From Thermoleophilia bacterium (GTDB taxonomy: Bacteria; Actinomycetota; Thermoleophilia; BMS3ABIN01): a stretch of DNA of 64,000 bases. Positions 1 through 64,000 of the stretch are shown here, piece by piece; positions within the stretch are counted from its first letter, which is position 1, and every line of letters begins with the position of its first letter. The stretch covers positions 49,325 to 113,324 of the forward strand of contig JAGVMV010000006.1 in NCBI GenBank assembly GCA_020053595.1. Direction: 5' to 3'. The notes beneath the pieces are model-generated. The model saw only the letters and a list, made by a program, of their open reading frames with translations. It did no database searches and was not told the origin of the DNA. The translations under genes were made by a program, and so were the position numbers.

Positions 1-967
1 GCGGGAGCAGTTAGAGCAGTTCGAGGGCAAGGTCAAGATTGTCACCCAGAACACGATGATGCGCAAGCTGCTGGAAACCGCCCGGCAGATAGCGCCCACG
101 GACTGCAACGTGCTGATATCCGGCGAGTCGGGAACCGGTAAGGAACTGCTGGCGCGCTACATACACTTTGTCAGCAACAGAAGCGAGGGGTCGTTTTTCG
201 CCATCAACTGCGGCGCTCTCTCCGACGAATTGCTGACGAATGAGTTGTTCGGGCACGAGAAAGATGCTTTCACCGGCGCCACGAGCCGGAAAGAGGGCAT
301 CATCGAGGCAGCTTCGGGCGGCACCCTGTTCCTGGATGAGATCACGGAAATGTCCCCCGCCATGCAGGTCAAACTTCTGCGGGTACTCCAGGAGAAGGAA
401 TTGCTCAGGGTGGGCGGCACCGAGCCGGTTGAAGTCGACGTCAGGATTCTGGCGGCCTCGAACCGGAACATACATGAGGCCACCAAGGAGAAAGAGTTCC
501 GGCAGGATCTCTACTACAGGCTGAACGTGGTCTCACTCCACATTCCTCCCCTCTCCGAGCGGCGGGATGACATACCTCTTCTCTGCCAGTACTTTCTCAA
601 GAAGCATTCACTGTTAATGAAAAAGGAAGTTCGGGAGATCTCCTCTTCCGTTCTGGCGCTGCTGGCAAATTACGACTTTCCCGGGAATGTGAGAGAACTG
701 GAGAACATAATCGAAAGAGGAGTAGCCCTGGCGAACGGACACGCTATCGAGCTGGCTCACCTGCCTGACGATCTCAAGGATCTGGAGATTAAGACCTTCA
801 GGAAAAGAGAGGGCAGGTTCCCGTCCCTGGAAGAGCAGGAAATATCCTACATATTATGGGTACTGAAAGAGACTGGTGGTAACAAGTCTATGGCGGCGAA
901 CATCCTCGGCATCGATCGCGTATCTCTTTGGCGAAAGATAAAAAAATACGGCATGGAAGAAACCTGA
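1..967 (+). CDS. sigma-54-dependent transcriptional activator (NtrC family), 5'-truncated by window edge
   Basis: AAA+ sigma-54 interaction domain (GESGTGKE Walker A, GAFTGA motif) and a C-terminal Fis-type HTH. The reading frame is open to position 1, so the receiver/sensor part lies outside the window. Confidence 0.85.
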   Translation, partial: REQLEQFEGKVKIVTQNTMMRKLLETARQIAPTDCNVLISGESGTGKELLARYIHFVSNRSEGSFFAINCGALSDELLTNELFGHEKDAFTGATSRKEGIIEAASGGTLFLDEITEMSPAMQVKLLRVLQEKELLRVGGTEPVEVDVRILAASNRNIHEATKEKEFRQDLYYRLNVVSLHIPPLSERRDDIPLLCQYFLKKHSLLMKKEVREISSSVLALLANYDFPGNVRELENIIERGVALANGHAIELAHLPDDLKDLEIKTFRKREGRFPSLEEQEISYILWVLKETGGNKSMAANILGIDRVSLWRKIKKYGMEET

Positions 968-1072
968 CATCCGGGATCCGTGGTGAGTACTTCCCTTAAC
1001 CCCCGCAAATACATGCATTCAATTGTCGGCGCCGCAGTTTAAGTAGTACAATTCGCGTAGGTTCACTCACCG

Positions 1073-3133
1073 TTGGCAGCAGGCTCATCAGGCCGAGCGT
1101 TGCTACCGCTGATCTGGCCAACCCGCCAAGGAGCGCAGGTGAAGAGTAGCTGGCGTCTGCCTGTTGATCGCGTCACCATTCTTGTGGCGGCGACTACTTT
1201 CCCGCTGCTGGTTCTGACGCTGCTCATGGTGTTCCTGCCCTCGAGCCACTTCGTTATCCACAGCCCGGAACTTTCCACGGCTATCGAAAGTCTTTGCACA
1301 CTGATCGCCCTGGGAGCCTTCTATCTTTGCTACATCAGGTCCCGGGTCACCAACGAGCTCAGGCTGTTGCTTCTGGCGCTGGCCTTTCTCATCCTTGGCC
1401 TCTACAACCTCGTGGTAGCGCTTCTGGTGCCGGGCATGGGCAGCCGCTGGAATATCACTCCGGACCTGCTCACCTATTTCTGGCTCAGCGCGCGGCTCGC
1501 CTCAGCGCTATTGCTGATCGCCAGCCTTTGGGCCGGGTCCCGTACGGTATCCCGGCGCAAAGGCGGGATCGGGGTGGCCGCGGTCTTCTCGGTGGTCATC
1601 CTGCTGACCGTGTTGTTTTTCAACATGGATGTATCCGGCCTCCCCCGGCTGCTCAGCCCCAGCGGCTGGGACCTGGTACGGGAGGGACGGCCACCGGAAA
1701 TCCTCGGCGACATCACGACCCTGAGCGGGGCCTACCAGACCGTCATCAGTGCCTGCTTCCTGGTCGCCGGTATTGGTTACCTGGTGCTCTACCATCGGGA
1801 GCGGCGGCCTTTCTGGGGCTGGTTATCGGTTTCATTCGTGGCCGCTTTCTTTACCCAGGTGAACTTTCTGCTCTATCCCTCGATTTATCCCTCTGACGTT
1901 GTCACCGGCGACTTCCTGCGCCTCTTTTCCCGCATAGTCCTGTTCCTGGGGACGTATGCCGAGGTCACTTATTCATACCGTCGTCTCGAGGAGAGGAATC
2001 GGGAACTGAAGGCGCTGCAGGAAATCTCGATCCTCGGAATGGGATCGAGCGATGTCAAAAAGATCCTCGAGGGGATAACCGCAATCATCGAGAGGGTCAT
2101 TGATGCTGAAAAGGTAGTCATGCTGTTTCCGGATGAGGCAACGCAGGAGCTGGTGGCCGAGGGACCGGTTGTCGGTTTAAACGATGACCAGGGGGCCCGG
2201 TTGAGGATACCGCTTGCCGAAGAAGACTGTCTTGCCTGTGAAATTTTCAGAGGGGGAAAGGTTGCTTTTTCGAATGATATAAACGACGTCAGGATCGTAC
2301 CGAGGTTCAGGGAAATGCTGGATATACGCACTGTGATGATCGCACCCCTGCGGACCGCCACCAATACGATCGGTGTGATCAAGGTCATCAACCGGCGCGA
2401 GGGCGATTTTAGCGATGAACACGTGCGCTTGCTGTCCATCATTTCGTCGCGGGCGGCCATGGTCATCGAGAACGCGCGGCTTCGTGATGAGCTGGAAGCC
2501 TCGGCTGTTATCGCGGAGCGGACGCGACTGGCGCGCGAGATCCACGACGGCCTGGCCCAGAACCTGGGCTATCTGAACCTGAAGTTGCCGCAAGTGGTGG
2601 GGTTGGTAGAGAATGATACCGGCAAGGCGCTCGAGGAGCTGGGTTCCATGCGGCAGATCGTGCAGGAGAGCCTGACTGAAGCGCGGCAGGCGATCGTCGA
2701 TCTGCAGGCACCGGTTTCCAACAAGGATTTTCTGGAGACGGTCTCCGAATACGCCCGGGAGTTTACCAGGGCCACCGATGTCAGCGTGAACATTGTCTCT
2801 GAACAAAACGCGACGAAACTCAAACCGTTTGCCAGGGCCGAGATGTCCCGGATCGTCCAGGAGGCGCTCAACAACATACGACGCCACGCCGAAGCCAGCC
2901 GCGTGGATATCTCTTTCCAACAACTGAACGGGAATCTCAGAGTAGAGATAAAAGACGACGGCAGGGGGTTCTGGACGGAGGAGATTTTCAGTGGTGAGAA
3001 CCGCCGCAATTTCGGGGTGCGGAGCATGACGGGACGGGCCAAGCATCTCGGAGGCACGCTGGATATCAGGTCAAAACCGGGGGAAGGAACTGCCGTGCTG
3101 GTGGAAATCCCCCTGGAGAAGGGGGACGAATGA
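1073..3133 (+). CDS. membrane sensor histidine kinase with GAF domain (HisKA_3/NarX-like)
   Basis: Several N-terminal TM helices, a GAF-like domain, a HisKA_3 H-box (EIHDGLAQNL) and a HATPase_c domain. The start codon is uncertain: TTG at 1073 or an internal start. Confidence 0.8.
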   Translation: MAAGSSGRALLPLIWPTRQGAQVKSSWRLPVDRVTILVAATTFPLLVLTLLMVFLPSSHFVIHSPELSTAIESLCTLIALGAFYLCYIRSRVTNELRLLLLALAFLILGLYNLVVALLVPGMGSRWNITPDLLTYFWLSARLASALLLIASLWAGSRTVSRRKGGIGVAAVFSVVILLTVLFFNMDVSGLPRLLSPSGWDLVREGRPPEILGDITTLSGAYQTVISACFLVAGIGYLVLYHRERRPFWGWLSVSFVAAFFTQVNFLLYPSIYPSDVVTGDFLRLFSRIVLFLGTYAEVTYSYRRLEERNRELKALQEISILGMGSSDVKKILEGITAIIERVIDAEKVVMLFPDEATQELVAEGPVVGLNDDQGARLRIPLAEEDCLACEIFRGGKVAFSNDINDVRIVPRFREMLDIRTVMIAPLRTATNTIGVIKVINRREGDFSDEHVRLLSIISSRAAMVIENARLRDELEASAVIAERTRLAREIHDGLAQNLGYLNLKLPQVVGLVENDTGKALEELGSMRQIVQESLTEARQAIVDLQAPVSNKDFLETVSEYAREFTRATDVSVNIVSEQNATKLKPFARAEMSRIVQEALNNIRRHAEASRVDISFQQLNGNLRVEIKDDGRGFWTEEIFSGENRRNFGVRSMTGRAKHLGGTLDIRSKPGEGTAVLVEIPLEKGDE

Positions 3134-3780
3134 ACAAACTGAACATCATGCTCGTGGACGACCATGCCCTGTTTCGCAAGGGGCTCAGGGACGTCATCGC
3201 CCTGCAGGAGGACATGCGGGTTGTAGCGGAGGCGGTGGATGGCAGACAGGCCATCGAGATGGCCGTCAGAGCGCAGCCGGATCTTATCCTCATGGATGTG
3301 AACCTGCCCGGCTGCGATGGCATCGAGGCGACGCGGGCCATTTCGGAAAGGCTTGAATCGGTCAAGATCGTGATGCTCACCGTCTCGAGCCTGGATGAGC
3401 ATCTGTTCGAAGCAGTCAAGGCCGGCGCAATCGGTTATGTTACAAAAAATGTTTCCCCCGAGGCGCTGATACGCAACATCCGCGGGGTCCGGGAAGGGGA
3501 GGCGCCGCTCTCGCGGGCGATGACCGCCAAGATCCTGGAAAGCTTCCGCGCCGAAAAAAAAGTCAAAGCCGCCAACCGGGAGAACTCCATCACCAAGCGG
3601 GAGGCCGAGATTCTGGAGCTTCTGGCCCAGGGCGCCCGCGACCGGGAGATCGCCGAGCAACTCGGCATCGCCGAGAACACCGTAAAAAAACATGTGCAGA
3701 ACATTCTCCGCAAACTGCACGTCAATAACCGGACCGCGGCGGCCGCGGCAGCCGCCAGCCTGGCCCGGGAAAAAGAATAA
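3130..3780 (+). CDS. NarL/LuxR-family response regulator
   Basis: REC domain (MLVDDH...D) plus a C-terminal LuxR-type HTH. Overlaps the kinase stop by 4 nt. Confidence 0.9.
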   Translation: MNKLNIMLVDDHALFRKGLRDVIALQEDMRVVAEAVDGRQAIEMAVRAQPDLILMDVNLPGCDGIEATRAISERLESVKIVMLTVSSLDEHLFEAVKAGAIGYVTKNVSPEALIRNIRGVREGEAPLSRAMTAKILESFRAEKKVKAANRENSITKREAEILELLAQGARDREIAEQLGIAENTVKKHVQNILRKLHVNNRTAAAAAAASLAREKE

Positions 3781-3865
3781 GAATATTTGGACGTTTTCAA
3801 TACCTGCCTTCTGTTTCCGGGCGCCGCCGGCAGCAATCATCTTCGGCAGAGCCACGCATTGGCAG

Positions 3866-5107
3866 TTACTGCGAAGTTTGCTTGTCCGGTCTCTTTCTCC
3901 CCGAAGGTTTTCCAGCTATCGCCAGCAAAACCAGTCCTGCCAGGCCGGAGACGGTTGATCCTGCCAGCACGCCTATTTTGGACACCGTCAGCTGCCCAGG
4001 ATTCTCGAAGGCCAGCAGGGAGATGAAAAGCGACATGGTGAAACCGATACCGGCGAGACAGGCGGCGCCATGCAGTTGCCGCCAGGAGACCGATGGCGGC
4101 AGAGACCCCAATCGCAGGCGTACGGCAAGCCAGGAAAAAAAGACCACCCCGATCTGTTTGCCGAGAAACAGCCCCAGAACGATACCCAGCCCGATCGGAT
4201 CGCCGAGGGATTGCAGGGGGTTTTTTTCAAGATGGATACCGGCGTTCGCCAGGGCGAAAAGGGGCACGATCAAATATGCGGCCCATGGCTGCAGCACACG
4301 CTCCAGTTGCAACAGGGGTGGCTCCCGATCGTGTTTTGATCCGGATGGGACAACCAGCGCCAGCAGCACACCGGCGATGGTCGCGTGCACCCCGGATTTC
4401 AGAAAGGCCAGCCAGATACCCAGACCCACCACCAGGTACACGGAGGTCATGCGCACTCCCAGCCGGTTCAACAACAGCAGCAGGACGAACAATATAAGGC
4501 CCGCACCCAGAGCCGGCCATGAGATGGACCCGGTGTAAAAAAAGGCTATGATGATAACGGCGCCAATATCATCAATTATCGCCAGGGCGGTCAAAAAAAC
4601 CTTGATGCCGAGAGGTATGCGTTTCCCCAGCAGGGCGAGGACGCCTATAGCCAGCGCGATATCCGTGGCCATGGGGATACCCCAGCCCCGCGCTCCGGCT
4701 CCACTGGCATTGAGCGCGAAGAAAATGGTCGCGGGCACGAGCATGCCCCCAACGGCGGCGATTGCTGGCAGCATCGCCTGTTTTCGGGATGAGAGTTCGC
4801 CAGCCAGCAGTTCCCGCTTAATCTCCAGCCCGACGACAAGGAAGAATACCGCCATCAATCCCTCGTTGATCCACAGATGAAGGGATTCTTGCGGCAGCAG
4901 GCTTCCTAAGCCCAGGGGGATTTCAGTCTGCCAGAGCGATTCATAAGCATCGGGCCAAAGGTTTGCCCAGGCCAGGGCGATGGCGACCGCGGCAAGCAGG
5001 ATAATCCCGCTTGAAGCCTCGGTTTGGAAAAAACGCCGGAATGGGCGCCAGATGATTTTATAAGGCGTGGTGACCGTCCTTATCAATAATTTGTCACATG
5101 GTATCAA
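3866..5107 (-). CDS. nhaA: Na+/H+ antiporter NhaA
   Basis: NhaA-family N-terminus (RFFQTEASSGIILLAAVAIALAWAN), about 12 TM helices and the expected length. Confidence 0.88.
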   Translation of the reverse strand: MIPCDKLLIRTVTTPYKIIWRPFRRFFQTEASSGIILLAAVAIALAWANLWPDAYESLWQTEIPLGLGSLLPQESLHLWINEGLMAVFFLVVGLEIKRELLAGELSSRKQAMLPAIAAVGGMLVPATIFFALNASGAGARGWGIPMATDIALAIGVLALLGKRIPLGIKVFLTALAIIDDIGAVIIIAFFYTGSISWPALGAGLILFVLLLLLNRLGVRMTSVYLVVGLGIWLAFLKSGVHATIAGVLLALVVPSGSKHDREPPLLQLERVLQPWAAYLIVPLFALANAGIHLEKNPLQSLGDPIGLGIVLGLFLGKQIGVVFFSWLAVRLRLGSLPPSVSWRQLHGAACLAGIGFTMSLFISLLAFENPGQLTVSKIGVLAGSTVSGLAGLVLLAIAGKPSGRKRPDKQTSQ

Positions 5108-5210
5108 AGCCTATGATGCAATGCCCGGGGCGATTTGTTCATTAATAGTGATTAGTATTGTTACGAATGAGGAAAATAGACATTAACCTGTAAATCCCAA
5201 AGGAGGGAAA

Positions 5211-5651
5211 ATGAGCAAGATTCTGGTTCCCGTTGACGGCAGTCCGTCATCGAAAAAGGCGGCCGACGCCGCCGTGGAGCTGGCCGCCATGACGGGAGAT
5301 GACATAGTAGCCCTGAGGGTTATAGATGTGGAGAATTACACCGGCCAGTGGGAGTTCATGCGTGACAAGGTCGAGGAGGAACTAAATCGCGACGCCAACT
5401 CCATTCTTGATGATGTCGAGGAGCGCGGCGCCAAAAAGAACATCAAGGTGGAGAAGGTGATCCGGTACGGGGACGCTTCTTTTGAGATCATCGCTCACGC
5501 CAGGGAGAACAGGGCCAGCGTCAGCTCGATCATGATGGGATCCGCGGGCCGTCGCGGCATCGCTCGTTCCTTCGTGGGCAGCACCGCCTCGCGTGTGGTC
5601 CGGCAGGTCGGCGCTGAGGTGCCCTGCCCCGTCACTATAGTTCCCGCTTAG
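5211..5651 (+). CDS. universal stress protein (UspA family)
   Basis: ILVPVDGS...A start and a C-terminal GSxGRxG ATP-binding motif, 146 aa. Confidence 0.85.
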   Translation: MSKILVPVDGSPSSKKAADAAVELAAMTGDDIVALRVIDVENYTGQWEFMRDKVEEELNRDANSILDDVEERGAKKNIKVEKVIRYGDASFEIIAHARENRASVSSIMMGSAGRRGIARSFVGSTASRVVRQVGAEVPCPVTIVPA

Positions 5652-5657
5652 CAGCCG

Positions 5658-6650
5658 CTAATTCGCGGTGTGGCCGGCCAGGCGGCGTTCGTCGTCCAAA
5701 AGCCCCAGGAAAGATTCGACCACGTCGGGATCCCACTGATTGCCGGCATCGCGCCGGAGGGTACTCGTGACCTGCCTTTGTGACATGGGCGGCCGGTAAG
5801 GGCGTGGCGAGGTCATGGCGTCGTAGGCGTCGGCGACGGCTATGATCCGCGCCTCGATGGGTATTTCCTCGCCGGACAGCCGGTCGGGATAACCATCGCC
5901 GTCGAAACGCTCCTGGTGATGGCGTATGACGGTAAGGAGCAGGTTGGCCGAGCGTAGCAGCTTGCAGATCTTTTCGCCGATGGCCGGGTGTTCCTGGACG
6001 GCGATGCGTTCAGTGTCCGTGAGTGCCCCCGGTTTCTGCAGGATGGTCTCGCTGATACCGATTTTGCCGATGTCGTGGAGGATGCCGGCGTTTCGTATCA
6101 CATCCACCTGTTCATTCAGAAGCCCCATCCGCTCGGCGATGCGGGCTCCGTACTCAGCCACCCTTTCCGAATGTCCCCGCGTGTAGGGATCATTGGCCTC
6201 GATGGCAAGCGCCAGCGTATAGATGACATCCCGGGCGCTTTCCAGGTCCTCATTCAGATGCCTGGTTCTGAGCAGGGACTTCACCCGAAGCAACAACTCC
6301 AGTTTTTCCACGGGCTTGGAGAGAAACTCATCAGCTCCCGCATCGAAACCCTTGACCTTGTCATCGATCTCGGTGAGCGCCGTCAACAAAATCACCGGGA
6401 TGCGGCTGGTGTCGTGGCAATCCTTGATTTTTTCACAGACCTGATAGCCGTTCAGGCCGGGCATCATCACATCGAGAATGATGAGATCGGGCTGCTCGTC
6501 CTTTTCCAGCTTCGCCAGGGCTTCGAGACCATCATAGGCGGCGATGACTTCATAACCGGCGGCGGTCAGGTAAGCTTCGAGCAGTTGCACGTTCTGGGGG
6601 CTATCGTCGACGATCAGGATCGTGTCCGTCTGGTTGTTGCCTTTTGTCAC
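5658..6650 (-). CDS. response regulator with HD-GYP phosphodiesterase domain
   Basis: N-terminal REC domain and a C-terminal HD-GYP domain (HD...HHERFDGDGYP). Confidence 0.85.
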   Translation of the reverse strand: MTKGNNQTDTILIVDDSPQNVQLLEAYLTAAGYEVIAAYDGLEALAKLEKDEQPDLIILDVMMPGLNGYQVCEKIKDCHDTSRIPVILLTALTEIDDKVKGFDAGADEFLSKPVEKLELLLRVKSLLRTRHLNEDLESARDVIYTLALAIEANDPYTRGHSERVAEYGARIAERMGLLNEQVDVIRNAGILHDIGKIGISETILQKPGALTDTERIAVQEHPAIGEKICKLLRSANLLLTVIRHHQERFDGDGYPDRLSGEEIPIEARIIAVADAYDAMTSPRPYRPPMSQRQVTSTLRRDAGNQWDPDVVESFLGLLDDERRLAGHTAN

Positions 6651-7042
6651 TGCTCCTCTTTCTTTTCCGCTGACTTGCCCAGAAAACCGGCGATAACGCC
6701 GGGGAATTCCCGTGTGTTGATCGGCTTTGGTATATAGCCGCTACAGCCCGCCTCACGGGCCTTTTCCTCGTCGCCGAGCATGGCGTGGGCAGTCAGGGCG
6801 ACGACGATAATATGCTTTGTGCTCTCGCCCTGCTTTAGCAGGCGTGTCGCTTCGAGGCCGTCCATTTCCGGCAGCTGTAAATCCATCAGGATCAGGTCCG
6901 GCTGCTCCCGTTCAGCAACTTCCAGAGCTTCGCGACCGCCTTTGGCTTGTACGACCCGATATCCATGAGCCTCGAGGAGGTCGCTGGCCAGCTCGAGGTT
7001 CATCTGGTTGTCTTCCACGACCAGTATCTTTTCCCCGCTCAT
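6647..7042 (-). CDS. single-domain CheY-like response regulator
   Basis: REC domain only. Overlaps the downstream gene by 4 nt, consistent with an operon. Confidence 0.8.
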   Translation of the reverse strand: MSGEKILVVEDNQMNLELASDLLEAHGYRVVQAKGGREALEVAEREQPDLILMDLQLPEMDGLEATRLLKQGESTKHIIVVALTAHAMLGDEEKAREAGCSGYIPKPINTREFPGVIAGFLGKSAEKKEEQ

Positions 7043-7096
7043 GGGCGACCCAAACTGTCAGGCGCGGGCTGTTCCCATCGATTTCCGTGCATACGA

Positions 7097-9052
7097 TTAA
7101 TCAACAGGTCCGTCTTTCTGGCGCGATGAGTACAGCGAGCGGCTCTCCAGCCGGCAAAGCAGTTCTTTCTTCTCGATCGGTTTCACGAAACAGTCGAAAG
7201 CGCCCAGCTCCCTGGCCCTCCGGCTGCGTTCCAGGATGGAGATTACTATTACCGGGATATCTTTCGTCTCCGGGTCGGCTTTAAGTTCCTGCAACACCTG
7301 CCAGCCGTCCACTTTGGGCAATAGAATGTCCAGAGTAATGACATAAGGTTTAAGTTCCTTCGCCAGCCTGAGCGCCTGCTCGCCGTCGAAGGCGCGGGCT
7401 ACGCGGTAACTGGCTTCGCCCAGCCAGAGCCCGAGCAGCTCGCTGGTCTGCAGGTCGTCCTCGACCACCAGTACCAGCTGTTGGCCCGGCGTTGTCTCGG
7501 GTTCGATGAAAGGCTCCGGCATCGCCCCCCTTTGCCAGTCCGTCGACCGCCTGCGGCCCGGGGTGACCGGCAGGCTGAAGGTGAACCTGCTGCCCTTGCC
7601 CAGCTCACTTTGCACCCAGATCCGGCCACCGTGCAGCTCGACAAGTTTTTTACTGAGCGCCAGGCCGACTCCCGTGCCCTCGTATTTGCGCGTGTGGGCG
7701 CTATCCAGCTGCTGAAACATGGAAAAGATCTTTTTCTGGTCATCCTGGCTGATGCCGATACCGGTGTCCGTGACGGATATCTCGACAATGTTCTCAACAG
7801 CCGCGGCCTCCAGGATGACGCGCCCGCCTTCTGGCGTGAACTTGATCGCGTTGCTGACCAAATTATATAGTATCCGCTTGATTTTGGCGGCGTCTGCCTG
7901 GACCAATGGTAGCGAATCCGAAGGCTGTACTTCCAGCCTGACGCGCCGTTGAGCGGCGAAAGGATGTCCGAGCTTGCGGATGTCTTCCATCACCTGGGGG
8001 ATGGAGAGGTCCTCCTGGGCCAGCTCCTCGTCCTCGGAGCTGATCTTGGCAAGGTCGAGGATGTCGTTGATCAGCTGCAGCAGGCGCCGGCCGCTGGTCT
8101 CGATGTTGACCAGGTATTGTTCCTCCCGGTCGCCAAACTTGTTCTCGCCCATGTCCATCAGCACCTCGGAGAAGCCGATTATGGCGTTCAGCGGCGTGCG
8201 CAGCTCGTGGCTCATCACCGAGAGGAACTCAGATTTAAGGCGGTTGGCCTCCAGCAGGTTAAGATTGACCAGCCGCAGGTTGTTCTGGGAATCCTTGAGG
8301 TTGTCGGCCATCTTGTTGAAGCTGTCGGCCATGTCACCGACCTCGTCTCTGGATTTCACCCGGATCCGTTCGCTCAGGTCACCCTCGGCGATATTGTGGA
8401 TGACGCTGACTACCTGCCGGAGCGGTTTGAGGACGGTCGTCCGCAGGGCAAACCACAATACGAACAACAGGGCTGTGACGCCGGAGATGAAAACCAGGGC
8501 CATGCGGGCCTTGTCATCCCAGACTGCCTGATCAATGCTGGCCATCGAGGTGGATACCAGCACGGCTCCACGCAGTGGCAGGTTGTCATTGTGGCATTGC
8601 TGGCAGGTGGCCTCATTGAGCAGCGGCCTGACCTGTACCAGGTATTGGCCGCTTTCGCGCTCCTCGTAATATTGCGTCGGGTCGCCGGTCCGCAACACGC
8701 CCTGGATCTCGTTATTGGCCTCCGCATGGACCCCGGTGCCGCCGAATACCTCGTAACCACGGTTGGAGAAAACCTCGATCCGGTCGACCTCGGGAGAGCC
8801 GCGGAGTTTATCCAGGGCATTGGTGGCGACCATTCCTTTTTCCGCCAGCATCGTGTTGGCGATGCTGTTGCCCACATTGACGCTCAACTGCTCCGTGCTC
8901 AACTCTTTCTGATAATGCAGGTCCCGGGAATCGCTACTCACGTCGAACCAGGCGAAAAGACCGAAGCCAATAATGATAACCGCCATTACCAGGCTCAGTA
9001 TCTTGGCCTCCAGGCTTCTCTCCAGCGGGTTGTGGAATCTGCCCGGCGTCAT
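7097..9052 (-). CDS. hybrid sensor histidine kinase; periplasmic domain carries a CxxCH heme-binding motif
   Basis: TM, a ~150-aa extracytoplasmic domain containing CQQCH, TM, HAMP, HisKA (SHELRTPLN), HATPase_c and a C-terminal REC domain. Confidence 0.85.
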
Positions 9053-10629
9053 GCGTCATCCCTGTAGTCCGGGATCAGGTCCGGGATGGTGAAGGTGAAG
9101 CGGCTGCCCATGCCGGGTGAACTTTGCACCCAGATCCGTCCGCCATGCAACTCGACCAGTTTTTTGGTCAGGGCCAGTCCCAGGCCGGTGCCCTCGTACT
9201 TGCGCGCGTAGGAGCCCTCGACCTGCAGGAATTCCGAAAAGATGCGCTGCTGGTCTTTTTCACCGATGCCGATGCCGGTATCCGTTACCGATATCTCCAT
9301 AACGCCGTCGCGATGGATGGACTCGATGGCGACTTCGCCTCCCGCGGGCGTGAACTTGATGGCATTGCTGAGCAGGTTGTAGAGGATCTGCTTGACGCGG
9401 GCCGGATCGGCTGTCACAAGTTCGACGCCGGGGTCCGGTTCGATTGAAAGGCGGATGGATTTCTTTGCCGCCAGCGGCTCGACTATGTTTTGGACTACCG
9501 CCATGGCGTCGGGTAGTAACATGGGTACGGGGCGGACTTCGATGGTGCCGGACTCCACCTTGGCCAGGTCGAGGATGTCATTGATCAACTGCAACAGGTG
9601 CCTGCTGGAGACGACGATGTTGCCGACATACTGCACCTGCTTCGGGTTGAGGTTGCCGTAGGTCTCATCTTCCAGGAGCTCGGAAAAACCGATGATCGAG
9701 TTCAGCGGCGTTCGCAGTTCGTGACTCATGGTCGCCAGGAATTGCGACTTCAGCCGGTTGGCGGTCTCCAGTTGTTTGTTGGTCAGCTGCAGCTCCTGTT
9801 CCCGCGACTGCAGGTTCTGGTTCACCTGTTCCAGTTCGTCAACCTTGCCCAGAATCTCCTGGCTTTGCACTTCCAGGGATTCGGTCATGCGGTTGACCGA
9901 GCGCCCAAGCTCGCCCAGTTCATCCCTGGAATTGATGGTGACTCTTTGGCCGAAGTCGCCTCTGGCTACCGCCTGGGTAAGCCTGGCCAGCCTGGCTACC
10001 GGCTTTACCATGTAGAAGTTAAGGCTGAGATAGAGCAGCACCAGCAACGCGACGACTCCCAGGCCACCGATGAACAGGAACTTGGTCTGCTGATCGCTTA
10101 TCAGGGCGTCCCGGGGTTCGAGGTACATGTAAATACCGATGGTCGCCATCGGTTTGCCATCGACTGTCAGAGGGGCGACCGCCTCGATAACCTTGCGGCC
10201 GTCCTTTTCACTCTCGGCGTGGGTCGCCTGGTTGGTTTCCAGCGGCGCGTAGTCCTCGGGGTCCGCGACCTCGCCGATCTGGCCGCGGTCGGTGCTGGCG
10301 ATTCGGATGATCTCGCCATCCTGAGGCGCGTAGACAGATATTTTGTGAATATCCGGGTTGAGTTCGTCGAGCTTTTCGATCTCGCTTTGAAAGTGTTGGT
10401 AGCTGATCTCCTCCGTGGAGTTGGTGTCGGCGCTGAAGAACTGGGCTGCGAGGGTGGCGCGCTCTTCGAAGTCTTCGTTGATTGTCGTGCTGAGAGTGTT
10501 GATGGAGATGTAGACGATCCCGCCGATGATCGGGATGCACATGGCCGCCAGCAGCAGCAGGATCTTCGCGCGCAGGCCGAACCGTTTCTTGAGGGAAACC
10601 TGGCCGGTATCTTCAGGGGCTGCTTTCAT
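9049..10629 (-). CDS. sensor histidine kinase (periplasmic sensor, HAMP, HisKA, HATPase)
   Basis: Two TM helices around a ~170-aa sensor domain, then HAMP, a coiled coil, HisKA and HATPase_c. Overlaps the next gene by 4 nt. Confidence 0.85.
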
Positions 10630-10936
10630 GGTCGAAAGAGACTGTCCTTTGGCTTTGACGACGAGTATCCCTGAATACGGGATCGAGCGGGCAAAAACCT
10701 TTTCGGAAGCGGGGAATAATTACTGAGAATACTGTGTTTGAGCGGGAGCTGTGGTAGAATTCCGCTTCACACCATGGGTGCTGACAGGTCAAAGTATACC
10801 ACAGCAGTTCCAGTTATCCCTGGGGCTCGGGAGACACGTTTCGGGCCAGTGCTTGTGACGCAGCTCCTTGTCGCCGGCGGTGTTGGAATCGATGCTGAGT
10901 TGTGCTCAAACCTGTACCAAATGCAGACAATAAGCT

Positions 10937-11884
10937 ATGATGACAGATGGATATATTCGACCCAAGGAGCTTGAATTGGGTTCCCTGCTCGGCAGGTTCT
11001 TCCTTTTGCTTTTTCTTATGATGATTCCGTTGGCGGGCGCGGCCTGTTCTGACGGTGAAAGCTTGCCGTTTTCTCCGGGCACCGTTTCAACGTCCACATC
11101 CGCGGACCTCCGTATCTCCATAGCTGGCATGTTCACCCCGAAGGAAACCTACTCGATTTATTCGGATCTGCTCGATTATATTGGTGAAAAGACCGGGCGC
11201 TCAACCATCCTGCAGCAGACCGGCAGTTATTCGAGTGTAAACGACCTGTTGGCACGCAAGGAAACTGACTTCGCGTTCCTGTGTTCTGGGGGTTACGTGG
11301 AGGCCTCTCATCATATGGGCCTGGTTCCTCTGGTGGCACCAGTGGTCAATGGGCAGCCGCTTTATTATTCCTATATCCTCGCTCGTGAGGGCAGTGGCAT
11401 TCAAAAATTCGAAGATTTTCGTGGCCGCCGCTTTGCCTTTGGCGATCCCCTGTCGCTGACCGGCACTCTGTATCCAATGTCGCTTATAAAACTCTCGGGC
11501 AACGGGTTGGACAGTTTTTTTGGAGATTACATTTACACCAACAACCACGACAATTCCATTAAGGCCATGATGGAAGGTGTGGTGGACGGGACAGCTGTCG
11601 ACAGTTTTATTTTTGACTACCTGAAGGCGCGTAATCCGGCCAGTGTCGCGGGGCTGGTGATAATTGAGAAATCACAGCCTTTCGGCTCGCCGCCCATTGT
11701 TGCTCGCCCGGGGCTACCGAAAGATTTGCGTGACCAGCTGATTCAAGTCCTCGTGGGGATGCAGGACGATCCCAAAGGCAGGGAAATCCTTACGCAGCTG
11801 GGAATCGAACGGTTTGTCCAGGTAGATGAATCTCTTTACGAGTCGGTTGAGCAACTGGAGGCGGAAATGACAATCCGTCAGTAA
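10937..11884 (+). CDS. PhnD/SsuA-like periplasmic substrate-binding lipoprotein (sensor accessory?)
   Basis: Signal peptide with a lipobox-like LAGAAC, and an ABC phosphonate/sulfonate-binding-like fold. Sits directly upstream of a histidine kinase gene. Confidence 0.65.
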   Translation: MMTDGYIRPKELELGSLLGRFFLLLFLMMIPLAGAACSDGESLPFSPGTVSTSTSADLRISIAGMFTPKETYSIYSDLLDYIGEKTGRSTILQQTGSYSSVNDLLARKETDFAFLCSGGYVEASHHMGLVPLVAPVVNGQPLYYSYILAREGSGIQKFEDFRGRRFAFGDPLSLTGTLYPMSLIKLSGNGLDSFFGDYIYTNNHDNSIKAMMEGVVDGTAVDSFIFDYLKARNPASVAGLVIIEKSQPFGSPPIVARPGLPKDLRDQLIQVLVGMQDDPKGREILTQLGIERFVQVDESLYESVEQLEAEMTIRQ

Positions 11885-11898
11885 CGGGGGAGATTTTA

Positions 11899-13386
11899 GT
11901 GCGGCGCCTCTCATCTCGCATAGCGAACGCAAGCCTGGGGAAAAAAGTCGCCGGGCTGCTGGCGTTAACAATCGCGCTTGCGGGCATCATTCTCTCGGGC
12001 GTGGGCACCCAAAGGCTGTACGGCCTTCTCATAGAGCAAAAACTTGATTCTTCCGAGCAGATCACCAGCGCGCTGGCCTCATCGGCGCTTCCTGATATTC
12101 TCACGCATGACTTCATAAGTTTACAGGACAGCACCGATCAGGTTCTGGCCCGTGACCGCCGTGAGGAAGTAGTCTACGTAGCAGTCTACGACACAAATGG
12201 TGCTCCCCTGGTTCATTCATCACGCCTTGATGGCGCGCAAGTTCCCGAAGAGACCCGGGAAATACGAAAGATCAGCGCGCCGCTGACCATTAACAACCGG
12301 AGCTTCGGCCGGATAGACATGTATATTTCGCTGAACCGGATCGAGGGCACCGTTTTATCCACGGTAATCTCGTTGGGATTGATTCTGGCGCTTGTGGTCG
12401 TGGCCTCCTCGGTGGGTATGGCGTTGGTGGCTTATCGAGTGGTAGTGGTGCCGGTGCAGAAGTTGGCCGTAAGCGCCAGGCAGATATCCGAAGGTAACCT
12501 CGATCTAAAAATCCCGGTTAAGTCGTACGACGAACTCGGTGGGCTGTCTGACGATTTCAACCGCATGGCGGAAAGTCTCAAAGAGCGTCAGGAGGAACTT
12601 CAGATCGCCTACGAAAAACTGGAAAGAAACTACCAGGCCATCAGGGAAGCATACAAGCAGCTTCGCGATCTGGACCGGATGAAATCAAAGTTCATCGCCG
12701 TGGTCTCCCATGAACTGCGGACGCCGCTATCTCTGATAAAGGGATATGTCGAGACCATGGCCGCGGGCAATCTGGGAAAGGTAACGGCGTTGCAGCAGAA
12801 AAAGCTGGGAGTTATCGTCGATAGCGTGGACCGCCTCTCGGACATCGTTGACAAGTCCCTGGATTTCTCGGTCATTGAACAGGGTAAAATGGCCATCGAG
12901 AAACAGAAATTGCAGCTAAGTGAAATTATCGAGCAGGTAGTGGATGAATTCGCTCTGGAGATATCGGGAAGGAAGTTAATCCTGGAGCAGCAGATCCCCC
13001 GGAAATTGCCGCTCATGCTCGGAGACAAGGTCAGGTTGCACCAGGTGTTTCATAACCTGGTAGCCAACGCGGTTGATTTTACATCTGAAAAAGGAACGGT
13101 TGGCATCCACGCGGGTTTTGATTCAGAAAAGAAGCTCAATGTGGTTGTAGTCACGGATACAGGACCGGGCATATCCAGTGAAGACCTGGAGCACTTGTTT
13201 TCTCCTTTTTATCAGGTGGAAAGTCCGATAATCCGCAAACATCCTGGAGTAGGCCTGGGTCTTGCTATCGCCAAGGGGATCGTGGAGCAGCACGGAGGGA
13301 ACATCGACGTAGTGAGTGAAGTGGGCAAGGGTTCGACCTTCACAATATCGTTTCCCGTGCTCGATGGTGTGAGAGATCAGATATGA
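11899..13386 (+). CDS. sensor histidine kinase (HAMP-HisKA-HATPase)
   Basis: TM, a periplasmic loop, TM, HAMP, an H-box (SHELRTPLS) and N/G boxes. Confidence 0.85.
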   Translation: MRRLSSRIANASLGKKVAGLLALTIALAGIILSGVGTQRLYGLLIEQKLDSSEQITSALASSALPDILTHDFISLQDSTDQVLARDRREEVVYVAVYDTNGAPLVHSSRLDGAQVPEETREIRKISAPLTINNRSFGRIDMYISLNRIEGTVLSTVISLGLILALVVVASSVGMALVAYRVVVVPVQKLAVSARQISEGNLDLKIPVKSYDELGGLSDDFNRMAESLKERQEELQIAYEKLERNYQAIREAYKQLRDLDRMKSKFIAVVSHELRTPLSLIKGYVETMAAGNLGKVTALQQKKLGVIVDSVDRLSDIVDKSLDFSVIEQGKMAIEKQKLQLSEIIEQVVDEFALEISGRKLILEQQIPRKLPLMLGDKVRLHQVFHNLVANAVDFTSEKGTVGIHAGFDSEKKLNVVVVTDTGPGISSEDLEHLFSPFYQVESPIIRKHPGVGLGLAIAKGIVEQHGGNIDVVSEVGKGSTFTISFPVLDGVRDQI

Positions 13387-13410
13387 TGAATGGATTAACC
13401 AGAAGGCCGC

Positions 13411-14196
13411 TTGCAAAGGGGATTGGGAGGGAATATGACATCTAGTAAAGTTCTGGTTGTTGATGATGAGCCGGGGATATGTGACATTGTCTGCCTTAAT
13501 CTCGAAGGTGAGGGTTATGAAGCCGAATGTGCCCATAGCGGCAGGTCAGCATTGGACAAAATCAAAGCCACACCACCGGATCTGATCATTCTCGATATCA
13601 TGATGCCCGAGGTGGACGGCTGGGAAGTCCTCTCATTCATCAAGGGTGATCCGGTAACCAGCGAGATCCCGGTCATCCTTCTATCCGCGAAAAGTGAAGA
13701 GATCTCCAAGCTGCTGGGATTCCAGCTGGGGGCGCAGGATTACGTTACAAAGCCCTTCAGTGTCAAGGAGCTGATCGCTCGCGTCGGCGCCGCCCTCGAG
13801 CACGTTCGAGCACGGGCGGAAGAGGCTCAGCCATCAGGACCTTCCTATGAAGCAGGGAAGATCGCTGCCCTCAAGGATAATGAGGTCTTTTTTCTCGATC
13901 CGTCCGAGATATTCTTTGCCGCCGCCGACCGGAATAATACATATCTTCACACGAATGAGGAAAAGTATCTCGTGCGCAGGAATTTAAGCTATATAGAAAC
14001 CCGGCTGACCGACAGGTTTCTGCGAGTTCATAAGAGTTATATTGTCAATCTGGGCAGAGTTAGCAAGCTTTCTTCACCTACCCGTGGTTCCTACCTCGTA
14101 GAACTTACTAACGAATCAAGGACCAGGGTTCCATTGAGTCGGAGTAAGGTGGGGCTGCTCCGCCGCGCCCTTTCGGGGGCCGGAGCAGCCCATTAG
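13411..14196 (+). CDS. LytR/AlgR-family response regulator (REC + LytTR DNA-binding domain)
   Basis: REC domain followed by a LytTR domain (FLRVHKSYIVNLGRV). Confidence 0.85.
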   Translation: MQRGLGGNMTSSKVLVVDDEPGICDIVCLNLEGEGYEAECAHSGRSALDKIKATPPDLIILDIMMPEVDGWEVLSFIKGDPVTSEIPVILLSAKSEEISKLLGFQLGAQDYVTKPFSVKELIARVGAALEHVRARAEEAQPSGPSYEAGKIAALKDNEVFFLDPSEIFFAAADRNNTYLHTNEEKYLVRRNLSYIETRLTDRFLRVHKSYIVNLGRVSKLSSPTRGSYLVELTNESRTRVPLSRSKVGLLRRALSGAGAAH

Positions 14197-14565
14197 AAGC
14201 AGATCAAGTCAGTAGTTACGGCTGGCTCAGGGCTTCCCGACAACTCCATTGAAGCTGTTTTTGTTGTAGATCACCCATACCACTTGCTTTTCTGGACACT
14301 TCTCTTTCCTCCCTGTTCGTCTGTACCGTAATAAGAGTAACTATATAATAGAAATTATTTACCTATTGTAGTTATATTATGACGTACTGTGCCAAAAGCA
14401 GATTAATTGTGAAATGCACAAGTCATACAACATCAGGGAAATCCCCTATACACTATCTGCTTAATTAAAGTTAATATCAGGCCGAGAAAGTATAAGCGGT
14501 GCATAAATTAATATATTCTGTGTTTCTAGCTTGATAGAAAGCATATCCGCATAACTTCACAGGCA

Positions 14566-14597
14566 AGATGCACAATATATTGTGATATGCACATCAC
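14566..14597. promoter_or_regulatory. overlapping dyad-symmetric operator-like motifs in an AT-rich promoter region upstream of the cytochrome/molybdoenzyme operon
   Basis: CACAATATATTGTG is a perfect 14-bp palindrome and overlaps the near-palindrome GTGATaTGCAcATCAC. The 13-bp motif TGTGA(A/T)ATGCACA also occurs at 14409-14421. Local GC is about 38% against about 60% genome-wide. Confidence 0.3.
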
Positions 14598-14751
14598 GTA
14601 CTAGTTTGCGGGATAAGGAGGTGGAGGCGAACGGCATATATCATCAAGACCGCGGAAGAGGAGTGTTCGTCCGGCGTGGATTCCAGGTCAAGCACTCAGA
14701 CATATAACGAAAAACAAGTTCAATTGGGAGGTGAAGGAATTGAGATTTAAG

Positions 14752-15654
14752 ATGAGCCTAAAGAAGAAGGTTATTGCAATATCAATGTTGGCGGCGTTGC
14801 TTACGTTCGTCATTGGACTGAGCGCAATCTTCGCTTCTTCAGCGCCCCCGGCGAGTCCTCACTATAGTTATAGCGAGTGCACCGCCTGTCATTCGGATCA
14901 GATCGATTACCACAGCACTGCATCCAGCCATCAATACTCGGAGTGCATCTCCTGCCATGGCGATCGCACGGACGAGCAATCCCTTTACGACGCTTCTTAC
15001 GGTCAGTATTTTGATGGTCCGCACAAGGTGCACCTGACCTCCAGCCAGCTTTCGTTTACCTGTACCCAGTGCCATGAATCAGTGGATATCAGGGAAAAGT
15101 CCGCGGCTTCAGTCAGGCGACAGGTATCGATGGAGTGCTCCAAGTGCCACAGTCCCTTCCCGACATCAATGAATCCTGCATGGGCCACGCAGGACTGCAC
15201 GACATGTCACACGGACTGGCAGAGCAGCCATTCATCCGATCCCTCGATCAACACGGCGAATATCGCACCAGCCGACTGCATTGGTTGCCACGGAGGAAGA
15301 TCCTGGTACCTGTCGGGTATGGCTTCGGCTAGTCTGGCCAGAGGCAACACCTACTGGGCCAGCTATGACGACTACTCGGCCAGAAAACTGTCGGTCGACT
15401 TCTCTATCTCGAACAGCGGTTCGGGAACGGCAAACGGTTTGAACTTATCCAACGTTCTGTCTACGAACGGAGTGGGCGCGATAACGACGTTGCCACTGTC
15501 TCTTGGGGATCTGTCGCAGGACACCGCCGCCGATTTCACGATGGTGTATTCGGTGCCGAATGGAGTCGGATCCTTCAGGACTTCACTGTACGCCAATGCT
15601 ATAAATGACGACGATCAGACGCAATACTGGCCTTCACCGCCGCCCTCTCCCTGA
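14752..15654 (+). CDS. secreted hexaheme c-type cytochrome with a C-terminal non-heme beta-rich domain and a Pro-rich tail
   Basis: N-terminal signal/TM segment and six CxxCH motifs (CTACH, CISCH, CTQCH, CSKCH, CTTCH, CIGCH). A ~120-aa Ser/Gly/Asn-rich domain follows and the protein ends in PSPPPSP. A GTG at 14731 is an alternative start. Confidence 0.8.
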   Translation: MSLKKKVIAISMLAALLTFVIGLSAIFASSAPPASPHYSYSECTACHSDQIDYHSTASSHQYSECISCHGDRTDEQSLYDASYGQYFDGPHKVHLTSSQLSFTCTQCHESVDIREKSAASVRRQVSMECSKCHSPFPTSMNPAWATQDCTTCHTDWQSSHSSDPSINTANIAPADCIGCHGGRSWYLSGMASASLARGNTYWASYDDYSARKLSVDFSISNSGSGTANGLNLSNVLSTNGVGAITTLPLSLGDLSQDTAADFTMVYSVPNGVGSFRTSLYANAINDDDQTQYWPSPPPSP

Positions 15655-15705
15655 GGCGGAAAGAGCGAAGCTCTGAAAAGCCAAAACGGGAAAAGGAGCG
15701 GTATC

Positions 15706-15861
15706 GTGATAGCGAAAGGTAAGAAAACAGACAAACAGGAAAAAAGGCGCAAGGCCTACGCGAAGCCGGAACTGGCAATGCACGACAACTTGAAGGATAT
15801 AACCTTCGAGTGCCAGGCCTGGCAGTGCAGCGTTGTAGTGCCGCCGCCTCCGGAGCACTAG
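15706..15861 (+). CDS. small ORF (51 aa), Lys-rich N-terminus with a C-terminal CxxxC-VVVPPPPEH
   Basis: GTG start preceded by AAGGAG at 7-nt spacing. Lies between the cytochrome and the molybdoenzyme gene. It is absent from the ORF track only because it is shorter than 60 aa. Confidence 0.35.
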   Translation: MIAKGKKTDKQEKRRKAYAKPELAMHDNLKDITFECQAWQCSVVVPPPPEH

Positions 15862-15944
15862 GAGAAAGCAAATGCGTCGGAATGACAGAAATAATAAAGC
15901 GCAGCATCAAATGCGCTGGAAGCCAAGCGAAAGAGGTGAGCTAA

Positions 15945-18557
15945 ATGACAGATGAAAGCAGCAAGGGCGGTAGCCTTGAAATAAACCCAAGCGTCTCACG
16001 CCGTTCCTTTCTGAAATGGGGAAGCGCCATCAGCGGCACGGCGGTAGCCAGCGTTCTGATGCCTGGCGGTCTCCTCAAGCAGGTCTTCGGTACCGGCACG
16101 GCCAAGGCCGCCGATGAAGGCAGCTGGATCTATACCGCCTGTAACATGTGCGGCGGTCAATCCGGCATCAAGGTGAACGTGATCGACGGCGCCGTCAGGA
16201 AGATCGAGCCCAGCGAATACAATGCCGCAAGCATCGCCAACACCTGCCTGAACGACCCGGCGGACCCGGCCGACTTCCTGAACAACTGCGCCGGCAGCGG
16301 TTGGGGCGGCACCATGTGCCCCAAGGGCAACTCGGCGATCAAGTCACTGTATGACCCGGATCGCGTCCTGATGCCCATGAAGCGTGATCCGGCCTCTCCA
16401 AGGGGGGAGGGAGCAGTGTTCAACCCGATCTCCTGGGACGACTGCCTCAATGAGATCAAGATAAAACTGCAGGACCTAAAGGCTGAGCAGAGCGGCAACG
16501 GCGCCCATCAGCTCCTCTGGTTCGGGGAGGATCACTCCTTTACCCATATCCAGCAGGACTTCATGAAATGCTACGGGTCGTCGAACTACATGAACCACTC
16601 CAACCTCTGCGACACCAGCCGCAAGAGGAACTATAGCGTGCCTCTCGGCGACGAGCGGCCGCTGGCGGACTTCGCCCATGCCAAGTACGCCATGCTCTGG
16701 GGCTGGAATCCCCTGTCGGCCATCAAGTGGGCGCACCTGCCCCGCATTATCAGGCAGTTCTTTGACAATGGCGGGCGCATGGTCTGCGTCGACCCGGTCT
16801 TCAGCCACACCGCCGCGACAGCCTGCCGCAACGGCGGCGAGTGGGTGCCGCTCAAGCCCGGCACGGACGGCGCCATGGCTCTGGCGATGGCGTACGTTAT
16901 CATCAACGAGAGCCGTTACGACGCAGCCTTCGTCTCCAGCTATGTCCTCGGATTCAACGAGTATAAGGACTATGTGAACGGAGTCAGCGACGGAACGCCC
17001 AAGACGCCCGCCTGGGCTGAGACCAAGACCGGCGTACCCGCCGCGACCATCGAGCGGCTGGCCCGTGAGCTGGCCGATCCGGCCAACCACCCGGCAGTCA
17101 TCGATATCTGGTCCGGACCCGGCCAGCACACCAACGCGACCCAGGGCGGTCGCGCGGTTACCGCCCTCCTGGCGCTCACCGGCCAGATCGGCGGCAAGGG
17201 CCAGATGGTGTACCCGAACAAGAAGGGCTCGAAGCACCGCACCATGACCAACACGCACGACACCGGCGCCGGCAAGTCGCTGGCGAGGCCGAGGGTCGAC
17301 GGTTATAACTTGTCCAAGGCCTCCGGTGGATATCCATCGGCACACAGTTCAGGCATCTATGTCCGGGCCCGTGACGTAATGCTCGATTCGGACCTGTCGC
17401 CCGCGGCCTACTGGGCCAAGTACCCCTACCTGGGCGCCACTGAGGCCGAGGCTGACACCAACCGCCCCAAAGCGGTAATGTTCATGTTCCAGAACTGGGT
17501 GATGTCGATTCCCAACACGCAGAAGAACATCGACGCCATCAACAAGATGGACCTGGTCATCTGCTGCGACACCCATCTCAGCGAGACCGCCCAGATGGCC
17601 GACTACATCATCCCGGGTTCCCATGCCCTGGAGCGCTACGACTACAACTCCAACTGGGTGACCCACTACAGCCTGAGTCTGCGGCAGCCGGTGGTAAGCT
17701 CCTGGATCGGCAACCCCTACCGCTTCGAGGCCGGGGTTCTCATGGAACTGGCCACCAGAATGGGTCTGGCCGGCGACGCCGGCAGCACCTCTCCGGGCAA
17801 CTTCAGCATGACCTACGAGCAGTTCCTGGGTCAGGAGCTCCTGGGTGACTCGACCCTGAAGGCCAGCATCCACCCGACTGGAGATCTCACCAACATGGCG
17901 GACTGCGACACGGCTTTGAACAACTTCAAGGCGTTGCCGGGAGTGCATTGGCCATCCCCGACCGAGCTGGCCGCGAATGTCGCCAGCTGGGGCACCAAGT
18001 ATGGCAAGAAGAGCAAGCTGATGCAGGGCAGCGCGGAGAAGATAGTCCTGAACTCCGCCAGCATCTACGACAACGGTGTCGCGGGCACCGGCATCACCGG
18101 CTATAAGTCACTGCAGACTGCCGGTTACGACGCGCTTCCGAAATATGCCGATCCGGAAGACTCGCCGGCGAACAATCCCGGTTATCCCCTCCATCTGGTC
18201 AACTGGAAGCAGGTCGAGCACACGCACTCGCGGACGTTCAACAACGTGTGGCTCATGGAGATGAAGGGGCATAACCCGCTCTACATCAACACGGCGACCG
18301 CCGCCAGCCTGGGCATCGTCGATGGCGACGCCATCAAGGTGGAATCGCCTTACGCGACAGTTGACGCCACGGCCTTCGTCACCGAGGGCATCGAGCCGAG
18401 CACCGTGGGCATGTTGCACGGTTTCGGGCACACGGCGCTGGGAGAGGTCGCCAAGGGCAAGGGCACGTCGGACGGCGCGCTGCCGGCCGGCAAAGCCGAA
18501 TCTATTTCCGGCCAGGCAATCCATAAGGAGACGGCCGTGAAAGTCTACGGGGCCTAG
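15945..18557 (+). CDS. Tat-exported molybdopterin oxidoreductase catalytic subunit (CISM family; substrate unknown)
   Basis: Twin-arginine signal (SRRSFLKWGSAISGTAVAS), molybdopterin oxidoreductase and dinucleotide-binding domains, 870 aa. The N-terminal Cys spacing is atypical (C-x2-C then distant Cys residues). Confidence 0.88.
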   Translation: MTDESSKGGSLEINPSVSRRSFLKWGSAISGTAVASVLMPGGLLKQVFGTGTAKAADEGSWIYTACNMCGGQSGIKVNVIDGAVRKIEPSEYNAASIANTCLNDPADPADFLNNCAGSGWGGTMCPKGNSAIKSLYDPDRVLMPMKRDPASPRGEGAVFNPISWDDCLNEIKIKLQDLKAEQSGNGAHQLLWFGEDHSFTHIQQDFMKCYGSSNYMNHSNLCDTSRKRNYSVPLGDERPLADFAHAKYAMLWGWNPLSAIKWAHLPRIIRQFFDNGGRMVCVDPVFSHTAATACRNGGEWVPLKPGTDGAMALAMAYVIINESRYDAAFVSSYVLGFNEYKDYVNGVSDGTPKTPAWAETKTGVPAATIERLARELADPANHPAVIDIWSGPGQHTNATQGGRAVTALLALTGQIGGKGQMVYPNKKGSKHRTMTNTHDTGAGKSLARPRVDGYNLSKASGGYPSAHSSGIYVRARDVMLDSDLSPAAYWAKYPYLGATEAEADTNRPKAVMFMFQNWVMSIPNTQKNIDAINKMDLVICCDTHLSETAQMADYIIPGSHALERYDYNSNWVTHYSLSLRQPVVSSWIGNPYRFEAGVLMELATRMGLAGDAGSTSPGNFSMTYEQFLGQELLGDSTLKASIHPTGDLTNMADCDTALNNFKALPGVHWPSPTELAANVASWGTKYGKKSKLMQGSAEKIVLNSASIYDNGVAGTGITGYKSLQTAGYDALPKYADPEDSPANNPGYPLHLVNWKQVEHTHSRTFNNVWLMEMKGHNPLYINTATAASLGIVDGDAIKVESPYATVDATAFVTEGIEPSTVGMLHGFGHTALGEVAKGKGTSDGALPAGKAESISGQAIHKETAVKVYGA

Positions 18558-18575
18558 AAAGGAGGGTGATTTAAC

Positions 18576-19127
18576 ATGGCTGCAAACCCCAATCAGCTCG
18601 GCTTTGAATACGATATGGTCAAATGTATCGGATGCAGGGCCTGCGAGGGAGCGTGCAAACAGCAGAACAACGTGGAGTTGGGAGTGCGTTTTCGGAGGGT
18701 GACCACTTTTAACGGCGGCACCTACCCGACTCCGTTCACCAACTACATGTCGATGGCGTGCAACCACTGTGAAAAGCCCGCCTGTGCGGCGGCTTGTCCG
18801 GTGGACGCGATCACCAAACGGGCCAGCGATGGCATCGTCATCATTGATAACAACAAGTGCAACGGATGCAAGCTGTGCATGGAGGCTTGTCCCTATGGTG
18901 CTCCACAGTATAACCCCGTGACCAAAAAGGTGGAGAAGTGCCATATGTGCTACACGCGCATCGACGCCGGCCTGTCTCCAGCCTGTGTGCAGACCTGCAT
19001 GGCGCGAGTGCTCAAGCATGGAGTGCTGTCAACACTGACAGGTGACAAGGGCAAGAACGTAGCCCACTTTGCCAATCCCAAACACACGCACCCGTCGATA
19101 CGGATTTCCCCGCCCGACAGGCAATAA
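18576..19127 (+). CDS. 4Fe-4S ferredoxin-type electron-transfer subunit (DmsB/PsrB-like)
   Basis: Four Cys clusters, including CxxCxxCxxxC-type motifs (CIGCRACEGAC, CNHCEKPACAAACP, CNGCKLCMEACP). Confidence 0.9.
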   Translation: MAANPNQLGFEYDMVKCIGCRACEGACKQQNNVELGVRFRRVTTFNGGTYPTPFTNYMSMACNHCEKPACAAACPVDAITKRASDGIVIIDNNKCNGCKLCMEACPYGAPQYNPVTKKVEKCHMCYTRIDAGLSPACVQTCMARVLKHGVLSTLTGDKGKNVAHFANPKHTHPSIRISPPDRQ

Positions 19128-19136
19128 GGAGTAAAA

Positions 19137-19781
19137 ATGGAAGCTCTGGACAACAAGATAATGGACAATGATACACGGACACGGATTGTTGTCTATGACT
19201 TCCTGAGGCGTGTGTTTCTGCACGAACCCACGGATGAGTTCTTCGGGCGCCTGGTTGAGAGTGGCATACTCGAGGATCTAAACGACCTGCCCGGCATCGA
19301 GAAGATGCGGTCTTATGTGCAATCGGCCCTCTCTTCCGGAGATATCGATGCAGTGCGGCAGGACTTCTACCAACTGTTCCTGGGACCCAGGCGTCTGAAG
19401 GCTCCCCCGTGGGAATCGGTTTACCGGTCGGAATTACGGCTGGTAAATCAAAAATCGACAACCGAAGTGCGGCAACTGTACGCGCGATTCGGGTTTGAGA
19501 CTGAAGCCGGCCAGCTGGAAGACCACTTCGGCACGGAATGTGACTTCCTCTTCAGGTTGTGCAGCCTCTTGGGAGTGATCGACAAGCACGGGCGGTACGA
19601 TCTCCTGGGCGTCCAGAAGCGCTTCATCGGGGATCATCTGCTTAAATGGGTGCCCGGGTTCGCGGAAGACATCATGAAAAACGCGCTTACCGATTACTTT
19701 CGTGGGCTAGGAGAGTTCGTGGGCTATTGGGTGCGCAATGAAGAAGAATACCTGGACACAGTGTGGTCTGAAAGCAAATGA
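19137..19781 (+). CDS. TorD/DmsD-family redox-enzyme maturation chaperone
   Basis: Conserved EDHFGTECDFL (E-x-DH) motif of the TorD family at about 210 aa, and an operon position after the catalytic and FeS subunits. Confidence 0.75.
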   Translation: MEALDNKIMDNDTRTRIVVYDFLRRVFLHEPTDEFFGRLVESGILEDLNDLPGIEKMRSYVQSALSSGDIDAVRQDFYQLFLGPRRLKAPPWESVYRSELRLVNQKSTTEVRQLYARFGFETEAGQLEDHFGTECDFLFRLCSLLGVIDKHGRYDLLGVQKRFIGDHLLKWVPGFAEDIMKNALTDYFRGLGEFVGYWVRNEEEYLDTVWSESK

Positions 19782-19829
19782 TGCATCAGTAGGGTCTGGA
19801 ATATTAAATGGAAAGACAGGTGAATTAAA

Positions 19830-20060
19830 ATGCCAAGCATAGGATGGCAGGAACTGGTTGTAGTCTTGGTGATAGCATTGATGATATTCGGTACCAAGCG
19901 TTTGCCCGAAGTTGGTCGTTCGATGGGCAGTGCCTTGAAGGAATTCAAAGCGGGGACTCAGGAAATAAAAGGAAAAACGAGCATTCGAGCGGAAGCGATC
20001 GCAGTTGAGCCGAAAAGCGTTGCCGCTGAGCCGAAAAGCGATGCCATCGAAACAATCTGA
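19830..20060 (+). CDS. tatA: twin-arginine translocase TatA/E
   Basis: N-terminal TM helix followed by the amphipathic GTKRLPEVGRSMGSALKEFK helix, 76 aa. Confidence 0.85.
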   Translation: MPSIGWQELVVVLVIALMIFGTKRLPEVGRSMGSALKEFKAGTQEIKGKTSIRAEAIAVEPKSVAAEPKSDAIETI

Positions 20061-20231
20061 GCGGAGCTGCCCGTAGGTGTGCAGCTGTTAGGATCTACCG
20101 GGGTTGGGTGAGAGAGAAAGTCACGCGGATTGAAGGTTTTACTTGTGAGTTTGTGACACGATTTCTTCGGGATATCAACAGGTGTGACATTAAGGGAGCG
20201 GAAAAAGACATGCAGGTAAACGTGAACGCCG

Positions 20232-20633
20232 ATGTGTGAGTCTCCAAAAAACAGAGCGATGGAAATACGGTCAAAAATCTGGATTGAAATCGATGGCAAG
20301 TGTGTGTTCAGCAAGGGGCGGGTAATCCTGCTCGAGGCCATCGAGCGGTATGGCTCCATAAACCGGGCCGCCGCCGAAACCGGTATTTCCTACCGGCGCG
20401 CGTGGGGGTACATCAAAGCCATGGAGAAAAGGCTGGGAATGGATCTGGTGGAGACGAAAACGGGAGGAGCTGGAGGGGGAGGCGCGACGCTCACTGACGA
20501 AGCGCGCCGCTTTCTGCTTGATTATGAGAGTCTGGAATCCGGCATCAACGAGCTTGTGGATAAGCGTTTCGGTGACATCTTCAAGGCTCAAAAAACCGCT
20601 AAAGTCGGGCGGCGTTATGCAAATTTGTCATAA
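20232..20633 (+). CDS. ModE N-terminal domain-like winged-helix regulator (no TOBE domains)
   Basis: ISYRRAWGYI...TGGAGGGGATLT matches the ModE HTH signature TGGKGGGGAxLT. Confidence 0.7.
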   Translation: MCESPKNRAMEIRSKIWIEIDGKCVFSKGRVILLEAIERYGSINRAAAETGISYRRAWGYIKAMEKRLGMDLVETKTGGAGGGGATLTDEARRFLLDYESLESGINELVDKRFGDIFKAQKTAKVGRRYANLS

Positions 20634-20662
20634 CCGACACAGTTTGATATCTGGAGGAAGTC

Positions 20663-21712
20663 ATGTGTGAAGTAGGCCAGGAAATAATATCTGTGAGGGA
20701 AGCCGTGGGCACTGTGTTGAGCCACGATATAACCGAGGTGAACCCGGCGAACGGCTTCAAAGGGGCACGGTTCCACCGGGGGCACGTTATCACGGAAGAG
20801 GACGTGGAGAAGCTTCTCGATCTGGGCAAGGAGCATCTGTATATCCTCGAAATTCGCGAAGATCAGATGCATGAAAACGACGCTGCGCAGATGATGGCGA
20901 CGGCGATAGCTGGTGAGAATGCGGTGTTCATACCGGAGCCTTCCGAGGGGAAAATAAATATCAGGGCCGCGGTGGATGGACTACTCAAGGTGGACGTCGC
21001 AGCGTTGGAAAGTTTTAACGGCGTCGGCGCGGTGATGTGCGCGACCCGTCACAGCAATACCGTTGTGAAGCAGGGTGATGTCATAGCAGGAACGCGCGCC
21101 ATTCCCCTCGTGGTTGATGAGAAGCCGGTGCGCGATGCAGTCGCGATCGCCGCCGGGGCGGGAGGCATTGTATCTGTCCTGCCGTTAAAGCAGGCCCGGG
21201 TGGCACTCGTAATCACGGGCAACGAAGTATACAAGGGTCGTATCAAGGACGCTTTTGAGCCGGTGATCAGGAAGAAGGTCGAGGATCTCGGCTCTACAGT
21301 CGTGGAGGTCGTTAAATGCCCGGACAATGTGGGAGTGATCAGGGCAGCTCTGGAGCAGGTGAAGAGCAATCAGGCCGATCTTGTCGTCATGACGGGTGGG
21401 ATGTCGGTCGATCCCGACGACGTTACTCCGCTGGCGGCGGGCGCGGCGGGCGCGGAGATTACCGCTTATGGTTCAGCGGTGCTTCCCGGGACGATGTTCA
21501 TGGTCGGCTACTTCAAGAATGGCACACCAGTGCTGGGCGTGCCCGCCTGCGGGATTCATCACCCGCGCACAATATTCGATCTCGTGCTACCCCGGGTGCT
21601 CGCAGGGGAAACAATCACTGACAAGGACATAGCCCGGCTCGGCCACGGTGGCATGTGTCTCGATTGCCCTGAGTGCAGATTTCCTGTTTGTCCATTCGGT
21701 AAGGGCTCATGA
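20663..21712 (+). CDS. MoeA-like molybdopterin metal-insertion protein (MoCF_biosynth domain), no MoeA C-terminal domain, Cys-rich tail
   Basis: VALVITGNEV, GGMSVDPDD and PGTMFMVG resemble the MoeA VALFSTGDEL, GGVSVGEAD and PGKPFAFG motifs. C-terminal CLDCPECRFPVCPFGK. This is paralog A; paralog B is at 31656. Confidence 0.65.
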   Translation: MCEVGQEIISVREAVGTVLSHDITEVNPANGFKGARFHRGHVITEEDVEKLLDLGKEHLYILEIREDQMHENDAAQMMATAIAGENAVFIPEPSEGKINIRAAVDGLLKVDVAALESFNGVGAVMCATRHSNTVVKQGDVIAGTRAIPLVVDEKPVRDAVAIAAGAGGIVSVLPLKQARVALVITGNEVYKGRIKDAFEPVIRKKVEDLGSTVVEVVKCPDNVGVIRAALEQVKSNQADLVVMTGGMSVDPDDVTPLAAGAAGAEITAYGSAVLPGTMFMVGYFKNGTPVLGVPACGIHHPRTIFDLVLPRVLAGETITDKDIARLGHGGMCLDCPECRFPVCPFGKGS

Positions 21713-21721
21713 AGAGTTGTC

Positions 21722-22342
21722 ATGAAGACGCTTGAGGAACATCTTGCCGAAACTGCGGCCTTCCATGGGAGCAACTGTCCGGGTCAGACGCTGGGCGTCA
21801 GGATGGCCCGGGCCGGCCTGACGCGGATCGGCATCGACGATCCGCTTTCCGGCCGCTGGCGAAAGCAGCTCATGGTTTACGTGGAAATAGATCGTTGTGC
21901 CGCCGATGCGGTGATGAGCGTGACCGGGTGCCGTGTGGGTAAACGAACGCTCAAAATCGTGGACAATGGCATCATGGCAGCCGGCTTCCTGAACCTGGAA
22001 ACTGGCAAAGCAGTCCGGGTAGTGGCCCGCGAAAAAGCACGGGCCCTGGCCGACAAATATGCGCCGGGAATCGAAGACAAGTACGAGCGTCAACGGAAGG
22101 CCTATGAAGTCATGCCCGACGAGGAGTTGTTCGATTTCGAGGACGTCAAGATCGTGGTCCCGGGTCAGGACATGCCCGGCAGTCCTATTTCGCGGGTGCA
22201 ATGCAGCAAATGCGGTCATTCGGTCCAGGACTTGCGGGAAGTGTGGCAGCCAGGTCTCATCTTCTGCAAGCCATGCGCCCAGGGGAGCTACTTCACAGCG
22301 ATCAACCGCTGCGATCCGGAACCGGAGGCGACCTCGGTATGA
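21722..22342 (+). CDS. FmdE/FwdE-family protein with C-terminal zinc ribbon
   Basis: FmdE-like N-terminal domain (HGSNCPGQTLGVRMA) and a C-x2-C...C-x2-C ribbon (CSKCGH...CKPCAQ). Confidence 0.75.
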   Translation: MKTLEEHLAETAAFHGSNCPGQTLGVRMARAGLTRIGIDDPLSGRWRKQLMVYVEIDRCAADAVMSVTGCRVGKRTLKIVDNGIMAAGFLNLETGKAVRVVAREKARALADKYAPGIEDKYERQRKAYEVMPDEELFDFEDVKIVVPGQDMPGSPISRVQCSKCGHSVQDLREVWQPGLIFCKPCAQGSYFTAINRCDPEPEATSV

Positions 22343-23577
22343 CGCCTGCGGCTCTTTCTAATATAAACGGAACAACCATGCCGGCGTTCATTTTCAGCAG
22401 GCGGGAAATTGCCGGTGCGCTGGGCGATATCGGGGTACTGTTGCCGTTGATGGCGGGGCTGATTCTCGTATCCGGCCTTTCCGCGTTCACGGTTTTCCTG
22501 CTCACGGGGGTGACATATCTTGCCGCGGGCATATATTTCCGTTTGCCGGTGCCGGTTCAACCTCTCAAGGCCATGGCCGCCATTGCCATAGCCGGTGGCG
22601 CCGGCGCCGAGGAACTGGCAGCTGGTGGCATCATCATGGGGGTGTTGCTCTTGTTCCTTGGCATGACCGGCCTGGCCTCGAAACTTACAAGACTTTTTTC
22701 TCCCTGGACAGTCAAGGGGATACAGTTGGCGGTGGGGCTGATGTTGATCAAGGCCAGTATTCCCTTCATCACTGGCGGTGGCTCGGCGGTCTGGAAGGCA
22801 GCCGCGGTATCTGGGCCGACAGGATCGGCGGCCCTGTTGCTGGCGGGAGTCTCTCTGATATTGCTGTTACTTTTCAATCAAAGCCGGAAGGTTCCCGCTT
22901 CCCTTGCCGTGCTGGCTCTGGGCTTCACGTTGAGTCTCATCCTCGCTGGCCCAGCCATCATCGGCTCACTTGAGGTGTCTGGGCCGGCGTTGCCTTCCAT
23001 TTCAATCCCCGGACGGGAGAGCTTTATCGCGGCCCTTTTCCTGCTGGTTATTCCACAGGTGCCGGTTACTTTTGGTAACTCGGTGATCGCTACGACCGAC
23101 GTGGCCCATTCCTATTTCAAAAAGAGAGCAGAGCGGGTTACACCCAAAGCGCTTTGCGCTTCGCTGGGAATTGCCAACACAGCCATCGGCCTGCTAGGCG
23201 GCATGCCGGTCTGCCATGGCTCCGGCGGCATGACTGCGCACTATCGCCTCGGCGCCCGTTCCGGCGGCGCGGCTGTGCTCATGGGGGTACTGCTCGTATC
23301 CCTGGCTCTGCTGTTCGGCGACTCCGCGGTCTATCTGATACTCATGCTGCCCCTGCCGCTTCTGGGAGCATTCATAATTTATGTGGGGATTGAACACGCG
23401 CGCCTGGTACTTGAGCTACTTGAACACAAGCTCTCCCTGTTGGTCGCTGTGGCCATAGGGGTGTTGTCGCTTCTTTGGGGCAATATTGCGGTAGGCATGG
23501 TAATAGGGATTGGGGCCAGCCTTATTGCCGGCGCCGCCGGGTTGTTCAGAGAATATTTGTTGCCAGGTGAAAATTAA
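22339..23577 (+). CDS. MOT1-family (sulfate-permease-like) molybdate transporter
   Basis: EIAGALGDIGVLLPL and GGMPVCHGSGGMTAHYRLGARSGG match the two MOT1 signature motifs. About 12 TM helices. ATGA overlap with the upstream stop. Confidence 0.65.
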   Translation: MTPAALSNINGTTMPAFIFSRREIAGALGDIGVLLPLMAGLILVSGLSAFTVFLLTGVTYLAAGIYFRLPVPVQPLKAMAAIAIAGGAGAEELAAGGIIMGVLLLFLGMTGLASKLTRLFSPWTVKGIQLAVGLMLIKASIPFITGGGSAVWKAAAVSGPTGSAALLLAGVSLILLLLFNQSRKVPASLAVLALGFTLSLILAGPAIIGSLEVSGPALPSISIPGRESFIAALFLLVIPQVPVTFGNSVIATTDVAHSYFKKRAERVTPKALCASLGIANTAIGLLGGMPVCHGSGGMTAHYRLGARSGGAAVLMGVLLVSLALLFGDSAVYLILMLPLPLLGAFIIYVGIEHARLVLELLEHKLSLLVAVAIGVLSLLWGNIAVGMVIGIGASLIAGAAGLFREYLLPGEN

Positions 23578-23611
23578 CTCATTGCAGGCAATCGATATCA
23601 AAGGCAAGCAA

Positions 23612-24808
23612 ATGGCTGGAACAGGCAAAATCAATAACTCAGCGGGGAAACGGGATTTCTCGGTTGCGATTCTGGCTGGTGGTGAAAGCAGCCGCATGGG
23701 CAAGAACAAGGCGCTGGAGATCCTGGGGGGCAAGACGGTCATCGCCCACGTTATCGATTCTCTCCGGCCCCTCACCAATGACATGTTTATCGTGGCGGGT
23801 GATGTGGCGGCTTACGAGGGGTTCGGGCTACCCATCTGCGCCGACCATTACGATTTCCGGGCGTCTCTGGTGGGCATTTATTCCGCCATCGCCTCCTCGC
23901 GGGAGGAACGATGCCTCGTTGTCGCCTGCGACATGCCGTTCGTGGAACCCGCCCTTGCCCGTCTGTTGGCCAGCCTTTCCGCGGGATACGATGCCGTTGT
24001 GCCGGTGAGCCCGCGCGGCTGGGAGCCCCTCCTGGCCGTCTATTCGAAATCATGCCTGAAAGCAATGCGGGAACGGATAAAGAGCGGAGACCTTGCGATC
24101 CATCATGTGCTGGATAACCTGAAGGTCAGATATGTAGAGCTGGCGGAGATGGCTGTCTGCTGCGACCCCGCACTGGTCTTCATCAATATCAATAACGTGG
24201 TGGAGCTTGAAAAGGCCAATCTGCTGGTTCCCAGAGTCCGCAAATTTCGCCGACAGACCGGGTCAGCGGCAGGGAAAAACGGCTCGCCTCCGCTGGTGTG
24301 CTTTGTAGGTAAAAAGAATTCAGGCAAGACCACCTTCCTGGAAAAGCTCGTGCGGGAGCTGATATCCAGAGGGTTGACCGTGGCATATATCAAGCACGAT
24401 GTTCATGGTTTTGAAATGGACCGCGAAGGGACAGATACCTGGCGCTTGACGCAGGCGGGAGCGCATTCGGTGATGATTTCTTCTCCCTTCGCGATGGCGT
24501 CTTTGGAAAAGGTTGGGGAGGAAAAAAATCTTGACGAGTTGGCGAAGCGGGTGGATGGTTCCGCGGACATCATCGTCGTCGAAGGCTTCAAGTGCGCCGG
24601 CGCCGACAAGCTGGAGGTATCCCGCAGCGCGCGGAGCGATTCCCTGGCCTGTTCTGAAGATGAATTATTGGGGATTATTTCGGATCGCGAGGAAGCAGCC
24701 AGCGGCCTTCCAGTATTTGCAATCGATGATATTTCCGGCGTCGCGGACTTTCTTGCTGACCATTACGAGTTTGACGCCGGTCGGAAGGATGGGGAAATTG
24801 GCTTCTGA
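23612..24808 (+). CDS. mobA: molybdenum cofactor guanylyltransferase MobA fused to MobB
   Basis: MobA N-terminus (LAGGESSRMG, DMPF) and a MobB P-loop (GKKNSGKTT). Confidence 0.8.
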   Translation: MAGTGKINNSAGKRDFSVAILAGGESSRMGKNKALEILGGKTVIAHVIDSLRPLTNDMFIVAGDVAAYEGFGLPICADHYDFRASLVGIYSAIASSREERCLVVACDMPFVEPALARLLASLSAGYDAVVPVSPRGWEPLLAVYSKSCLKAMRERIKSGDLAIHHVLDNLKVRYVELAEMAVCCDPALVFININNVVELEKANLLVPRVRKFRRQTGSAAGKNGSPPLVCFVGKKNSGKTTFLEKLVRELISRGLTVAYIKHDVHGFEMDREGTDTWRLTQAGAHSVMISSPFAMASLEKVGEEKNLDELAKRVDGSADIIVVEGFKCAGADKLEVSRSARSDSLACSEDELLGIISDREEAASGLPVFAIDDISGVADFLADHYEFDAGRKDGEIGF

Positions 24809-24866
24809 ATCAGGAAAAAACAGGGGTTTTGATCGTGGCAAGGGCCATGACGCTCAAGCATTTCAT

Positions 24867-25802
24867 GTGATCGACTATCTGCGTATATCCATTACCGATC
24901 GCTGCAATTTCCGCTGCGCTTACTGCATGCCGCGAGCGGGGGTGGGCTATCGGCCCCACGACGAGATTCTCAGTTATGAGGAAATCATACGGTTCACTCG
25001 CGCGACCGCGAGACTGGGAATCACCCGGGTCCGCATAACCGGAGGCGAACCGCTGGTTCGGCGGCAATGTCCGGAGCTGGTGGCGAAATTGGCGGCGATA
25101 CCCGGCATCGAGGACCTGTCGCTGACCACCAACGGCGCTCTGTTGACCGAGCACGCCGAGGCTCTCAGGGATGCCGGCCTTTCCCGCCTCAATATAAGTA
25201 TTGACAGTCTGAATCCGGACCGGTTTTCACGGATTACGCGGGGAGCTACTCTGGCGCCGGTGCTGGCAGGCCTGGAGATGGCACTGGAGCTCGGTTTTGC
25301 GCCGGTAAAGGTGAATGCCGTCATGATACCTGGCATTGAGGACGAGCTCGAACAGTTTGTTGCTCTGGCACGAGAAAATCCCGTGCACGTCAGATTCATT
25401 GAATTCATGCCTATCGGGTGCCACCAGGAGGATGTCCGGAATTTCATTTCCAGACAAAGGATTCTTGAAGGTTTGTCCAGATTTGGAGATTTAATGCCTG
25501 TCGATTCGCCCGTCGGCGGCGGTCCGGCGCGCTACTTCCGATTCGATGGCGCCCGCGGGACTATCGGATTTATCAGCTCCATGAGTGACCACTTCTGCGA
25601 AAACTGTAACCGTCTGCGGCTGACAGCGGACGGTAAGTTGCGCAACTGTTTATTCTCTGACGACGAAGTTGACATACGTCCTTATATAAACGGAGACTCG
25701 ATGGAACTTGCGAAAGTTATTATTGACTCCATGAACAGCAAGAAATTCGATCGGACTGGCGAGAAACCGTTGGCACGTACCATGTCACAGATTGGTGGAT
25801 AA
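24867..25802 (+). CDS. moaA: GTP 3',8-cyclase MoaA (radical SAM)
   Basis: YLRISITDRCNFRCAYCMP and a C-terminal Cys cluster (CENCNRLRLTADGKLRNC). The start is uncertain: GTG at 24867 is the first in-frame start after the mobAB stop. Confidence 0.85.
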   Translation: MIDYLRISITDRCNFRCAYCMPRAGVGYRPHDEILSYEEIIRFTRATARLGITRVRITGGEPLVRRQCPELVAKLAAIPGIEDLSLTTNGALLTEHAEALRDAGLSRLNISIDSLNPDRFSRITRGATLAPVLAGLEMALELGFAPVKVNAVMIPGIEDELEQFVALARENPVHVRFIEFMPIGCHQEDVRNFISRQRILEGLSRFGDLMPVDSPVGGGPARYFRFDGARGTIGFISSMSDHFCENCNRLRLTADGKLRNCLFSDDEVDIRPYINGDSMELAKVIIDSMNSKKFDRTGEKPLARTMSQIGG

Positions 25803-25878
25803 TTAACTTTCAGCCAATATGCCTGATCTTCGCAGGCTTGTCCAGACGAATAAACGAGGGGCGGAAGGGAATGATTTT

Positions 25879-26343
25879 ATGAAAAAAGAACTGTCGCACA
25901 TCGATAAAGAGGGAAGAGCGCGCATGGTTGACGTGGGCGACAAACCGGTGACGGTCCGCACCGCCCGTGCCGCCGGGCTCGTGACCATGGCTCCGGAAAC
26001 GATGCGTCTCTTGATTGACCGGGAGATTCCAAAGGGCGATGTCCTCTCAGTGGCGCGAGTAGCGGGCATCATGGCCGCAAAGGAGACTTCCCGGCTCATT
26101 CCCATGTGCCATCCGCTGGCAATAGAAAATATCAAGGTCGACTTTGAGATCGAGGAAGAGGTGCCAGCCGTGAATATCGAGGCGATTGTGCGCGTTTCCG
26201 GCAAGACTGGCGTGGAAATGGAGGCCCTCACGGCCGTGTCCATGGCCGCGCTCACTATCTACGACATGTGCAAGGCCGTGGATAAAGGAATGGTTATCAG
26301 CGACATCCGGTTGCTGGAAAAGCATGGAGGTAAGTCAGGATGA
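25879..26343 (+). CDS. moaC: cyclic pyranopterin monophosphate synthase MoaC
   Basis: [14 protein letters not shown]...CHPL...[11 protein letters not shown] with an upstream GGAAGGGA. Confidence 0.85.
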
Positions 26344-26786
26344 TGGCGTCGATAGTCTCAATTAACATTTCCACCGCCAAGGGCGAACGAAAAAAACCGG
26401 CTGGCCAGGCGGAGCTGCTGGTGGAGCATGGCATCGTTGGCGACGGGCATGCGGGCAACTGGCACCGGCAGGTCAGCCTGCTGGCGGCGGAAAGCATCGA
26501 GAAGATGAAGAAAAAGGGCCTCGACGTTGGTCCCGGCGATTTCGCTGAGAATGTGACAACCAGCGGTATCGATTTGCCGGTACTGCCCATAGGTACGAGG
26601 CTGAAACTGGGTGGTACACTAGTCGAGGTGACCCAGATCGGCAAGAAGTGTCACAACCGCTGTGAGATTTACAGGCAGGCAGGCGATTGCGTTATGCCAA
26701 GAGAGGGTATTTTTGTGAAGGTGATTGAAGGCGGCAACATTGCTGATGGAGATGCGATCGATTTACTGGAGGAGGTGGGGGAATGA
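26340..26786 (+). CDS. MOSC-domain protein
   Basis: MOSC beta-barrel signature (GDGHAG...GENV...G), 148 aa. Confidence 0.75.
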
Positions 26787-27274
26787 GTTTCACCGCCGCC
26801 GTTATTACTGTCAGCGATAAAGGCGCTAACGGCGAGCGTAAAGACGAGAGCGGTGACGCTCTTGAGCGTTTGCTGATCGATGTGGGAGCTGTATCGGTGG
26901 CGAGGGTCATGGTCCCCGACGAACGCGATCAAATCTCCGCTGTATTACGTGAATATTGTTGTGAAAAAAAAGTCGATCTTGTCATTACTACCGGCGGAAC
27001 CGGCCTGACAACAAGGGACGTCACTCCGGAGGCTACCCGGGACGTCATCGACCGTGAAGCGCCGGGCATCGCCGAAGCCATCCGCGCTCAATCGATGAAG
27101 ATAACCCCGCGGGCGATGCTCTCCCGGTCGGTGAGCGGCGTTTGCGGCGAGTCGCTGATCATCAACTTTCCTGGCAGCCCCAAAGCCTGCGCTGAATCTT
27201 TTGCCGTTGTCAGGCCGGTTCTCGGCCACGCCCTGGAGTTGCTGGGGGGAGCCGGCGGGGAGTGCGCCCGCTGA
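26783..27274 (+). CDS. mogA: molybdopterin adenylyltransferase MogA/MoaB
   Basis: AVITVSDKG...ITTGGTGLTTRDVTPEAT. Confidence 0.85.
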   Translation: MSFTAAVITVSDKGANGERKDESGDALERLLIDVGAVSVARVMVPDERDQISAVLREYCCEKKVDLVITTGGTGLTTRDVTPEATRDVIDREAPGIAEAIRAQSMKITPRAMLSRSVSGVCGESLIINFPGSPKACAESFAVVRPVLGHALELLGGAGGECAR

Positions 27275-27535
27275 TGACCTCGTAGAAGACATCCCTGCTA
27301 ATCAGATATATTTAGCCGGCACCCCTTGCATTTGAAAAAACTATTCTGATATTCTTGCTCACAGAGGTGTGACTGGCGTTCAGTGGATAACCACTCGGGA
27401 GCATCTCCGCTGGTGTCAAAAAAACCAGCCGATTGGCCGGACGCCTGGGCCTCCAGATAGCTTGGATGGCTTGGGTGTTTTTTCATCCCCGGAGCCTTCA
27501 ACCGGACTGTTCGCCGTTGTCAGAAAGGGAATAAA

Positions 27536-30500
27536 ATGGCCGATCTACCTCATCACGAAATCATCGCGGAAAGCGGCCCCCTGGTCAAACTTTTCATCGA
27601 TGGCCGCCGTTTGCAGGTCAACCCCCGCATGACCATCCTGGAAGCCGCGCACGCGAACAGCATCGAGATACCTACCCTTTGCAATGACCCCCGTCTCGCG
27701 CCCGTCGGCAATTGTGGCCTGTGCCTGGTGGAGGTCGTCGAAACCGGCCTGGTGTACGCCTGTCAGACCCCCGTGGCCGAAGGCATGGAGGTCACCACCC
27801 TTAACCCGGAGATCGCCGAGGCGCGCAAACAAAGACTCACCGAGTATCTGACCAGCCACAACGCCTATTGTGAACCGCCCTGCCATAACGCGTGCCCGGC
27901 GCGCATCGATATTCCCGCCTACCTGGCGGCGATCGCCCGGGGGGATGACGCCGAAGCGATCAGGATCATCAAGCACCGGCTGCCATTGCCGCGCATAATC
28001 GGCCGGGTTTGCCCGCGCCCCTGCGAGAGCGCCTGCCGCCGTACCCAGGTTGATCAGGAACCGGTTGCCATCTGTCAGCTGAAGCGTTTCGCCAGCGACA
28101 GCGTCAGCGCCGCCGGCTCCGCGAGCATTGAAGAGCCCGCCGCATCCAGCGGCAAAAAAGTCGCCGTCATCGGCAGCGGCCCATCCGGCCTCTCCGCCGC
28201 CTATTACCTGGCTTTGAGCGGCCACCAGGTCACTATCTTCGAAGCTCATTCAGAACCAGGCGGTATGATGCTGACCGGTATTCCGCCCTACCGCCTGCCG
28301 CGGGAGATCATCCAGGCGGAAGTCGAAGACATCCTTAAAACCGGTGTCGAATTGAAGCTGAACAGCCGCTTCGGCAAAGATATTACTTTCGAAAGCCTGG
28401 AGTCCGATGGCTACGCGGCTACTCATCTGGCCATCGGCGCCCAACGGGGCTCGACCGGTGGTATCCCCGATGCAGGAGAGGGACAGGGCATCTATTCCGC
28501 CGTCGATTTTCTCCACAAAAGCAACGCCGGGCTATGGGACGCTCCCCTGGGCAAAACGCTGGTCGTGGGCGGTGGTTTCACCGCCCTGGATGCCTGCCGG
28601 TCTTCAATCCGGCTAGGCGCCGATGAAGTCACCGTGGTCTACCGCCGCTCCCGTAAAGAGATGCCGGCGACCGCGGACGAGGTCGAGGAGGCCGAACTGG
28701 AGGGCGTCAGGCTTTCGCTGCTCACCGCGCCGATCTCTGTTGTCCGCGAAGACGGCAAGGTAACCGGTGTCGTTTGTCAGACGATGGAGCTGGGCGAGCC
28801 CGACGACAGCGGCAGACGCCGCCCCGAAGCAGTGGAGGGTTCCGAGTTCACCATCGAGGCGGATACGGTCATCCTGGCCATCGGCCAGGAGGTCGACCAG
28901 TTCGGACTGGAAGACTCTCTGGATCTGAGCGGTTGGGGCACCATCGAGGCCAACCAGCGCACTCTGGCGACCAGCAGGGATGGAATTTTTGCCGGGGGCG
29001 ACTGCGAAACCGGCCCGGCTACAGTCGTTGAAGCCATCGCCGCCGGCCGCAGGGCCGCGGTTGCCATCGATGCATATATTAACGGCAAGGACCCCGATGA
29101 AGCCTGCTCAGCTCCCTCGGCCAGCCTCAAAAGACGCCGGCCGAAGCTGTTCGACATCGGCGCCAGGCCGCTTTCCGATGATAAACGGATCCATATGCCC
29201 GAACTCGCCATCGCCGACCGTGACAACTTCGATGAGATCGAGCTGGGTTTCGAGGAGAAGGCCGCCAGGAAAGAGGCCGCCCGCTGCCTGCAGTGTACCT
29301 GCCATGCTGTTTCCGCCTGCGAGCTGCAGCGCCTTTCCATCCGTTATGGCGCCGGCACCACCGAGTTTAAGGGCGAGGGCCAATATGAGCTTTACGATGG
29401 CTCGCCCATACTCCAGCTGGACCGCAAACGCTGCATCAAGTGCCACAACTGCGTCCGCATCTGCAACGAGCTGGAAATGAACAATGTTTACAGGGTAGAT
29501 GAAAATGGACATCCCGCCCTGCGGGGGAAAACCTATAAAGATTCCGGCTGCGTTTCGTGCGGACAATGCATCGACGTCTGCCCGACCGGCGCTCTGGTCA
29601 ACACTCAGCTGAAGGGTGTCCGTGAATGGGAGCTGGAAAGGGTGAGGACGACCTGCCCGCTCTGCGGCACCGGCTGTAATTTCGATCTGAACGTCAAGGA
29701 GGGCAGGGTCGTCGGGGTTACCACCAATGCGGATTCTCCGGTCAATAACCGCGCCCTCTGCGTCAAGGGCCGATATCACTCGGACTTGGTCCACAGCCCC
29801 GATCGCCTCACCACGCCGCTGGTCAGGAAAAACGGCAAGCTCGAGGAATCCACCTGGGATGAAGCCCTGGGCCTGGTGGCCTCGAGGCTTCAGGAGATAA
29901 AAGACCGGGACGGCGGCGATGCTTTCGCCGCCCTGAGTTCGGCCCGCTGTACCAACGAGGAAAACTGGGTGATGCAGAAATTTGTGAGGGCGGTGATGGG
30001 CACCAACAATCTCGACCATTGTGCCCGCACCTGACACGCTCCCACCGTGGCCGGTCTGGCCATATCGTTCGGCAGCGGAGCAATGACGAATTCCATCAAC
30101 GAAGTGGGATTCTACGACGCCCTGCTCATCATCGGCTCCAACGCCACCGAAGCGCATCCCATTATCGGGGGCAAGATGAAGCGTGCCGCGAGGCGCGGAG
30201 CCAGGATAATAGTGGCCGACCCCCGTCATGTAGAACTGGTCGATTACGCCGAGATCTGGCTGCGGCTCACCCCCGGCACTGACGCCGCGCTGGTCAACGG
30301 CATGATCAACATAATCATCAATGAAGGCTGGGCCGACCAGGAGTTCATGGAGGAGCGCTGCGAAGGTTACGACGCACTCTGGGAAGTCGTGCAGAAGTAT
30401 ACGCCGGCGATGGTCAGTGAAATCACCGGCGTCCCCGAGGACCAGCTCTACGCGGCGGCCGAGATTTATGCGCAGACGCCGAGGGCGGGCATCTTCTACA

Positions 30501-41249: not shown

Positions 41250-42467
41250 ATGACGGGTGTTGAGATCAAACCTGACATCTATTGGGTGGGAGCAATAGAT
41301 TGGGCGGTGCGCGACTTCCATGGTTATGTCACCCCCAAAGGCACGACATATAACAACTACCTGATCGTCGATGACCAGATCACCCTGGTCGACACGGTGA
41401 AATACGATTTTACCGAGGTGTCGATCAAGAATGTCACCAGCAAAGTCGACCCCGCGAAAATCCATAACCTGGTCATCAACCATGTGGAAAACGACCATGT
41501 GAGCGGGCTTTGCGATTTCATGGCGCTCTGCCCGGACGCGCACATATATATAACAGAGCGGGGGAGGCAGGTCATCGAGCGGTTCTTTGACCTCTCCATC
41601 TGGGATGTGAATGTGGTCAAGACCGGCGATAAGCTGAAACTGGGCAAGTACACACTGCAGTTCATCGAGACGCCGATGCTGCACTGGCCGGACTCGATGA
41701 TGACCTATGTGGAGGAGGCCAGCCTGCTGATCTCCCAGGATGCCTTCGGGCAGCACCTGGCCACCAGCGTCAGGTTCGACGACGATTTCATCACCTGCGC
41801 TTCCCATTCCGCCCTGGAAGAGTCGGTCATCGATTATTACGCCAACATCCTGATGCCCTTCGGCCAGCTGATCAAGTCGAAGATCAAGGCGATCCAGGAA
41901 ATGGGCATCCCCATCGACATGATCGCGCCGGACCACGGTCTTATCTGGCGTGGAGAGCCGGGCCGGGTCATGCAGATGTACCTGGACATGGCCAATGGCA
42001 AGGCCGACCTCGCCGTGGCCATCATTTACGACACCATGTGGAAGAGCACGCAGGTCATGACCGAGCCGCTGGTCCAGGGGATTATCGACGAGGGCGTCGA
42101 CTGCAAGGTGATTAAGCTCAGGGAGACGCCGATGAGCGCGGCTATCACCGATTTCTGGAAGTCACGGGGCTGCCTGGTCGGCTCACCTACGCTGAACAAC
42201 GAAGTCTTTCCCTCGGTAGCCCAGTTCATGACCCATTTGCGGGGCTTGCGGCCCAAGGACCGGGTAGTCGGGGCGTTCGGCAGCTACGGCTGGGGCGGCG
42301 GCGCCGTCAAATGGCTCTACGGCCAGTTCGGGGATATGAAGCTGGAAGCCGTCGAGGGTGGGGTAGAGGTGAAATACAAGCCGTCGCCGGAGGAGATGCA
42401 GCAGTGTTACGAGTATGGCCGGGCGTTCGCGAAAAAGGTCCGCGAGTACCACGAGCAGTACAAATAA
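41250..42467 (+). CDS. fprA: flavodiiron protein (FprA-type O2/NO reductase)
   Basis: Metallo-beta-lactamase-like diiron domain (H-x-E-x-D-H: NHVENDHVSG) plus a C-terminal flavodoxin domain. Confidence 0.9.
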   Translation: MTGVEIKPDIYWVGAIDWAVRDFHGYVTPKGTTYNNYLIVDDQITLVDTVKYDFTEVSIKNVTSKVDPAKIHNLVINHVENDHVSGLCDFMALCPDAHIYITERGRQVIERFFDLSIWDVNVVKTGDKLKLGKYTLQFIETPMLHWPDSMMTYVEEASLLISQDAFGQHLATSVRFDDDFITCASHSALEESVIDYYANILMPFGQLIKSKIKAIQEMGIPIDMIAPDHGLIWRGEPGRVMQMYLDMANGKADLAVAIIYDTMWKSTQVMTEPLVQGIIDEGVDCKVIKLRETPMSAAITDFWKSRGCLVGSPTLNNEVFPSVAQFMTHLRGLRPKDRVVGAFGSYGWGGGAVKWLYGQFGDMKLEAVEGGVEVKYKPSPEEMQQCYEYGRAFAKKVREYHEQYK

Positions 42468-42491
42468 AAAACAAGGCGAGGAGAGCTGAAA

Positions 42492-42626
42492 ATGCAGTAC
42501 AAGTGCAGCGTTTGCGGATATATCTACGATGAGGAAAATGAAGATGTGGCCTTCGCCGATCTTCCCGATGACTGGTGCTGCCCCACCTGCGGCGCGCCCA
42601 AGGAGGCGTTCGAGCTGGTTGAATAG
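42492..42626 (+). CDS. rubredoxin
   Basis: 44 aa, [14 protein letters not shown]...[16 protein letters not shown] (two CxxCG knuckles). GGAG RBS. Absent from the track only because of length. Confidence 0.85.
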
Positions 42627-42668
42627 ACTGACCTTATATATGAAGGTCGGGAGCGCGGGAGACAGGCG

Positions 42669-43148
42669 ATGACGGTTGAAATTCTGAAAATTCCTGGTGG
42701 CCTGGAGGTCGACGGCCTGATGCTGCTGCGGGGCAAGTGTGGCTGCACCTCGTTGGCCAAGTGCTGTTATTCGTGGTCCAAGGTAAAACAGAAGGGTTCT
42801 GATATCGTCGTCGAAGCCAAGCTCTCGGCGCCCGACACTAAAGATAATTTCGAGTGGGGCTACACGGTCAGCAAGGATGGCGTCACCGTAAACGTGGCCG
42901 TCGAGGACGCCCGGGACAAGGAGATCTATTCCGGGTACATCCCGCCGGCGGCGGCGGAGTGGGAAAGCCAGGGTTGGACGGTATCTGAAAAAACTGGCGA
43001 GCGCGAGGACAGCGTCGTCTGGCGCTGCGCCATGTGCAAGTGGCTTTACAAGGAGAACGAGGAGGGAACGTCTTTCGAGGAGCTGCCCGACGACTGGAAA
43101 TGCCCCACCTGCGGGGCGCCAAAAGGCGAGTTCGAAAAAATCAGCTAA
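42669..43148 (+). CDS. two-domain protein: novel Cys-rich N-domain (C-x-C-x6-CC) fused to a C-terminal rubredoxin domain
   Basis: C-terminus VVWRCAMCKWLY...[18 protein letters not shown] is a rubredoxin fold. The N-terminal KCGCTSLAKCCYSW motif is unassigned. Confidence 0.6.
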   Translation: MTVEILKIPGGLEVDGLMLLRGKCGCTSLAKCCYSWSKVKQKGSDIVVEAKLSAPDTKDNFEWGYTVSKDGVTVNVAVEDARDKEIYSGYIPPAAAEWESQGWTVSEKTGEREDSVVWRCAMCKWLYKENEEGTSFEELPDDWKCPTCGAPKGEFEKIS

Positions 43149-43160
43149 CGGAGGAACAAG

Positions 43161-43535
43161 ATGACTGAAAAAGGATTATTCTGCGGGATCAACCAGCCGG
43201 CCGACCCGGCAAACCTCTCGGAGATGGAGAAGAAGCACATGCCCTCGATCGACTGCCCGGACACCGTGAAAGCGGGAGAGCCGTTCCAGGTGAAGATCAG
43301 GGTGGGCGAGATTCCTCACGTCATGGAAGAGGGCCACCACATCCAGTGGCTCGAGGTCTCTTTCGGCAGGAACTTCAACCTGAGGATCGACCTGACGCCG
43401 GTCTTCACCAGGCCCGATGTCGTAGTGACGCTGGTCAAGGGCAGCGTGCACAAGACATCGACGCTGAGGGTTGTCGAGCGCTGCAACGTGCATGGCCAGT
43501 GGGAAGCGACGAAGGACGTGACGGTTAGCGAGTAG
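43161..43535 (+). CDS. superoxide reductase (neelaredoxin-type, 1Fe-SOR)
   Basis: EKKHMPSID, HHIQWLEV and CNVHGQW match the SOR iron ligands (E-K-H...HH...C-x2-H). Confidence 0.8.
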   Translation: MTEKGLFCGINQPADPANLSEMEKKHMPSIDCPDTVKAGEPFQVKIRVGEIPHVMEEGHHIQWLEVSFGRNFNLRIDLTPVFTRPDVVVTLVKGSVHKTSTLRVVERCNVHGQWEATKDVTVSE

Positions 43536-43632
43536 ACGGATCCAATGCGATAAAGCTCAGTAGCCTTCAATGTTTCACGAGGCCAACGCCGGATGGCGGT
43601 GCCGTGAAACAGCCATCTGAATCAATCACCTG

Positions 43633-43673
43633 AAGATATAAGGGGCGGCCGCAGGCCGCCCCTTATATCTTCT
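43633..43673. terminator. bidirectional terminator hairpin between convergent genes
   Basis: Perfect 19-bp inverted repeat GAAGATATAAGGGGCGGCC-gca-GGCCGCCCCTTATATCTTC between the SOR stop and the protease stop, followed by a T-rich run. Confidence 0.6.
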
Positions 43674-43688
43674 CTGTTTATCTTAAGC

Positions 43689-45473
43689 CTAGAGCTTGAC
43701 CGGCTTGGCGCATTTCGGACAGAAAACGGCATCCGCCGGCAAGGGCGTTGCGCAGTAAGCGCAGAAATGATGCTCCTCTGCAGCGCCCCCGGCTTCGCCC
43801 TCTTCTACCTTCTCTGGCGCCGGGGCTTCCTGAGGCTCTTCTTTTTCCACGGCCGGCGCTGGCGGTTCCGGAGCCGGTTCGGGCTCTGCCGGCGTCGGGG
43901 GTGTGATCGTTTCAGTTACGGGAGCGGGCGGTTCGGTGGCCGCGGGTGGCTCAGGTGTGGGCGGCGCCGGCTGTGCTGGCGGTACCACTGGGACGGGTTT
44001 GGCCGCTGGCCGTGGTGTCTGTGCAGCGGCAGGCGCCGGCGGCGCGACTTGCCCTGGCCCGGTTTTTGATTTGTTCTTGGGCTTGATTACAAGAATGAAC
44101 ACCAGTCCGATAGCCGCGGCTATCACGATCAACACCACGATAATCATCAGCCACATCGGCACGGGGAAGGTCGACTTGTCGAGACCTTCGTTGATTTTCG
44201 CGGTACAGAGAGCGATCTGGTCGGTTACGTATGGAAATGCCGGGCTGGATTCGGAAACCTGCTTGAACTTGTCCTTGGCGGCGCTGTAGTGCTCTTCCAG
44301 GGCCAGGTCCACACCTTCATGATATGTCTTTGTCAGGGGACCTTCCGTTGGAGTGACGTTGCTCTCGGTCAGAAACTGTTTTATTACGGTCGTCGGAATT
44401 GCGAAGTTGAAGCCCTGGACTTCATCGTAACCGCCGGTTGTGGTGTTCTGCTGAACACTGCCGAAGGTCGTGATGCCGATGACCTCGCCACGGGTGTTGA
44501 ACAGCGGGCCGCCACTGTTGCCGTGGGTTATGGATGTGTCGGTCTGGAGAACCTCCCAGCCTCCCTGCATTGTTTTGCGTCCGCTGATGCTGCCAACGGT
44601 GAGTGACGGCTTTATGTTTTCTTCTGATTCCTTGATAAGTGGATTGAAGGTCGCGACACCCGGATAGCCGAGGGCTATCGCCTGCTCGCCATCCTTGACC
44701 GTGGTATCATCGCCGAGTTTGACTGTTGGCAGGTTGTTGGCATTGATCTTGAGAACAGCCACATCCTTGCCCGGGACCTGCTCTCCAACCTTGATCAGCT
44801 CGGCGGGTGATCCTTTCTGGATTGTACCCAATCCGGCTACAGCGACACCCATAAGCACCTGGCTTTCAGACGACTGATTGCTCAAGGTCAGGTACTGGGC
44901 GTAGGCCGTAGCAAGCGCGTCGGACATTTTCTTGGCCTGATCTTCGCTAAGCTTGAAGCCCAGCCCGGTTTCGAGGTCGGCGATATCAGCTTCGACGAGG
45001 TCGCTTAAACCTATCAACGCCATGGACTGTTTCATCTCGGCGTCGGTCATCTTGACGACGTGGGCATTGGTGATCACATAGCCGTCAGGAGTAATGATAA
45101 ATCCTGTGCCTGAGGCACCTGTCTGTACGGGTAGGGAACGCTTACCCGCGCCGGGGATAATATAAAGCTGGGGGTTGTTCAGGAGCTCGCTGAGCACCGC
45201 GCCGAGTATCTGGTCCTCGGATGTAATCTGACCCGCGACCACCATGCCAAGAATTTTATCCGTCAACGCCTGTTCGTTGATCGCCAGATCGGCGACCGTC
45301 ACATCCGCTTTCCAGAGCGTCTCGATGTAGACGGTTCCCGGTTTGTTGTACTCGGCGATCTTTGGCGGATCCAGGGTCTTGGCCTGTTCGGGACCGCATC
45401 CTGTGATCAACATCAGAGAGCTTAAAACAAAAACGACAAGAAATAGTATTGACCCCCGCGCCCGGTTGGACAT
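43689..45473 (-). CDS. lipoprotein trypsin-like (S1) serine protease with one TM helix, a Pro-rich cytoplasmic tail and a C-terminal zinc ribbon
   Basis: LITGC lipobox, His (TNAHVV) and Ser (GNSGGP) catalytic motifs, a TM helix (MWLMIIVVLIVIAAAIGLVFILVI), a ~90-aa P/A/E-rich segment and CAYCATPL...CPKCAKP. Confidence 0.8.
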   Translation of the reverse strand: MSNRARGSILFLVVFVLSSLMLITGCGPEQAKTLDPPKIAEYNKPGTVYIETLWKADVTVADLAINEQALTDKILGMVVAGQITSEDQILGAVLSELLNNPQLYIIPGAGKRSLPVQTGASGTGFIITPDGYVITNAHVVKMTDAEMKQSMALIGLSDLVEADIADLETGLGFKLSEDQAKKMSDALATAYAQYLTLSNQSSESQVLMGVAVAGLGTIQKGSPAELIKVGEQVPGKDVAVLKINANNLPTVKLGDDTTVKDGEQAIALGYPGVATFNPLIKESEENIKPSLTVGSISGRKTMQGGWEVLQTDTSITHGNSGGPLFNTRGEVIGITTFGSVQQNTTTGGYDEVQGFNFAIPTTVIKQFLTESNVTPTEGPLTKTYHEGVDLALEEHYSAAKDKFKQVSESSPAFPYVTDQIALCTAKINEGLDKSTFPVPMWLMIIVVLIVIAAAIGLVFILVIKPKNKSKTGPGQVAPPAPAAAQTPRPAAKPVPVVPPAQPAPPTPEPPAATEPPAPVTETITPPTPAEPEPAPEPPAPAVEKEEPQEAPAPEKVEEGEAGGAAEEHHFCAYCATPLPADAVFCPKCAKPVKL

Positions 45474-45600
45474 TTTTGCTCCCTTGATGGTTGGGTAATT
45501 GAATTATTATATAGAGATTATACTCTTAGTTAAATGCTGGGAATTACCTTTAAATTAGGTCTCCACCAGGCCCGATGTCGTGGTGACAATAGTGGACATC

Positions 45601-45655
45601 GCGAGAGGCGGATTTTCAAAAACCATTCAGGCTTTTCAAAAACCGCCTCTCGCGT
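45601..45655. repeat. perfect 11-bp inverted repeat (GCGAGAGGCGG ... CCGCCTCTCGC) with an internal direct repeat TTTTCAAAAACC x2
   Basis: Seen directly in the sequence. Followed by GTTTTTA. Lies upstream of the protease gene. Confidence 0.4.
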
Positions 45656-46127
45656 TTTTATGTCCAGAAGCTCAAAATCGTAAACGATGACCGGGGGCTG
45701 TCACGAAAAATGGCAAGTTTGAAGCTTTCTGCGGCGCCTATTATCCCGCCCAGAACAAGGGAACCCTCTTCGAGGCATTCGAGTCGGGAGCGGCTGGCTG
45801 GAAACTGGCGGTGGGAGACACCGAGAACCGGGTCGAAGGACCTCAGAATTCGATCAGTTGGGGAATACTGAACCACTACCAGACCGGCTCTTACACGATG
45901 GTGCCGGGGGGCGCAGGTAGTGTTCGGACCCGGGCTGAAGTCCGCGACGGTCAAAGCTAAATTCCAGGAAGTCACTCACCCGGATACCATCATCAACGTT
46001 GACGCTAGCTTCACCTGCGAGTAAATCAGGGACGTTCTTTTCCTGGCGGTCGTAAAGCATTAATCAATACGAGGGGCTGTCGCTGAAGGCGATCGCCTTT
46101 TATTTTTTGTAGGCGTTATCCGCGTCC

Positions 46128-46448
46128 TCAGGCCGCATATAAAACCTGTCTGGTGTTCAGGATCTCGTGCCGGCGAAAAGGATTTCTGAGGCCGGACTTT
46201 TCGACCAGGTCCACCTCACGCCCAAATATCAACTTCAGTTCCTCGATCATGTCGATCCAGTCATATAGGCTCCAGGGGATATCGGGCTCGAAGGTTATAA
46301 GCACGTCCACATCGCTTTCGGTTCCGAAGTCTTCTCTTAAAACCGAACCAAAAATCGAGAACTCCGCAATCTGCCATTTCTGGCAAAAAGCCTTAATGCT
46401 CTTTTTGTTTATTGTCAAGGGGAGGTTCATGATCAATTCCTGAATCAT
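46128..46448 (-). CDS. MNT-type nucleotidyltransferase (type VII TA MntA-like), no adjacent HEPN partner
   Basis: FGSVLREDFGTESDVDVLITFEPD is the minimal nucleotidyltransferase motif (GS...D-x-D). The start is at Met 46448 or 46430; the track ORF carries a spurious 5' extension. Confidence 0.65.
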   Translation of the reverse strand: MIQELIMNLPLTINKKSIKAFCQKWQIAEFSIFGSVLREDFGTESDVDVLITFEPDIPWSLYDWIDMIEELKLIFGREVDLVEKSGLRNPFRRHEILNTRQVLYAA

Positions 46449-46562
46449 TGTAACGCTTCTTACCGTTATGCAAAAATCCTCTTTCCGTTTGCGATAAGGA
46501 AAAAGGGCGACTGGATGACCCAGCCACGGCCACATCGTTGGATGTCTGATCAAGGTTACGTC

Positions 46563-46875
46563 TCAGGCGTGTTTGGGCGATGCGGTTACCTCGGCAGATT
46601 CAGTAGCAGTTATGTCAGCGAACACCAGCCCGCTGTCCCCGAAGTCCACCTCCACCGTCTGCCCCTCACCGAACTCGCCCGTGAGCAGCTTCATGGCCAG
46701 CACGTCCTGTATCTCTTTCTGGATCAGCCGTTTGAGCGGCCGGGCGCCATAGGCCGGGTCGTAGCCCTCGCGGGCCAGGTAGTCCTTGGCGGCGTCGGTG
46801 ATGCTGATGCCCCGCTCATCCAGGCGGGCCACCAGCTTCCGCATCTGGATGTCCATGATCTGCAGCAGTACGTTC
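46563..46875 (-). pseudogene. clpB 3'-terminal paralogous fragment with an internal deletion
   Basis: It encodes NVLLQIMD + IQMRKL...[50 protein letters not shown]. That is near-identical to ClpB residues around LLQIMD and the last ~95 aa of the intact clpB at 51807-54449. DNA identity is about 85-90%. The junction falls at an 11-bp repeat (gtccaYgatct) present twice in clpB. Confidence 0.6.
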
Positions 46876-46878
46876 GCG

Positions 46879-47565
46879 CTACGCGGTCTGAAGTTTCGGC
46901 GCTGTCTTAACCAACACCCGGCCGTGCTCGAGATTGACGATGCGGTCGCCCGCCTCGCCCACGCTGGCGTCATGGGTGACGACGACCAGGGTCATTCCCT
47001 GCCTGTTCAGCTCCTCGAATAGCCCCATGACCGCTTCCTCGTTCTTTTCGTCGAGGTTGCCGGTGGGCTCGTCTGCCAGCAGCACCCTGGGCTCGTTGAT
47101 CAGCGCCCTGGCGATACACACCCGCTGCTGCTCGCCGCCGGAAAGGTGGGCCGGCAGGTGGTCCAGCCGGTGGCCCAGCCCCACGCGCTCAAGAGCAATT
47201 CTGGCCGACTCCTCGTCGGCCATGCTATGGAAATACTGGGCCAGCATCACATTCTCCGTCGCGTTGAGATAGGGAACGAGATGGAACTGCTGGAAGATGA
47301 GCCCCACCATCTCGCGGCGGTAACGGGCCAGGTCGCTGGCGGAGAGGCCGGCCAGTTCCAGGCCGTCTATCAGCACGGAGCCGGCAGTGGGCGAGTCCAG
47401 GCCGCATACAATATTAAGCAGCGTGGATTTCCCCGAACCGGAGGGGCCCATGATCGAGACCCATTCGCCTTCGCGGACGGCGAGGTCCACGTGATCGAGG
47501 GCGTTGACCTGCCCGTATGCCTTGCTCAGGCCGCTGATCTTCATTATTTCCTTCATGCTACTCAC
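46879..47565 (-). CDS. ABC transporter ATP-binding protein (LolD/MacB-type)
   Basis: Walker A (GPSGSGKST), ABC signature (LSGGEQQR) and Walker B ([11 protein letters not shown]). Confidence 0.9.
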
Positions 47566-48703
47566 CTCTCAGTATGACTGCTGGTTCTATGGACAGGGCG
47601 CGACGGACCGGCATCAGCGATGCCACGAAAGTCAGCACCCCGGCGCTGATGATGACTATGGGGATGACGGGCAGATGGAAAGAGACCGTGGTGTCGAAGA
47701 CCGAGAGCCCTATGGCCTGCGCCAGCACGAGTCCCAGCAGGTATCCGGCCGGCCCCGCCACCGCGCTAAGCACCAGCGCTTCTCCCAGGATGACCGAGGC
47801 TATACCGCGGCCCTCGGCCCCCAGGGACTTCATCAGTCCGATCTCGCGCCGCCGCTCCATGACGGCGTTGGCCAGCGAGGCGCTGACCGTGAGACCGGAG
47901 ATGAAAATGATGAGCGCCGTCACCAGGACCATGAGCAGGTTGATCTTGCCCAGCAGGTTCTGGCTGGCCTCGGCCACCTGTTTGACTGTCTTGGCGCGCG
48001 CTCCGGGGACGAGTTCGTCCAGCGACGCGGCCACCTGGTCCAGGTTCTGGCCTTCACCGGCCAGCACACTGACCTCGACCACGCTGACCTTTCCGGTCAG
48101 GCCGCTGATCGACTGGGCCTGGTCCAGGTCCATGATCACCTGGCTGTCCTCGGAGCCTCCGGAGTGGAGCGTTCCCGTCACCGCGAGCGTCCTGACGGTG
48201 CCGCCTTCTTTTACCGTAAAGGAATCGCCGGCCTTCAGGCCCAGCTTGGCCGCCACCTCTTTGCCGAGGATGGCGCCATGGCTGCCCTTGGCCGGGATCT
48301 CGCCCTCCACGCTCCACCAGGGGTTGATCCTGAGCGCCTGCTCAAAGACGATGCCGTTGATGACTATCTGGCGGCCGTTCACATCGGCCAGGCTGTACAC
48401 GAAGGGCGCGTAACCGGCCAGCGGGAAATCGACCGGACCATCGAGCGCCAACAGTTGCGACTGGTCGATCTGGCCCTGCGACTTAAGCGACAGACCCGAC
48501 GCCGCCGGATCGGCGGCGTCTTTCGGCAATAGCAGGATGTTGCTGCCGAAAGCAGTGAGCTCGCGCTCGTTCTTCTCGCCGATGTCCATAGCCAGGGTCA
48601 GCAGCGCCGCTTCCAGTGACAGACCCATGATCAGTGTCAGCACGATCAGTAGCGCCCTTCCGGGACGGTGTCTGAGCGATCTGATTATCAAACGGGGTAA
48701 CAT
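47558..48703 (-). CDS. ABC transporter permease (FtsX/LolC/E-MacB family)
   Basis: N-terminal TM helix, a large periplasmic domain and three C-terminal TM helices. The track ORF 47558..49207 includes about 168 spurious N-terminal codons; the start is placed at MLPRLIIRSL. Confidence 0.8.
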   Translation of the reverse strand: MLPRLIIRSLRHRPGRALLIVLTLIMGLSLEAALLTLAMDIGEKNERELTAFGSNILLLPKDAADPAASGLSLKSQGQIDQSQLLALDGPVDFPLAGYAPFVYSLADVNGRQIVINGIVFEQALRINPWWSVEGEIPAKGSHGAILGKEVAAKLGLKAGDSFTVKEGGTVRTLAVTGTLHSGGSEDSQVIMDLDQAQSISGLTGKVSVVEVSVLAGEGQNLDQVAASLDELVPGARAKTVKQVAEASQNLLGKINLLMVLVTALIIFISGLTVSASLANAVMERRREIGLMKSLGAEGRGIASVILGEALVLSAVAGPAGYLLGLVLAQAIGLSVFDTTVSFHLPVIPIVIISAGVLTFVASLMPVRRALSIEPAVILRGE

Positions 48704-48705
48704 CT

Positions 48706-49980
48706 CTATCCTTTTAAGGCCTGGATTGGTTGAATGCGGCTGGCCCGGCGCACCGGCAGGGCGCTCCCCAGCAGGGCGATGGCCATCGAGATGACGATGG
48801 CCAGCGGCAGCACGGGGAGGCTGAACGCCGCGGAAGAATCGAACACCTGCCGGCTGATGAGCGCCGCCAGGCCGATGCCGGCTCCATACCCGGCCGCGCC
48901 GCCGATGATCCCGATGGCCGCGGCTTCCAGCAGGAACTGTCCGGCGATGTGGATGTTCTCGGCCCCCAGGGCCTTCATCAGTCCGATCTCGCCGCGACGT
49001 TCCATCACCGTGGCGCTCATGGTAGCGGTCACACCTATAGCTGAGGTTACGGCCGCCATGCCAGCGATCAGGGCGAACAAAAGCTTTAGTTTCCCGAGGA
49101 AAGCTCCCTCGGCCTCGGCCACCTGCCGCACCGGCTTGGCCTGCCCGTCGGGGAAGGCCTCCTCGATCTGGTAGGTGATGGCGTCTATATATGGTGAGCA
49201 GTACCACTTCTCATAATCCGCAGGGGAGAGCCCCTCCTTCGGATCCTCCATCAGCTGGGCCCGTCGGGCGAGTTCATCCGGCGGCTTGGTCAGCGCGCTG
49301 ACCTGCACCTTCTCCACCTTGCCCGGCAGCCCCAGTAGCTCCTGTGCCTCCGGCAGGTCCACAAATATCTGGTTATCCTCGAAGCTGCCGGTGGAGACGA
49401 TGCCTGCCACGCGGAAATCCCGGGATGACTGGCCGACCTCCAGCTTCAGCGGGTCGCCGGCGGTTATTCCCAGGCGGTCCGCCAGCTCTCGCCCGATCAG
49501 CAACCGCCCCTCGCCGCTGGGCCACTCGCCCTGTATCTGCCACCAGGGGGAGATCTTCTTGATGCCCGTGGCGAACGGTCCCTTCTCGGTGGATATCTCG
49601 TGCTCGAACCAGGTGCCGACCAGCACCACCTGTTCACCCTTCAGCGTGGCGCTGCCGTAGAGGTACGGGGCGAAGCCGGTGATGTTGTTCTTCCAGAAGA
49701 TGGCCTTGAGCCGGCCGAGATCCGTGGCGTTGAGGAAGCTCTTGTCGCCGATCTCGCCGACCGGCATGCCGGCGATCTCCACCGGCACCGATTCGGACCG
49801 CGGGGCAAGGAGGATGTTGGCGCCGAAGGAGCGCATCTCTTTGCCCATCTTGTCCTCGATGTCGAGGGAGACGGTCAGCAGGCTGGAGATGAGCGCGGTG
49901 CCCACCAGCAGCGACAGCACGGCAAGCATCACCCTGCGGCGGCGCCTGACGAGTGAATCCTTTACCAGATGTAGAAGCAA
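48706..49980 (-). CDS. ABC transporter permease (FtsX/LolC/E-MacB family), second copy
   Basis: Same architecture as the 47558 gene. Two permeases plus one ATPase is a LolCDE-like arrangement. Confidence 0.85.
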   Translation of the reverse strand: MLLHLVKDSLVRRRRRVMLAVLSLLVGTALISSLLTVSLDIEDKMGKEMRSFGANILLAPRSESVPVEIAGMPVGEIGDKSFLNATDLGRLKAIFWKNNITGFAPYLYGSATLKGEQVVLVGTWFEHEISTEKGPFATGIKKISPWWQIQGEWPSGEGRLLIGRELADRLGITAGDPLKLEVGQSSRDFRVAGIVSTGSFEDNQIFVDLPEAQELLGLPGKVEKVQVSALTKPPDELARRAQLMEDPKEGLSPADYEKWYCSPYIDAITYQIEEAFPDGQAKPVRQVAEAEGAFLGKLKLLFALIAGMAAVTSAIGVTATMSATVMERRGEIGLMKALGAENIHIAGQFLLEAAAIGIIGGAAGYGAGIGLAALISRQVFDSSAAFSLPVLPLAIVISMAIALLGSALPVRRASRIQPIQALKG

Positions 49981-50014
49981 CGGGCCCCCGGTATCTTAAT
50001 TGACGTGTATCTTC

Positions 50015-51352
50015 CTAGACATGGCCGTGCATCTTGGCCATGGCCTCAGGATCCATCAGGTCCCCGAGTTCGATGACCACGTTGTCGCCGTCGACCGAGG
50101 ATTCCAGGACCATGGGGTTGCAGCCGCCGCCCTCAGACAGGGTGGACATGTCGATGAGGGCGTTGCAGTTCTTGCACACCAGCGTGTCCTCGCCCTCCTG
50201 CAGGAAGCCCTTGGCCGGGCAGATCTCGCAGGTGTCGAAGGTGGCCATATACTCGTCGTCATATTTGACTATGATGAACCGGATGGAGCCCTCGTCGCTG
50301 GTGTAGGTGTATTTGTGCATCTCGCCGTCCTCGAGGTCGGCTGTCGGGACTATCGCCCGGTCGCCCTGCTCCTGGACCGGCTCCGGTTTGGGATCGTGGC
50401 GGCTGGCGGCGATGGCTGCCTGGGTGCCGCCCAGGGCGAGCGTGATAGCGAGCCCCATGGCGCCGACGGCCATGCCCCAGGTGTGGGCGGAGCCGGCCAC
50501 GGCCAGCTGCTTGCGCCGGTCGGCCACCGACTCGACGCCGTCCAGGTTCGGTTTGATCTTGCGCGACTCCCAGAAGATGAAGATCGCGGGCAGGCCGATG
50601 AGCGCCATCAGCACGAAGGTCGAGGTGCTGTCCTTGGCGATCCAGCCGATGATGTTCATCCAGGTGTCGGTCGCGGGGAGGATGTCTATCTCGGTCCACT
50701 CATGGATGCCGCCGGCGACCAGCTTCAGGGCCATGATCAGCAGCACGATGCTGGTGATGGAGAAGAAGGTCCTGAGGTTGATGCGCAAGCTGCCCTTGAA
50801 GAGCAGGAAGGCGAAGCCGGCCGCCAGGGCCACGCCCAGGCTGCCGCCGATGAAGTTGTAGGCCGGGCTGGCGGAAACGTCGCCGCCGAGCGCCAGCATG
50901 AACATGACCGTCTCGATGCCCTCCCGGAGGATCATGAAGAACACGAATACGAACAGGCCGATGCCCGAGCCGAGCACACCCCTGCCCGAGCCGAGCACGC
51001 CCCTGTTCTCACCGGAAACGATGCCGCCGAGTTTCTCCTCGATGTCGGATTTGGCTTTTTTGCCCTGCTTCCACATCCAGATGACCATGGTACCGACCAT
51101 GATGCCGGCGGTGAAGAATATGATCCCCTCGCGGAGCTCGCTCTCCGGATCGATGCCGAACGCCTGGAAGGCGATCGCCACCGCGACGCTGCCGGCGATG
51201 GCGGCGGCGACGGCCGCCCAGACCGGTTTCTTGAGCTCAGGGCGCCCGGCGCGGGCCAGGTAGGCCATGACGATTCCGACCACCAGGGAGGCTTCAATGC
51301 CCTCCCTGAGGGTGATTACCAGCGCTTGAAAAAGGTTGTTTAACGATTCCAT
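50015..51352 (-). CDS. FTR1/EfeU-family iron permease fused to a C-terminal extracytoplasmic Cys-rich domain
   Basis: Two REGIE motifs (TLREGIEAS, ILREGIETV) in TM helices 1 and 4. C-terminal ~110 aa with CEICP...CKNCN...C. In-frame 21-bp tandem duplication at 50963-51004 (RGVLGSG x2). Confidence 0.8.
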   Translation of the reverse strand: MESLNNLFQALVITLREGIEASLVVGIVMAYLARAGRPELKKPVWAAVAAAIAGSVAVAIAFQAFGIDPESELREGIIFFTAGIMVGTMVIWMWKQGKKAKSDIEEKLGGIVSGENRGVLGSGRGVLGSGIGLFVFVFFMILREGIETVMFMLALGGDVSASPAYNFIGGSLGVALAAGFAFLLFKGSLRINLRTFFSITSIVLLIMALKLVAGGIHEWTEIDILPATDTWMNIIGWIAKDSTSTFVLMALIGLPAIFIFWESRKIKPNLDGVESVADRRKQLAVAGSAHTWGMAVGAMGLAITLALGGTQAAIAASRHDPKPEPVQEQGDRAIVPTADLEDGEMHKYTYTSDEGSIRFIIVKYDDEYMATFDTCEICPAKGFLQEGEDTLVCKNCNALIDMSTLSEGGGCNPMVLESSVDGDNVVIELGDLMDPEAMAKMHGHV

Positions 51353-51509
51353 CCGATCCTCCTGTAGTTTTACGGCCCGCCTCGGCGCTTGGTTGGTGCC
51401 CTATCTCACCGTTAAAGGGTTATACACTTTAGAAATTTAGTCCATCTAACCGATATTACTAAGACGATCAATCATATGTAAATAAGATTAGTCTAACTTT
51501 CTTGAGTTG

Positions 51510-51747
51510 TCAATACTTATTTTGAGAAAAGAGTGGAAGGGCGAGCAGCCATGCCAGAACAGAGTCCAACTCAACGCCTGAAAATTGCGCTGTCAGCTCA
51601 TTGGCCACACGCTGATATTCCTCAAAGATGGCTTCTGAGATTACAAGCGTGAGTTGACCGTGGCGACAGGCCTTAAGAATCTGATAAAGAGGCCCAGAGA
51701 AGATTAAGCCCGAAACCAGAACATTGGTATCGAGGTCTTACCAGTAA
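51510..51747 (-). pseudogene. PIN-domain (PIN_3-like toxin) gene remnant, lacking a start codon and C-terminally truncated
   Basis: DLDTNVLVSGLIFSGPLYQILKACRHGQLTLVISEAIFEEYQRVANELT is the typical PIN_3 N-terminal half. A TAA lies immediately upstream in frame. It is too short to hold the distal catalytic Asp residues. Confidence 0.35.
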
Positions 51748-51806
51748 GAATCTGAAGGGACCGGATTTTCAAGATATTACAGCTCAATGGAGCCGACAGG
51801 ATTTCC

Positions 51807-54449
<2,643 letters not shown>

Positions 54450-54528
54450 GGATTCCTTTTATCGATTCCAGTAAATGCGATTCGTCCTCTGATCGCGTTC
54501 TGTTGTATATACCCCTGCTTCGAGTTTT

Positions 54529-54726
54529 TTATTGCCGAGCCGTCTGGATCTCGATGCGCTTGGGCTCATCCCCGGTTATTTTGCCGTTATCTTTTTTGAC
54601 CGTGATCCTGGGATCCCAGGCATGGTTGCCACCGCTGCGCGACGGGAGTGCTGGAGTGAACCATGACTGCGGATTACCGAAATAATGCCAGAATCGGCGC
54701 GCTGGTGTTTTCAGAACAAGTGCCAT
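54529..54726 (-). CDS. hypothetical small protein (65 aa) upstream of clpB
   Basis: ATG preceded by GGAAGGAG. No recognisable family. Support comes only from the SD sequence and the open frame. Confidence 0.3.
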   Translation of the reverse strand: MALVLKTPARRFWHYFGNPQSWFTPALPSRSGGNHAWDPRITVKKDNGKITGDEPKRIEIQTARQ

Positions 54727-54897
54727 TTCGTATCGCTCCTTCCAGAATTACCCTTTGACAGGTAAATTCAGCTCTATTTTAAAGGAAAACACAATAATCT
54801 TCCAATTTTCTATATAGGAAATCTAATACGGTTAGACTTAGATTGATGAGAAAGGATTCAGGCGAGGGTCTTCCAAACAAGGTAACGGCCGACGGGG

Positions 54898-56034
54898 CTA
54901 GTACCGCAGCCGCGCCACAATATGCCCCGCCTCGACAATGGCCGGATGGCCCAGGGGGATTGTCTTAACAGCGGCGTCCTGCCTGACCGCCAGCTCCCTG
55001 GCTTCCGCGACTACATCGTTGACCTTGTCCACATCTTCACCGCAAGAAGGGCAGCTTTGTTCCGCGAACTCCAGAGTGTTGCAGGCCGGGCAATACCTGC
55101 CGGGTTGCGTGAAGCCGTTTTCGACCAGCAACAGGTCGACGCGCCGCTGGTTGAGGACTGCCAGCACGTCGTCGAGTCCGCCGACGTAGGTCCTTCCGGA
55201 TTTCAGTTCAGGACCGAGGGATTCCAGCAGGCTGGTTTCCTCCTGAAGCCGCAGCCGTTCCTCGATGGCCGTGACTTTGGACATTATCTCGTCTGATGAC
55301 GCGTCGATCTTCACTGGGAACCTCCCAGCCAGGCGTTCTTTCAGGTACGGGTGCAGGACTCGCTCCAGTTCCGGCCAGAGCTCATCGGCGACTCCGACGA
55401 CCAGGCGGTCAAAATGCTCCTTGCGGAAATAATCCAGGGTTGCCTCGGATGCTTTTTTGAGGTGGTTGCGCACCTCCAGTTCGTGGCGCCGCTGCAGCTT
55501 TGTCTGTTCCCAGCCGCCCTGGTTGTGATGCTTGAGTACCTGGTCGAGGATCTCGGTCTGTTCGCTGATCTCGCCGGCATTGGCCTGGAAGATGCGAGCC
55601 TTCTCTTTGCTGGTTACCAGAACGCAGAGCTGCTGATAACTGGAAAGGGTTTCGATGAGCGGGGCTACCTGCGGTTTCCAGTCCACGAAGAGGTGGTTCT
55701 CGATCGGGACTTTCAGCGGATTGACCTGCCAGAGACCCTCGGCCTTACAAGCGAAGATGACCAGCCCGCGGGCGCCGTTGCGGCGGAACTCGAGGTTGAC
55801 AAACTCGCCGATGGCGCTGAGTTCCAGGTCGAGCCCGCCCTGCTGATCGCGAGTGAGCTCCAGCTGCCCGGCGGCGGCCTTGCGGGCCTTGCTCGTCAGG
55901 TAGCTGAGTTCAGTCTCGTAATCGGCCCGCGTCGGATAAGCGGTTCCGTCCACATTCAGGTAGAGGCTGACGACCGGTTGCTGGTCGTGGCTGGCGAATC
56001 CCCGCAGGGAAGAAAGTTCTGAAGCAGTAAGCAT
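54898..56034 (-). CDS. eRF1/Pelota-like (bacterial baeRF1-type) protein with a C-terminal CxxC...CxxC zinc ribbon
   Basis: Central VLVTSKEKARIF...NQGGW region is reminiscent of the eRF1 domain-2 fold. C-terminal CPACNTLEFAEQSCPSCG. Start placed at the Met with an AAGGTGGT SD (56034); the track starts at 56085. Confidence 0.55.
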   Translation of the reverse strand: MLTASELSSLRGFASHDQQPVVSLYLNVDGTAYPTRADYETELSYLTSKARKAAAGQLELTRDQQGGLDLELSAIGEFVNLEFRRNGARGLVIFACKAEGLWQVNPLKVPIENHLFVDWKPQVAPLIETLSSYQQLCVLVTSKEKARIFQANAGEISEQTEILDQVLKHHNQGGWEQTKLQRRHELEVRNHLKKASEATLDYFRKEHFDRLVVGVADELWPELERVLHPYLKERLAGRFPVKIDASSDEIMSKVTAIEERLRLQEETSLLESLGPELKSGRTYVGGLDDVLAVLNQRRVDLLLVENGFTQPGRYCPACNTLEFAEQSCPSCGEDVDKVNDVVAEARELAVRQDAAVKTIPLGHPAIVEAGHIVARLRY

Positions 56035-56129
56035 TTTCGTACCACCTTGCTCGGGATAAAGGTCAGGGATGCACACTGTTCTCATACCCGGACAGCGAAA
56101 AAAATATCATGCGGGTAATTACTGATGTT

Positions 56130-56975
56130 TCAGGAAAAAAGAGGAGGCGTTTCCAGCGCGCCCTCGAGCCTCAAGAGCTCACGCAGGGCGGCCAGGCCGA
56201 TAGCCATTTTATCTTCGGTGGGCTCCGAGGTGGTAACCAGGTTTTGCAGCTCGCTGCCTGGCAGGGTCAGCACTTTCGACCAGAGGCTCTTCGGGTTGCG
56301 GGAGGCCCATTGCACCAGCTCGATGGCGCCGGAGAGACTGAGGACGCTGACGCCCAGGCGGGCCACGTTGCTGCGCCGCCCCAGCACCCGTTGGGCCATG
56401 GTGTTGCCGACGGTCATCAGCGCCAGGGCCGGTCCGACGATGTTGGAGCCGCAGCGCGGGTGCTCGGCCCGGGCTTTACTCGCCCTGACCGGGTCGAGGC
56501 TTCCGGAAGCTTCATAGCCGTTGATTGACTTATGTTCCGCTGCATGGTATTCGGTCGCCTGCGAGCGCCGCAGCGCCACCAGTGATGGAACAATCGCCAG
56601 CGCCGCGACCAGCACTTCTTCCATCAGGGGCGAGAGCTTGCGCTTGGGATTCTTGACGGCAATCGAACCGGCGACACTGACGATCATCGAGGCGATTACC
56701 TCGGGTGAGCGGGACATGATCGGCAACTGCCCGCCATGGGCGCTCGCTCTGGGCAGCACCATCGCCGACTCGGCCAGGCTGACCAGGCCTCTGAGGAGCG
56801 GGATCTTCCGCATGCGCGTCAGGCCGAGGCTCATCTTGTCGCCCGAGGCGATTCTGATCTCGCTGCCCGGTTCGCGCAGGGCCATGGCCCAGTGTTTCTC
56901 CGTCTGGAACATGACGCCGTTTTCCAGGGCCATGCCGCCGATCTTCAAATGTTTTTGCCTGCCAGCTGTTTCCAT
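56130..56975 (-). CDS. DUF1385 (YqhQ-like) family protein
   Basis: GGMALENGVMF, KIPLLRGL, YHAAEHKSINGYE and HPRCGSNIVG parallel the B. subtilis YqhQ motifs. Confidence 0.75.
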   Translation of the reverse strand: METAGRQKHLKIGGMALENGVMFQTEKHWAMALREPGSEIRIASGDKMSLGLTRMRKIPLLRGLVSLAESAMVLPRASAHGGQLPIMSRSPEVIASMIVSVAGSIAVKNPKRKLSPLMEEVLVAALAIVPSLVALRRSQATEYHAAEHKSINGYEASGSLDPVRASKARAEHPRCGSNIVGPALALMTVGNTMAQRVLGRRSNVARLGVSVLSLSGAIELVQWASRNPKSLWSKVLTLPGSELQNLVTTSEPTEDKMAIGLAALRELLRLEGALETPPLFS

Positions 56976-57040
56976 ATTGATACCACTATATCAGGGGCGC
57001 GGATGCCGTGCCCGTGCTGTTACATATATAATAAACAGCC

Positions 57041-58288
57041 ATGACGAACAATGATCGCCTCAAATCCTTACAGGAAGAAGCGCTGGCGCTGCACGAGCAG
57101 TGGCGGGGGAAGCTGTCCATCGAAAGCAAGGTTCCGGTGGCCGACAAGCACGCGCTTTCCATCGCCTACACGCCGGGCGTGGCCGAACCCTGCCGGCGCA
57201 TTGCCGCCGATCCGGGGCTGGTGGATCTCTACACGGGCCGCTGGAACACGGTGGCGGTGGTCAGTGACGGCTCGGCGGTCCTCGGACTGGGCAATATCGG
57301 CGCCCGCGCCGCTCTGCCGGTGATGGAGGGCAAGTCGGTGCTGTTCAAGGCATTCGGCGCCGTGGACGCCTTCCCTATCTGTCTCGACAGCCAGGAAGCC
57401 GACGACATCGTGCGGACGGTGAAACTTCTGGAGCCCAGCTTCGGCGGTATCAATCTGGAGGATATCTCCGCACCCACCTGTTTTGAGGTGGAGCGGCGCC
57501 TGATCGAGGAATGCGACATCCCCGTCTTCCACGACGATCAGCACGGCACCGCGGTCGTCGTGCTGGCGGCGGCCATCAGCGCCTGCAAGGTGACCGGCCG
57601 GGCGCTTGAGGATCTGAAGATCGTTATTAACGGCGCCGGCGCGGCCGGCATCGCCATCGCCCGCATGTTCCAGTCCGCCGGGGTCAGGGAGATCATCCTC
57701 TGTGACACCAAGGGCATCATCGGCGATCACCGGGACGACCTGACGCCGGTCAAGCAGGAGGTCGCTGGCTGGACCAATCCCGAATGCCGCGAGGGCGACC
57801 TGGCGGCGGCCATGGAGGGATCCAACCTGTTCGTGGGCGTTTCGGTGAAAGACGCAGTCTCAAAAGCCATGGTGGCCTCGATGGAAGAGGACGCCATCGT
57901 CATGGCCATGGCCAATCCCGACCCGGAGATTTTGCCGGAAGACGCCCTGGCCGCCGGAGCCGCCGTGGTTGCCACCGGCCGCAGCGATTTCCCCAACCAG
58001 GTGAACAACGTGCTGGGCTTCCCCGGAATCTTCCGTGGTGCTCTGGACGTTCGCGCCCGCGTCATCAACCATGAGATGAAAATCGCCGCCGCCCAGGCCC
58101 TGGCCGGGCTGGTCGGCGATGAACCGTCAACTGAAAACATTATCCCCGAGGCTTTCGATTTGCGCGTTGCCCCGGCCGTGGCTGCTGCCGTTGCCGGCGC
58201 CGCCGTGGATAGCGGTGTCGCCCGCGACCCGAAGACTCCAGCCGAGGTTGCCGCCTCGACCCGCCGGATGCTGGGCATCGAGGAATAG
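57041..58288 (+). CDS. NAD(P)-dependent malic enzyme (short form)
   Basis: Malic enzyme N-terminal (AYTPGVA) and NAD-binding (GAGAAGIAIA) motifs, about 415 aa. Confidence 0.9.
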   Translation: MTNNDRLKSLQEEALALHEQWRGKLSIESKVPVADKHALSIAYTPGVAEPCRRIAADPGLVDLYTGRWNTVAVVSDGSAVLGLGNIGARAALPVMEGKSVLFKAFGAVDAFPICLDSQEADDIVRTVKLLEPSFGGINLEDISAPTCFEVERRLIEECDIPVFHDDQHGTAVVVLAAAISACKVTGRALEDLKIVINGAGAAGIAIARMFQSAGVREIILCDTKGIIGDHRDDLTPVKQEVAGWTNPECREGDLAAAMEGSNLFVGVSVKDAVSKAMVASMEEDAIVMAMANPDPEILPEDALAAGAAVVATGRSDFPNQVNNVLGFPGIFRGALDVRARVINHEMKIAAAQALAGLVGDEPSTENIIPEAFDLRVAPAVAAAVAGAAVDSGVARDPKTPAEVAASTRRMLGIEE

Positions 58289-58366
58289 CGGATGCCGGGT
58301 TACAAGGAATAGCCGATGATCGGATTTACAGTATCGCCGACGCAGAATTTCGAGGAGAGATAACCG

Positions 58367-59212
58367 ATGCGGGAGATCGATGTCAGCGAAGTCACCGCGT
58401 TGGTCTCCCGGCTCTACCAGGAAGCCAATTTCAACCTGCCGCCCGATGTGGTCGCCGCTCTGGAATCGGCGCTTAAGCTTGAAGAATCACCACTGGGGCG
58501 CGAAGTCCTGGAAACCCTCCTGAAAAATGCCGAAATCGCCGCGCGTGACCGCGTTCCCCTTTGTCAGGACACCGGGCTGGCCACCGTGTTCGCCGTGGTG
58601 GGGCAGGAGGTCTGTTTCACCGGCGGCTCATTCACGCAGGCCGTGGATGCGGGTGTCGCCAAAGCCTGGCGGGATGGTTATCTAAGGGCTTCCGTGGTCA
58701 GCAGCCCCTGCCATGACCGTGCGAATACGGGCGACAACACGCCGGCGATGTTACATACAGAGCTGGTAGCCGGCGACGGCGTGCGAATCACCGTGCTTCC
58801 CAAGGGCGCCGGCAGCGAGAACATGAGCCGCCTGGCCATGCTCAAGCCCGCCGAAGGGATCGCGGGGCTGGTTGATTTTGTGGTGGATACGGTGGAAAAA
58901 GCCGGCGGCAATCCCTGCCCGCCGATCTTCCTCGGCGTCGGCGTGGGTGGCAGCATGGACCGGGCGGCCCTGCTCAGCAAGCTGGCGCTCCTGAGGCCGG
59001 CGGGTTCGCCGAATCCGGATGAGAGGCTGGCGCGGCTCGAGCTGGAAATCCGGGACAGCGTGAACGCCCTTGGCATCGGCCCCGGTGGTTTTGGCGGCAG
59101 CATCACCTGCCTGGGTGTGGCGCTCGAAGAATATCCCTGTCATATAGCGTCGCTGCCGGTCGCCGTCAACATTCAGTGCAACTCGGCTCGCCGGGCGACG
59201 GGGAGCATCTGA
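58367..59212 (+). CDS. fumA: class I fumarate hydratase / Fe-S hydro-lyase alpha subunit
   Basis: Fe-S hydro-lyase tartrate/fumarate alpha-type domain with a Cys ligand context (LCQDTG). Confidence 0.88.
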   Translation: MREIDVSEVTALVSRLYQEANFNLPPDVVAALESALKLEESPLGREVLETLLKNAEIAARDRVPLCQDTGLATVFAVVGQEVCFTGGSFTQAVDAGVAKAWRDGYLRASVVSSPCHDRANTGDNTPAMLHTELVAGDGVRITVLPKGAGSENMSRLAMLKPAEGIAGLVDFVVDTVEKAGGNPCPPIFLGVGVGGSMDRAALLSKLALLRPAGSPNPDERLARLELEIRDSVNALGIGPGGFGGSITCLGVALEEYPCHIASLPVAVNIQCNSARRATGSI

Positions 59213-59267
59213 TGGCATTGGCAATGATACGTCGCAAAGGTAACTGTAAATTTTCGAAAAACGTGGA

Positions 59268-59843
59268 GTGGCGGCGAAAATGACGACGATGCCCATCTCC
59301 CTGACCGCACCGCTTTCATTGGAAAAAACCCGTTCGCTCATTGCCGGTGACAAAGTGCTGATCACAGGGACGATTTACACAGCTCGCGATGCGGCTCATC
59401 GCCGGCTGATCGAACTCATCGAGAAGGGCGGGGAGCTTCCGTTCGAGCTGACGGGGCAGATCATCTATTATGTCGGCCCGACACCGGCTTCACCAGGGAG
59501 GGCCACCGGTTCCGCGGGTCCGACCACCAGCTCCCGGGTGGACCGCTACACACCGCTGTTACTGGCCCGGGGCCTGAGGGCGGTAATCGGCAAGGGTGAC
59601 CGTAGTCCGGAAGTGGCCGCGGCCCTTCAGGAACATGGCGCTGTTTACCTGGCGGCAGTCGGCGGCGCCGGCGCGCTGCTGGCCGAGAGGATCCGGGTGG
59701 CCGAAGTGGTGGCCTGGCCCGAACTCGGCACCGAAGCGGTTCACCGCTTCGAAGTCAGCGATTTCCCCGCCATCGTGGTCATGGACTCTCAGGGCGGCAA
59801 TCTTTACACATCCGGCCGAAAGAAGTACCGGCAGTCGCGATAA
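59268..59843 (+). CDS. fumB: class I fumarate hydratase / Fe-S hydro-lyase beta subunit
   Basis: Beta-type (swivel) domain (KGGELPFEL...IYYVGPTPA), directly downstream of the alpha subunit gene. Confidence 0.85.
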   Translation: MAAKMTTMPISLTAPLSLEKTRSLIAGDKVLITGTIYTARDAAHRRLIELIEKGGELPFELTGQIIYYVGPTPASPGRATGSAGPTTSSRVDRYTPLLLARGLRAVIGKGDRSPEVAAALQEHGAVYLAAVGGAGALLAERIRVAEVVAWPELGTEAVHRFEVSDFPAIVVMDSQGGNLYTSGRKKYRQSR

Positions 59844-60037
59844 CCCTGACAATACCCACAAACGGCCTGCAATAGTGGGTCTTCGGCGAAATTGTGGGGT
59901 CTGAAGCACATCCACCATTTTCTGGTGAAAATAAATTAACGCGCCCAAACTGGAAAATCCTGAGTATATTGGTATACTATTGAAACTTCTCAGTTGAGAA
60001 TTGTTAGTTCGCCGGGCAAGGGAGCTGGTAGAAGATT

Positions 60038-60766
60038 ATGCCGAACGAAATCGTACTCGTCGTCGACGACGACCCTGAAGTTTTACACAACACCAAGGAA
60101 TGCCTTTCCAAGGTGGGTTACCGGGTGCTGACCGCGGTAGATGGTTCCGCAGCCCGGCAGATCTCGCGCGACGAGCGCCCCGACGTAATAATCCTTGATG
60201 TCGAAATGCCTGTAACCAGTGGTCTCGATATCTGCAAAACTCTCAAGGGCGACGCCAGCCTGAAGCACATCCCCGTGATCTTTTTTCACGAAAAGCCGAC
60301 CACCGATGACCAGGTAGCGGGTTTCGAGGCGGGAGCCCAGGATTATCTGGCCAAACCTTACGACCGGGAAGAACTGGTGGCGCGGGTGGGAGCCGCCGCT
60401 CGGCAGAAAGTGGCCATCGACCGGCTGCGGCACAAGAACGCCAAGCTGGAAGCGCTGGCCAAGCACGTGCGCGCCGCCGTGCAGCACTACGAGCAGCCGC
60501 GCCAGGCAGCTCCGGGGGCCATGGATTATGAAGGGGTCGAGCAGGAGGGCGGCAAGGCGATGGTCAGGCTGACCCGGCGTGAACTGGAAATTCTGCAGCT
60601 GCTGGCAAGGGGTCTGAACAACGAAGTCATCTCAAGGCAGCTTTATATCAGTCCCACAACCACGCGTAACCACATCCAGAACATCCTCGGAAAACTCGGA
60701 GTCCACAGCAAGCTGGAAGCGGTCGCCTTTGCGGTTCGCGCCGGTTATGTAGACTTTGTTGGCTAG
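60038..60766 (+). CDS. LuxR/NarL-family response regulator
   Basis: REC domain plus a C-terminal LuxR HTH (LTRRELEILQLLARGLNNEVISRQLYISPTTTRNHIQNI). Confidence 0.85.
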   Translation: MPNEIVLVVDDDPEVLHNTKECLSKVGYRVLTAVDGSAARQISRDERPDVIILDVEMPVTSGLDICKTLKGDASLKHIPVIFFHEKPTTDDQVAGFEAGAQDYLAKPYDREELVARVGAAARQKVAIDRLRHKNAKLEALAKHVRAAVQHYEQPRQAAPGAMDYEGVEQEGGKAMVRLTRRELEILQLLARGLNNEVISRQLYISPTTTRNHIQNILGKLGVHSKLEAVAFAVRAGYVDFVG

Positions 60767-60910
60767 AGAGGTTGACACAGAAGGGCTTAACACCACTCTG
60801 TGTAATTCATAAGTACTAATTATTTGAGCAAAATTCATTATAGACGGCTATGTAACATTGAGGTTATCATACTAACCAACATACTTTACTTAGTGTCATG
60901 GGCTTAATCG

Positions 60911-60965
60911 CCCCCCTTGGAAGGCCCCGATCTCAATCGGGGCTTTCTCCTTCTCGGGGGGTTTT
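60911..60965 (+). terminator. putative rho-independent terminator (plus strand)
   Basis: GGCCCCGATCTCAATCGGGGC hairpin nested in a CCCCCC...GGGGGG stem, followed by TTTT. Confidence 0.35.
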
Positions 60966-61005
60966 GGAGAAAAAGAAATCGGCGCGGGGTAGGATCCGCG
61001 CCGAT
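60961..61005 (-). terminator. putative rho-independent terminator (minus strand)
   Basis: Perfect 10-bp stem ATCGGCGCGG/CCGCGCCGAT with an 8-nt loop, followed on the minus strand by TTCTTTTTCTCC. Confidence 0.4.
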
Positions 61006-61197
61006 TACAGTTGACACCTGCTCGGAGACAGGCGTCAATTTTTTATGAACTTGTCCAGATCCAGACCGGATTTGAATAGGATGAAGGAGTGCTACTGTTC
61101 CCTAAGTGAATCTTAGGCCGCCATAAGATGTTTGTGTAGGGTCAAAGAGGGACGACTTGGGGGGCAGATGAGGACGACCTGGAGTTATGCCGCATCC

Positions 61198-61455
61198 TCA
61201 AGGCTGTTTAGTATCGAGCGCAGACGGTTCTTTTATATCCGTTGACCGGGACTCAAGCTGACGGAAGCGTTCGGTTATGCGTGCGTCGGCAAATTCATGT
61301 AGTCGTCTGTCGATAGCGTGTATTTCTGCACCCAGCTTATGTACCAGTGAATGCAGCTGTTTATGGGTCTCCGCCGACATCTGCTCCCGCTGGTGGACCA
61401 TACCGGGTTCGAACCACCAGCTTATTTCATATACAAAATGGTGGAGGCGGTGCAA
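61198..61455 (-). CDS. hypothetical protein (85 aa)
   Basis: Open frame with a downstream minus-strand terminator at about 60961-61005. No recognisable family. Confidence 0.3.
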   Translation of the reverse strand: MHRLHHFVYEISWWFEPGMVHQREQMSAETHKQLHSLVHKLGAEIHAIDRRLHEFADARITERFRQLESRSTDIKEPSALDTKQP

Positions 61456-61513
61456 CGCTATTCGAACTCTGAGCTTAATATTCTAAGCCGGTTGGAACAG
61501 ATTGTTAATCAGA

Positions 61514-62437
61514 TTATTCTTCCGTGAAATAGTCCATATCTATTTTTTTCACATTGTATGAAGCCACTGTAGACACGCCCACGTCGAAATCGATCATTAG
61601 CTCCGCTAGGTCATCGCCATCTATCAGAACGATCTTACTTTCAATCCCGGAAACATACTCTCGGGCGCCCTTGGTAAATGAAGATGTGGTAATGAAAATT
61701 CCCTTACGCGCCCTATGGCCCTGCAAGGCGCCAGCAAATTTTTGTATCTCGGGCCTGCTGACGGAATTCTCCCATCTCTTGGCCTGAATATATACATTAT
61801 CCAAACCCAATTTATCTTCTTTGATGATGCCGTCAATTCCACCGTCGGCACTCTTACCAACAGCCCTGCCAGCATCCTGTCGTGAGCCACCGTATCCCAT
61901 CTTGACAATCAGTTCGACGACCAGTTGCTCGAAAAATCTTGGTGAGCAATTTTTAATGGTAAGGAGTATTTCATTTTCGAGATCGTTCTTTATACGTCTA
62001 TGTGCTACCTCCATTGATTCTTCTGGCGTCCTGCCGGTTTTCTCTTCGAGCTCATCGGAAAGGTCGTCTACTTCCTTCTTTTTACTCCTGGACTCTTCAT
62101 ATTCAGGAAATTGCTTTAGGAATTTTATGTCGATTCTCAGTGGCGCCTGATTAACAACATCTTTGCCACGGTCTGTGATCCTGAAAACTCCCCTTTTTGG
62201 CGAACTTAAGAGACCGGCCATCTTCATATGAGCTTTTGCCCAAGCGACCCGGTTATCAAAAGTTGCCTGCCGGCCGCTGGGCAACATCTCCTGCCTGTCC
62301 GCCTCGCTCAGGGAAAATTCCTCAGCTAATGCCTCCACTGTTTCACGCGGAGTATGCTCCTTGCTATCACTCACAAACGTCAGCAACGGCAACATCAGGT
62401 CCTGAAAAGCTGGGATTGCCATTTCGTCCTTCGCCAC
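61514..62437 (-). CDS. mrr: Mrr-like type IV restriction endonuclease (Mrr_N winged helix + Mrr_cat)
   Basis: C-terminal PD-(D/E)xK Mrr_cat motifs (DGIIKEDKLGLDNVYIQAKRW) and an N-terminal Mrr_N domain. Confidence 0.8.
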   Translation of the reverse strand: MAKDEMAIPAFQDLMLPLLTFVSDSKEHTPRETVEALAEEFSLSEADRQEMLPSGRQATFDNRVAWAKAHMKMAGLLSSPKRGVFRITDRGKDVVNQAPLRIDIKFLKQFPEYEESRSKKKEVDDLSDELEEKTGRTPEESMEVAHRRIKNDLENEILLTIKNCSPRFFEQLVVELIVKMGYGGSRQDAGRAVGKSADGGIDGIIKEDKLGLDNVYIQAKRWENSVSRPEIQKFAGALQGHRARKGIFITTSSFTKGAREYVSGIESKIVLIDGDDLAELMIDFDVGVSTVASYNVKKIDMDYFTEE

Positions 62438-62608
62438 TCAATCAAGTCTCTTAGAAAATTTGTCTCCAAGAAAATCGGGGTTTAAATTTCTTTTGATCTC
62501 TGCCTTTTCCGCCTTGCGCTCCCGCTTATTGGCGACGCGCTTCCAGTCGCGTAGATGCTTCCACCATTGGGGCGCAGGAGTTAGTTGTCCTTTTCGCTTA
62601 TGAGCCAT
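62438..62608 (-). CDS. small basic ORF (56 aa, Lys/Arg-rich) immediately upstream of mrr
   Basis: MAHKRKGQLTPAPQWWKHLRDWKRVANKRERKAEKAEIKRNLNPDFLGDKFSKRLD. Its stop abuts the mrr start. Weak RBS. Confidence 0.25.
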   Translation of the reverse strand: MAHKRKGQLTPAPQWWKHLRDWKRVANKRERKAEKAEIKRNLNPDFLGDKFSKRLD

Positions 62609-62757
62609 TGGTTTTGTCCGCGATATCTTTCGCCGTAATTATTCTTGCGCGTGCTCCAGTATTTGTCAGGCTTGCAGAGTGCGCAGCTTGAGTAATATCG
62701 TCTGTGTTATTTCTTGTGGTTCGCCATGGATTAAACACTCAGAGTCTTTTCCACGCT

Positions 62758-63090
62758 TTAGGATTCTTTTCTTTGCTTCGCGCTGTGACTGCGGCCATCT
62801 AGCGCAGATGGATGAAGTAATCTTTCGCCACGCATGACATAGAGGATATAGACCTGCGAACCCTCTTCCCGGTAAAAGATTCGACATGGTTGTTCAATAA
62901 TCTGTCTATAGCGCCATCCCTTAAGCTCGCGTGGCTTTGAGCCGCTTTTGGGATGATCAGCCAATTGCTCCACGTGCCGAAACACGTTCTGGACCAGCTT
63001 CCTGGCCGCTTCTGGATTGTCCAGCGCGATGTAATCCGCGATAGCATCCAAATCGGAGAGTGCTGGTTCAGTCCAGACTATTTCAGCCAT
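62758..63090 (-). CDS. parE: ParE/RelE-family type II toxin
   Basis: 110 aa, ParE-like (IVWTEPALSDLDAIADYIALDNPEAARKL...YRIFY). Overlaps the upstream antitoxin gene by 13 nt. Confidence 0.8.
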   Translation of the reverse strand: MAEIVWTEPALSDLDAIADYIALDNPEAARKLVQNVFRHVEQLADHPKSGSKPRELKGWRYRQIIEQPCRIFYREEGSQVYILYVMRGERLLHPSALDGRSHSAKQRKES

Positions 63091-63335
63091 CGAGCCATGC
63101 GCTTTTTGGCCTGCGCATGAGAGAGTGTACGGCCTTCCTCAATAGCCCTCTCTCCACGGGCGATTCCCTCCAGCAGGCTCATCCGGCGGTGAAGGGCCTC
63201 ATAAGTCTCGACATCCACCAGATAGGCGCTTGGTACACCGTGTTGGGTTATGAGGATTGGCTCCTTGCTTTGCTCCAGCTCTGAGAGAAGCCTGGTGGCT
63301 TGGCGCTTGAGTGATGTAACAATTTCGGTCCGCAT
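63078..63335 (-). CDS. Phd/YefM-family antitoxin
   Basis: 85 aa, with the YefM-like ILITQHGVPSAYLVDVETYEAL motif. Confidence 0.8.
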   Translation of the reverse strand: MRTEIVTSLKRQATRLLSELEQSKEPILITQHGVPSAYLVDVETYEALHRRMSLLEGIARGERAIEEGRTLSHAQAKKRMARWLK

Positions 63336-63473
63336 AAAGTGATACTAAAGTATCACCGTTGGTTTTGCAAGTGGCAAGTTTCCGAAAGACGTGAAAGTTC
63401 AATTCCCGCCTGCTGTTACGATATCGGACAACAAAAAATGCCTTAAACAAGGCATTTTTAGAGTTACGAACAA

Positions 63474-63549
63474 TGGTGGAGGATACCGGACTCGAACCGG
63501 TGACCTCCTGGATGCAAACCAGGCGCTCTCCCAACTGAGCTAATCCCCC
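63474..63549 (-). tRNA. tRNA-Ala (anticodon TGC)
   Basis: Reverse complement GGGGGATTAGCTCAGTTGGGAGAGCGCCTGGTTTGCATCCAGGAGGTCACCGGTTCGAGTCCGGTATCCTCCACCA. Cloverleaf folds, G3:U70 is present and CCA is encoded. Confidence 0.9.
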
Positions 63550-63575
63550 ATATGAATCGTCGCTCTATAAAAAAC

Positions 63576-63651
63576 TGGTGGAGGATACCGGACTCGAACC
63601 GGTGACCTCTTGCATGCGAAGCAAGCGCTCTCCCAACTGAGCTAATCCCCC
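63576..63651 (-). tRNA. tRNA-Ala (anticodon CGC)
   Basis: Same body as the neighbouring tRNA-Ala, with anticodon loop TTCGCAT and G3:U70. Confidence 0.9.
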
Positions 63652-63694
63652 ACGCGGGCGCCGTGGTCTTCCGACCACCGGCGATGAGGCGATG

Positions 63695-63771
63695 TGGTGG
63701 GCGATACTGGACTCGAACCAGTGACCTCCGCCATGTGAGGACGGCGCTCTAACCAGCTGAGCTAATCGCCC
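63695..63771 (-). tRNA. tRNA-Val (anticodon CAC)
   Basis: Reverse complement GGGCGATTAGCTCAGCTGGTTAGAGCGCCGTCCTCACATGGCGGAGGTCACTGGTTCGAGTCCAGTATCGCCCACCA. Cloverleaf folds and the anticodon loop is CTCACAT. Confidence 0.85.
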
Positions 63772-63826
63772 GCGTGTCCACCAAAGGTATTTTAGGTACG
63801 CCAGGGCTGCAAGGCAAGGCGATGGT

Positions 63827-64000
63827 TTATTCCCCGAAATCCTCCGGATGGTCCTGCCGCAGCTTCTCAGCCTGGTTGCGCAGGGTTTCCGATTCGCCGT
63901 TCAGCCTTTCGATGTTCTGCTGGACCGAATAAATCTGTTTGACGACTGCCTGGGTTTTGATCTCGTCCCACCCCGCCAGCGAGTACTGTTCTTTCTGAAG
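63827..64000 (-). CDS. C-terminal end of an unidentified protein (coiled-coil-like), truncated by window edge
   Basis: Open frame ending ...LRNQAEKLRQDHPEDFGE* and continuing beyond position 64000. Confidence 0.35.
   Translation of the reverse strand, partial: LQKEQYSLAGWDEIKTQAVVKQIYSVQQNIERLNGESETLRNQAEKLRQDHPEDFGE

Follow-up and report, generated by a model that had tools for sequence, protein, structure and literature searches.

Our analysis indicates that this minus-strand locus is most likely a conserved four-gene operon in which a heme-sensor kinase and its heme-free sister kinase control a cyclic-dinucleotide-degrading enzyme. The window, by which we mean the whole 64,000-nucleotide stretch of DNA that was analysed, encodes here a histidine kinase (HK1), a hybrid kinase (HK2), a lone CheY-like receiver (REC), and a response regulator joining a receiver to an HD-GYP domain (REC-HD-GYP), all four ORFs being found in the order originally predicted (Table 1). 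That prediction also had all successive genes overlapping by 4 nt, which holds for HK1/HK2 (ATGA, 9049-9052) and REC/REC-HD-GYP (GTGA, 6647-6650) but not for the third junction, where the HK2 stop codon (TAA) occupies 7097-7099 and REC starts at 7042, leaving a 54-nt gap. No terminator-like site was found within this spacer, and the HK2-REC spacing in orthologous loci is short and variable, with the two genes overlapping in one of them (L012). The REC-HD-GYP start codon is GTG, and a GAGGAG motif ends 2 nt upstream of it. The operon promoter presumably lies in the intergenic region 5´ of HK1. Sequence scans identified neither promoter nor terminator for the operon; there were no sigma-70 consensus sites in 10630..10936, and counts across 5100-11000 were not above those in shuffled sequence. 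We consider it probable that the four genes are transcribed as one unit and encode a signalling module with two sensors and two regulators.

Table 1. Coordinates of the operon and its features within the window.
Feature	Position	Strand	Basis or remarks
REC-HD-GYP response regulator, 330 aa	5658..6650	-	Pfam PF13487 (E 1.5e-35) and PF00072 (E 2e-29)
Lone CheY-like receiver (REC), 131 aa	6647..7042	-	Pfam PF00072 (E 6.4e-28); Asp11, Asp54, Thr84, Lys106
HK2-REC spacer, 54 nt	7043..7096	-	Sole non-overlapping junction
HK2, hybrid histidine kinase, 651 aa	7097..9052	-	ORF and Pfam domains
HK2 receiver domain, aa 527-635	7148..7474	-	Pfam PF00072 (E 4e-19); Asp531/532, Asp575, Lys624
HK2 sensor domain, aa 37-184, PF21563/sCache_heme	8501..8944	-	Pfam, PDB matches, AF2, Foldseek
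C150-Q-Q-C153-H154 codons	8591..8605	-	Predicted site of covalent heme-c binding, with the proximal His ligand
Met68 codon	8849..8851	-	Predicted distal heme ligand, in helix running on from TM1
HK1, membrane histidine kinase, 526 aa	9049..10629	-	ORF and Pfam domains
HK1 sensor domain, aa 42-184, extracytoplasmic	10078..10506	-	Without CxxCH
Intergenic region 5´ of HK1	10630..10936	.	Common to HK1 and divergent gene at 10937

The case for a heme sensor rests on HK2, which is organized as a transmembrane (TM) segment (18-36), the sCache_heme sensor, a second TM segment (185-203), HAMP (203-254), HisKA (273-339, His282), HATPase (387-497) and a receiver (527-635, Asp575). Its only CxxCH, the CQQCH at residues 150-154, contributes two of the four cysteines in the whole protein. 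Since the motif is flanked by the two hydrophobic segments, with HAMP following, it faces outward; we prefer "extracytoplasmic" to "periplasmic" because the relatives are deposited as Actinomycetota. The sensor matches PF21563, the family of the Geobacter GSU0582/GSU0935 heme-c sensors that was lately renamed sCache_heme, at 37.7 bits (E 2.8e-9; Pfam cut-off 27). It also matches the PDB structures 3B47 and 3B42, both as a single sequence (E 8e-6 and 8.5e-4) and as a profile (E 1e-24 and 1e-20). CQQCH aligns with the CQSCH of GSU0582 and with the crystallographic heme sites of 3B47 and 3B42. It is not a chance motif, since 231 of the 233 homologous domains recovered from 1.84 billion proteins retain CxxCH, as do all nine orthologous loci. 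The counterpart of Met68 in 3B47 is chain residue 26, which is Met60 because His143 is chain residue 109; a Met occupies this distal-ligand position in 141 of the 144 domains that cover it, and the NTML motif that includes Met68 is present in 9/9 orthologues.

Structural modeling agrees with these alignments. The AF2 model of the sensor (pLDDT 92.5) has an alpha-alpha-beta-beta-alpha-beta-beta-(short CxxCH helix)-beta-alpha topology, with CxxCH in a short helix (148-152) before the last strand and an unbroken helix (14-69) that carries Met68 straight on from TM1. Foldseek returned 3B42 and 3B47 as the best matches to this model, followed by the sCache domains of WalK, CitA and DcuS. The original prediction of a Geobacter-type heme-c, PAS-like sensor with its CxxCH in an external domain, rather than in a TM or cytoplasmic segment, is thus borne out by topology, family match, conservation in orthologues and fold, which is sCache/PAS-like and not a helical bundle. 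These data support assignment of the HK2 sensor to an already described family of outward-facing heme-c sensors, and covalent heme attachment is predicted by homology. No cytochrome c maturation genes were found in the window. A hexaheme cytochrome c gene is present at 14731-15654, which shows that the genome makes exported c-type hemes.

The likeness to GSU0582 and GSU0935, the best PDB matches in both sequence and fold, extends to the placement of the domain between two TM helices with HAMP following, to the aligned CxxCH, and to the proximal His and distal Met (Met60 there, Met68 here). However, sequence identity is low (about 22-26%), both Geobacter proteins are methyl-accepting chemotaxis proteins that feed CheA, whereas HK2 is a hybrid kinase with an HD-GYP regulator, and Geobacter belongs to Desulfobacterota whereas the host is deposited as Actinomycetota. 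The sCache_heme family (DUF3365/Tll0287-like) unites PF11845 and PF21563, binds NO, and is fused to histidine kinases, MCPs, GGDEF/EAL enzymes and cyclases (bioRxiv 10.64898/2026.02.01.703092). It has a single-Cache fold into which a short CxxCH helix is inserted, a topology identical to that of the HK2 model. Family members differ in their ligands: Tll0287 has a His/Cys pair and the Pseudomonas proteins water or Cys, while HK2 has the Geobacter-type Met. HD-GYP is not mentioned in the survey of the family (bioRxiv 10.64898/2026.02.01.703092).

By sequence, HK1 is a heme-less paralogue of HK2. It comprises TM 23-41, a sensor at about 42-184, TM 185-203, HAMP (207-253), HisKA (294-361, His303) and HATPase (408-517), and is 37% identical to HK2 across 514 aligned columns (E 7e-102). 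Profile-profile alignment also relates the two sensors (184 columns, probability 90%, E 1.4e-6) and places a gap in HK1 opposite the CxxCH of HK2. The HK1 sensor has no Pfam matches or PDB sequence matches, and its AF2 model (pLDDT 62.8) is weak, with no clear Foldseek relative. The domain is strongly conserved (62-82%). The DHp motifs of the two kinases match ([16 protein letters not shown], [13 protein letters not shown]), and the H-E-x-x-T phosphatase motif is found in each of them. Given these nearly identical DHp helices, HK1 and HK2 probably serve the same receivers.

All phospho-acceptor residues of the operon are present, and so are the catalytic features of the output protein. In REC-HD-GYP, a receiver (11-123, Asp60) precedes an HD-GYP domain (149-310) that retains an intact GYP motif (Gly253-Tyr-Pro255) and all His/Asp ligands of the binuclear metal site (His160, His192-Asp193, His221, His244-His245, Asp274). 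The domain aligns with V-cGAP3 (5Z7C, E 2.7e-39), PmGH (4MCW, E 2.7e-32) and PA4781 (4R8Z). We infer that REC-HD-GYP is a cyclic-dinucleotide phosphodiesterase, and because its domain is intact, the locus may reasonably be read as controlling a cyclic dinucleotide. No GGDEF cyclase was found in the window. NosR is the best NCBIfam match of this protein, but membership was excluded by its score (203.6 bits; cut-off 400).

In the model that we consider likely as a whole, the heme sCache kinase HK2 and HK1 act together on the REC-HD-GYP phosphodiesterase. The HK2 sensor would carry a single c-type heme, with thioether links to Cys150 and Cys153, His154 as proximal ligand and Met68 as distal ligand. 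By analogy to GSU0582/GSU0935, Met68 would be displaced when the iron is oxidized or when NO or CO binds; the displacement would shift the TM1/TM2 helices and, through HAMP, alter the kinase/phosphatase balance at His282. The distinct and strongly conserved HK1 sensor would report a second signal. Phosphate would pass to Asp60 of REC-HD-GYP, setting its phosphodiesterase activity and so lowering c-di-GMP or a related cyclic dinucleotide. Since no Hpt domain is encoded in the operon or among window ORFs of at least 90 aa, the lone REC (Asp54) and the HK2 receiver (Asp575) may be competing acceptors or sinks. In this model the signal sensed, direction of regulation, phosphotransfer partners and substrate are all putative, and the kinases are paired with receivers from gene adjacency only.

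Similar circuits are known. NosP-NosK-NosR of Burkholderia and the H-NOX system HnoX-HnoK-HnoB/HnoD of Shewanella also run from a heme sensor through a histidine kinase to a receiver-HD-GYP (or EAL) protein that tunes c-di-GMP, with extra receivers as modulators, and the former is a precedent for the wiring suggested here. In contrast to HK2, both of these systems sense with a stand-alone cytoplasmic protein that binds its heme non-covalently (FIST or H-NOX). NosR also has a degenerate HD-GYP (HG-GTP), while that of the operon is intact. RpfC-RpfG of Xanthomonas likewise couples a membrane hybrid histidine kinase to a receiver-HD-GYP c-di-GMP phosphodiesterase. RpfC, however, senses the fatty acid DSF through a multi-TM input and has its own Hpt domain, while the operon has a heme Cache input, lacks Hpt, and includes both a second kinase and a single-domain receiver.

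The original proposal of redox-controlled c-di-GMP turnover is supported, with caveats. The intact HD-GYP domain and the sensor family, documented as redox-, NO- and CO-responsive and fused to kinases, favor it, but the closest solved HD-GYP is a cGAMP enzyme, and NO and CO binding by the family makes gas a second plausible signal beside redox. It is possible, although we lean the other way, that gas binding specifically, rather than oxidation state, is the physiological signal. Purified Pseudomonas sCache_heme domains bind NO (bioRxiv 10.64898/2026.02.01.703092), but they differ at the distal site, which has water or Cys59. NO binds to GSU0582 and GSU0935 in either oxidation state, and CO to their reduced forms, with displacement of Met60; yet the conserved distal Met is linked in those proteins to a redox spin/ligand switch. 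The window encodes anaerobe detoxification proteins (flavodiiron protein, rubredoxin, desulfoferrodoxin), and the HD-GYP regulator has the NO-pathway family NosR as its best, though sub-threshold, match; on the other hand, NO metabolism genes, such as nitrite or NO reductase, are absent from the window. The two signals are not mutually exclusive.

A somewhat less probable alternative is that HK1 is the direct kinase of both regulators and that HK2 is a modulator, whose receiver depends on an Hpt encoded elsewhere, or which works mainly as a phosphatase or sink, or which pairs with HK1 in heterodimers. Hybrid kinases usually relay phosphate through an Hpt domain (ArcB, TorS, RpfC), which the window lacks; HK1 is a plain kinase and the first gene of the operon, and the shared H-E-x-x-T motif and DHp helices would suit this arrangement. 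Against it, HK2 has a full kinase core with its phospho-acceptor His282 and is co-conserved with the regulators in eight loci, and some hybrid kinases phosphorylate separate receivers directly.

We think it unlikely that the output enzyme degrades 3´3´-cGAMP or another cyclic dinucleotide instead of c-di-GMP. The closest solved HD-GYP by sequence is the 3´3´-cGAMP-specific phosphodiesterase V-cGAP3 of Vibrio, which outranks the c-di-GMP enzymes PmGH and PA4781, and both it and the operon protein have Tyr at the position of PmGH Glu185, a third-metal ligand. However, most characterised HD-GYP proteins act on c-di-GMP, PA4781, itself a c-di-GMP phosphodiesterase, also lacks a Glu185-type ligand, and the window showed no cGAMP synthase. 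Finally, HK1 illustrates that the scaffold works without CxxCH, but that the motif is accidental or a non-heme metal or disulfide site in an ordinary ligand-binding Cache domain is highly improbable given the above-cut-off PF21563 match, the alignment to a crystallographic heme site, the joint retention of CxxCH and distal Met, and the ~99% conservation of CxxCH across the family (bioRxiv 10.64898/2026.02.01.703092).

The four-gene order recurs in eight complete loci (protein identity 61-82%), backed by independent gene calls, all from MAGs deposited as Thermoleophilia/Actinomycetes. Across orthologues, identity is 69-80% for HK1 and 61-78% for HK2 (both L001-L009), 68-76% for the lone receiver, whose position is unchanged, and 72-82% for REC-HD-GYP. 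A relative with 94% identity (L013) has lost the stretch between mid-HK1 and late HK2 but keeps both regulators intact, so the regulators can persist without these kinases. PF21563/sCache_heme has been reported to be rare or absent in Actinomycetota (bioRxiv 10.64898/2026.02.01.703092); in the present clade of MAGs, deposited as Actinomycetota, it is fixed.

Four consecutive ORFs on the minus strand of the window lie in the positions and the order originally predicted: a plain membrane histidine kinase (HK1), a hybrid kinase with a CQQCH motif in its sensor domain (HK2), a lone CheY-like receiver (REC), and a regulator combining a receiver with an HD-GYP domain. The claim that successive genes overlap by 4 nt held at two junctions, HK1/HK2 (ATGA) and REC/HD-GYP (GTGA, with GAGGAG preceding the GTG start of the HD-GYP gene). 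HK2 and REC are instead separated by a 54-nt gap, since the TAA of HK2 is at 7097-7099 and REC starts at 7042. The shared strand, the tight spacing, and a gene order that is kept in relatives suggest that the four genes form a single operon. Promoter and terminator consensus scans gave site counts that were not above those in shuffled sequences. One stem-loop (CCGGCG-TTAT-CGCCGG followed by TTTTC; 6687-6702, minus strand) is located inside the 3´ end of REC, about 40 nt before the HD-GYP start; such sites are no commoner in the region than in shuffles, and we treat this candidate terminator as a chance occurrence.

Coordinates of the operon genes, of the structural elements modeled for the HK2 sensor, and of the stress gene cluster
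Feature	Position	Strand	Description
HK1	9049..10629	-	526 aa; Pfam HAMP-HisKA-HATPase
HK2	7097..9052	-	651 aa; Pfam HAMP-HisKA-HATPase and C-terminal receiver
REC (lone receiver)	6647..7042	-	131 aa; Pfam receiver domain only
Receiver-HD-GYP	5658..6650	-	330 aa; Pfam receiver and HD_5/HD
HK2 helix	residues 14-69		runs from TM1 into the domain, bears Met68; AlphaFold2 model
HK2 sensor helix	residues 73-84		AlphaFold2 model
HK2 sensor strands	residues 89-96, 100-102		AlphaFold2 model
HK2 sensor helix	residues 114-122		AlphaFold2 model
HK2 sensor strands	residues 126-132, 135-145		AlphaFold2 model
HK2 sensor short helix	residues 148-152		bears CxxCH, between strands 135-145 and 160-169; AlphaFold2 model
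HK2 sensor strand	residues 160-169		AlphaFold2 model
HK2 helix	residues 171-199		becomes TM2; AlphaFold2 model
Oxidative/nitrosative stress cluster typical of anaerobes	41250-43535	+	flavodiiron protein (ODP and flavodoxin), rubredoxin-domain protein, desulfoferrodoxin

Several lines of evidence support the reading of the HK2 sensor as a Geobacter-type, heme-containing PAS-like domain. The Pfam family PF21563 (Mcp40H-20_sensor) covers residues 60-170 (E 2.8e-9; 37.7 bits, cut-off 27), and a PDB sequence search matched only two Geobacter sulfurreducens heme-c sensor domains, 3B47 (GSU0582, E 8e-6) and 3B42 (GSU0935, E 8.5e-4), for which a profile of 42 relatives gave E values of 1.1e-24 and 1.2e-20, respectively. 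The CQQCH motif (residues 150-154), which is the sole CxxCH of HK2, aligns on CQSCH of GSU0582. Met68 aligns with Met60 of GSU0582, the distal Met on the N-terminal helix that marks the Geobacter subtype; this residue is Met26 of the deposited chain, since the His at chain residue 109 is His143 in the literature, an offset of 34.

A word-indexed homologue search gave few relatives (just 3 with the HK2 sensor, 8 with that of HK1), and it took an exhaustive HMMER search, run against 1.84 billion representative proteins, to obtain 223 relatives of the HK2 sensor at E <= 0.001. Re-alignment of the best 150 of these, together with three close homologues, to the query yielded 283 domain matches. In this set, C-x-x-C-H is in register in 231 of the 233 domain matches that cover the motif, and Met is found at position 68 in 141 of the 144 that cover that position. 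Both ligands are also kept in all nine orthologues from genome contigs, and the original prediction, which hinged on orthologues having the motif, stands on this point. An exact look-up of HK2 itself in public assemblies gave no match. We predict that the HK2 sensor carries covalent heme c with redox- or gas-dependent spectra. The sole indirect support for covalent attachment comes from a hexaheme cytochrome c gene in the window (14731-15654), from which it follows that the organism makes exported c-type hemes. Neither cytochrome c maturation genes nor GGDEF domains were found among window ORFs of at least 90 aa.

The AlphaFold2 model of the HK2 sensor, built from a 42-sequence alignment, has a mean pLDDT of 92.5 and a pTM of 0.81. 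As modeled, the sensor follows the single-Cache/PAS-like arrangement known for the family, in which the CxxCH helix is inserted. A Foldseek search of the PDB placed 3B42 and 3B47 on top, followed by the sCache domains of WalK, CitA, and DcuS; domain-swapped dimers in those crystals account for the high RMSD to the two Geobacter structures. The choice left by the original prediction between a PAS-like domain and a four-helix bundle is thereby settled in favor of the former, and a four-helix-bundle heme pocket is ruled out by a confident model that has five core strands and matches sCache/PAS-like domains.

Attachment of c-heme requires an extracytoplasmic location. The HK2 sensor is flanked by hydrophobic segments at 18-36 and 185-203, and three features indicate that the heme site would be outside the cytoplasm: the N-terminus is basic, the loop is acidic at its start, and a HAMP domain (cytoplasmic) comes after TM2. 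Judged only by hydropathy and domain logic, the sensor is predicted to be extracytoplasmic, with the CxxCH between TM1 and TM2 and not in a cytoplasmic or membrane segment.

HK1 and HK2 are paralogues, with 37% identity in an alignment of 514 columns (E 7e-102). When the two sensors are compared profile to profile (90% probability, E 1.4e-6, 184 columns), a gap falls in HK1 at the position of the CxxCH helix of HK2. The HK1 sensor has no Pfam match and no PDB sequence match, its structure model (6 sequences) is weak (pLDDT 62.8), and Foldseek with this model returned nothing at E <= 0.001, the PAS/GAF/Cache-like matches being non-significant; its fold assignment thus follows from the profile-profile match to HK2. 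The identity of the HK1 sensor among orthologues (62-82%) is above that of the HK2 sensor, and its invariant patches include QFFSAD, PED, and IEA.AP. We read HK1 as a heme-less paralogue that would sense a different thing. DHp helices set partner specificity, and those of HK1 and HK2 have two motifs in common, of 16 and 13 residues. Consequently, the receivers served by the two kinases are probably the same.

The acidic pair, the phospho-acceptor Asp, and the conserved Lys are present in all three receivers. On the output side, the HD-GYP protein matches PF13487 (122.9 bits against a cut-off of 27.2), and its HD-GYP domain aligns with V-cGAP3 (5Z7C, E 2.7e-39), PmGH (4MCW, E 2.7e-32), and PA4781 (4R8Z). 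By comparison with PmGH and V-cGAP3, it keeps His160, His192-Asp193, His221, His244-His245, Asp274, and the Gly-Tyr-Pro at 253-255. The third-metal Glu ligand of the trinuclear PmGH subtype is missing: Tyr (ndpYtrgH) replaces Glu185 of PmGH (kdpEtqnH), as it does in V-cGAP3, so that a binuclear subtype is expected. These residues point to an active enzyme of the binuclear type. The default substrate of the predicted phosphodiesterase would be c-di-GMP; 3'3'-cGAMP is also possible, and the closest solved relative, V-cGAP3, is cGAMP-specific.

A search for Hpt (PF01627) found none in the four operon proteins or in the ~60 window ORFs of at least 90 aa. Within the window, the parts of a classical His-Asp-His-Asp phosphorelay of the ArcB/TorS/RpfC type therefore do not include the Hpt. 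Scores against NCBIfam equivalogs were below the cut-offs for TorS (270 vs 676), BarA (259 vs 890), and ArcB (224 vs 838), and the NosR family (NF053512) was rejected for the HD-GYP protein (203.6 bits against a cut-off of 400). As no equivalog cut-off was reached, TorS, BarA, ArcB, HrmK, and NosR are not used as names here.

The operon is conserved as a unit. A pattern scan of GTDB species genomes identified nine loci at 44-69% sensor identity, each of them in a MAG deposited as Thermoleophilia, Actinomycetes, or Gaiellales, and one distant Nitrospirota locus. By tblastn, the order HK1-HK2-REC-REC/HD-GYP was found in eight of the nine (L001, L002, L003, and L005-L009); the contig of the ninth, L004, ends inside HK2. 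Protein identities across the loci are 69-80% for HK1, 61-78% for HK2, 68-76% for REC, and 72-82% for the HD-GYP protein, and genes for Usp, NhaA, a LuxR-type regulator, and a MASE3-GAF kinase recur as neighbors in several of them. Independent gene calls and precomputed Pfam assignments on one of these contigs (L012) agree with the gene order.

With respect to the host, the window encodes an anaerobe toolkit of flavodiiron protein, rubredoxin, desulfoferrodoxin, and Fe-S fumarase. We also noted a sigma-54 enhancer-binding protein (AAA+ and Fis HTH) at 56-967 on the plus strand, truncated by the start of the window. Systems of the sigma-54 type are unusual among Actinomycetota, and it is under this phylum that the closest MAGs were deposited. 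Given this protein, the lineage may be atypical, or else its classification should be checked.

A close relative has a deletion variant of the operon. The Logan contig L013 (SRR30681574) shares 93-95% identity with the window (regions compared: L013 9447-12667 and window 10804-5197), and it lacks window 10056-7652, leaving a remnant that joins HK1 residues 1-191 to HK2 residues from about 468 to 651, a chimera of the HK1 sensor and the HK2 C-terminus. The HK1 fragment is also frameshifted near residue 128. Either both sensor kinases were lost naturally or the join arose in assembly; that the chimeric protein represents 16 member sequences speaks against a one-off error of assembly. In L013 the kinase deletion leaves the genes for the receiver and the HD-GYP protein intact, and thus the regulators can outlive the kinases.

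The same contig differs from the window upstream of the operon, as window about 10805-23665 is absent from L013 and Moco genes there abut HK1. This block encodes a phosphonate-type binding protein, a third paralogous HAMP kinase, a LytTR regulator, the hexaheme cytochrome c, a molybdopterin oxidoreductase with an Fe-S subunit and a NarJ-like chaperone, a LysR-like gene, a MoeA-like gene, and a MOT1 molybdate transporter, and it is possible that it is a respiratory island with its own two-component system. GC drops to 0.46 at 14001-15000. Further along the window, the ORFs at 27536..30034 and 30047..31663 (plus strand) are in one frame, with an in-frame TGA at 30032-30034 (motif CART-*-HAPTVAGL) that is a predicted selenocysteine site typical of formate dehydrogenases. 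As a whole, 27536-31663 would encode a molybdopterin enzyme with fused 2Fe-2S, 4Fe-4S, and FAD/NAD(P) domains, and L013 shows the same TGA split.

PF21563 and DUF3365/Tll0287 were recently merged into sCache_heme, in which CxxCH is 99% conserved, NO binding has been shown, and fusions to kinases, MCPs, GGDEF/EAL enzymes, and cyclases are found; the family is rare or absent in Actinomycetota (2026 preprint, bioRxiv 10.64898/2026.02.01.703092). Among the 152 relatives that we examined (149 from the representative search and three close homologues), 43 have three tandem CxxCH sCache_heme domains in one extracytoplasmic region. Such proteins, with examples among distant relatives of the HK2 sensor (P0005, P0006, P0010, P0024, and P0030), are fused via HAMP to class III nucleotide cyclases, a PP2C (SpoIIE) phosphatase, or a Ser/Thr kinase. 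In another, more distant case, the gene for an sCache_heme-HAMP-GAF histidine kinase (P0014, sensor 36% identical; 95-3952 of contig L011) lies just downstream of genes for cytochrome b/c and cbb3-type cytochrome c, and this suggests a link between some members of the family and respiratory complexes.

The Geobacter domains offer a model for how HK2 might work. They are high-spin when oxidized and low-spin with His/Met coordination when reduced, Met60 of GSU0582 being the distal ligand that is bound on reduction and released on oxidation. Both states bind NO and the reduced state also CO, and the midpoint potentials of the two domains are -156 and -251 mV. In HK2, heme oxidation, or binding of NO or CO, could release Met68. 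The change would be relayed through HAMP to the kinase core, since the Met68 helix is continuous with TM1 and the last helix of the domain with TM2. HK1 and HK2 would jointly set phosphorylation of the HD-GYP regulator, and the lone receiver and HK2's own receiver may compete for phosphate.

The NosP-NosK-NosR and HnoX-HnoK-HnoB/HnoD systems are functional precedents for such a pathway. The NosP and HnoX sensors, however, are cytoplasmic with non-covalent heme, whereas the HK2 sensor would be extracytoplasmic with a c-type heme, and the HD-GYP domain of NosR is degenerate, unlike the one here, in which the ligands are kept. A 2022 census of c-di-GMP inputs does not mention c-type heme, and a targeted literature search combining c-type heme, HD-GYP, and kinase found no such system described.

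Overall, our data support the original prediction of a putative heme-c redox-sensing hybrid kinase that feeds an HD-GYP regulator. The operon joins a known sensor family to a known output, and the logic of heme sensor, kinase, and HD-GYP protein has already been described; no new category is opened by it. Three features are modestly unusual, namely the host lineage, the pairing of heme and heme-less kinases, and the absence of Hpt within the window. What the operon provides is a clean, conserved case in which a two-component pathway would link a predicted extracytoplasmic c-heme sensor to cyclic-dinucleotide turnover; this kind of input is not in the census, and the lineage is one in which the sensor family is reportedly rare. 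The kinase pair is a natural comparison for what heme adds, as is the deletion variant in the close relative. We suggest, as a speculative scenario that we consider rather unlikely, that an uncultured, anaerobic, Thermoleophilia-like clade of Actinomycetota fixed a horizontally acquired heme-c Cache kinase, duplicated it into a heme/heme-less pair, and wired both kinases to an HD-GYP enzyme. If so, cells would combine external redox state (or NO) with a second ligand at their surface to set the level of cyclic dinucleotides, and this would be the first c-type-heme input to cyclic-dinucleotide signaling in Actinomycetota, acting via an Hpt-less branched pathway.

Follow-up and report, generated by a model that had tools for sequence, protein, structure and literature searches.

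In the PhsABC and PsrABC systems of Salmonella, Shewanella, Thermus and Wolinella, a Tat-exported Mo-bisPGD catalytic subunit with a cysteine ligand and a four-cluster FeS subunit are accompanied by an NrfD-type subunit, PhsC or PsrC. Other exported molybdoenzymes have no NrfD subunit and are linked through a multiheme c-type cytochrome, with a maturation chaperone of the TorD/NarJ family, as in PcrABCD, NapAB with NapC, and TorCAD, which belong to other DMSO-reductase clades and use other Mo ligands. ArrAB, likewise composed of an A subunit, a B subunit and a TorD-type chaperone, has no dedicated anchor in Shewanella and takes its electrons from the multiheme cytochrome CymA, an arrangement that resembles the one described here; in Chrysiogenes arsenatis and Shewanella it is accompanied by a three-component sensor, ArrXSR. 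A further anchor-less set of A, B and TorD-type chaperone, MolyABC of the MOLY cluster, predicted to be extracytoplasmic and of putative function, comes from sulfur-disproportionating Desulfobacterota (Allioux 2022, PMC9676032; ISME J 2026, PMC12998232).

The locus analyzed here lies in a stretch of 64,000 nucleotides (hereafter, the window) from contig JAGVMV010000006.1 of a Thermoleophilia bacterium. It shares with these systems an exported molybdoenzyme, with the anchor-less ones a TorD/NarJ-family chaperone, and with ArrAB a three-component sensor whose binding protein is closely related to ArrX. By contrast with PhsABC and PsrABC, it has a multiheme cytochrome, a TorD chaperone and a TatA protein, and no NrfD-type PhsC or PsrC.

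Organization and conservation of the operon

The features of the locus, in window positions, are as follows.

10937–11884, + strand: ArrX/AioX-type periplasmic binding protein, 315 aa (PF12974, PhnD-type, 1e-59)
11899–13386, + strand: membrane histidine kinase, HAMP-HisKA-HATPase (Pfam)
13411–14196, + strand: response regulator, receiver and LytTR DNA-binding domains (PF00072, PF04397)
14197–14730, no strand: A+T-rich regulatory spacer, with two repeat copies and several inverted repeats
14752–15654, + strand: hexaheme c-type cytochrome gene, six CxxCH motifs
15706–15861, + strand: small peptide gene, 51 aa, GTG start with AAAGGAG 7 nt upstream
15945–18557, + strand: Tat-exported Mo-bisPGD catalytic subunit, 870 aa (Pfam domains; twin-arginine motif SRRSFLK)
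18576–19127, + strand: four-cluster ferredoxin subunit of the DmsB type, 183 aa, without signal peptide (TIGR02951, PF13247)
19137–19781, + strand: TorD/DmsD-family maturation chaperone (PF02613, 6e-28)
19830–20060, + strand: TatA/E translocase subunit (TIGR01411, 70 bits, above the 53.9 cut-off)
20232–27274, + strand: co-directional molybdenum cofactor island, from a ModE-like HTH gene through MogA/MoaB-like genes

The operon is real and self-contained, and it encodes an exported molybdenum enzyme wired to a six-heme cytochrome in place of a membrane subunit. All of the parts named in the preliminary description (cytochrome, small ORF, molybdoenzyme, FeS subunit and the operon's own TorD-like chaperone and TatA) were found where it had placed them or immediately beside. 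The cytochrome gene has alternative starts at 14740 (TTG) and 14731 (GTG). In the FeS subunit, 16 cysteines could be read from the sequence in four cluster motifs; its match to PF13247 is strong (9e-30), and its TIGR02951 score of 177 bits is below the cut-off of 214.

The same gene order is kept in six related loci of uncultured Actinomycetota, which are 93% (L001 and L002), 71% (L003) or 66% (L004, L011 and L012) identical to the window locus, and therefore it is not a chance arrangement. The absence of an NrfD/PsrC/DmsC-type anchor, also claimed previously, held up: no such gene was present in the window operon or in L001–L004, and none was called within 10 kb in L001.

Downstream, the cofactor island encodes a ModE-like HTH protein, a MoCF_biosynth protein, FmdE, a MOT1 molybdate transporter, MobA/MobB, MoaA, MoaC, a MOSC protein and MogA/MoaB-like proteins. 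The same set is found in L001, L002 and L004, and in a Nitrospirae relative (L007) FmdE, HTH_1 and MoCF_biosynth genes also follow the operon. CdhD adjoins the locus in L001 and L002, and the window contains a selenocysteine-containing FdhA-like gene, both in keeping with an anaerobic setting. A MOSC protein and a comparable FdhA also occur in MOLY genomes. No arsC, acr3 or arsB gene was seen in the annotated half, approximately, of the window or, apart from one ArsR-type HTH gene, in the flanks of L001–L004.

The catalytic subunit and its family

The catalytic subunit contains the Pfam domains Molybdopterin (PF00384, 5e-33), Molydop_binding (PF01568, 3e-17) and Molybdop_Fe4S4 (PF04879, 7e-6), and these large-subunit domains, with the four-cluster ferredoxin partner, place it in the DMSO reductase/complex iron-sulfur molybdoenzyme superfamily. 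In alignments with PDB structures the predicted Mo ligand, Cys222, falls on Cys173 of Thermus PsrA and Cys193 of ArrA, and H218, S219 and K227 match H189, S190 and K198 of ArrA, so that the H-S-x2-C-x4-K block around the ligand is common to both enzymes. Cys222 is invariant in a 22-sequence alignment, and an H-S-x-L-C-D-x2-R-K block surrounds the ligand in 93 of 120 relatives. By contrast, the (R/K)GRY motif of ArrA, reportedly its arsenate-binding motif, is absent from the aligned position, where the window subunit reads F-G-E-D-H-S and 99 of the 120 relatives have (F/M)(S/G)EDH.

The FS0 motif of the subunit is C66-x2-C69-x3-S73...C125, with extra cysteines at 101 and 115, Ser73 occupying the usual site of the third FS0 cysteine. 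The unusual cysteine pattern pointed out in the preliminary description (C66-x2-C69...C101...C115...C125) is thus real, and it turns out to be a signature of the whole enzyme family: serine or threonine replaces the third FS0 cysteine in 111 of the 118 relatives that could be scored (120 examined), a difference from PhsABC and PsrABC.

The subunit scored under every NCBIfam cut-off. The best model was PhsA (NF012032; 290.5 bits against a cut-off of 694), and the ArrA (NF041714) and QrcB (NF041783) models gave 152 bits against 1600 and 157 against 440, respectively. Thermus PsrA was the best solved structure. Identity to PhsA, MolyA and DmsA was 25–30%, whereas relatives about 40–47% identical form a clade of their own with the window subunit. 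In a neighbor-joining tree, 22 family members stood apart from PhsA, MolyA and DmsA; the subclade of the window subunit had 100% support, while monophyly of the family was modestly supported (65% of 60 replicates) in this tree, which was built without ArrA, ArxA, PsrA, SrrA, SreA and AnrA. The family was also separate in the tree from the PhsA proteins of Salmonella, Shewanella and Helicobacter, to which the window subunit is 25–29% identical. These scores, identities and branchings support the earlier view of the locus as a self-contained, inducible-looking respiratory molybdoenzyme module that falls in no characterized clade.

We considered whether the family might be that of the MOLY cluster, using the defining Thermosulfurimonas and Dissulfuribacter sequences from the paper supplement and our own neighbor-joining tree rather than the published orthogroup tree. 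This identification was rejected: MolyA is 25–27% identical to the window subunit, groups elsewhere in the tree and has the canonical CEMCFWRC motif, and no cytochrome partner or ArrX-like sensor is described for MOLY. NaoABC, a nitrate-dependent Sb(III) oxidase, was also set aside, as its architecture, NapA-like with a Rieske subunit, is unrelated.

Among the candidates scored, 1462 database proteins belonged to the family at E<=1e-20. Judging from source names, they come from Nitrospirae, Rokubacteria, Armatimonadota, Chloroflexi, Actinomycetota and other lineages, mostly from metagenomes, and JGI labels relatives of the subunit thiosulfate/polysulfide reductase. On these sequence comparisons, the catalytic subunit is a member of a large unstudied family that appears to be usually mislabelled as thiosulfate reductase.

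The cytochrome partner

The cytochrome has an N-terminal hydrophobic helix, which may be a signal peptide or a signal anchor, and six CxxCH motifs; at its C-terminal end are a beta-sandwich domain and a PSPPPSP tail. Homologous cytochromes with three or five hemes lie directly upstream of the A-B-TorD genes in L005–L008: in alignments, hemes 2–6 of the window protein correspond to those of the five-heme protein in L005, and hemes 2–4 to those of the three-heme protein in L007. Two other loci with the same catalytic family, L009 and L069, have FeS, NrfD and A genes rather than a cytochrome. Because these other branches of the family use FeS and NrfD, the cytochrome stands in for the anchor, as had been proposed; it is, however, the standard, conserved partner in the family and not an oddity of this locus. 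Nor is the anchor-less layout itself, which the preliminary description had correctly stressed, unprecedented, given PcrABCD, NapAB with NapC, TorCAD and ArrAB with CymA. What the window protein adds to the family cytochrome is an extra N-terminal heme, the long N-terminal hydrophobic helix and the tail domain.

The protein falls far short of the NapC/NrfH/CymA group (23 bits with the NrfH model TIGR03153, cut-off 134), and it is unrelated in sequence, at any useful level, to NapC, NrfH or TorC. A sequence search against solved structures returned marginal heme-motif matches only, and AlphaFold modeled the heme part with pLDDT <50. We also examined whether a porin might be shared among the Gram-negative relatives, and found no support for this: the upstream proteins of L005 and L069 have no detectable similarity.

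A tail domain and a small peptide

Residues ~190–295 of the cytochrome (about 15316–15630, ~110 aa) form a beta-sandwich that AlphaFold predicts with confidence (block pLDDT 70–95). A fold search with this domain yielded generic Ig-like matches only, and Pfam a weak match to CARDB (E=0.015). Rhodanese-like, Ig-repeat and beta-helix proteins end in the same domain, and since it terminates such varied proteins it is by itself no argument for extracellular electron transfer. The non-heme beta-rich domain reported previously therefore exists, but the extracellular electron transfer that had been read from it does not follow from it alone.

The small peptide follows the pattern Y-x-K-P-x-L-x3-D-N-L-K-D-I-T-F-E-C-x2-W-Q-C-S-V-V-V-P-P-P-P and is conserved as a protein in all six Actinomycetota loci with the same gene order. 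Loci were scanned with the narrower alignment (A3), as the wide one (A4) was too diverse. The peptide family forms 43 clusters at 50% identity, and 55 of its genes were found in 50 metagenome loci. These genes almost always lie after a tail-domain gene (38 of 47 testable peptides and 38 of 41 testable domain genes), however much the preceding proteins differ otherwise. The small ORF, which had been counted as a part of the respiratory module, thus goes with the tail domain and not with the enzyme; peptide gene and tail domain are a separate two-gene module rather than a reductase subunit, and their pairing is previously undescribed.

The N-terminal half of the peptide fits Y-x2-P-x-L-x3-G-x5-T-x, which we take to be the leader recognized by PqqD-like domains. 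With PqqA and lasso-peptide precursors it shares this leader-like half, followed by a C-terminal core that is short and invariant. By contrast with lasso precursors, the core has no Asp or Glu at positions 7–9, so a lasso ring cannot form. The small ORF further differs from both kinds of precursor in being tied to a beta-sandwich tail domain, in matching no precursor family (no match in NCBIfam, and no relevant one in Pfam even at E<=1) and in having no maturase: no maturase, PqqD-like or radical-SAM neighbor recurred in 51 loci. We therefore rejected its assignment to a known RiPP or cofactor precursor, whether PqqA, lasso or other.

The sensor and the regulatory spacer

The trio of binding protein, kinase and LytTR regulator noted earlier upstream of the operon was borne out by Pfam domains, and the kinase gene has the same position in L001–L004. 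The binding protein has a cysteine after its N-terminal hydrophobic stretch and so may be a lipoprotein. Its best solved relative is ArrX (6x6b, 171 bits), ahead of AioX (99) and PtxB (69). In the pocket shared by AioX, ArxX and ArrX, defined in AioX numbering as Tyr88, Cys106, Tyr131, Ser161, Ser163, His192 and Asp210, six of the seven are identical, and S163 is replaced by Thr. Cys106 is diagnostic of this pocket and absent from PhnD. From its pocket residues the binding protein is thus a predicted member of the AioX/ArxX/ArrX subfamily, with arsenate or arsenite as putative ligand, and the substrate of the system, previously left wholly open, is no longer without a clue. The binding protein is 34% identical to ArrX over 255 aa, too little for the ligand to be transferred safely from ArrX, and a published study of these sensors shows that specificity is not determined by the residues of the pocket. 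Arsenite is sensed by AioX and ArxX, whose pocket is of the ArrX type, and ArrX of C. arsenatis did not bind thiosulfate or tetrathionate.

The regulator is of the LytTR type, not of the CitB/FixJ or AtoC type as in ArrXSR. In L009, whose enzyme belongs more distantly to the family, a PF12974 binding protein is likewise accompanied by a kinase and a regulator, and ArrXSR-like genes are reported beside a non-ArrA enzyme of the DMSO-reductase family in a Methanoperedens element (PMC13444090).

The spacer is A+T-rich and contains inverted repeats, as described before, together with two copies of ATTGTGA(A/T)ATGCACA at 14406–14420 and 14579–14593, 173 bp apart. The promoter attributed to it found less support, since a consensus scan of the spacer did not rise above shuffled expectation; no riboswitch or other Rfam family was found in the operon leader. 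In L001, L002 and L004 a gene for a repeat protein of ~500–540 aa occupies the spacer position on the opposite strand.

Proposed function

The most likely reading, which we hold with little more than even confidence, is that the locus encodes a substrate-induced, extracytoplasmic respiratory molybdoenzyme system of an anaerobic, probably single-membraned, uncultured actinomycetote, and that the enzyme is a reductase for an arsenate-like oxyanion. We infer that electrons most likely flow toward reduction of a terminal acceptor, and that the substrate is most likely an arsenate-like tetrahedral oxyanion, As(V) in the first place and Sb(V) or a relative in the second. The ArrX-like protein would bind the oxyanion outside the membrane; the signal would pass by way of the histidine kinase to the LytTR protein, and this would activate the operon from the A+T-rich spacer. 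The catalytic subunit would receive Mo-bisPGD, with Cys222 as ligand, in a step helped by the TorD-type chaperone and by the products of the neighboring cofactor genes. It would pair with the signal-less FeS subunit, and the two would be exported by the Tat route with the help of the TatA encoded in the operon. Outside, the A-B pair would dock on the cytochrome, whose N-terminal helix and tail domain would keep it at the membrane or cell surface. The cytochrome would carry electrons between the quinol/cytochrome pool and the enzyme, the task of FeS and NrfD subunits elsewhere in the family, and it may itself oxidize quinol.

Some evidence runs against arsenate. Apart from the one ArsR-type HTH gene, no arsenic resistance genes were seen in the annotated part of the window or in the flanks of L001–L004, and identity to ArrX is low for a transfer of ligand. 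The (S/G)-E-D-H sequence at the site of the ArrA motif is acidic and, as far as sequence tells, would make an unlikely pocket for an anion, and the nearest characterized enzymes by sequence are sulfur-compound reductases. The enzyme could accordingly reduce polysulfide, thiosulfate, tetrathionate or elemental sulfur in the manner of Psr, Phs or MOLY, with the ArrX-like protein sensing a sulfur oxyanion or another anion, an explanation that we consider rather unlikely but worth weighing. It would account for PhsA and Thermus PsrA being the best model and best structure, for the JGI names, for a cysteine Mo ligand as in Psr and Phs, and for the likeness of the anchor-less A, B and TorD set to a cluster proposed for sulfur disproportionation; PF12974-type domains presumably also occur in the tetrathionate sensor TtrS and the thiosulfate sensor ThsS. 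It does not sit well with the 25–29% identity to PhsA and MolyA and the position of the family outside both groups, with a score far under the PhsA cut-off, or with the canonical CEMCxxRC motif that PhsA and MolyA keep and the window family lacks. The binding protein, moreover, is much nearer to ArrX than to other solved members, and C. arsenatis ArrX binds neither of the two sulfur oxyanions tried.

Alternatively, the enzyme could run in the oxidizing direction: outside the cell it would oxidize a reduced metalloid or other compound, for instance arsenite or antimonite, and pass electrons through the cytochrome to an acceptor. Periplasmic molybdoenzymes that oxidize their substrates typically hand electrons to soluble c-type cytochromes, a site with only three conserved FS0 cysteines might hold a [3Fe-4S] cluster as in arsenite oxidase, the acidic E-D-H would suit uncharged As(OH)3 better than an anion, and AioX and ArxX sense arsenite with the shared pocket. 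We nevertheless regard this direction as distinctly improbable: the genomic surroundings, with their genes of the acetyl-CoA pathway, are those of a strict anaerobe and include no obvious system for a high-potential acceptor; the binding protein scores far higher with ArrX than with AioX; and in other family branches the enzyme is coupled to NrfD, a typical partner of quinol-linked reductases. Finally, a non-catalytic electron-transfer complex like Qrc or ACIII, with a molybdopterin-like subunit that has lost its cofactor, is suggested by a gene order (hexaheme cytochrome, molybdopterin-family subunit, FeS subunit) that mirrors qrcABC and by the match to the QrcB model, but we rejected it as barely credible given a score far under the QrcB cut-off, the conserved Mo-ligand cysteine and surrounding block, the dedicated TorD chaperone and TatA, the complete adjacent island for Mo cofactor synthesis and molybdate uptake, and the lack of a QrcD/NrfD subunit.

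Returning to the oxyanion reductase, we tentatively put forward a more specific and more doubtful proposal in two joined parts. The enzyme would be a non-ArrA respiratory arsenate/antimonate reductase of anaerobic Actinomycetota and, within a large DMSO-reductase-family clade that has only three conserved FS0 cysteines and its own cytochrome partner, the first recognizable member to offer a readable clue to its substrate; and the tail domain and the leader-like Cys-x4-Cys peptide would be a new two-gene module in which the peptide is bound or joined to the tail of many exported proteins and is needed for their export, anchoring or surface function.

Biological implications

The association of the peptide gene with the tail domain is clean, statistically strong and so far unexplained, and it is relevant both to RiPP-like peptides and to the way in which little-known anaerobes with a single membrane display proteins. 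An FS0 motif with three cysteines is of interest for the possible variation of the first electron-transfer cluster in these enzymes. If the thiosulfate/polysulfide reductase label of the family is wrong, sulfur-cycle inferences from metagenomes would be inflated and another process, possibly arsenic or antimony respiration, would be missed. Of all family members the one in the window locus is the most informative, since the ligand of the accompanying sensor is open to direct measurement, which makes the function of the clade experimentally tractable.

Organization and conservation of the operon

The molybdoenzyme operon (14752–20060, plus strand) belongs to a single co-directional block that occupies 10.9–27.3 kb of the plus strand of the window. 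We assigned the genes of this block to families using NCBIfam and Pfam.

Components of the co-directional block
Block start, plus strand: PhnD-type binding protein, HAMP histidine kinase and receiver–LytTR regulator (NCBIfam/Pfam)
Between the LytTR regulator and cytochrome genes: A+T-rich spacer, 534 bp
Plus strand: cytochrome with six CxxCH motifs, then a 51-aa ORF
Plus strand: molybdopterin subunit, 870 aa, with the twin-arginine motif SRRSFLK (NCBIfam/Pfam)
Plus strand: ferredoxin, 183 aa, with four complete cluster motifs (NCBIfam/Pfam)
Plus strand: TorD/DmsD chaperone, then TatA (NCBIfam/Pfam)
Plus strand: molybdenum set of ModE-like HTH protein, MoCF_biosynth protein, FmdE, MOT1 transporter, MobA/B, MoaA, MoaC, MOSC and MogA-like protein

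The gene content matched the preliminary description of the operon sequence, which was also correct in listing no NrfD-like gene: none was annotated in the block by NCBIfam or Pfam. Relatives of the catalytic protein with 93%, 71% and 66% identity were found in related loci (L001/L002, L003, L004, L011 and L012) from metagenome-assembled genomes labelled Thermoleophilia or Actinomycetes. The operon is a conserved unit: gene order from the binding protein to the chaperone is identical in these loci, most of which also retain the cofactor island, while TatA adjoins the chaperone in L001–L003 and follows the cofactor genes in L004. Gene calling missed the small ORF in L001 and L002, yet it is present there and in L011 and L012, conserved as a protein. 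An opposite-strand gene that neither the window nor L003 has lies inside the regulatory spacer in L001, L002 and L004. It encodes a protein of 500–544 aa with four internal repeats (Y-x-F-x-WYDNN...WGMNG-x-W), for which Pfam gave no match.

Location of the secreted repeat-protein gene (LytTR regulator–cytochrome interval)
L001, 6843–8477, minus strand
L002, 4339–5850, minus strand
L004, 6798–8312, minus strand

The upstream spacer of the window operon contains two copies of ATTGTGA(A/T)ATGCACA (14406–14420 and 14579–14593), 173 bp apart, each holding inverted half-sites TTGTG...CACA(A); these are candidate regulator sites. A hairpin (AGCGCA-(8 nt)-TGCGCT, 15898–15917) lies in the gap that separates the small ORF from the catalytic gene; its coding strand lacks a T-run, and it may act in mRNA processing or stability.

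The catalytic subunit belongs to a family with an unusual FS0 motif

The large subunit passed no NCBIfam equivalog cut-off, scoring 290 bits against 694 for PhsA, 243 against 778 for the DmsA/YnfE subfamily model, 152 against 1600 for ArrA and 101 against 1750 for TtrA. The best solved structures were Thermus PsrA (174 bits) and Shewanella ArrA (127 bits). When compared to reference sequences taken from the supplement of PMC12998232, together with E. coli DmsA, the window protein was 25–29% identical to PhsA, 28% to a cytoplasmic PhsA-like protein, 25–27% to MolyA and, over the N-terminal half only, 30% to DmsA. In a neighbor-joining tree (739 columns, 60 replicates), 22 members of the family, which includes relatives of about 40–47% identity, clustered together in 65% of replicates, apart from PhsA, MolyA and DmsA; a subclade of the window protein and its relatives P0001–P0003 had 100% support and was sister to the other members. 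Tight clustering with a characterized clade, which would have contradicted the preliminary description, was not seen. The tree placement is provisional, because ArrA, ArxA, PsrA, SrrA, SreA and AnrA are absent from it.

Alignment to the solved structures identified Cys222 as the predicted Mo ligand, equivalent to PsrA Cys173 and ArrA Cys193. Among the 120 best relatives, the twin-arginine motif is present in 114, H-S-x-L-C-D-x2-R-K surrounds the Mo ligand in 93, and (F/M)(S/G)-E-D-H occupies the position of the ArrA (R/K)GRY motif in 99. The departure of the N-terminal cysteines from the canonical pattern, already noticed in the window protein, was confirmed and characterizes the family as a whole, because Ser or Thr replaces the third cysteine in most of these relatives: C-N-M-C-G-G-Q is followed by Ser 83 times, by Thr 28 times and by Cys just 7 times. 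The fourth cysteine (MCPKGN) of FS0, the first Fe-S cluster, is invariant in the family alignment, and the extra C101 and C115 of the window protein lie inside an insertion confined to its closest relatives. Judging from these motifs, FS0 could be a [3Fe-4S] cluster or a Ser/Thr-ligated [4Fe-4S] cluster or, in the window subclade only, could be ligated by an inserted cysteine.

A cytochrome probably replaces the membrane anchor

Close homologues of the window cytochrome (62–94% identity) were found only in the same subclade; its resemblance to the NrfH, CctA and MtrC models does not go beyond heme motifs. The heme core is homologous to small cytochromes encoded directly upstream of the catalytic gene in distant family members, with the common block H-x2-HL-x-S...C-x2-CH-x-SVD-(L/I)-RE-x-S-(A/S)A...C-x2-CHSP. 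The five-heme protein of L005/L006 matches window hemes 2–6, and the three-heme protein of L007/L008 (Nitrospirae) matches hemes 2–4. By contrast, the branches represented by L009 and L069 lack this cytochrome, and FeS and NrfD genes adjoin the catalytic gene instead. The catalytic family therefore exists in two forms, quinol-anchored and cytochrome-linked, and their occurrence within one family, with homologous cytochromes in L005–L008, supports the earlier proposal that the cytochrome stands in for an NrfD-type anchor. Relative to the five-heme version, the window cytochrome has gained an N-terminal heme, a C-terminal domain and a hydrophobic helix of 22 residues that could serve either as a signal anchor or as a long signal peptide. 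Gram-negative members carry a gene for an outer-membrane beta-barrel-like protein upstream of the operon (L005, 6202–7458; L069, 4696–5832), and these two proteins have no detectable similarity to each other.

The small ORF and the cytochrome tail domain

A profile built from the cytochrome C-termini was used to detect the tail domain, a beta-sandwich of ~110 aa. The peptide encoded by the small ORF has the pattern Y-x-K-P-x-L-x-K-x-(D/E)-N-L-K-D-I-T-F-(E/D)-C-x2-W-Q-C-S-V-x-V-P-P, and its family falls into 43 clusters at 50% identity, with lengths of 34–85 aa. A metagenome scan yielded 51 loci, 50 of which contain 55 peptide genes in all. The tail domain was found on an ORF ending 34–98 nt upstream of the peptide motif in 38 of 47 testable cases, and the peptide followed 38 of 41 testable tail-domain ORFs.

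Tail domain with peptide
Window, 15316–15861
Loci L014, L016 and L017–L067

The upstream tail-domain proteins are otherwise diverse (another multiheme cytochrome, rhodanese-like, Ig-repeat surface and NosD-like beta-helix proteins), and in one short contig the gene after the peptide encodes thioredoxin reductase, not a molybdoenzyme. From these associations, the small ORF forms a separate, lineage-specific two-gene module with the tail domain. The latter is therefore no evidence for extracellular electron transfer, with which it had been described as consistent; the same domain ends varied, unrelated exported proteins. The peptide has a Cys-x4-Cys arrangement and a leader-like N-terminus, this half presumably following the pattern seen in lasso-peptide and PqqA leaders; unlike that of lasso peptides, its core is unable to form a lasso ring. 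It matched no precursor family in Pfam or NCBIfam, and no maturase, PqqD-like, radical-SAM or transporter gene was recurrent near it in the metagenome loci.

Other features of the window

27359–27457, plus strand: ZMP/ZTP riboswitch (53 bits; gathering score 39), directly upstream of the FdhA-like gene
27536–31663: FdhA-like protein with 2Fe-2S, GltD-like flavin, 4Fe-4S and molybdopterin domains
30032–30034: in-frame TGA splitting the FdhA-like ORF within HCART-U-HAPTVAGL, probably a selenocysteine codon
20663–21712 and 31641–32702: paralogous ~350-aa MoCF_biosynth proteins, one after each molybdoenzyme gene set
56–967, plus strand: sigma-54 activator (Sigma54_activat and HTH_8)
63477–63771, minus strand: three tandem tRNA genes

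Actinomycetota are generally not known to carry sigma-54. The genome with this activator has closest relatives that bear the Actinomycetota label; either the label or the lineage itself could be unusual.

Sensor, substrate and proposed function

The best solved relative of the binding protein is Chrysiogenes arsenatis ArrX (171 bits, 34% identity over 255 residues), followed by AioX (99 bits), PtxB (69 bits) and PhnD (35 bits). Seven AioX pocket residues, including Cys106, which is missing from PhnD (PMC5908839), are conserved with one Ser-to-Thr change. AioX, ArxX and ArrX have a common pocket yet bind different arsenic species, each binding the substrate of the neighboring enzyme (PMC5908839). 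Because ArrX is the best relative, the pocket is kept and these relatives bind the substrate of the adjacent enzyme, we read the binding protein, kinase and regulator as a putative ArrXSR-like system, and an arsenate-like oxyanion is the leading substrate candidate.

We lean toward reading the operon, whose parts, conservation and family placement are directly observed, as an inducible respiratory reductase for such an oxyanion. For arsenic or antimony overall we see about an even chance, and arsenate or antimonate reduction specifically is a tentative proposal. Counting against arsenic, no ars genes were found nearby in the annotated part of the window (about half), the conserved substrate-funnel motif is acidic, and the nearest characterized relatives of the enzyme act on sulfur compounds. 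A sulfur-compound reductase seems unlikely. An enzyme working in the oxidizing direction is more improbable still, and a cofactor-less Qrc-like complex very improbable.

In this superfamily, a TorD chaperone assists assembly, Tat exports the catalytic subunit (A) with the FeS subunit (B) carried along, and electrons pass via B and FS0 to Mo. For the respiratory reductase that we favor, the cytochrome would connect the complex, either directly or via another cytochrome, to the quinol pool of the membrane, and the enzyme would act as a reductase, not an oxidase, on an arsenate-like substrate.

The superfamily is well known, and the architecture has precedents in PcrABCD, NapAB/NapC, TorCAD, ArrAB with CymA and the MOLY cluster. 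Novelty lies in the clade and its Fe-S motif, in the cytochrome dedicated to this clade and in the pairing with an ArrX-like sensor; the module of peptide and tail domain is separate and possibly a new kind of system.

Follow-up and report, generated by a model that had tools for sequence, protein, structure and literature searches.

A MOT1-family permease gene within a bacterial Moco-biosynthesis operon and its probable role in molybdate uptake

We have analysed a 64-kb stretch of DNA (the window, which here means the whole stretch) and describe in it the gene of a MOT1-family permease that lies inside a Moco-biosynthesis operon. This gene encodes a stand-alone prokaryotic MOT1 permease that probably imports molybdate, and possibly tungstate, for the Moco synthesis encoded by the same operon; we consider this the best explanation of the locus. 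In large surveys of Mo use, ModABC, WtpABC, and TupABC are the only prokaryotic systems counted, and MOT1 is taken to be eukaryotic. The "restriction to eukaryotes" of MOT1 is mentioned in a 2026 Nature Communications paper, and Peng et al. (2018) give "no known transporter" for 278 bacteria and 13 archaea. Together with its relatives, the locus speaks for a putative fourth prokaryotic route of Mo/W uptake, which would be ATP-independent. These relatives come from hundreds of species of bacteria and archaea, and among them there are links to Moco genes, TOBE regulators, a riboswitch, fusions, and nif genes. The advance is a small step, since Pfam, NCBI names, and one genome paper (PMC5317091) already contain the idea. 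If it is confirmed, the censuses of Mo transporters and the evolutionary dating would change.

Results

Family membership and conserved motifs

The sole Pfam family matched by the permease was PF16983 (MFS_MOT1), which aligned in two stretches with 143.5 bits against a cutoff of 30 (E 4e-42). In BLASTP, residues 23-391 of the permease matched Arabidopsis MOT1 with 29% identity over 399 aa (P0124; E 1e-42). These two matches, together with the family motifs and the absence of STAS, support the assignment to the MOT1 family made in the original prediction. PF00916 (Sulfate_transp) and STAS gave no match in the permease at E <= 0.01 in the Pfam scan, Pfam detected no extra-membrane domain, and the AlphaFold model stops 5 residues past the 14th helix. 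The outcome that had been named as contrary to the prediction, a SulP sulfate permease lacking the MOT1 motifs, did not occur, as PF00916 was not matched and the motifs are present. All signature blocks that had been claimed were recovered, at residues 23-36, 70-77, and 289-297 and after.

The first of these blocks, EIAGALGDIGVLLP (block 0), is common to the permease and plant MOT1, in which it reads ELNGAMGDLGTYIP. The second corresponds to MOT1 motif 1, whose published consensus is PXPVQPMKX(I/L)(A/G)AXA (PMC10385300). The permease has PVPVQPLKAMAAIA at this place, with the core PVPVQPLK at residues 70-77. Nine of the 11 specified positions are identical and the remaining ones change conservatively (M to L; I/L to M), and we regard the motif as present. 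For motif 2, the consensus is FGXMPXCHG(S/A)GGLAXQ(Y/H)XFG(A/G)RXG (PMC10385300). The corresponding sequence, LGGMPVCHGSGGMTAHYRLGARSG, keeps the core MPxCHG(S/A)GG and G(A/G)RxG, with MPVCHGSGG at residues 289-297 followed by MTAHYRLGARSG. It differs from the eukaryotic consensus at five of 19 specified positions (F to L, L to M, A to T, Q to H, F to L), where the change of Q to H is residue 301 of the permease. Considering this departure, the substrate preference could differ. On the prokaryotic side, T299 is at least 90% conserved and H301 does not vary in the aligned homologs, so that motif 2 may exist in a prokaryotic variant.

Across 48 homologs, P70, Q74, P75, and K77 were invariant, and P72 and V73 were at least 90% conserved. 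The other invariant residues included E23, D30, P36, P290, C292, H293, G294, G297, H301, and G305. The key residues of the blocks are mostly invariant in these homologs, and the remainder are at least 90% conserved or conservatively varied. The motif-2 region also showed a weak likeness to NifK (residues 50-99; PDB E 0.04; TIGR01286 E 0.0018), which we judged to be chance or convergence because it is short and under every threshold, and NifK is a soluble protein.

Predicted structure

The AlphaFold model of the permease (pLDDT 89.7) shows 14 helices arranged in the SLC26/UraA fold. Motif 1 forms strand E73-75 and half-helix H77-86 of the model at the position of TM3, and motif 2 forms strand E291-293 and half-helix H295-303 at the position of TM10. 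In this fold, the substrate site is formed by two half-helices, and the two motifs are predicted to sit on them. In a Foldseek search, the top 50 PDB matches were all 7+7 transporters of the SLC26, BicA, UraA, or AZG type. Prestin, SLC26Dg, SLC26A6, BicA, and UraA were the best of them, with E down to 1e-11 and a TM-score of about 0.6-0.7. The match of the modelled 7+7 fold with SLC26/SulP indicates relatedness at the superfamily level only. We rejected the 6+6 fold of the major facilitator superfamily, which the name MFS_MOT1 implies, considering that the permease has 14 helices and two strand-plus-half-helix elements; no MFS protein was present among the 50 best PDB matches of the model. When the profiles of the N-terminal and C-terminal halves were compared for an internal repeat, the result was not significant (probability 2%), and the putative inverted repeat is read from the fold match alone. 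A solved MOT1 structure was found in the PDB neither by sequence nor by fold.

Operon structure and gene junctions

The operon (Table 1) has the order modE-N, moeA-like, fmdE-like, MOT1, mobAB, moaA, moaC, MOSC, moaB, in which the gene of the ModE-N-type HTH regulator is probably the first. Using E. coli ModE in tblastn against the window, only residues 21-92 were matched, and the local ModE-like regulator is without the molybdate-sensing domain. MoCF_biosynth was the only domain detected in the MoeA-like protein of the operon, whose C-terminus is rich in Cys (CLDCPECRFPVCPFG). NF011056 was the best-scoring model for the MobA-MobB fusion at 311.8 bits, which is under its cutoff of 379 bits. 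MoaA probably starts inside the end of mobAB, with a TTG at position 24798.

Table 1. Features of the permease gene and its surroundings in the window
Feature	Position	Strand	Basis
Upstream client module: multihaem cytochrome c, oxidoreductase alpha, FeS beta subunit, TorD/DmsD-type chaperone, TatA	14731..20060	+	
Tat-exported Mo-bisPGD oxidoreductase alpha, signal SRRSFLK	15945-18557	+	
ModE N-terminal-type HTH regulator, without Mop/TOBE	20232..20633	+	HTH_1; TIGR00637 ModE_repress 91.8 bits, cutoff 98.5
MoeA-like "molybdopterin-binding protein", 349 aa	20663..21712	+	PF00994; matches E. coli MoeA residues 130-322
FmdE-like protein, C-terminal C4 zinc ribbon	21722..22342	+	PF02663 E 1.8e-30, zf-dskA_traR; PDB 2gvi E 2e-5
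Shine-Dalgarno GGAGG (22324-22328) and ATGA start/stop overlap (22339-22342)	22324..22342	+	Read from sequence
MOT1-family permease gene, 412 aa, 14 predicted transmembrane helices, without STAS	22339..23577	+	PF16983, Arabidopsis MOT1 match, AlphaFold
Conserved block 0, EIAGALGDIGVLLP, residues 23-36, start of TM1	22405..22446	+	Alignment
MOT1 motif 1, PVPVQPLKAMAAIA, residues 70-83, corresponds to TM3	22546..22587	+	Published motif, model
MOT1 motif 2, LGGMPVCHGSGGMTAHYRLGARSG, residues 286-309, corresponds to TM10	23194..23265	+	Published motif, model
MobA-MobB fusion (Moco guanylyltransferase plus adaptor)	23612..24808	+	PF12804 plus PF03205; NF011056
MoaA (GTP 3',8-cyclase)	24798..25802	+	TIGR02666 359 bits
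MoaC	25819-26343	+	
MOSC-domain protein	26340-26786	+	
MoaB/Mog-type protein	26783-27274	+	

The FmdE-like gene upstream ends in a TGA (22340-22342) that the permease ATG, beginning at 22339, overlaps to give ATGA, and the MobA-MobB fusion gene begins 34 nt past the permease stop. Both junctions had been predicted, the first as an ATGA overlap and the second as a permease gene directly preceding mobAB; the overlap is read directly in the sequence. An alternative start at Met14 (22378) matches a 399-aa member of the permease's 90%-identity cluster (MHB9111157.1; NCBI, JGI), a protein that NCBI names "molybdate transporter family protein". If this start were used in vivo, the overlap would be replaced by a 35-nt gap. 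We favour the start at 22339 because it is preceded by a Shine-Dalgarno sequence and because the FmdE/MOT1 junction is conserved in relatives, two of which (L001 and L087) likewise have overlapping FmdE and MOT1 genes.

A selenocysteine formate dehydrogenase is encoded 4 kb downstream, with an in-frame TGA at 30032-30034 and a SECIS_3 match (E 3e-7), and a second MoeA-like/FmdE pair comes after it. Scanning about 60 ORFs of the window against Pfam revealed no component of ModABC, TupABC, or WtpABC. In tblastn against the window, E. coli ModA and ModB matched nothing, and ModC matched a MacB-type ATPase only; the sole ABC system in the 64 kb is of the MacB/FtsX type (46879-49207). Within these 64 kb, the earlier observation that no molybdate or tungstate ABC transporter is visible therefore holds, and the other outcome named as contrary to the prediction, a modABC operon nearby, did not occur. 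A Moco riboswitch was not found in the window, either at the gathering threshold or at E <= 1.

Relatives and their genomic context

At least 584 stretches of species-representative bacterial and archaeal genomes encode relatives of the permease, and at E <= 0.001 the MOT1 family includes 4044 representatives of 50%-identity clusters. Based on these numbers, the label "eukaryote-type", which had been given to the permease, is misleading. The gene order of the operon is identical in the two relatives L001 and L087, at 65% and 67% identity. The genomic context was sampled at 81 loci of other genomes, namely 80 loci from species-representative genomes and the metagenome contig L001. Moco-biosynthesis genes lay at most 3 kb from the homolog at 18 of these loci. 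Forty-four Moco-gene matches fell inside 3 kb and four beyond, corresponding to 1.03 vs 0.054 per 10 kb, so that Moco genes are about 19-fold denser beside the homologs than a few kb away. A Mo-linked neighbour was absent at 56 of the 81 loci, which is about two thirds. The Moco operon context of the permease is real and kept in relatives. The functional hint that had been drawn from this context is not new, as it had already been published for Cabys_2008 of Caldithrix abyssi (PMC5317091).

Among the 134 ORFs directly beside homologs, MoCF_biosynth (9) and the molybdate-binding TOBE (8) were the most frequent Pfam families, and five ORFs were TauE/SafE sulfite-exporter genes. At five Desulfobacterota loci, the homolog is adjoined by a Phage_integrase+TOBE protein; the TunR regulators of Desulfovibrio, which respond to tungstate, have this architecture. 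ABC-2 exporter-type genes come after some Desulfobacteraceae homologs. The matches to E. coli ModC beside homologs proved to be generic ABC ATPases, several from ABC-2 exporter-type systems, and not ModC. In Sedimenticola (L029), a MOT1 homolog stands right after genes of an ABC permease, weakly ModB-like, and an ABC ATPase, which indicates that the MOT1 and ABC types of system may coexist.

A Moco riboswitch (71.8 bits) was found in a Calditrichota MAG (L077) upstream of moaA-MOT1-moaC-moeA-MOSC, and none was found at 18 loci where the MOT1 homolog stands alone. An 812-aa Nitrososphaeria protein, present on 2 contigs, joins MOT1 to a complete MoeA, and in three clusters, one of which has 12 members across many contigs, MOT1 is fused to MoaA. 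A 49%-identical homolog is located 38 nt past nifB at the end of a nifD-K-E-N-PII-PII-nifB cluster.

Discussion

We propose that the permease would work as a STAS-less, 14-helix secondary transporter with an SLC26/UraA 7+7 inverted-repeat, elevator-type fold. Its most likely task would be to bring molybdate, and possibly tungstate as well, into the cell through the cytoplasmic membrane. The proposed oxyanion site lies between the N-terminal ends of the half-helices TM3 (PVPVQPLK) and TM10 (MPVCHGSGG...H..R.GAR), and the energy coupling would presumably be cation symport. The imported metal would feed the last steps of Moco synthesis encoded in the same operon, possibly with a hand-over to the MoeA-like or FmdE-like protein. 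The users of the finished cofactor would be two enzymes encoded nearby, the Tat-exported Mo-bisPGD oxidoreductase and the selenocysteine formate dehydrogenase. In the literature searched, no demonstration of transport by a prokaryotic MOT1-family protein was found. The characterised members of the family all transport molybdate (PMC10385300, PMC9147641).

We also considered whether the permease is mainly a tungstate importer, for the W-bis-pyranopterin cofactor of the nearby selenocysteine formate dehydrogenase and perhaps of the PhsA/DmsA-like enzyme. This seems unlikely to us. It would fit the position of that dehydrogenase 4 kb downstream, followed by the second MoeA-like/FmdE pair, the lack of TupABC and WtpABC in the window, and the Phage_integrase+TOBE proteins that adjoin Desulfobacterota homologs. 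FmdE is itself named after operons of Mo/W formylmethanofuran dehydrogenase (PMC2954224). Chlamydomonas MOT1 is insensitive to sulfate and blocked by tungstate (PMC10385300), which indicates that the MOT1 site can bind tungstate. However, molybdate is the substrate of every characterised family member, the Calditrichota homolog is accompanied by a Moco riboswitch, and one homolog lies in the nif cluster of a Mo-nitrogenase. Nitrogenase uses Mo and not W.

It is very unlikely that the permease is of the SulP type, with a general role in sulfate or oxyanion transport, came to lie among Moco genes by chance, and has no dedicated Mo/W role. Many homologs carry the JGI name "SulP family sulfate permease", PF00916 scores weakly in a few of them, and the fold is that of SLC26/SulP. 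The 56 of 81 loci without a Mo-linked neighbour and the TauE/SafE genes among adjacent ORFs (5/134) would also agree with it. On the other hand, the permease itself is without PF00916 (E <= 0.01) and STAS, and is 12-19% identical to solved SLC26/SulP proteins vs 29% to AtMOT1. The approximately 19-fold density of Moco genes beside homologs, the fusions to MoeA and MoaA, and the synteny at 65-67% identity also stand against a chance association.

The least probable reading is that the permease, instead of taking up the metal, serves Mo/W efflux or homeostasis or chiefly anchors a cofactor-maturation complex in the membrane: SLC26-fold transporters can be exchangers and the sequence does not give direction, ABC-2 exporter-type genes come after some Desulfobacteraceae homologs, and plant MOT1.2 exports vacuolar molybdate and binds the insertase Cnx1 (PMC9147641), but the co-transcription with cofactor genes, the fusions, and the homolog of the nif cluster fit supply. 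Since MOT1 is in some relatives fused to MoeA, which consumes the metal, or to MoaA, which starts the pathway, and shares an operon with Moco genes, we consider supply to be favoured over removal.

Starting from the preferred molybdate uptake, a broader but doubtful proposal is that prokaryotic MOT1 serves as the uptake route in many of the Mo users with "no known transporter", and that it passes the metal straight on to MoeA or the MoeA-like/FmdE-like pair in a relay. If this is true, the relay would be an ancestral form of the interaction between Arabidopsis MOT1.2 and Cnx1, and the archaeal MOT1-MoeA fusion and the fmdE-MOT1 overlap would be two forms of one coupling.

Comparison with known systems

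The plant and algal MOT1 proteins (Arabidopsis MOT1.1 / At2g25680, Chlamydomonas MOT1) have PF16983 in common with the permease and are nanomolar-affinity molybdate transporters without STAS (PMC10385300, PMC9147641). Plant MOT1 and the permease, both STAS-less, also have four conserved blocks in common, including both signature motifs (the second in its variant form), and are of similar length (456 aa in Arabidopsis MOT1, 412 aa in the permease). On the other hand, plant MOT1s form a separate long-branch clade, with 25-33% identity between prokaryotic and plant sequences. Residue 301 is an invariant His in prokaryotes and the motif Gln in plants, and motif 2 has Thr-Ala in prokaryotes vs Ala-Gly in plants. 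An acidic loop insertion of plant MOT1 is absent from the permease, and the permease gene, unlike plant MOT1, sits in a Moco operon.

A close published case is Cabys_2008 of Caldithrix abyssi, a PF16983 gene in a Moco locus predicted to encode a molybdate transporter (Kublanov et al. 2017, PMC5317091). Like the permease, it is a prokaryotic PF16983 gene among Moco genes (moaA, moaC, moeA, and MOSC surround it), and the Calditrichota MAG reproduces this arrangement. The permease and the Calditrichota homolog show about 37% identity. The Calditrichota locus has a Moco riboswitch in front, which the window lacks; the window, unlike Calditrichota, has the ModE-N-type HTH gene, the MoeA-like/FmdE-like pair overlapping the start of the permease, and the mobAB fusion.

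The SLC26/SulP structures (SLC26Dg, BicA, prestin, AtSULTR4;1) have the same 14-helix 7+7 fold and the TM3/TM10 half-helix site. They differ from the permease in the signature residues at the putative binding site, in sequence (12-19% identity), and in PF00916 and the cytoplasmic STAS domain, both of which the permease lacks. ModABC, WtpABC, and TupABC are unrelated to the permease, as they are ATP-driven, use a periplasmic binding protein, and have another sequence and architecture. Nevertheless, they are often linked to Moco genes and ModE/TOBE regulators in the same way as MOT1 homologs, and they presumably fill the same role as the permease, namely the supply of Mo/W for cofactor synthesis.

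Results

The permease belongs to the MOT1 family, as the original prediction had proposed together with an HMM check and a phylogeny. In Pfam, it matched PF16983 (MFS_MOT1) alone, in two stretches (E 4e-42, 143.5 bits, cutoff 30); PF00916 (Sulfate_transp) and STAS gave no match, and no NCBIfam model scored above its cutoff. As a characterised comparator, an Arabidopsis MOT1 sequence was used as bait only; it retrieved a 456-aa Arabidopsis thaliana database protein (P0124, 100% identity), whose orthologues are named "molybdate transporter 1". The permease is 29% identical to P0124 over residues 23-391 (E 1e-42). The Chlamydomonas group described two family motifs, PXPVQPMKX(I/L)(A/G)AXA and FGXMPXCHG(S/A)GGLAXQ(Y/H)XFG(A/G)RXG (PMC10385300). 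The first is present as PVPVQPLKAMAAIA at residues 70-83, with 9 of the 11 specified positions identical and 2 conservatively changed. The second is LGGMPVCHGSGGMTAHYRLGARSG at residues 286-309, with its core kept and 5/19 specified positions different. The predicted N-terminal block was also found (EIAGALGDIGVLLP, residues 23-36). Invariant residues in a 48-sequence alignment include E23, D30, P36, P70, Q74, P75, and K77, and further P290, C292, H293, G294, G297, H301, and G305; position 301 is His in all 48 prokaryotic homologs, and plants have the Gln of the motif. In the neighbour-joining tree with plant MOT1, ten plant sequences formed one long-branch clade, and the permease grouped with relatives 55-87% identical to it in a sub-clade of prokaryotic sequences; identities between prokaryotes and plants were 25-33%. 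The motif-2 region (window 23098-23247, residues 254-303, …GGMPVCHGSGGMTAHYR) also gave a weak alignment to nitrogenase MoFe-protein beta (its residues 50-99, …MPYVHGSQGCVAHFR; E 0.04 against PDB sequences, E 0.0018 against TIGR01286), a likeness that is probably due to chance.

An AlphaFold2 model built on the 48-sequence alignment (mean pLDDT 89.7, pTM 0.89) showed 14 helices, and also two short elements, each a strand plus a half-helix, which span residues 73-86 and 291-303 and coincide exactly with motifs 1 and 2. The best 50 Foldseek matches in the PDB were all 7+7 inverted-repeat transporters, including prestin, SLC26Dg, SLC26A6, BicA, UraA, AtSULTR4;1, and AZG1/2 (E down to 1e-11, TM-score ~0.6-0.7, identity 12-19%). 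In the SLC26/UraA fold, the half-helices of TM3 and TM10 hold the substrate between their N-termini. Considering this fold match, the two motifs are predicted to lie at the substrate-binding site. The MFS fold implied by the Pfam name is ruled out by the model and the 7+7 matches. Neither sequence nor fold search found a MOT1-family structure in the PDB, and profile comparison of the two halves of the permease gave no significant similarity.

The features of the window are collected in the table.

Features of the window around the permease gene
Feature	Coordinates	Strand	Remarks
Sigma-54 enhancer-binding protein	56-967		
Phosphonate-bd binding protein	10937-11884		
Multihaem cytochrome c	14731-15654	+	
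Tat-signal Mo-bisPGD oxidoreductase alpha	15945-18557	+	signal SRRSFLK
FeS beta subunit	18576-19127	+	
TorD/DmsD-type chaperone	19137-19781	+	
TatA	19830-20060	+	
ModE-N-type HTH protein	20232-20633	+	without Mop domain
MoeA-like protein	20663-21712	+	
FmdE-like protein	21722-22342	+	zinc ribbon
Permease	22339-23577	+	PF16983
MobA-MobB fusion	23612-24808	+	
MoaA	about 24798-25802	+	
MoaC	25819-26343	+	
MOSC-domain protein	26340-26786	+	
MoaB/Mog-type protein	26783-27274	+	
ZMP/ZTP riboswitch	27359-27457	+	RF01750, 53 bits, cutoff 39
Formate dehydrogenase alpha	27536-31663	+	fused to 2Fe-2S, flavin/NAD-binding, 4Fe-4S domains
SECIS-like element	30029-30087		SECIS_3, 43.7 bits (below cutoff 63), E 3e-7
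Second MoeA-like/FmdE-like (zinc-ribbon) pair	31641-33321	+	
136-aa ORF	46563-46973	-	C-terminal D2-small domain of ClpB only
Full clpB	51807-54449		
Low-GC end	61514-63771	-	GC about 0.51 vs about 0.59 elsewhere

The permease reading frame ends at the stop at 23577. Its ATG at 22339 overlaps the TGA (22340-22342) of the FmdE-like gene in the four bases ATGA, as originally described, and translation from it yields a 412-aa hydrophobic protein. Ten nucleotides ahead of this ATG is a GGAGG (22324-22328). A start at Met14 (22378) would leave a 35-nt gap and give the 399-aa form seen in a member of the permease's 90%-identity cluster (NCBI, JGI names). Start 22339 is favoured by the Shine-Dalgarno sequence and by L001 and L087, two relatives in which the FmdE and permease genes also overlap. 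The MobA-MobB gene follows the permease stop after 34 nt, in agreement with the predicted mobAB downstream, and the surrounding moeA-like, moaA, moaC, MOSC, and moaB/mog genes bear out the Moco biosynthesis setting. Between 20633 and 27274, genes overlap or are separated by 0-34 nt, and a consensus scan of the + strand gave one weak terminator-like site (22624-22649, 3 G-C pairs, within the permease gene); the simplest reading of this arrangement is one operon.

Comparison of ~60 ORFs over 64 kb with Pfam, and tblastn with E. coli ModA, ModB, and ModC, found no ABC importer for molybdate, tungstate, or sulfate in the window, which confirms the earlier impression. The sole ABC system is of MacB/FtsX type. 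Since the genes after that of the Phosphonate-bd protein are for a histidine kinase and a LytTR response regulator, a sensory rather than transport role fits it.

The MoeA-like/FmdE-like pair upstream of the permease and the one downstream of the formate dehydrogenase are 71-72% identical. MoeA_N and MoeA_C are not detectable in the MoeA-like protein, which has a Cys-rich C-terminal tail (CLDCPECxFPVCPFG). This module, which may serve metal insertion or maturation, also occurs in Nitrospirae MAGs (L084-L086) without any MOT1 gene, and an FmdE-PF00994 fusion architecture has been mentioned (PMC2954224).

The ZMP/ZTP riboswitch, which precedes the large formate dehydrogenase gene by ~80 nt, would connect formate oxidation with folate and one-carbon status. 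That gene has an in-frame TGA (30032-30034, ...DHCART*HAPTVAGL...), at which the SECIS-like match begins, and its product is very probably a selenocysteine enzyme of ~1375 aa. The window also encodes c7/c3-type multihaem cytochromes and desulfoferrodoxin, which, with the sigma-54 enhancer-binding protein, are unusual gene content for Actinomycetota; the 399-aa permease cluster member and several of the closest named MoeA-like homologs come from MAGs that NCBI labels "Thermoleophilia bacterium". There is partial overlap between the 136-aa ORF and the end of the MacB-type ABC ATPase gene; the ORF may be a stand-alone domain or what is left of a gene. An Mrr-type restriction endonuclease, a ParE toxin, and three tRNA genes are encoded at the low-GC window end, which resembles a small mobile element or island inserted beside tRNAs.

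Whole gene order is conserved with homologs at 65% (L001, a metagenome contig) and 67% identity (L087). Relatives occur in at least 584 stretches of species-representative genomes, from Chloroflexota, Desulfobacterota, Actinomycetota, Calditrichota, and several archaeal lineages. When 1.84 billion cluster representatives were searched with a profile, 4044 members reached E <= 0.001, of which 961 reached E <= 1e-30. Among 81 loci (80 from species-representative genomes, plus L001), 18 had genes of Moco biosynthesis no more than 3 kb from the permease gene, and 25 had some Mo-linked neighbour. Moco gene matches numbered 44 inside 3 kb (35 on the same strand) versus 4 beyond, or 1.03 versus 0.054 per 10 kb. 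The commonest Pfam domains among 134 directly adjacent ORFs were MoCF_biosynth (9) and the molybdate-binding TOBE domain (8). In a Calditrichota MAG, a Moco riboswitch (71.8 bits) precedes moaA-MOT1-moaC-moeA-MOSC.

In five Desulfobacterota loci (L022 7254-8375, L045 8035-9147, L051 2064-3149, L060 7699-8778, L068 8674-9792), the adjacent protein is ~360-370 aa long and combines a Phage_integrase-like domain at its N-terminus with two molybdate/tungstate-binding TOBE domains, which we take to be the architecture of TunR-type tungstate-responsive regulators. Several Desulfobacteraceae homologs have a same-strand ABC ATPase downstream (L053 11310-13165, L062 5828-6814, L028 11650-12675, L033 7338-8336, L030 9316-9918), followed in L053 by an ABC-2-type permease (exporter type).

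In a Nitrososphaeria archaeon, the permease and a complete MoeA form one 812-aa protein (P0458; L083 2545-4983; NIN51938.1), and the neighbouring genes encode a TorD-like protein, MobB, and MobA. Permease-MoaA fusions form three clusters (P0423, P0470, P0411; 557-700 aa), several on many contigs, one with 12 members. We found no mention of either fusion in the literature searched. A 49% identical homolog (P0014) closes a nifD-K-E-N-PII-PII-nifB cluster (L088 1-7732), 38 nt after nifB, and nifK and nifE score above equivalog cutoffs; this position suggests a role in molybdate supply for FeMo-co. Together, the synteny, neighbours, riboswitch, fusions, and nif cluster of the relatives tie the prokaryotic MOT1 family to both Mo-using pathways, pterin cofactor and FeMo-co.

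Discussion

On the best-supported reading, the permease is a secondary transporter that would take molybdate into the cytoplasm and feed the cofactor pathway encoded around it. Family, fold, motif placement, operon, and the conserved Mo-linked context are established here and support this originally predicted function; we infer what is transported, in which direction, and with which coupling ion, as well as any contact of the permease with the MoeA-like or FmdE-like protein. The main alternative substrate is tungstate, considering that Chlamydomonas MOT1 is blocked by it (PMC10385300) and that the gene cluster also holds the probable selenocysteine formate dehydrogenase and FmdE-type genes. 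A role as a generic sulfate permease is unlikely, since the protein has no PF00916 match or STAS domain and the context statistics of its relatives are against it.

The permease is of a kind that is already known and has been predicted before. Reviews mention putative bacterial MOT1 proteins (PMC10385300), Marietou et al. 2018 considered PF16983 proteins of sulfate reducers likely molybdate transporters (PMC5840216), and NCBI names the 399-aa cluster member "molybdate transporter family protein". Two large surveys still count MOT1 as eukaryotic, and the literature searched held no experimental study of a prokaryotic member. We consider that the value of this locus lies in added comparative evidence, namely the fusions, nif linkage, and neighbour statistics. 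For Caldithrix abyssi, Kublanov et al. 2017 had predicted just such an arrangement, in which a PF16983 gene is embedded in a Moco locus that a Moco riboswitch precedes (PMC5317091).

Follow-up and report, generated by a model that had tools for sequence, protein, structure and literature searches.

A Balon-family bacterial homologue of the archaeal and eukaryotic release factors beside a divergent DUF1385 gene in a Thermoleophilia bacterium

Balon, Msmeg1130 and Rv2629 are experimentally characterised ribosome hibernation factors, and Balon genes have been reported in stress operons together with Hsp20 and chaperones (PMC10901736). Balon-type hibernation has been known only since 2024, and the members studied are all loop-degenerate. 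Balon-type factors carry an HP motif, a lasso loop and a bL27 trap, and bind the 70S A site jointly with EF-Tu. Burroughs and Aravind described those bacterial baeRF-1 families that are read as non-catalytic as having catalytic loops that are poorly conserved and unconstrained in length, and singled out family 10 as the likeliest active hydrolase among the baeRF-1 families (PMC6514570). DUF1385, in turn, is a widely distributed family for which no function and no solved relative are known; a search of the literature on DUF1385 and yqhQ found nothing functional.

Here we describe a locus in which a baeRF-1 family 10 gene, referred to below as baeRF10, lies downstream of a DUF1385 gene. The locus was analysed within a 64,000-nucleotide stretch of contig JAGVMV010000006.1 (the window). 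An earlier note on this DNA stated that neither family has an established role, a view that is outdated for the baeRF family: the role of Balon is known (PMC10901736), and Msmeg1130 belongs to family 10.

A family 10 protein with the eRF1 domain order

54898..56034, minus strand: baeRF-1 family 10 (Balon-family) gene, 378 aa, three-domain aeRF1 architecture
56042..56048, minus strand: Shine-Dalgarno sequence AAGGTGG, 7 nt before the baeRF10 ATG at 56034

The open reading frame at 54898..56085 (minus strand, 395 aa) is an over-extension of the gene. Because the homologues (60+) are 377-380 aa long and AAGGTGG lies 7 nt before the ATG, we place the start at 56034, and GAGGTG or AAGGTG is kept at this site in the aligned spacers of orthologous loci. 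A start at 56085 was rejected, as it has no Shine-Dalgarno sequence and homologues begin at the position equivalent to 56034. Of the two sizes in the earlier note, homologue lengths and the Shine-Dalgarno sequence favour the gene of about 380 aa at 54898-56034 over the 395-aa form.

The protein matches the Pfam model PF18854 (baeRF_family10) with 97.4 bits (E 1e-27), above the gathering threshold of 27.1; Msmeg1130, the mycobacterial Balon, scores 124.7 bits against the same model. Against PDB sequences, a profile of baeRF10 homologues (alignment A1) retrieves Msmeg1130 over its full length (E 2e-30) and then aRF1 (E 3e-15). An AF2 model of baeRF10 (pLDDT 88.4, pTM 0.81) has as its top Foldseek match the ribosome-bound Msmeg1130 Balon (8v9l_z, TM 0.84), with Rv2629 at 0.75, Balon from P. 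urativorans at 0.69 and eRF1 at about 0.5, so that Msmeg1130 outranks aRF1, eRF1 and Pelota. Foldseek matches to Balon, aRF1 and eRF1 span the full length of the model and, together with the profile alignment to aRF1 (4af1), place an N domain, an RNase H-like M domain and a Pelota-type C domain in the eRF1 order. Pfam, PDB sequence match and Foldseek agree, then, on the eRF1-like fold and the bacterial aeRF1-type (baeRF-1) identity proposed for this gene. baeRF10 is a bacterial copy of the archaeal and eukaryotic release-factor fold and belongs to the same family as the hibernation factor Balon.

The Pelota-like character suggested alongside that identity did not hold up: Pelota/Dom34 chains rank 29th or lower in the Foldseek comparison (TM 0.24-0.41, about 0.3), and the N domain of the AF2 model is of the alpha/beta eRF1 type, not the Sm-like beta-barrel of Pelota. 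The NIKS of aRF1 4af1 corresponds to LELT in baeRF10, at the tip of a helical hairpin (profile alignment and model). baeRF10 is also a distant relative of Msmeg1130, at roughly 18% identity, and falls below the cutoffs of the NCBIfam hibernation-factor equivalogs NF052288 (57.7 bits against 480), NF052287 (41.5 against 330) and NF052289 (24.9 against 320); we counted both the low identity and these far-from-cutoff scores against a hibernation role. Scores likewise stay below cutoff for the classical aRF1/eRF1 model TIGR03676 (38.6 bits, cutoff 234.7) and, as weak matches, for the acVLRF1 models PF18859 (23.9 against 27.1) and NF041024 (14.8 against 125). One relative gives a weak match to eRF1_2. 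An apparent tandem baeRF paralogue in Acidimicrobiia was an artefact of single-linkage clustering, the downstream gene being a ROK kinase.

The M-domain loop and the C-terminal zinc ribbon

55489..55530, minus strand: M-domain tip loop HHNQGGWEQTKLQR (translation), at the GGQ-loop position of eRF1
55042..55092, minus strand: C4 zinc ribbon CPAC-x9-CPSC in the C-terminal domain (translation)

Two blocks of the protein stand out as the most conserved, and the M-domain loop is one of them. This loop contains the NQGGW segment that had been put forward as a GGQ equivalent, and profile alignments bear this out, aligning its GG with the GG of GGQ in both aRF1 (4af1) and human eRF1. The canonical Gln position is occupied by Trp, a glutamine (Gln177) follows two residues on, and the length of the loop is fixed. 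In the AF2 model residues 163-173 have low pLDDT and a long helix comes next. The baeRF10 subgroup carries the tightly conserved signature HHxQGGW(E/S)Q, in which H170, Q172, G173, G174, Q177, Q181 and R182 are each at least 90% conserved in 39 of the 81 family members (Thermoleophilia, Anaerolineae and Solirubrobacterales), the motif keeping its register. The residue before Gln177 is Glu or Lys in the window's clade, not Ser or Ala; relatives from Solirubrobacterales and Anaerolineae have GGWSQ or GGWAQ. At the aligned site Msmeg1130 has AGQ. Acidimicrobiia sister groups have lost the motif and their loops are variable, a loss that suggests two functional classes within family 10. The high conservation of the loop was counted against a hibernation role, family 10 being possibly catalytic (PMC6514570).

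The C-terminal ribbon described in the earlier note is present, with a CxxC-x9-CxxC spacing in the translation in place of the x13 given there. Its four cysteines are nearly invariant in alignment A1. Profile alignments position the ribbon at the C-domain insert site of aRF1 4af1 and opposite a Cys-free segment of Msmeg1130; that a zinc ribbon stands in place of the EF-Tu-contacting hairpin was also counted against a hibernation role. Because the conserved loop and the zinc ribbon set it apart from the Balons studied, baeRF10 may have peptide-release activity.

The DUF1385 neighbour and the stress-gene surroundings

56130..56975, minus strand: divergent DUF1385 (YqhQ-like) gene, 281 aa, with YHAAEHK at 56529-56549 and EHPRCG at 56448-56465
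56084..56109, minus strand: promoter-like bipartite motif TGATA-N15-GGGTAT in the DUF1385-baeRF10 spacer (aligned spacers)
54529..54726, minus strand: hsp20 remnant, 65 aa, with in-frame loss of the alpha-crystallin core
51807..54449, minus strand: clpB disaggregase gene, 880 aa, downstream of baeRF10 (open reading frame and translation)

The neighbour of baeRF10, encoded on the same minus strand, is a DUF1385 protein, as had been proposed: it matches PF07136 with 76.8 bits (threshold 22.1, E 2e-21), over model positions 99-225 only, which is the C-terminal half. The YHxAEHK and HxRCG motifs of the family are present in this short, divergent and weakly hydrophobic copy, which has one clear hydrophobic segment and two weak ones. 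It is a clade-specific neighbour, helical and weakly membrane-like, with a metal-site-like HxxEH plus HxRCG signature.

A DUF1385 gene lies upstream of baeRF10 in 9 of 80 species-level family 10 loci. These comprise all nine loci of a single Thermoleophilia-like clade, and none of the other 71 family 10 loci has a DUF1385 gene within 6 kb, so a conserved family-wide pairing, which the earlier note had considered informative, is refuted on that note's own terms: the neighbouring gene is conserved with baeRF10 in one clade only. There, in each of the loci seen (all nine at species level, together with L001 and L005; 50-96% protein identity), baeRF10 is the gene that comes after DUF1385, within a syntenic block of response regulator, fumarase, malic enzyme, DUF1385, baeRF10 and clpB. 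Both proteins mark the same clade, since identity to the next-nearest relatives outside it drops to about 37-41% for the one as for the other. prmC, prfA and sua5 are absent both from the window and from the loci of the clade, and no release-factor gene lies beside the DUF1385 relatives at 38% identity.

Canonical DUF1385 genes show a different arrangement, namely rho, rpmE, DUF1385, prmC, prfA, in diverse loci (median pairwise identity 46%, GC 28-68%), with prmC or prfA, the genes for the methylase of release factor 1 and for that factor itself, directly following DUF1385 in 51 of the 59 diverse loci with enough flank. These loci were drawn from a representative search; the DUF1385 profile search listed close actinobacterial relatives only. 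As canonical genes precede prmC-prfA and the clade copy precedes baeRF10, DUF1385 is tied to release-factor-type proteins in two unrelated ways, and the canonical linkage partly rescues the idea of a connection between DUF1385 and release factors. Three Anaerolineales loci have a rho gene 3 kb upstream of baeRF10; this was set aside, because the genes in between (for an M23 peptidase, DUF72 and a radical SAM protein) are unrelated.

baeRF10 belongs to a cluster of heat-shock genes: on its other side it is followed in the window by the hsp20 remnant and clpB, and relatives have an intact hsp20 and a trypsin-like protease gene. Residues 1-50 of the remnant match the Hsp20 of L001 (tblastn E 5e-16) and its last 9 residues correspond to Hsp20 134-142; L001 and L005 have an intact hsp20 in its place. 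ClpB Pfam domains are found at the same position in relatives, with clpB in 9/9 clade loci, and clpB adjoins baeRF10 also in the distant loci L047 and L058 (30-33% identical).

The DUF1385-baeRF10 spacer measures 95 nt in the window and 95-212 nt across the clade. Its TGATA-N15-GGGTAT is the sole strict match within the window to a motif, KGRWH-N15-16-GGGWAH, that 9 of 12 loci of the clade carry 72-159 nt ahead of the start codon (background 0.024 per 260 nt) and that we take to be a sigB/sigF-type -10 element. Because the spacer carries this conserved stress-type promoter motif, baeRF10 probably has its own promoter. A scan for terminators on the minus strand found none, either between DUF1385 and baeRF10 or after them, and Rfam gave no match in or near the baeRF10 locus.

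A proposed role in hibernation, its alternatives and known systems

The explanation we favour, with a probability of roughly 0.55, is that baeRF10, induced by stress, binds at the ribosomal A site in Balon-type hibernation. Heat or general stress would switch on a stress-sigma-type promoter that the gene has to itself in the 95-nt spacer, an induction to which both the promoter motif and the neighbouring genes point. Homology with the cryo-EM structures suggests that baeRF10 binds the ribosome; the three-domain, tRNA-shaped protein would dock in the A site of the 70S particle with its N domain, devoid of NIKS, at the decoding centre, its M-domain loop reaching towards the peptidyl-transferase centre and its C domain facing the factor-binding site. 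The likely outcome is hibernation, with the ribosome kept idle and protected while damaged protein would be handled by ClpB, joined in relatives by Hsp20 and the trypsin-like protease.

The same loop allows a second reading, which we consider possible yet clearly the less probable: baeRF10 may be a catalytically active, stress-induced peptidyl-tRNA hydrolase that rescues ribosomes instead of passively putting them into hibernation. Gln177 would then be placed in the peptidyl-transferase centre by the GGW(E/S)Q loop, and ribosomes that heat or damage has stalled would be freed of their nascent chains, by a mechanism like the one put forward for aVLRF-1, acVLRF-1 and Vms1 with their GGxSQ/GxuQ loops. 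The register of the loop GG with GGQ, the strict conservation of seven loop residues across three bacterial classes in 39/81 members, set beside the motif-free, variable loops of the Acidimicrobiia, and the weak secondary matches to acVLRF1 and, for one relative, eRF1_2 all speak for such an activity. So does the published GGxSQ/GxuQ pattern, which GGWSQ and GGWAQ relatives fit in the very family named the likeliest active hydrolase (PMC6514570), and a protease and disaggregase context would suit clearance of released incomplete chains. However, Trp holds the canonical Gln position with Gln177 two residues later, Glu or Lys rather than Ser or Ala precedes that glutamine in the window's clade, and those members of the Pfam family that have so far been characterised (Msmeg1130, with AGQ) act in hibernation and leave the catalytic centre inert (PMC10901736). 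Far less credible is a mobile conflict or anti-phage system, formed by baeRF10 and DUF1385, that targets or rescues ribosomes, along the lines of the conflict role raised in the earlier note. Burroughs and Aravind did propose baeRF-1 pathways as a response to ribosome-targeting effectors (PMC6514570), and genes for an Mrr nuclease and a ParE/Phd pair are found at a distance of 5-7 kb; however, these genes are absent from orthologous loci, PADLOC has no match for baeRF10 or the DUF1385 protein, and the locus is stress-related, stably syntenic across the clade with central-metabolism and chaperone genes, and ordinary in base composition, a lower-GC island appearing only beyond 60 kb.

In a further rival reading, DUF1385 and the release-factor-like protein could form a functional pair, with DUF1385 as a metal-dependent, membrane-associated modifier, regulator or anchor of class-I-release-factor-type proteins; we regard this as possible but clearly less probable than hibernation. 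Across most bacteria its partners would be RF1 and PrmC, the divergent clade copy having switched to an aeRF1-type factor. The canonical gene order in 51/59 loci, the presence of baeRF10 after DUF1385 in all clade loci and the common clade boundary (about 37-41% identity outside) agree with a pair, and an unrelated gene would seldom be expected to have release-factor-fold neighbours in two independent arrangements. Yet the whole clade block is syntenic, so the adjacency could be inherited order; DUF1385 is missing within 6 kb of the 71 other family 10 loci, and its relatives at 38% identity have no adjoining release-factor gene. The spacer of 95-212 nt, moreover, has its own conserved promoter-like motif, and genes that belong to a housekeeping cluster, as the rho-rpmE-prfA region is, need not share a function. 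Joining pair and rescue yields a bolder proposal that we judge improbable: DUF1385, dependent on a metal, would serve as the dedicated partner of release-factor-type proteins with a glutamine loop (RF1/PrmC, and an archaeal-type factor in the clade), and the GGWxQ zinc-ribbon baeRF10 an active peptide-release or rescue factor of archaeal ancestry, serving bacterial ribosomes in heat stress and forming a living intermediate from aRF1 to the non-catalytic Balon.

The constrained Gly-Gly-x-x-Gln loop and the zinc ribbon are ancestral features of aRF1 that the baeRF10 subgroup has kept, and this subgroup is therefore a natural test case for peptide release by bacterial aeRF1 homologues and for remodelling of the EF-Tu interface. 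DUF1385 is followed by prmC-prfA in most lineages and by an aeRF1-type gene here, a position that offers a testable lead to translation termination or rescue.

Compared with known systems, the window's DUF1385 copy shares with canonical DUF1385/YqhQ proteins the motifs GGxAxxxGV, YH(G/A)AEHK, HxRCG(T/S) and LQxxxTTxEP and a helical architecture, at about 23% identity. Canonical members have 300-320 aa against 281 aa, contain four or more hydrophobic segments against one clear and two weak, and are followed by prmC-prfA, whereas the window copy is followed by baeRF10 and matches half of the Pfam model. baeRF10 itself has the G-G-x-x-Q spacing of aVLRF-1, acVLRF-1 and Vms1, predicted or shown peptidyl-tRNA hydrolases with GGxSQ/GxuQ loops; the small residue before Gln in the GGxSQ of acVLRF-1 is Glu in the GGWEQ of the window's clade, and acVLRF-1 lacks the N-terminal and C-terminal aeRF1 domains, both of which baeRF10 retains. 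With aRF1 and eRF1 it has in common the fold, the domain order and a positively charged helix after the loop, whereas GGQ has become GGW and NIKS has become LELT; aRF1 4af1 carries a zinc-ribbon-type insert at the same C-domain site. From the Balon-type factors Msmeg1130, Rv2629 and P. urativorans Balon (PDB 8v9j/8v9l, 8v9k and 8rd8) baeRF10 differs in its rigidly conserved HHxQGGW(E/S)Q loop, in a zinc ribbon at the segment aligned with their EF-Tu-contacting beta-hairpin, and in that no raiA or hpf neighbour is seen at its locus. It shares with them the three-domain aeRF1 architecture, the absence of NIKS and a setting among stress genes, here hsp20 and clpB.

The baeRF10 gene and its family

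The eRF1-like gene of the window, baeRF10, is assigned to 54898..56034 because nearly all of the 69 homologues found by a homologue search are 377-380 aa long and start at the equivalent of Met17, and because AAGGTGG precedes the ATG at 56034 with a spacing of 7 nt. These are the coordinates and the length of about 380 aa given in the earlier note. The window's ORF listing carries a longer minus-strand frame, 54898..56085 (395 aa); its ATG at 56085, upstream of the homologues' starts and without a Shine-Dalgarno-like site, was rejected. The nearest relatives of the protein are 94-96% identical, and some are Thermoleophilia MAG proteins according to NCBI. The locus comprises the following features.

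56130..56975, minus strand: DUF1385 gene, 281 aa, directly upstream of baeRF10
54898..56034, minus strand: baeRF10, 378 aa, Pfam baeRF_family10
54529-54726, minus strand: hsp20 remnant, a 65-aa ORF in the hsp20 slot with a strong ribosome-binding site
51807..54449, minus strand: clpB, downstream of baeRF10
43689..45473, minus strand: trypsin-like protease with a C-terminal zinc ribbon, further downstream of clpB

The baeRF10 protein matches Pfam baeRF_family10 at 97.4 bits (cutoff 27.1). Host_attach, a sole assignment to which would have told against the earlier note's reading, appears just among weak secondary matches, beside acVLRF1, other baeRF families and zinc-ribbon models. Sub-threshold NCBIfam matches comprise three named ribosome-hibernation-factor families (MSMEG_1130, AOC03_06830, which is Balon, and Rv2629) and the aRF1 model. 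A sequence search of the PDB returned Msmeg1130, and a profile built from 32 family members matched Msmeg1130 over its full length (E 2e-30), then archaeal aRF1 (E 3e-15), eRF1, Rv2629 and Pelota. The AlphaFold model computed from the same 32-member alignment is confident (pLDDT 88.4, pTM 0.81), and Foldseek places ribosome-bound Msmeg1130 at the top (TM 0.84), followed by aRF1, P. urativorans Balon (0.69) and Rv2629 (0.75), with weaker matches to eRF1 (~0.5) and Pelota (~0.3). The eRF1-like fold proposed earlier was thus correct; in the accompanying description, 'release-factor/Pelota-like', the release-factor part stands and the Pelota part is weak.

Msmeg1130, its sequence reconstructed from the printed alignment, itself scores 124.7 bits on the family 10 model; by these scores the two proteins are assigned to one curated Pfam family. 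A ribosome-bound structure of Msmeg1130 and its inhibition of translation have been published (PMC10901736), and the earlier view that the baeRF family has no established role is therefore out of date. Neither the family nor its kind of function is new; the baeRF10 protein is a variant that retains ancestral aRF1 features.

DUF1385 and the stress-gene neighbourhood

The minus-strand neighbour is, as previously named, a DUF1385 gene; its product matches the C-terminal half of the Pfam model only and retains the invariant GGxA...G, YHxAEHK, EHxRCG and TTxEP motifs. Canonical members of 300-320 aa from a representative search were used to scan metagenome contigs, giving 80 loci (L091-L170; median pairwise identity 46%, GC 28-68%). 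Canonical DUF1385 proteins contain at least four strong hydrophobic segments, and the window copy, with one clear and two weak, may be just peripherally membrane-bound, or soluble. The canonical gene order is rho, rpmE, DUF1385, prmC, prfA, often then sua5, and prmC or prfA immediately follows DUF1385 in 51 of the 59 loci whose downstream flank is 1 kb or longer; the DUF1385 family is therefore strongly linked in general to RF1 and the RF1 glutamine methyltransferase. In the window's clade, the divergent DUF1385 precedes a protein of the other release-factor fold. No prmC, prfA or sua5 was found in the window or clade loci and no baeRF10 in the canonical loci, and the searched literature mentions neither link. 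A malic enzyme gene (57041-58288, plus strand) is the divergent neighbour of DUF1385 in the clade. In 12 canonical loci (including L097, L120, L130, L143, L146 and L169) a malic enzyme gene is again found in divergent orientation, upstream of the rho-rpmE-DUF1385 array; the shared position may be left over from an ancestral arrangement or be due to chance.

A species-level genome scan gave 80 family-10 loci. By HMM search, the nine that are at least 50% identical to the query have DUF1385 immediately upstream, and the remaining 71 have no copy within 6 kb; at 38% identity, relatives of DUF1385 adjoin no release-factor-like gene. The pairing, whose conservation the earlier note held would be informative, thus holds for close relatives and fails beyond them. 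The next-nearest relatives in both families are ~37-41% identical, so the pair marks one clade, and since the entire block is syntenic within it, adjacency alone is no proof of coupling. DUF1385 is a suggestive but unexplained neighbour of baeRF10.

The DUF1385-baeRF10 spacer measures 95-212 nt, and aligned spacers share a bipartite element whose window form is TGATA-N15-GGGTAT (56084-56109). A relaxed version, KGRWH-N15-16-GGGWAH, occurs 72-159 nt 5' of the start codon in 9 of 12 independent clade loci, against a background of 0.024 per 260 nt, a generous comparison because the motif was derived from these same spacers. In Firmicutes and Actinobacteria, general-stress promoters of the sigB/sigF type have GGGTAT as their -10 element, and the spacer element suggests that baeRF10 has its own stress promoter. 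A terminator scan of the baeRF10/DUF1385 region found no terminator-like site on the minus strand, so transcription may read through from DUF1385. The sole other intergenic match to the relaxed element in the window, at 41138-41164 (plus strand), lies 86 nt upstream of a 405-aa ORF (41250-42467).

Around baeRF10, relatives as distant as 50% identity keep one fixed gene order: a response regulator, fumarase and malic enzyme on one side, and then, divergently, DUF1385 and baeRF10, in many cases hsp20, in many cases a zinc-ribbon-bearing trypsin-like protease, and last clpB. The window's hsp20 remnant retains the first 50 and last 9 residues of the relatives' Hsp20, hence an in-frame deletion of the alpha-crystallin core that could be either real or an assembly collapse. 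The protease gene lies between baeRF10/hsp20 and clpB in L003, L005 and L007, and ~6 kb beyond clpB in the window. In two further loci, just 30-33% identical and with another gene order, clpB is directly upstream of the family-10 gene (L047, 2648-5215, and L058, 624-5780, the latter also with hsp20; both distant actinobacterial MAGs), a second arrangement tying family 10 to the disaggregase. Acidimicrobiia family-10 genes (among L020-L090; for example L030, 2798-3982, and L076, 5995-8071) lie between a ROK kinase gene on one side and, on the other, genes for a small AF_1253 protein and for an ArsA ATPase that has a fused HSP20-like domain; their products have lost the GGWxQ loop, and many keep the zinc ribbon. 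These neighbourhoods are consistent with the published location of Balon genes among stress genes (PMC10901736).

The AT-rich spacer at 54776-54812 (minus strand), before the hsp20 remnant and clpB, contains TTGGAA-18-TAAAAT, which resembles a sigma-70 site, together with the imperfect palindrome TTTCCTATATAGAAAA; this could be a heat-shock operator. Elsewhere in the window, a ZMP/ZTP riboswitch (27359-27457, plus strand; Rfam RF01750, 53 bits) precedes an 832-aa ORF (27536-30034). The stretch at 60000-64000 has a lower GC content (0.51). Encoded within it are a restriction endonuclease of the Mrr type (61514-62437), ParE/Phd as a toxin-antitoxin pair (62758-63335) and three tRNAs (Ala-tgc, Ala-cgc, Val-cac; 63474-63771); it is probably a small island next to the tRNA genes.

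Middle-domain loop, zinc ribbon and proposed function

The tip loop of the baeRF10 middle domain reads HHNQGGWEQTKLQR. Profile alignments match its GG to that of the GGQ in aRF1 and human eRF1, in agreement with the proposal that NQGGW is the GGQ-equivalent loop; the catalytic Gln is therefore replaced by Trp, with a conserved Gln two residues further on. The loop is present in 39 of 81 family members from species-level genomes (Thermoleophilia, Solirubrobacterales and Anaerolineae). In these 39, conservation is at least 90% at H170, Q172, G173, G174, Q177, Q181 and R182, and the loop ranks among the protein's two most conserved blocks. The remaining members, mostly Acidimicrobiia, have unrelated loops at that site. 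Relatives carry GGWSQ or GGWAQ, and the residue preceding Gln is Glu in the window's own clade. Of the baeRF-1 families, family 10 has been described as the one with a retained, conserved glutamine, and as a possible active hydrolase (PMC6514570). By the AlphaFold model and profile alignment, the helical hairpin of the N domain carries LELT at its tip instead of NIKS, which makes stop-codon reading of the aRF1 kind unlikely.

Homology to proteins with cryo-EM structures makes it very probable that the baeRF10 protein binds the ribosomal A site. We favour its being a passive hibernation factor, a full statement to which we give a probability of roughly 55%, because it agrees with the stress context and with the sole relatives that have been characterised. 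The conserved loop with its likeness to the motifs of VLRF-1, the zinc ribbon that is kept, and the nearby protease and disaggregase genes speak for a peptide-release or rescue factor; we regard that role as a less likely alternative. Either activity could accommodate DUF1385 as a functional partner, and the association of DUF1385 with release factors in two settings argues for one, but restriction of the pairing to one clade, block synteny and a separate promoter motif make such a partnership doubtful. The conflict-system role raised in the earlier note is highly improbable, neither protein having a match to PADLOC.

The loop and the ribbon both set the baeRF10 protein apart from the Balons studied so far. 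GGxSQ/GxuQ loop patterns have been described for the aVLRF-1, acVLRF-1 and Vms1 families (PMC6514570) and are matched by the GGWSQ and GGWAQ of the window protein's relatives. The C-domain ribbon, for which translation gives CPAC-x9-CPSC rather than the CxxC-x13-CxxC spacing reported earlier, aligns by profile to a Cys-containing insert of aRF1 (4af1) and to a Cys-free segment of Msmeg1130. The two-strand insert at that segment is perhaps a degenerate zinc ribbon (Burroughs and Aravind, PMC6514570), and we take it to be the same element as the beta-hairpin through which Balon contacts EF-Tu (PMC10901736). At this site, the baeRF10 protein thus resembles aRF1 and differs from Msmeg1130.
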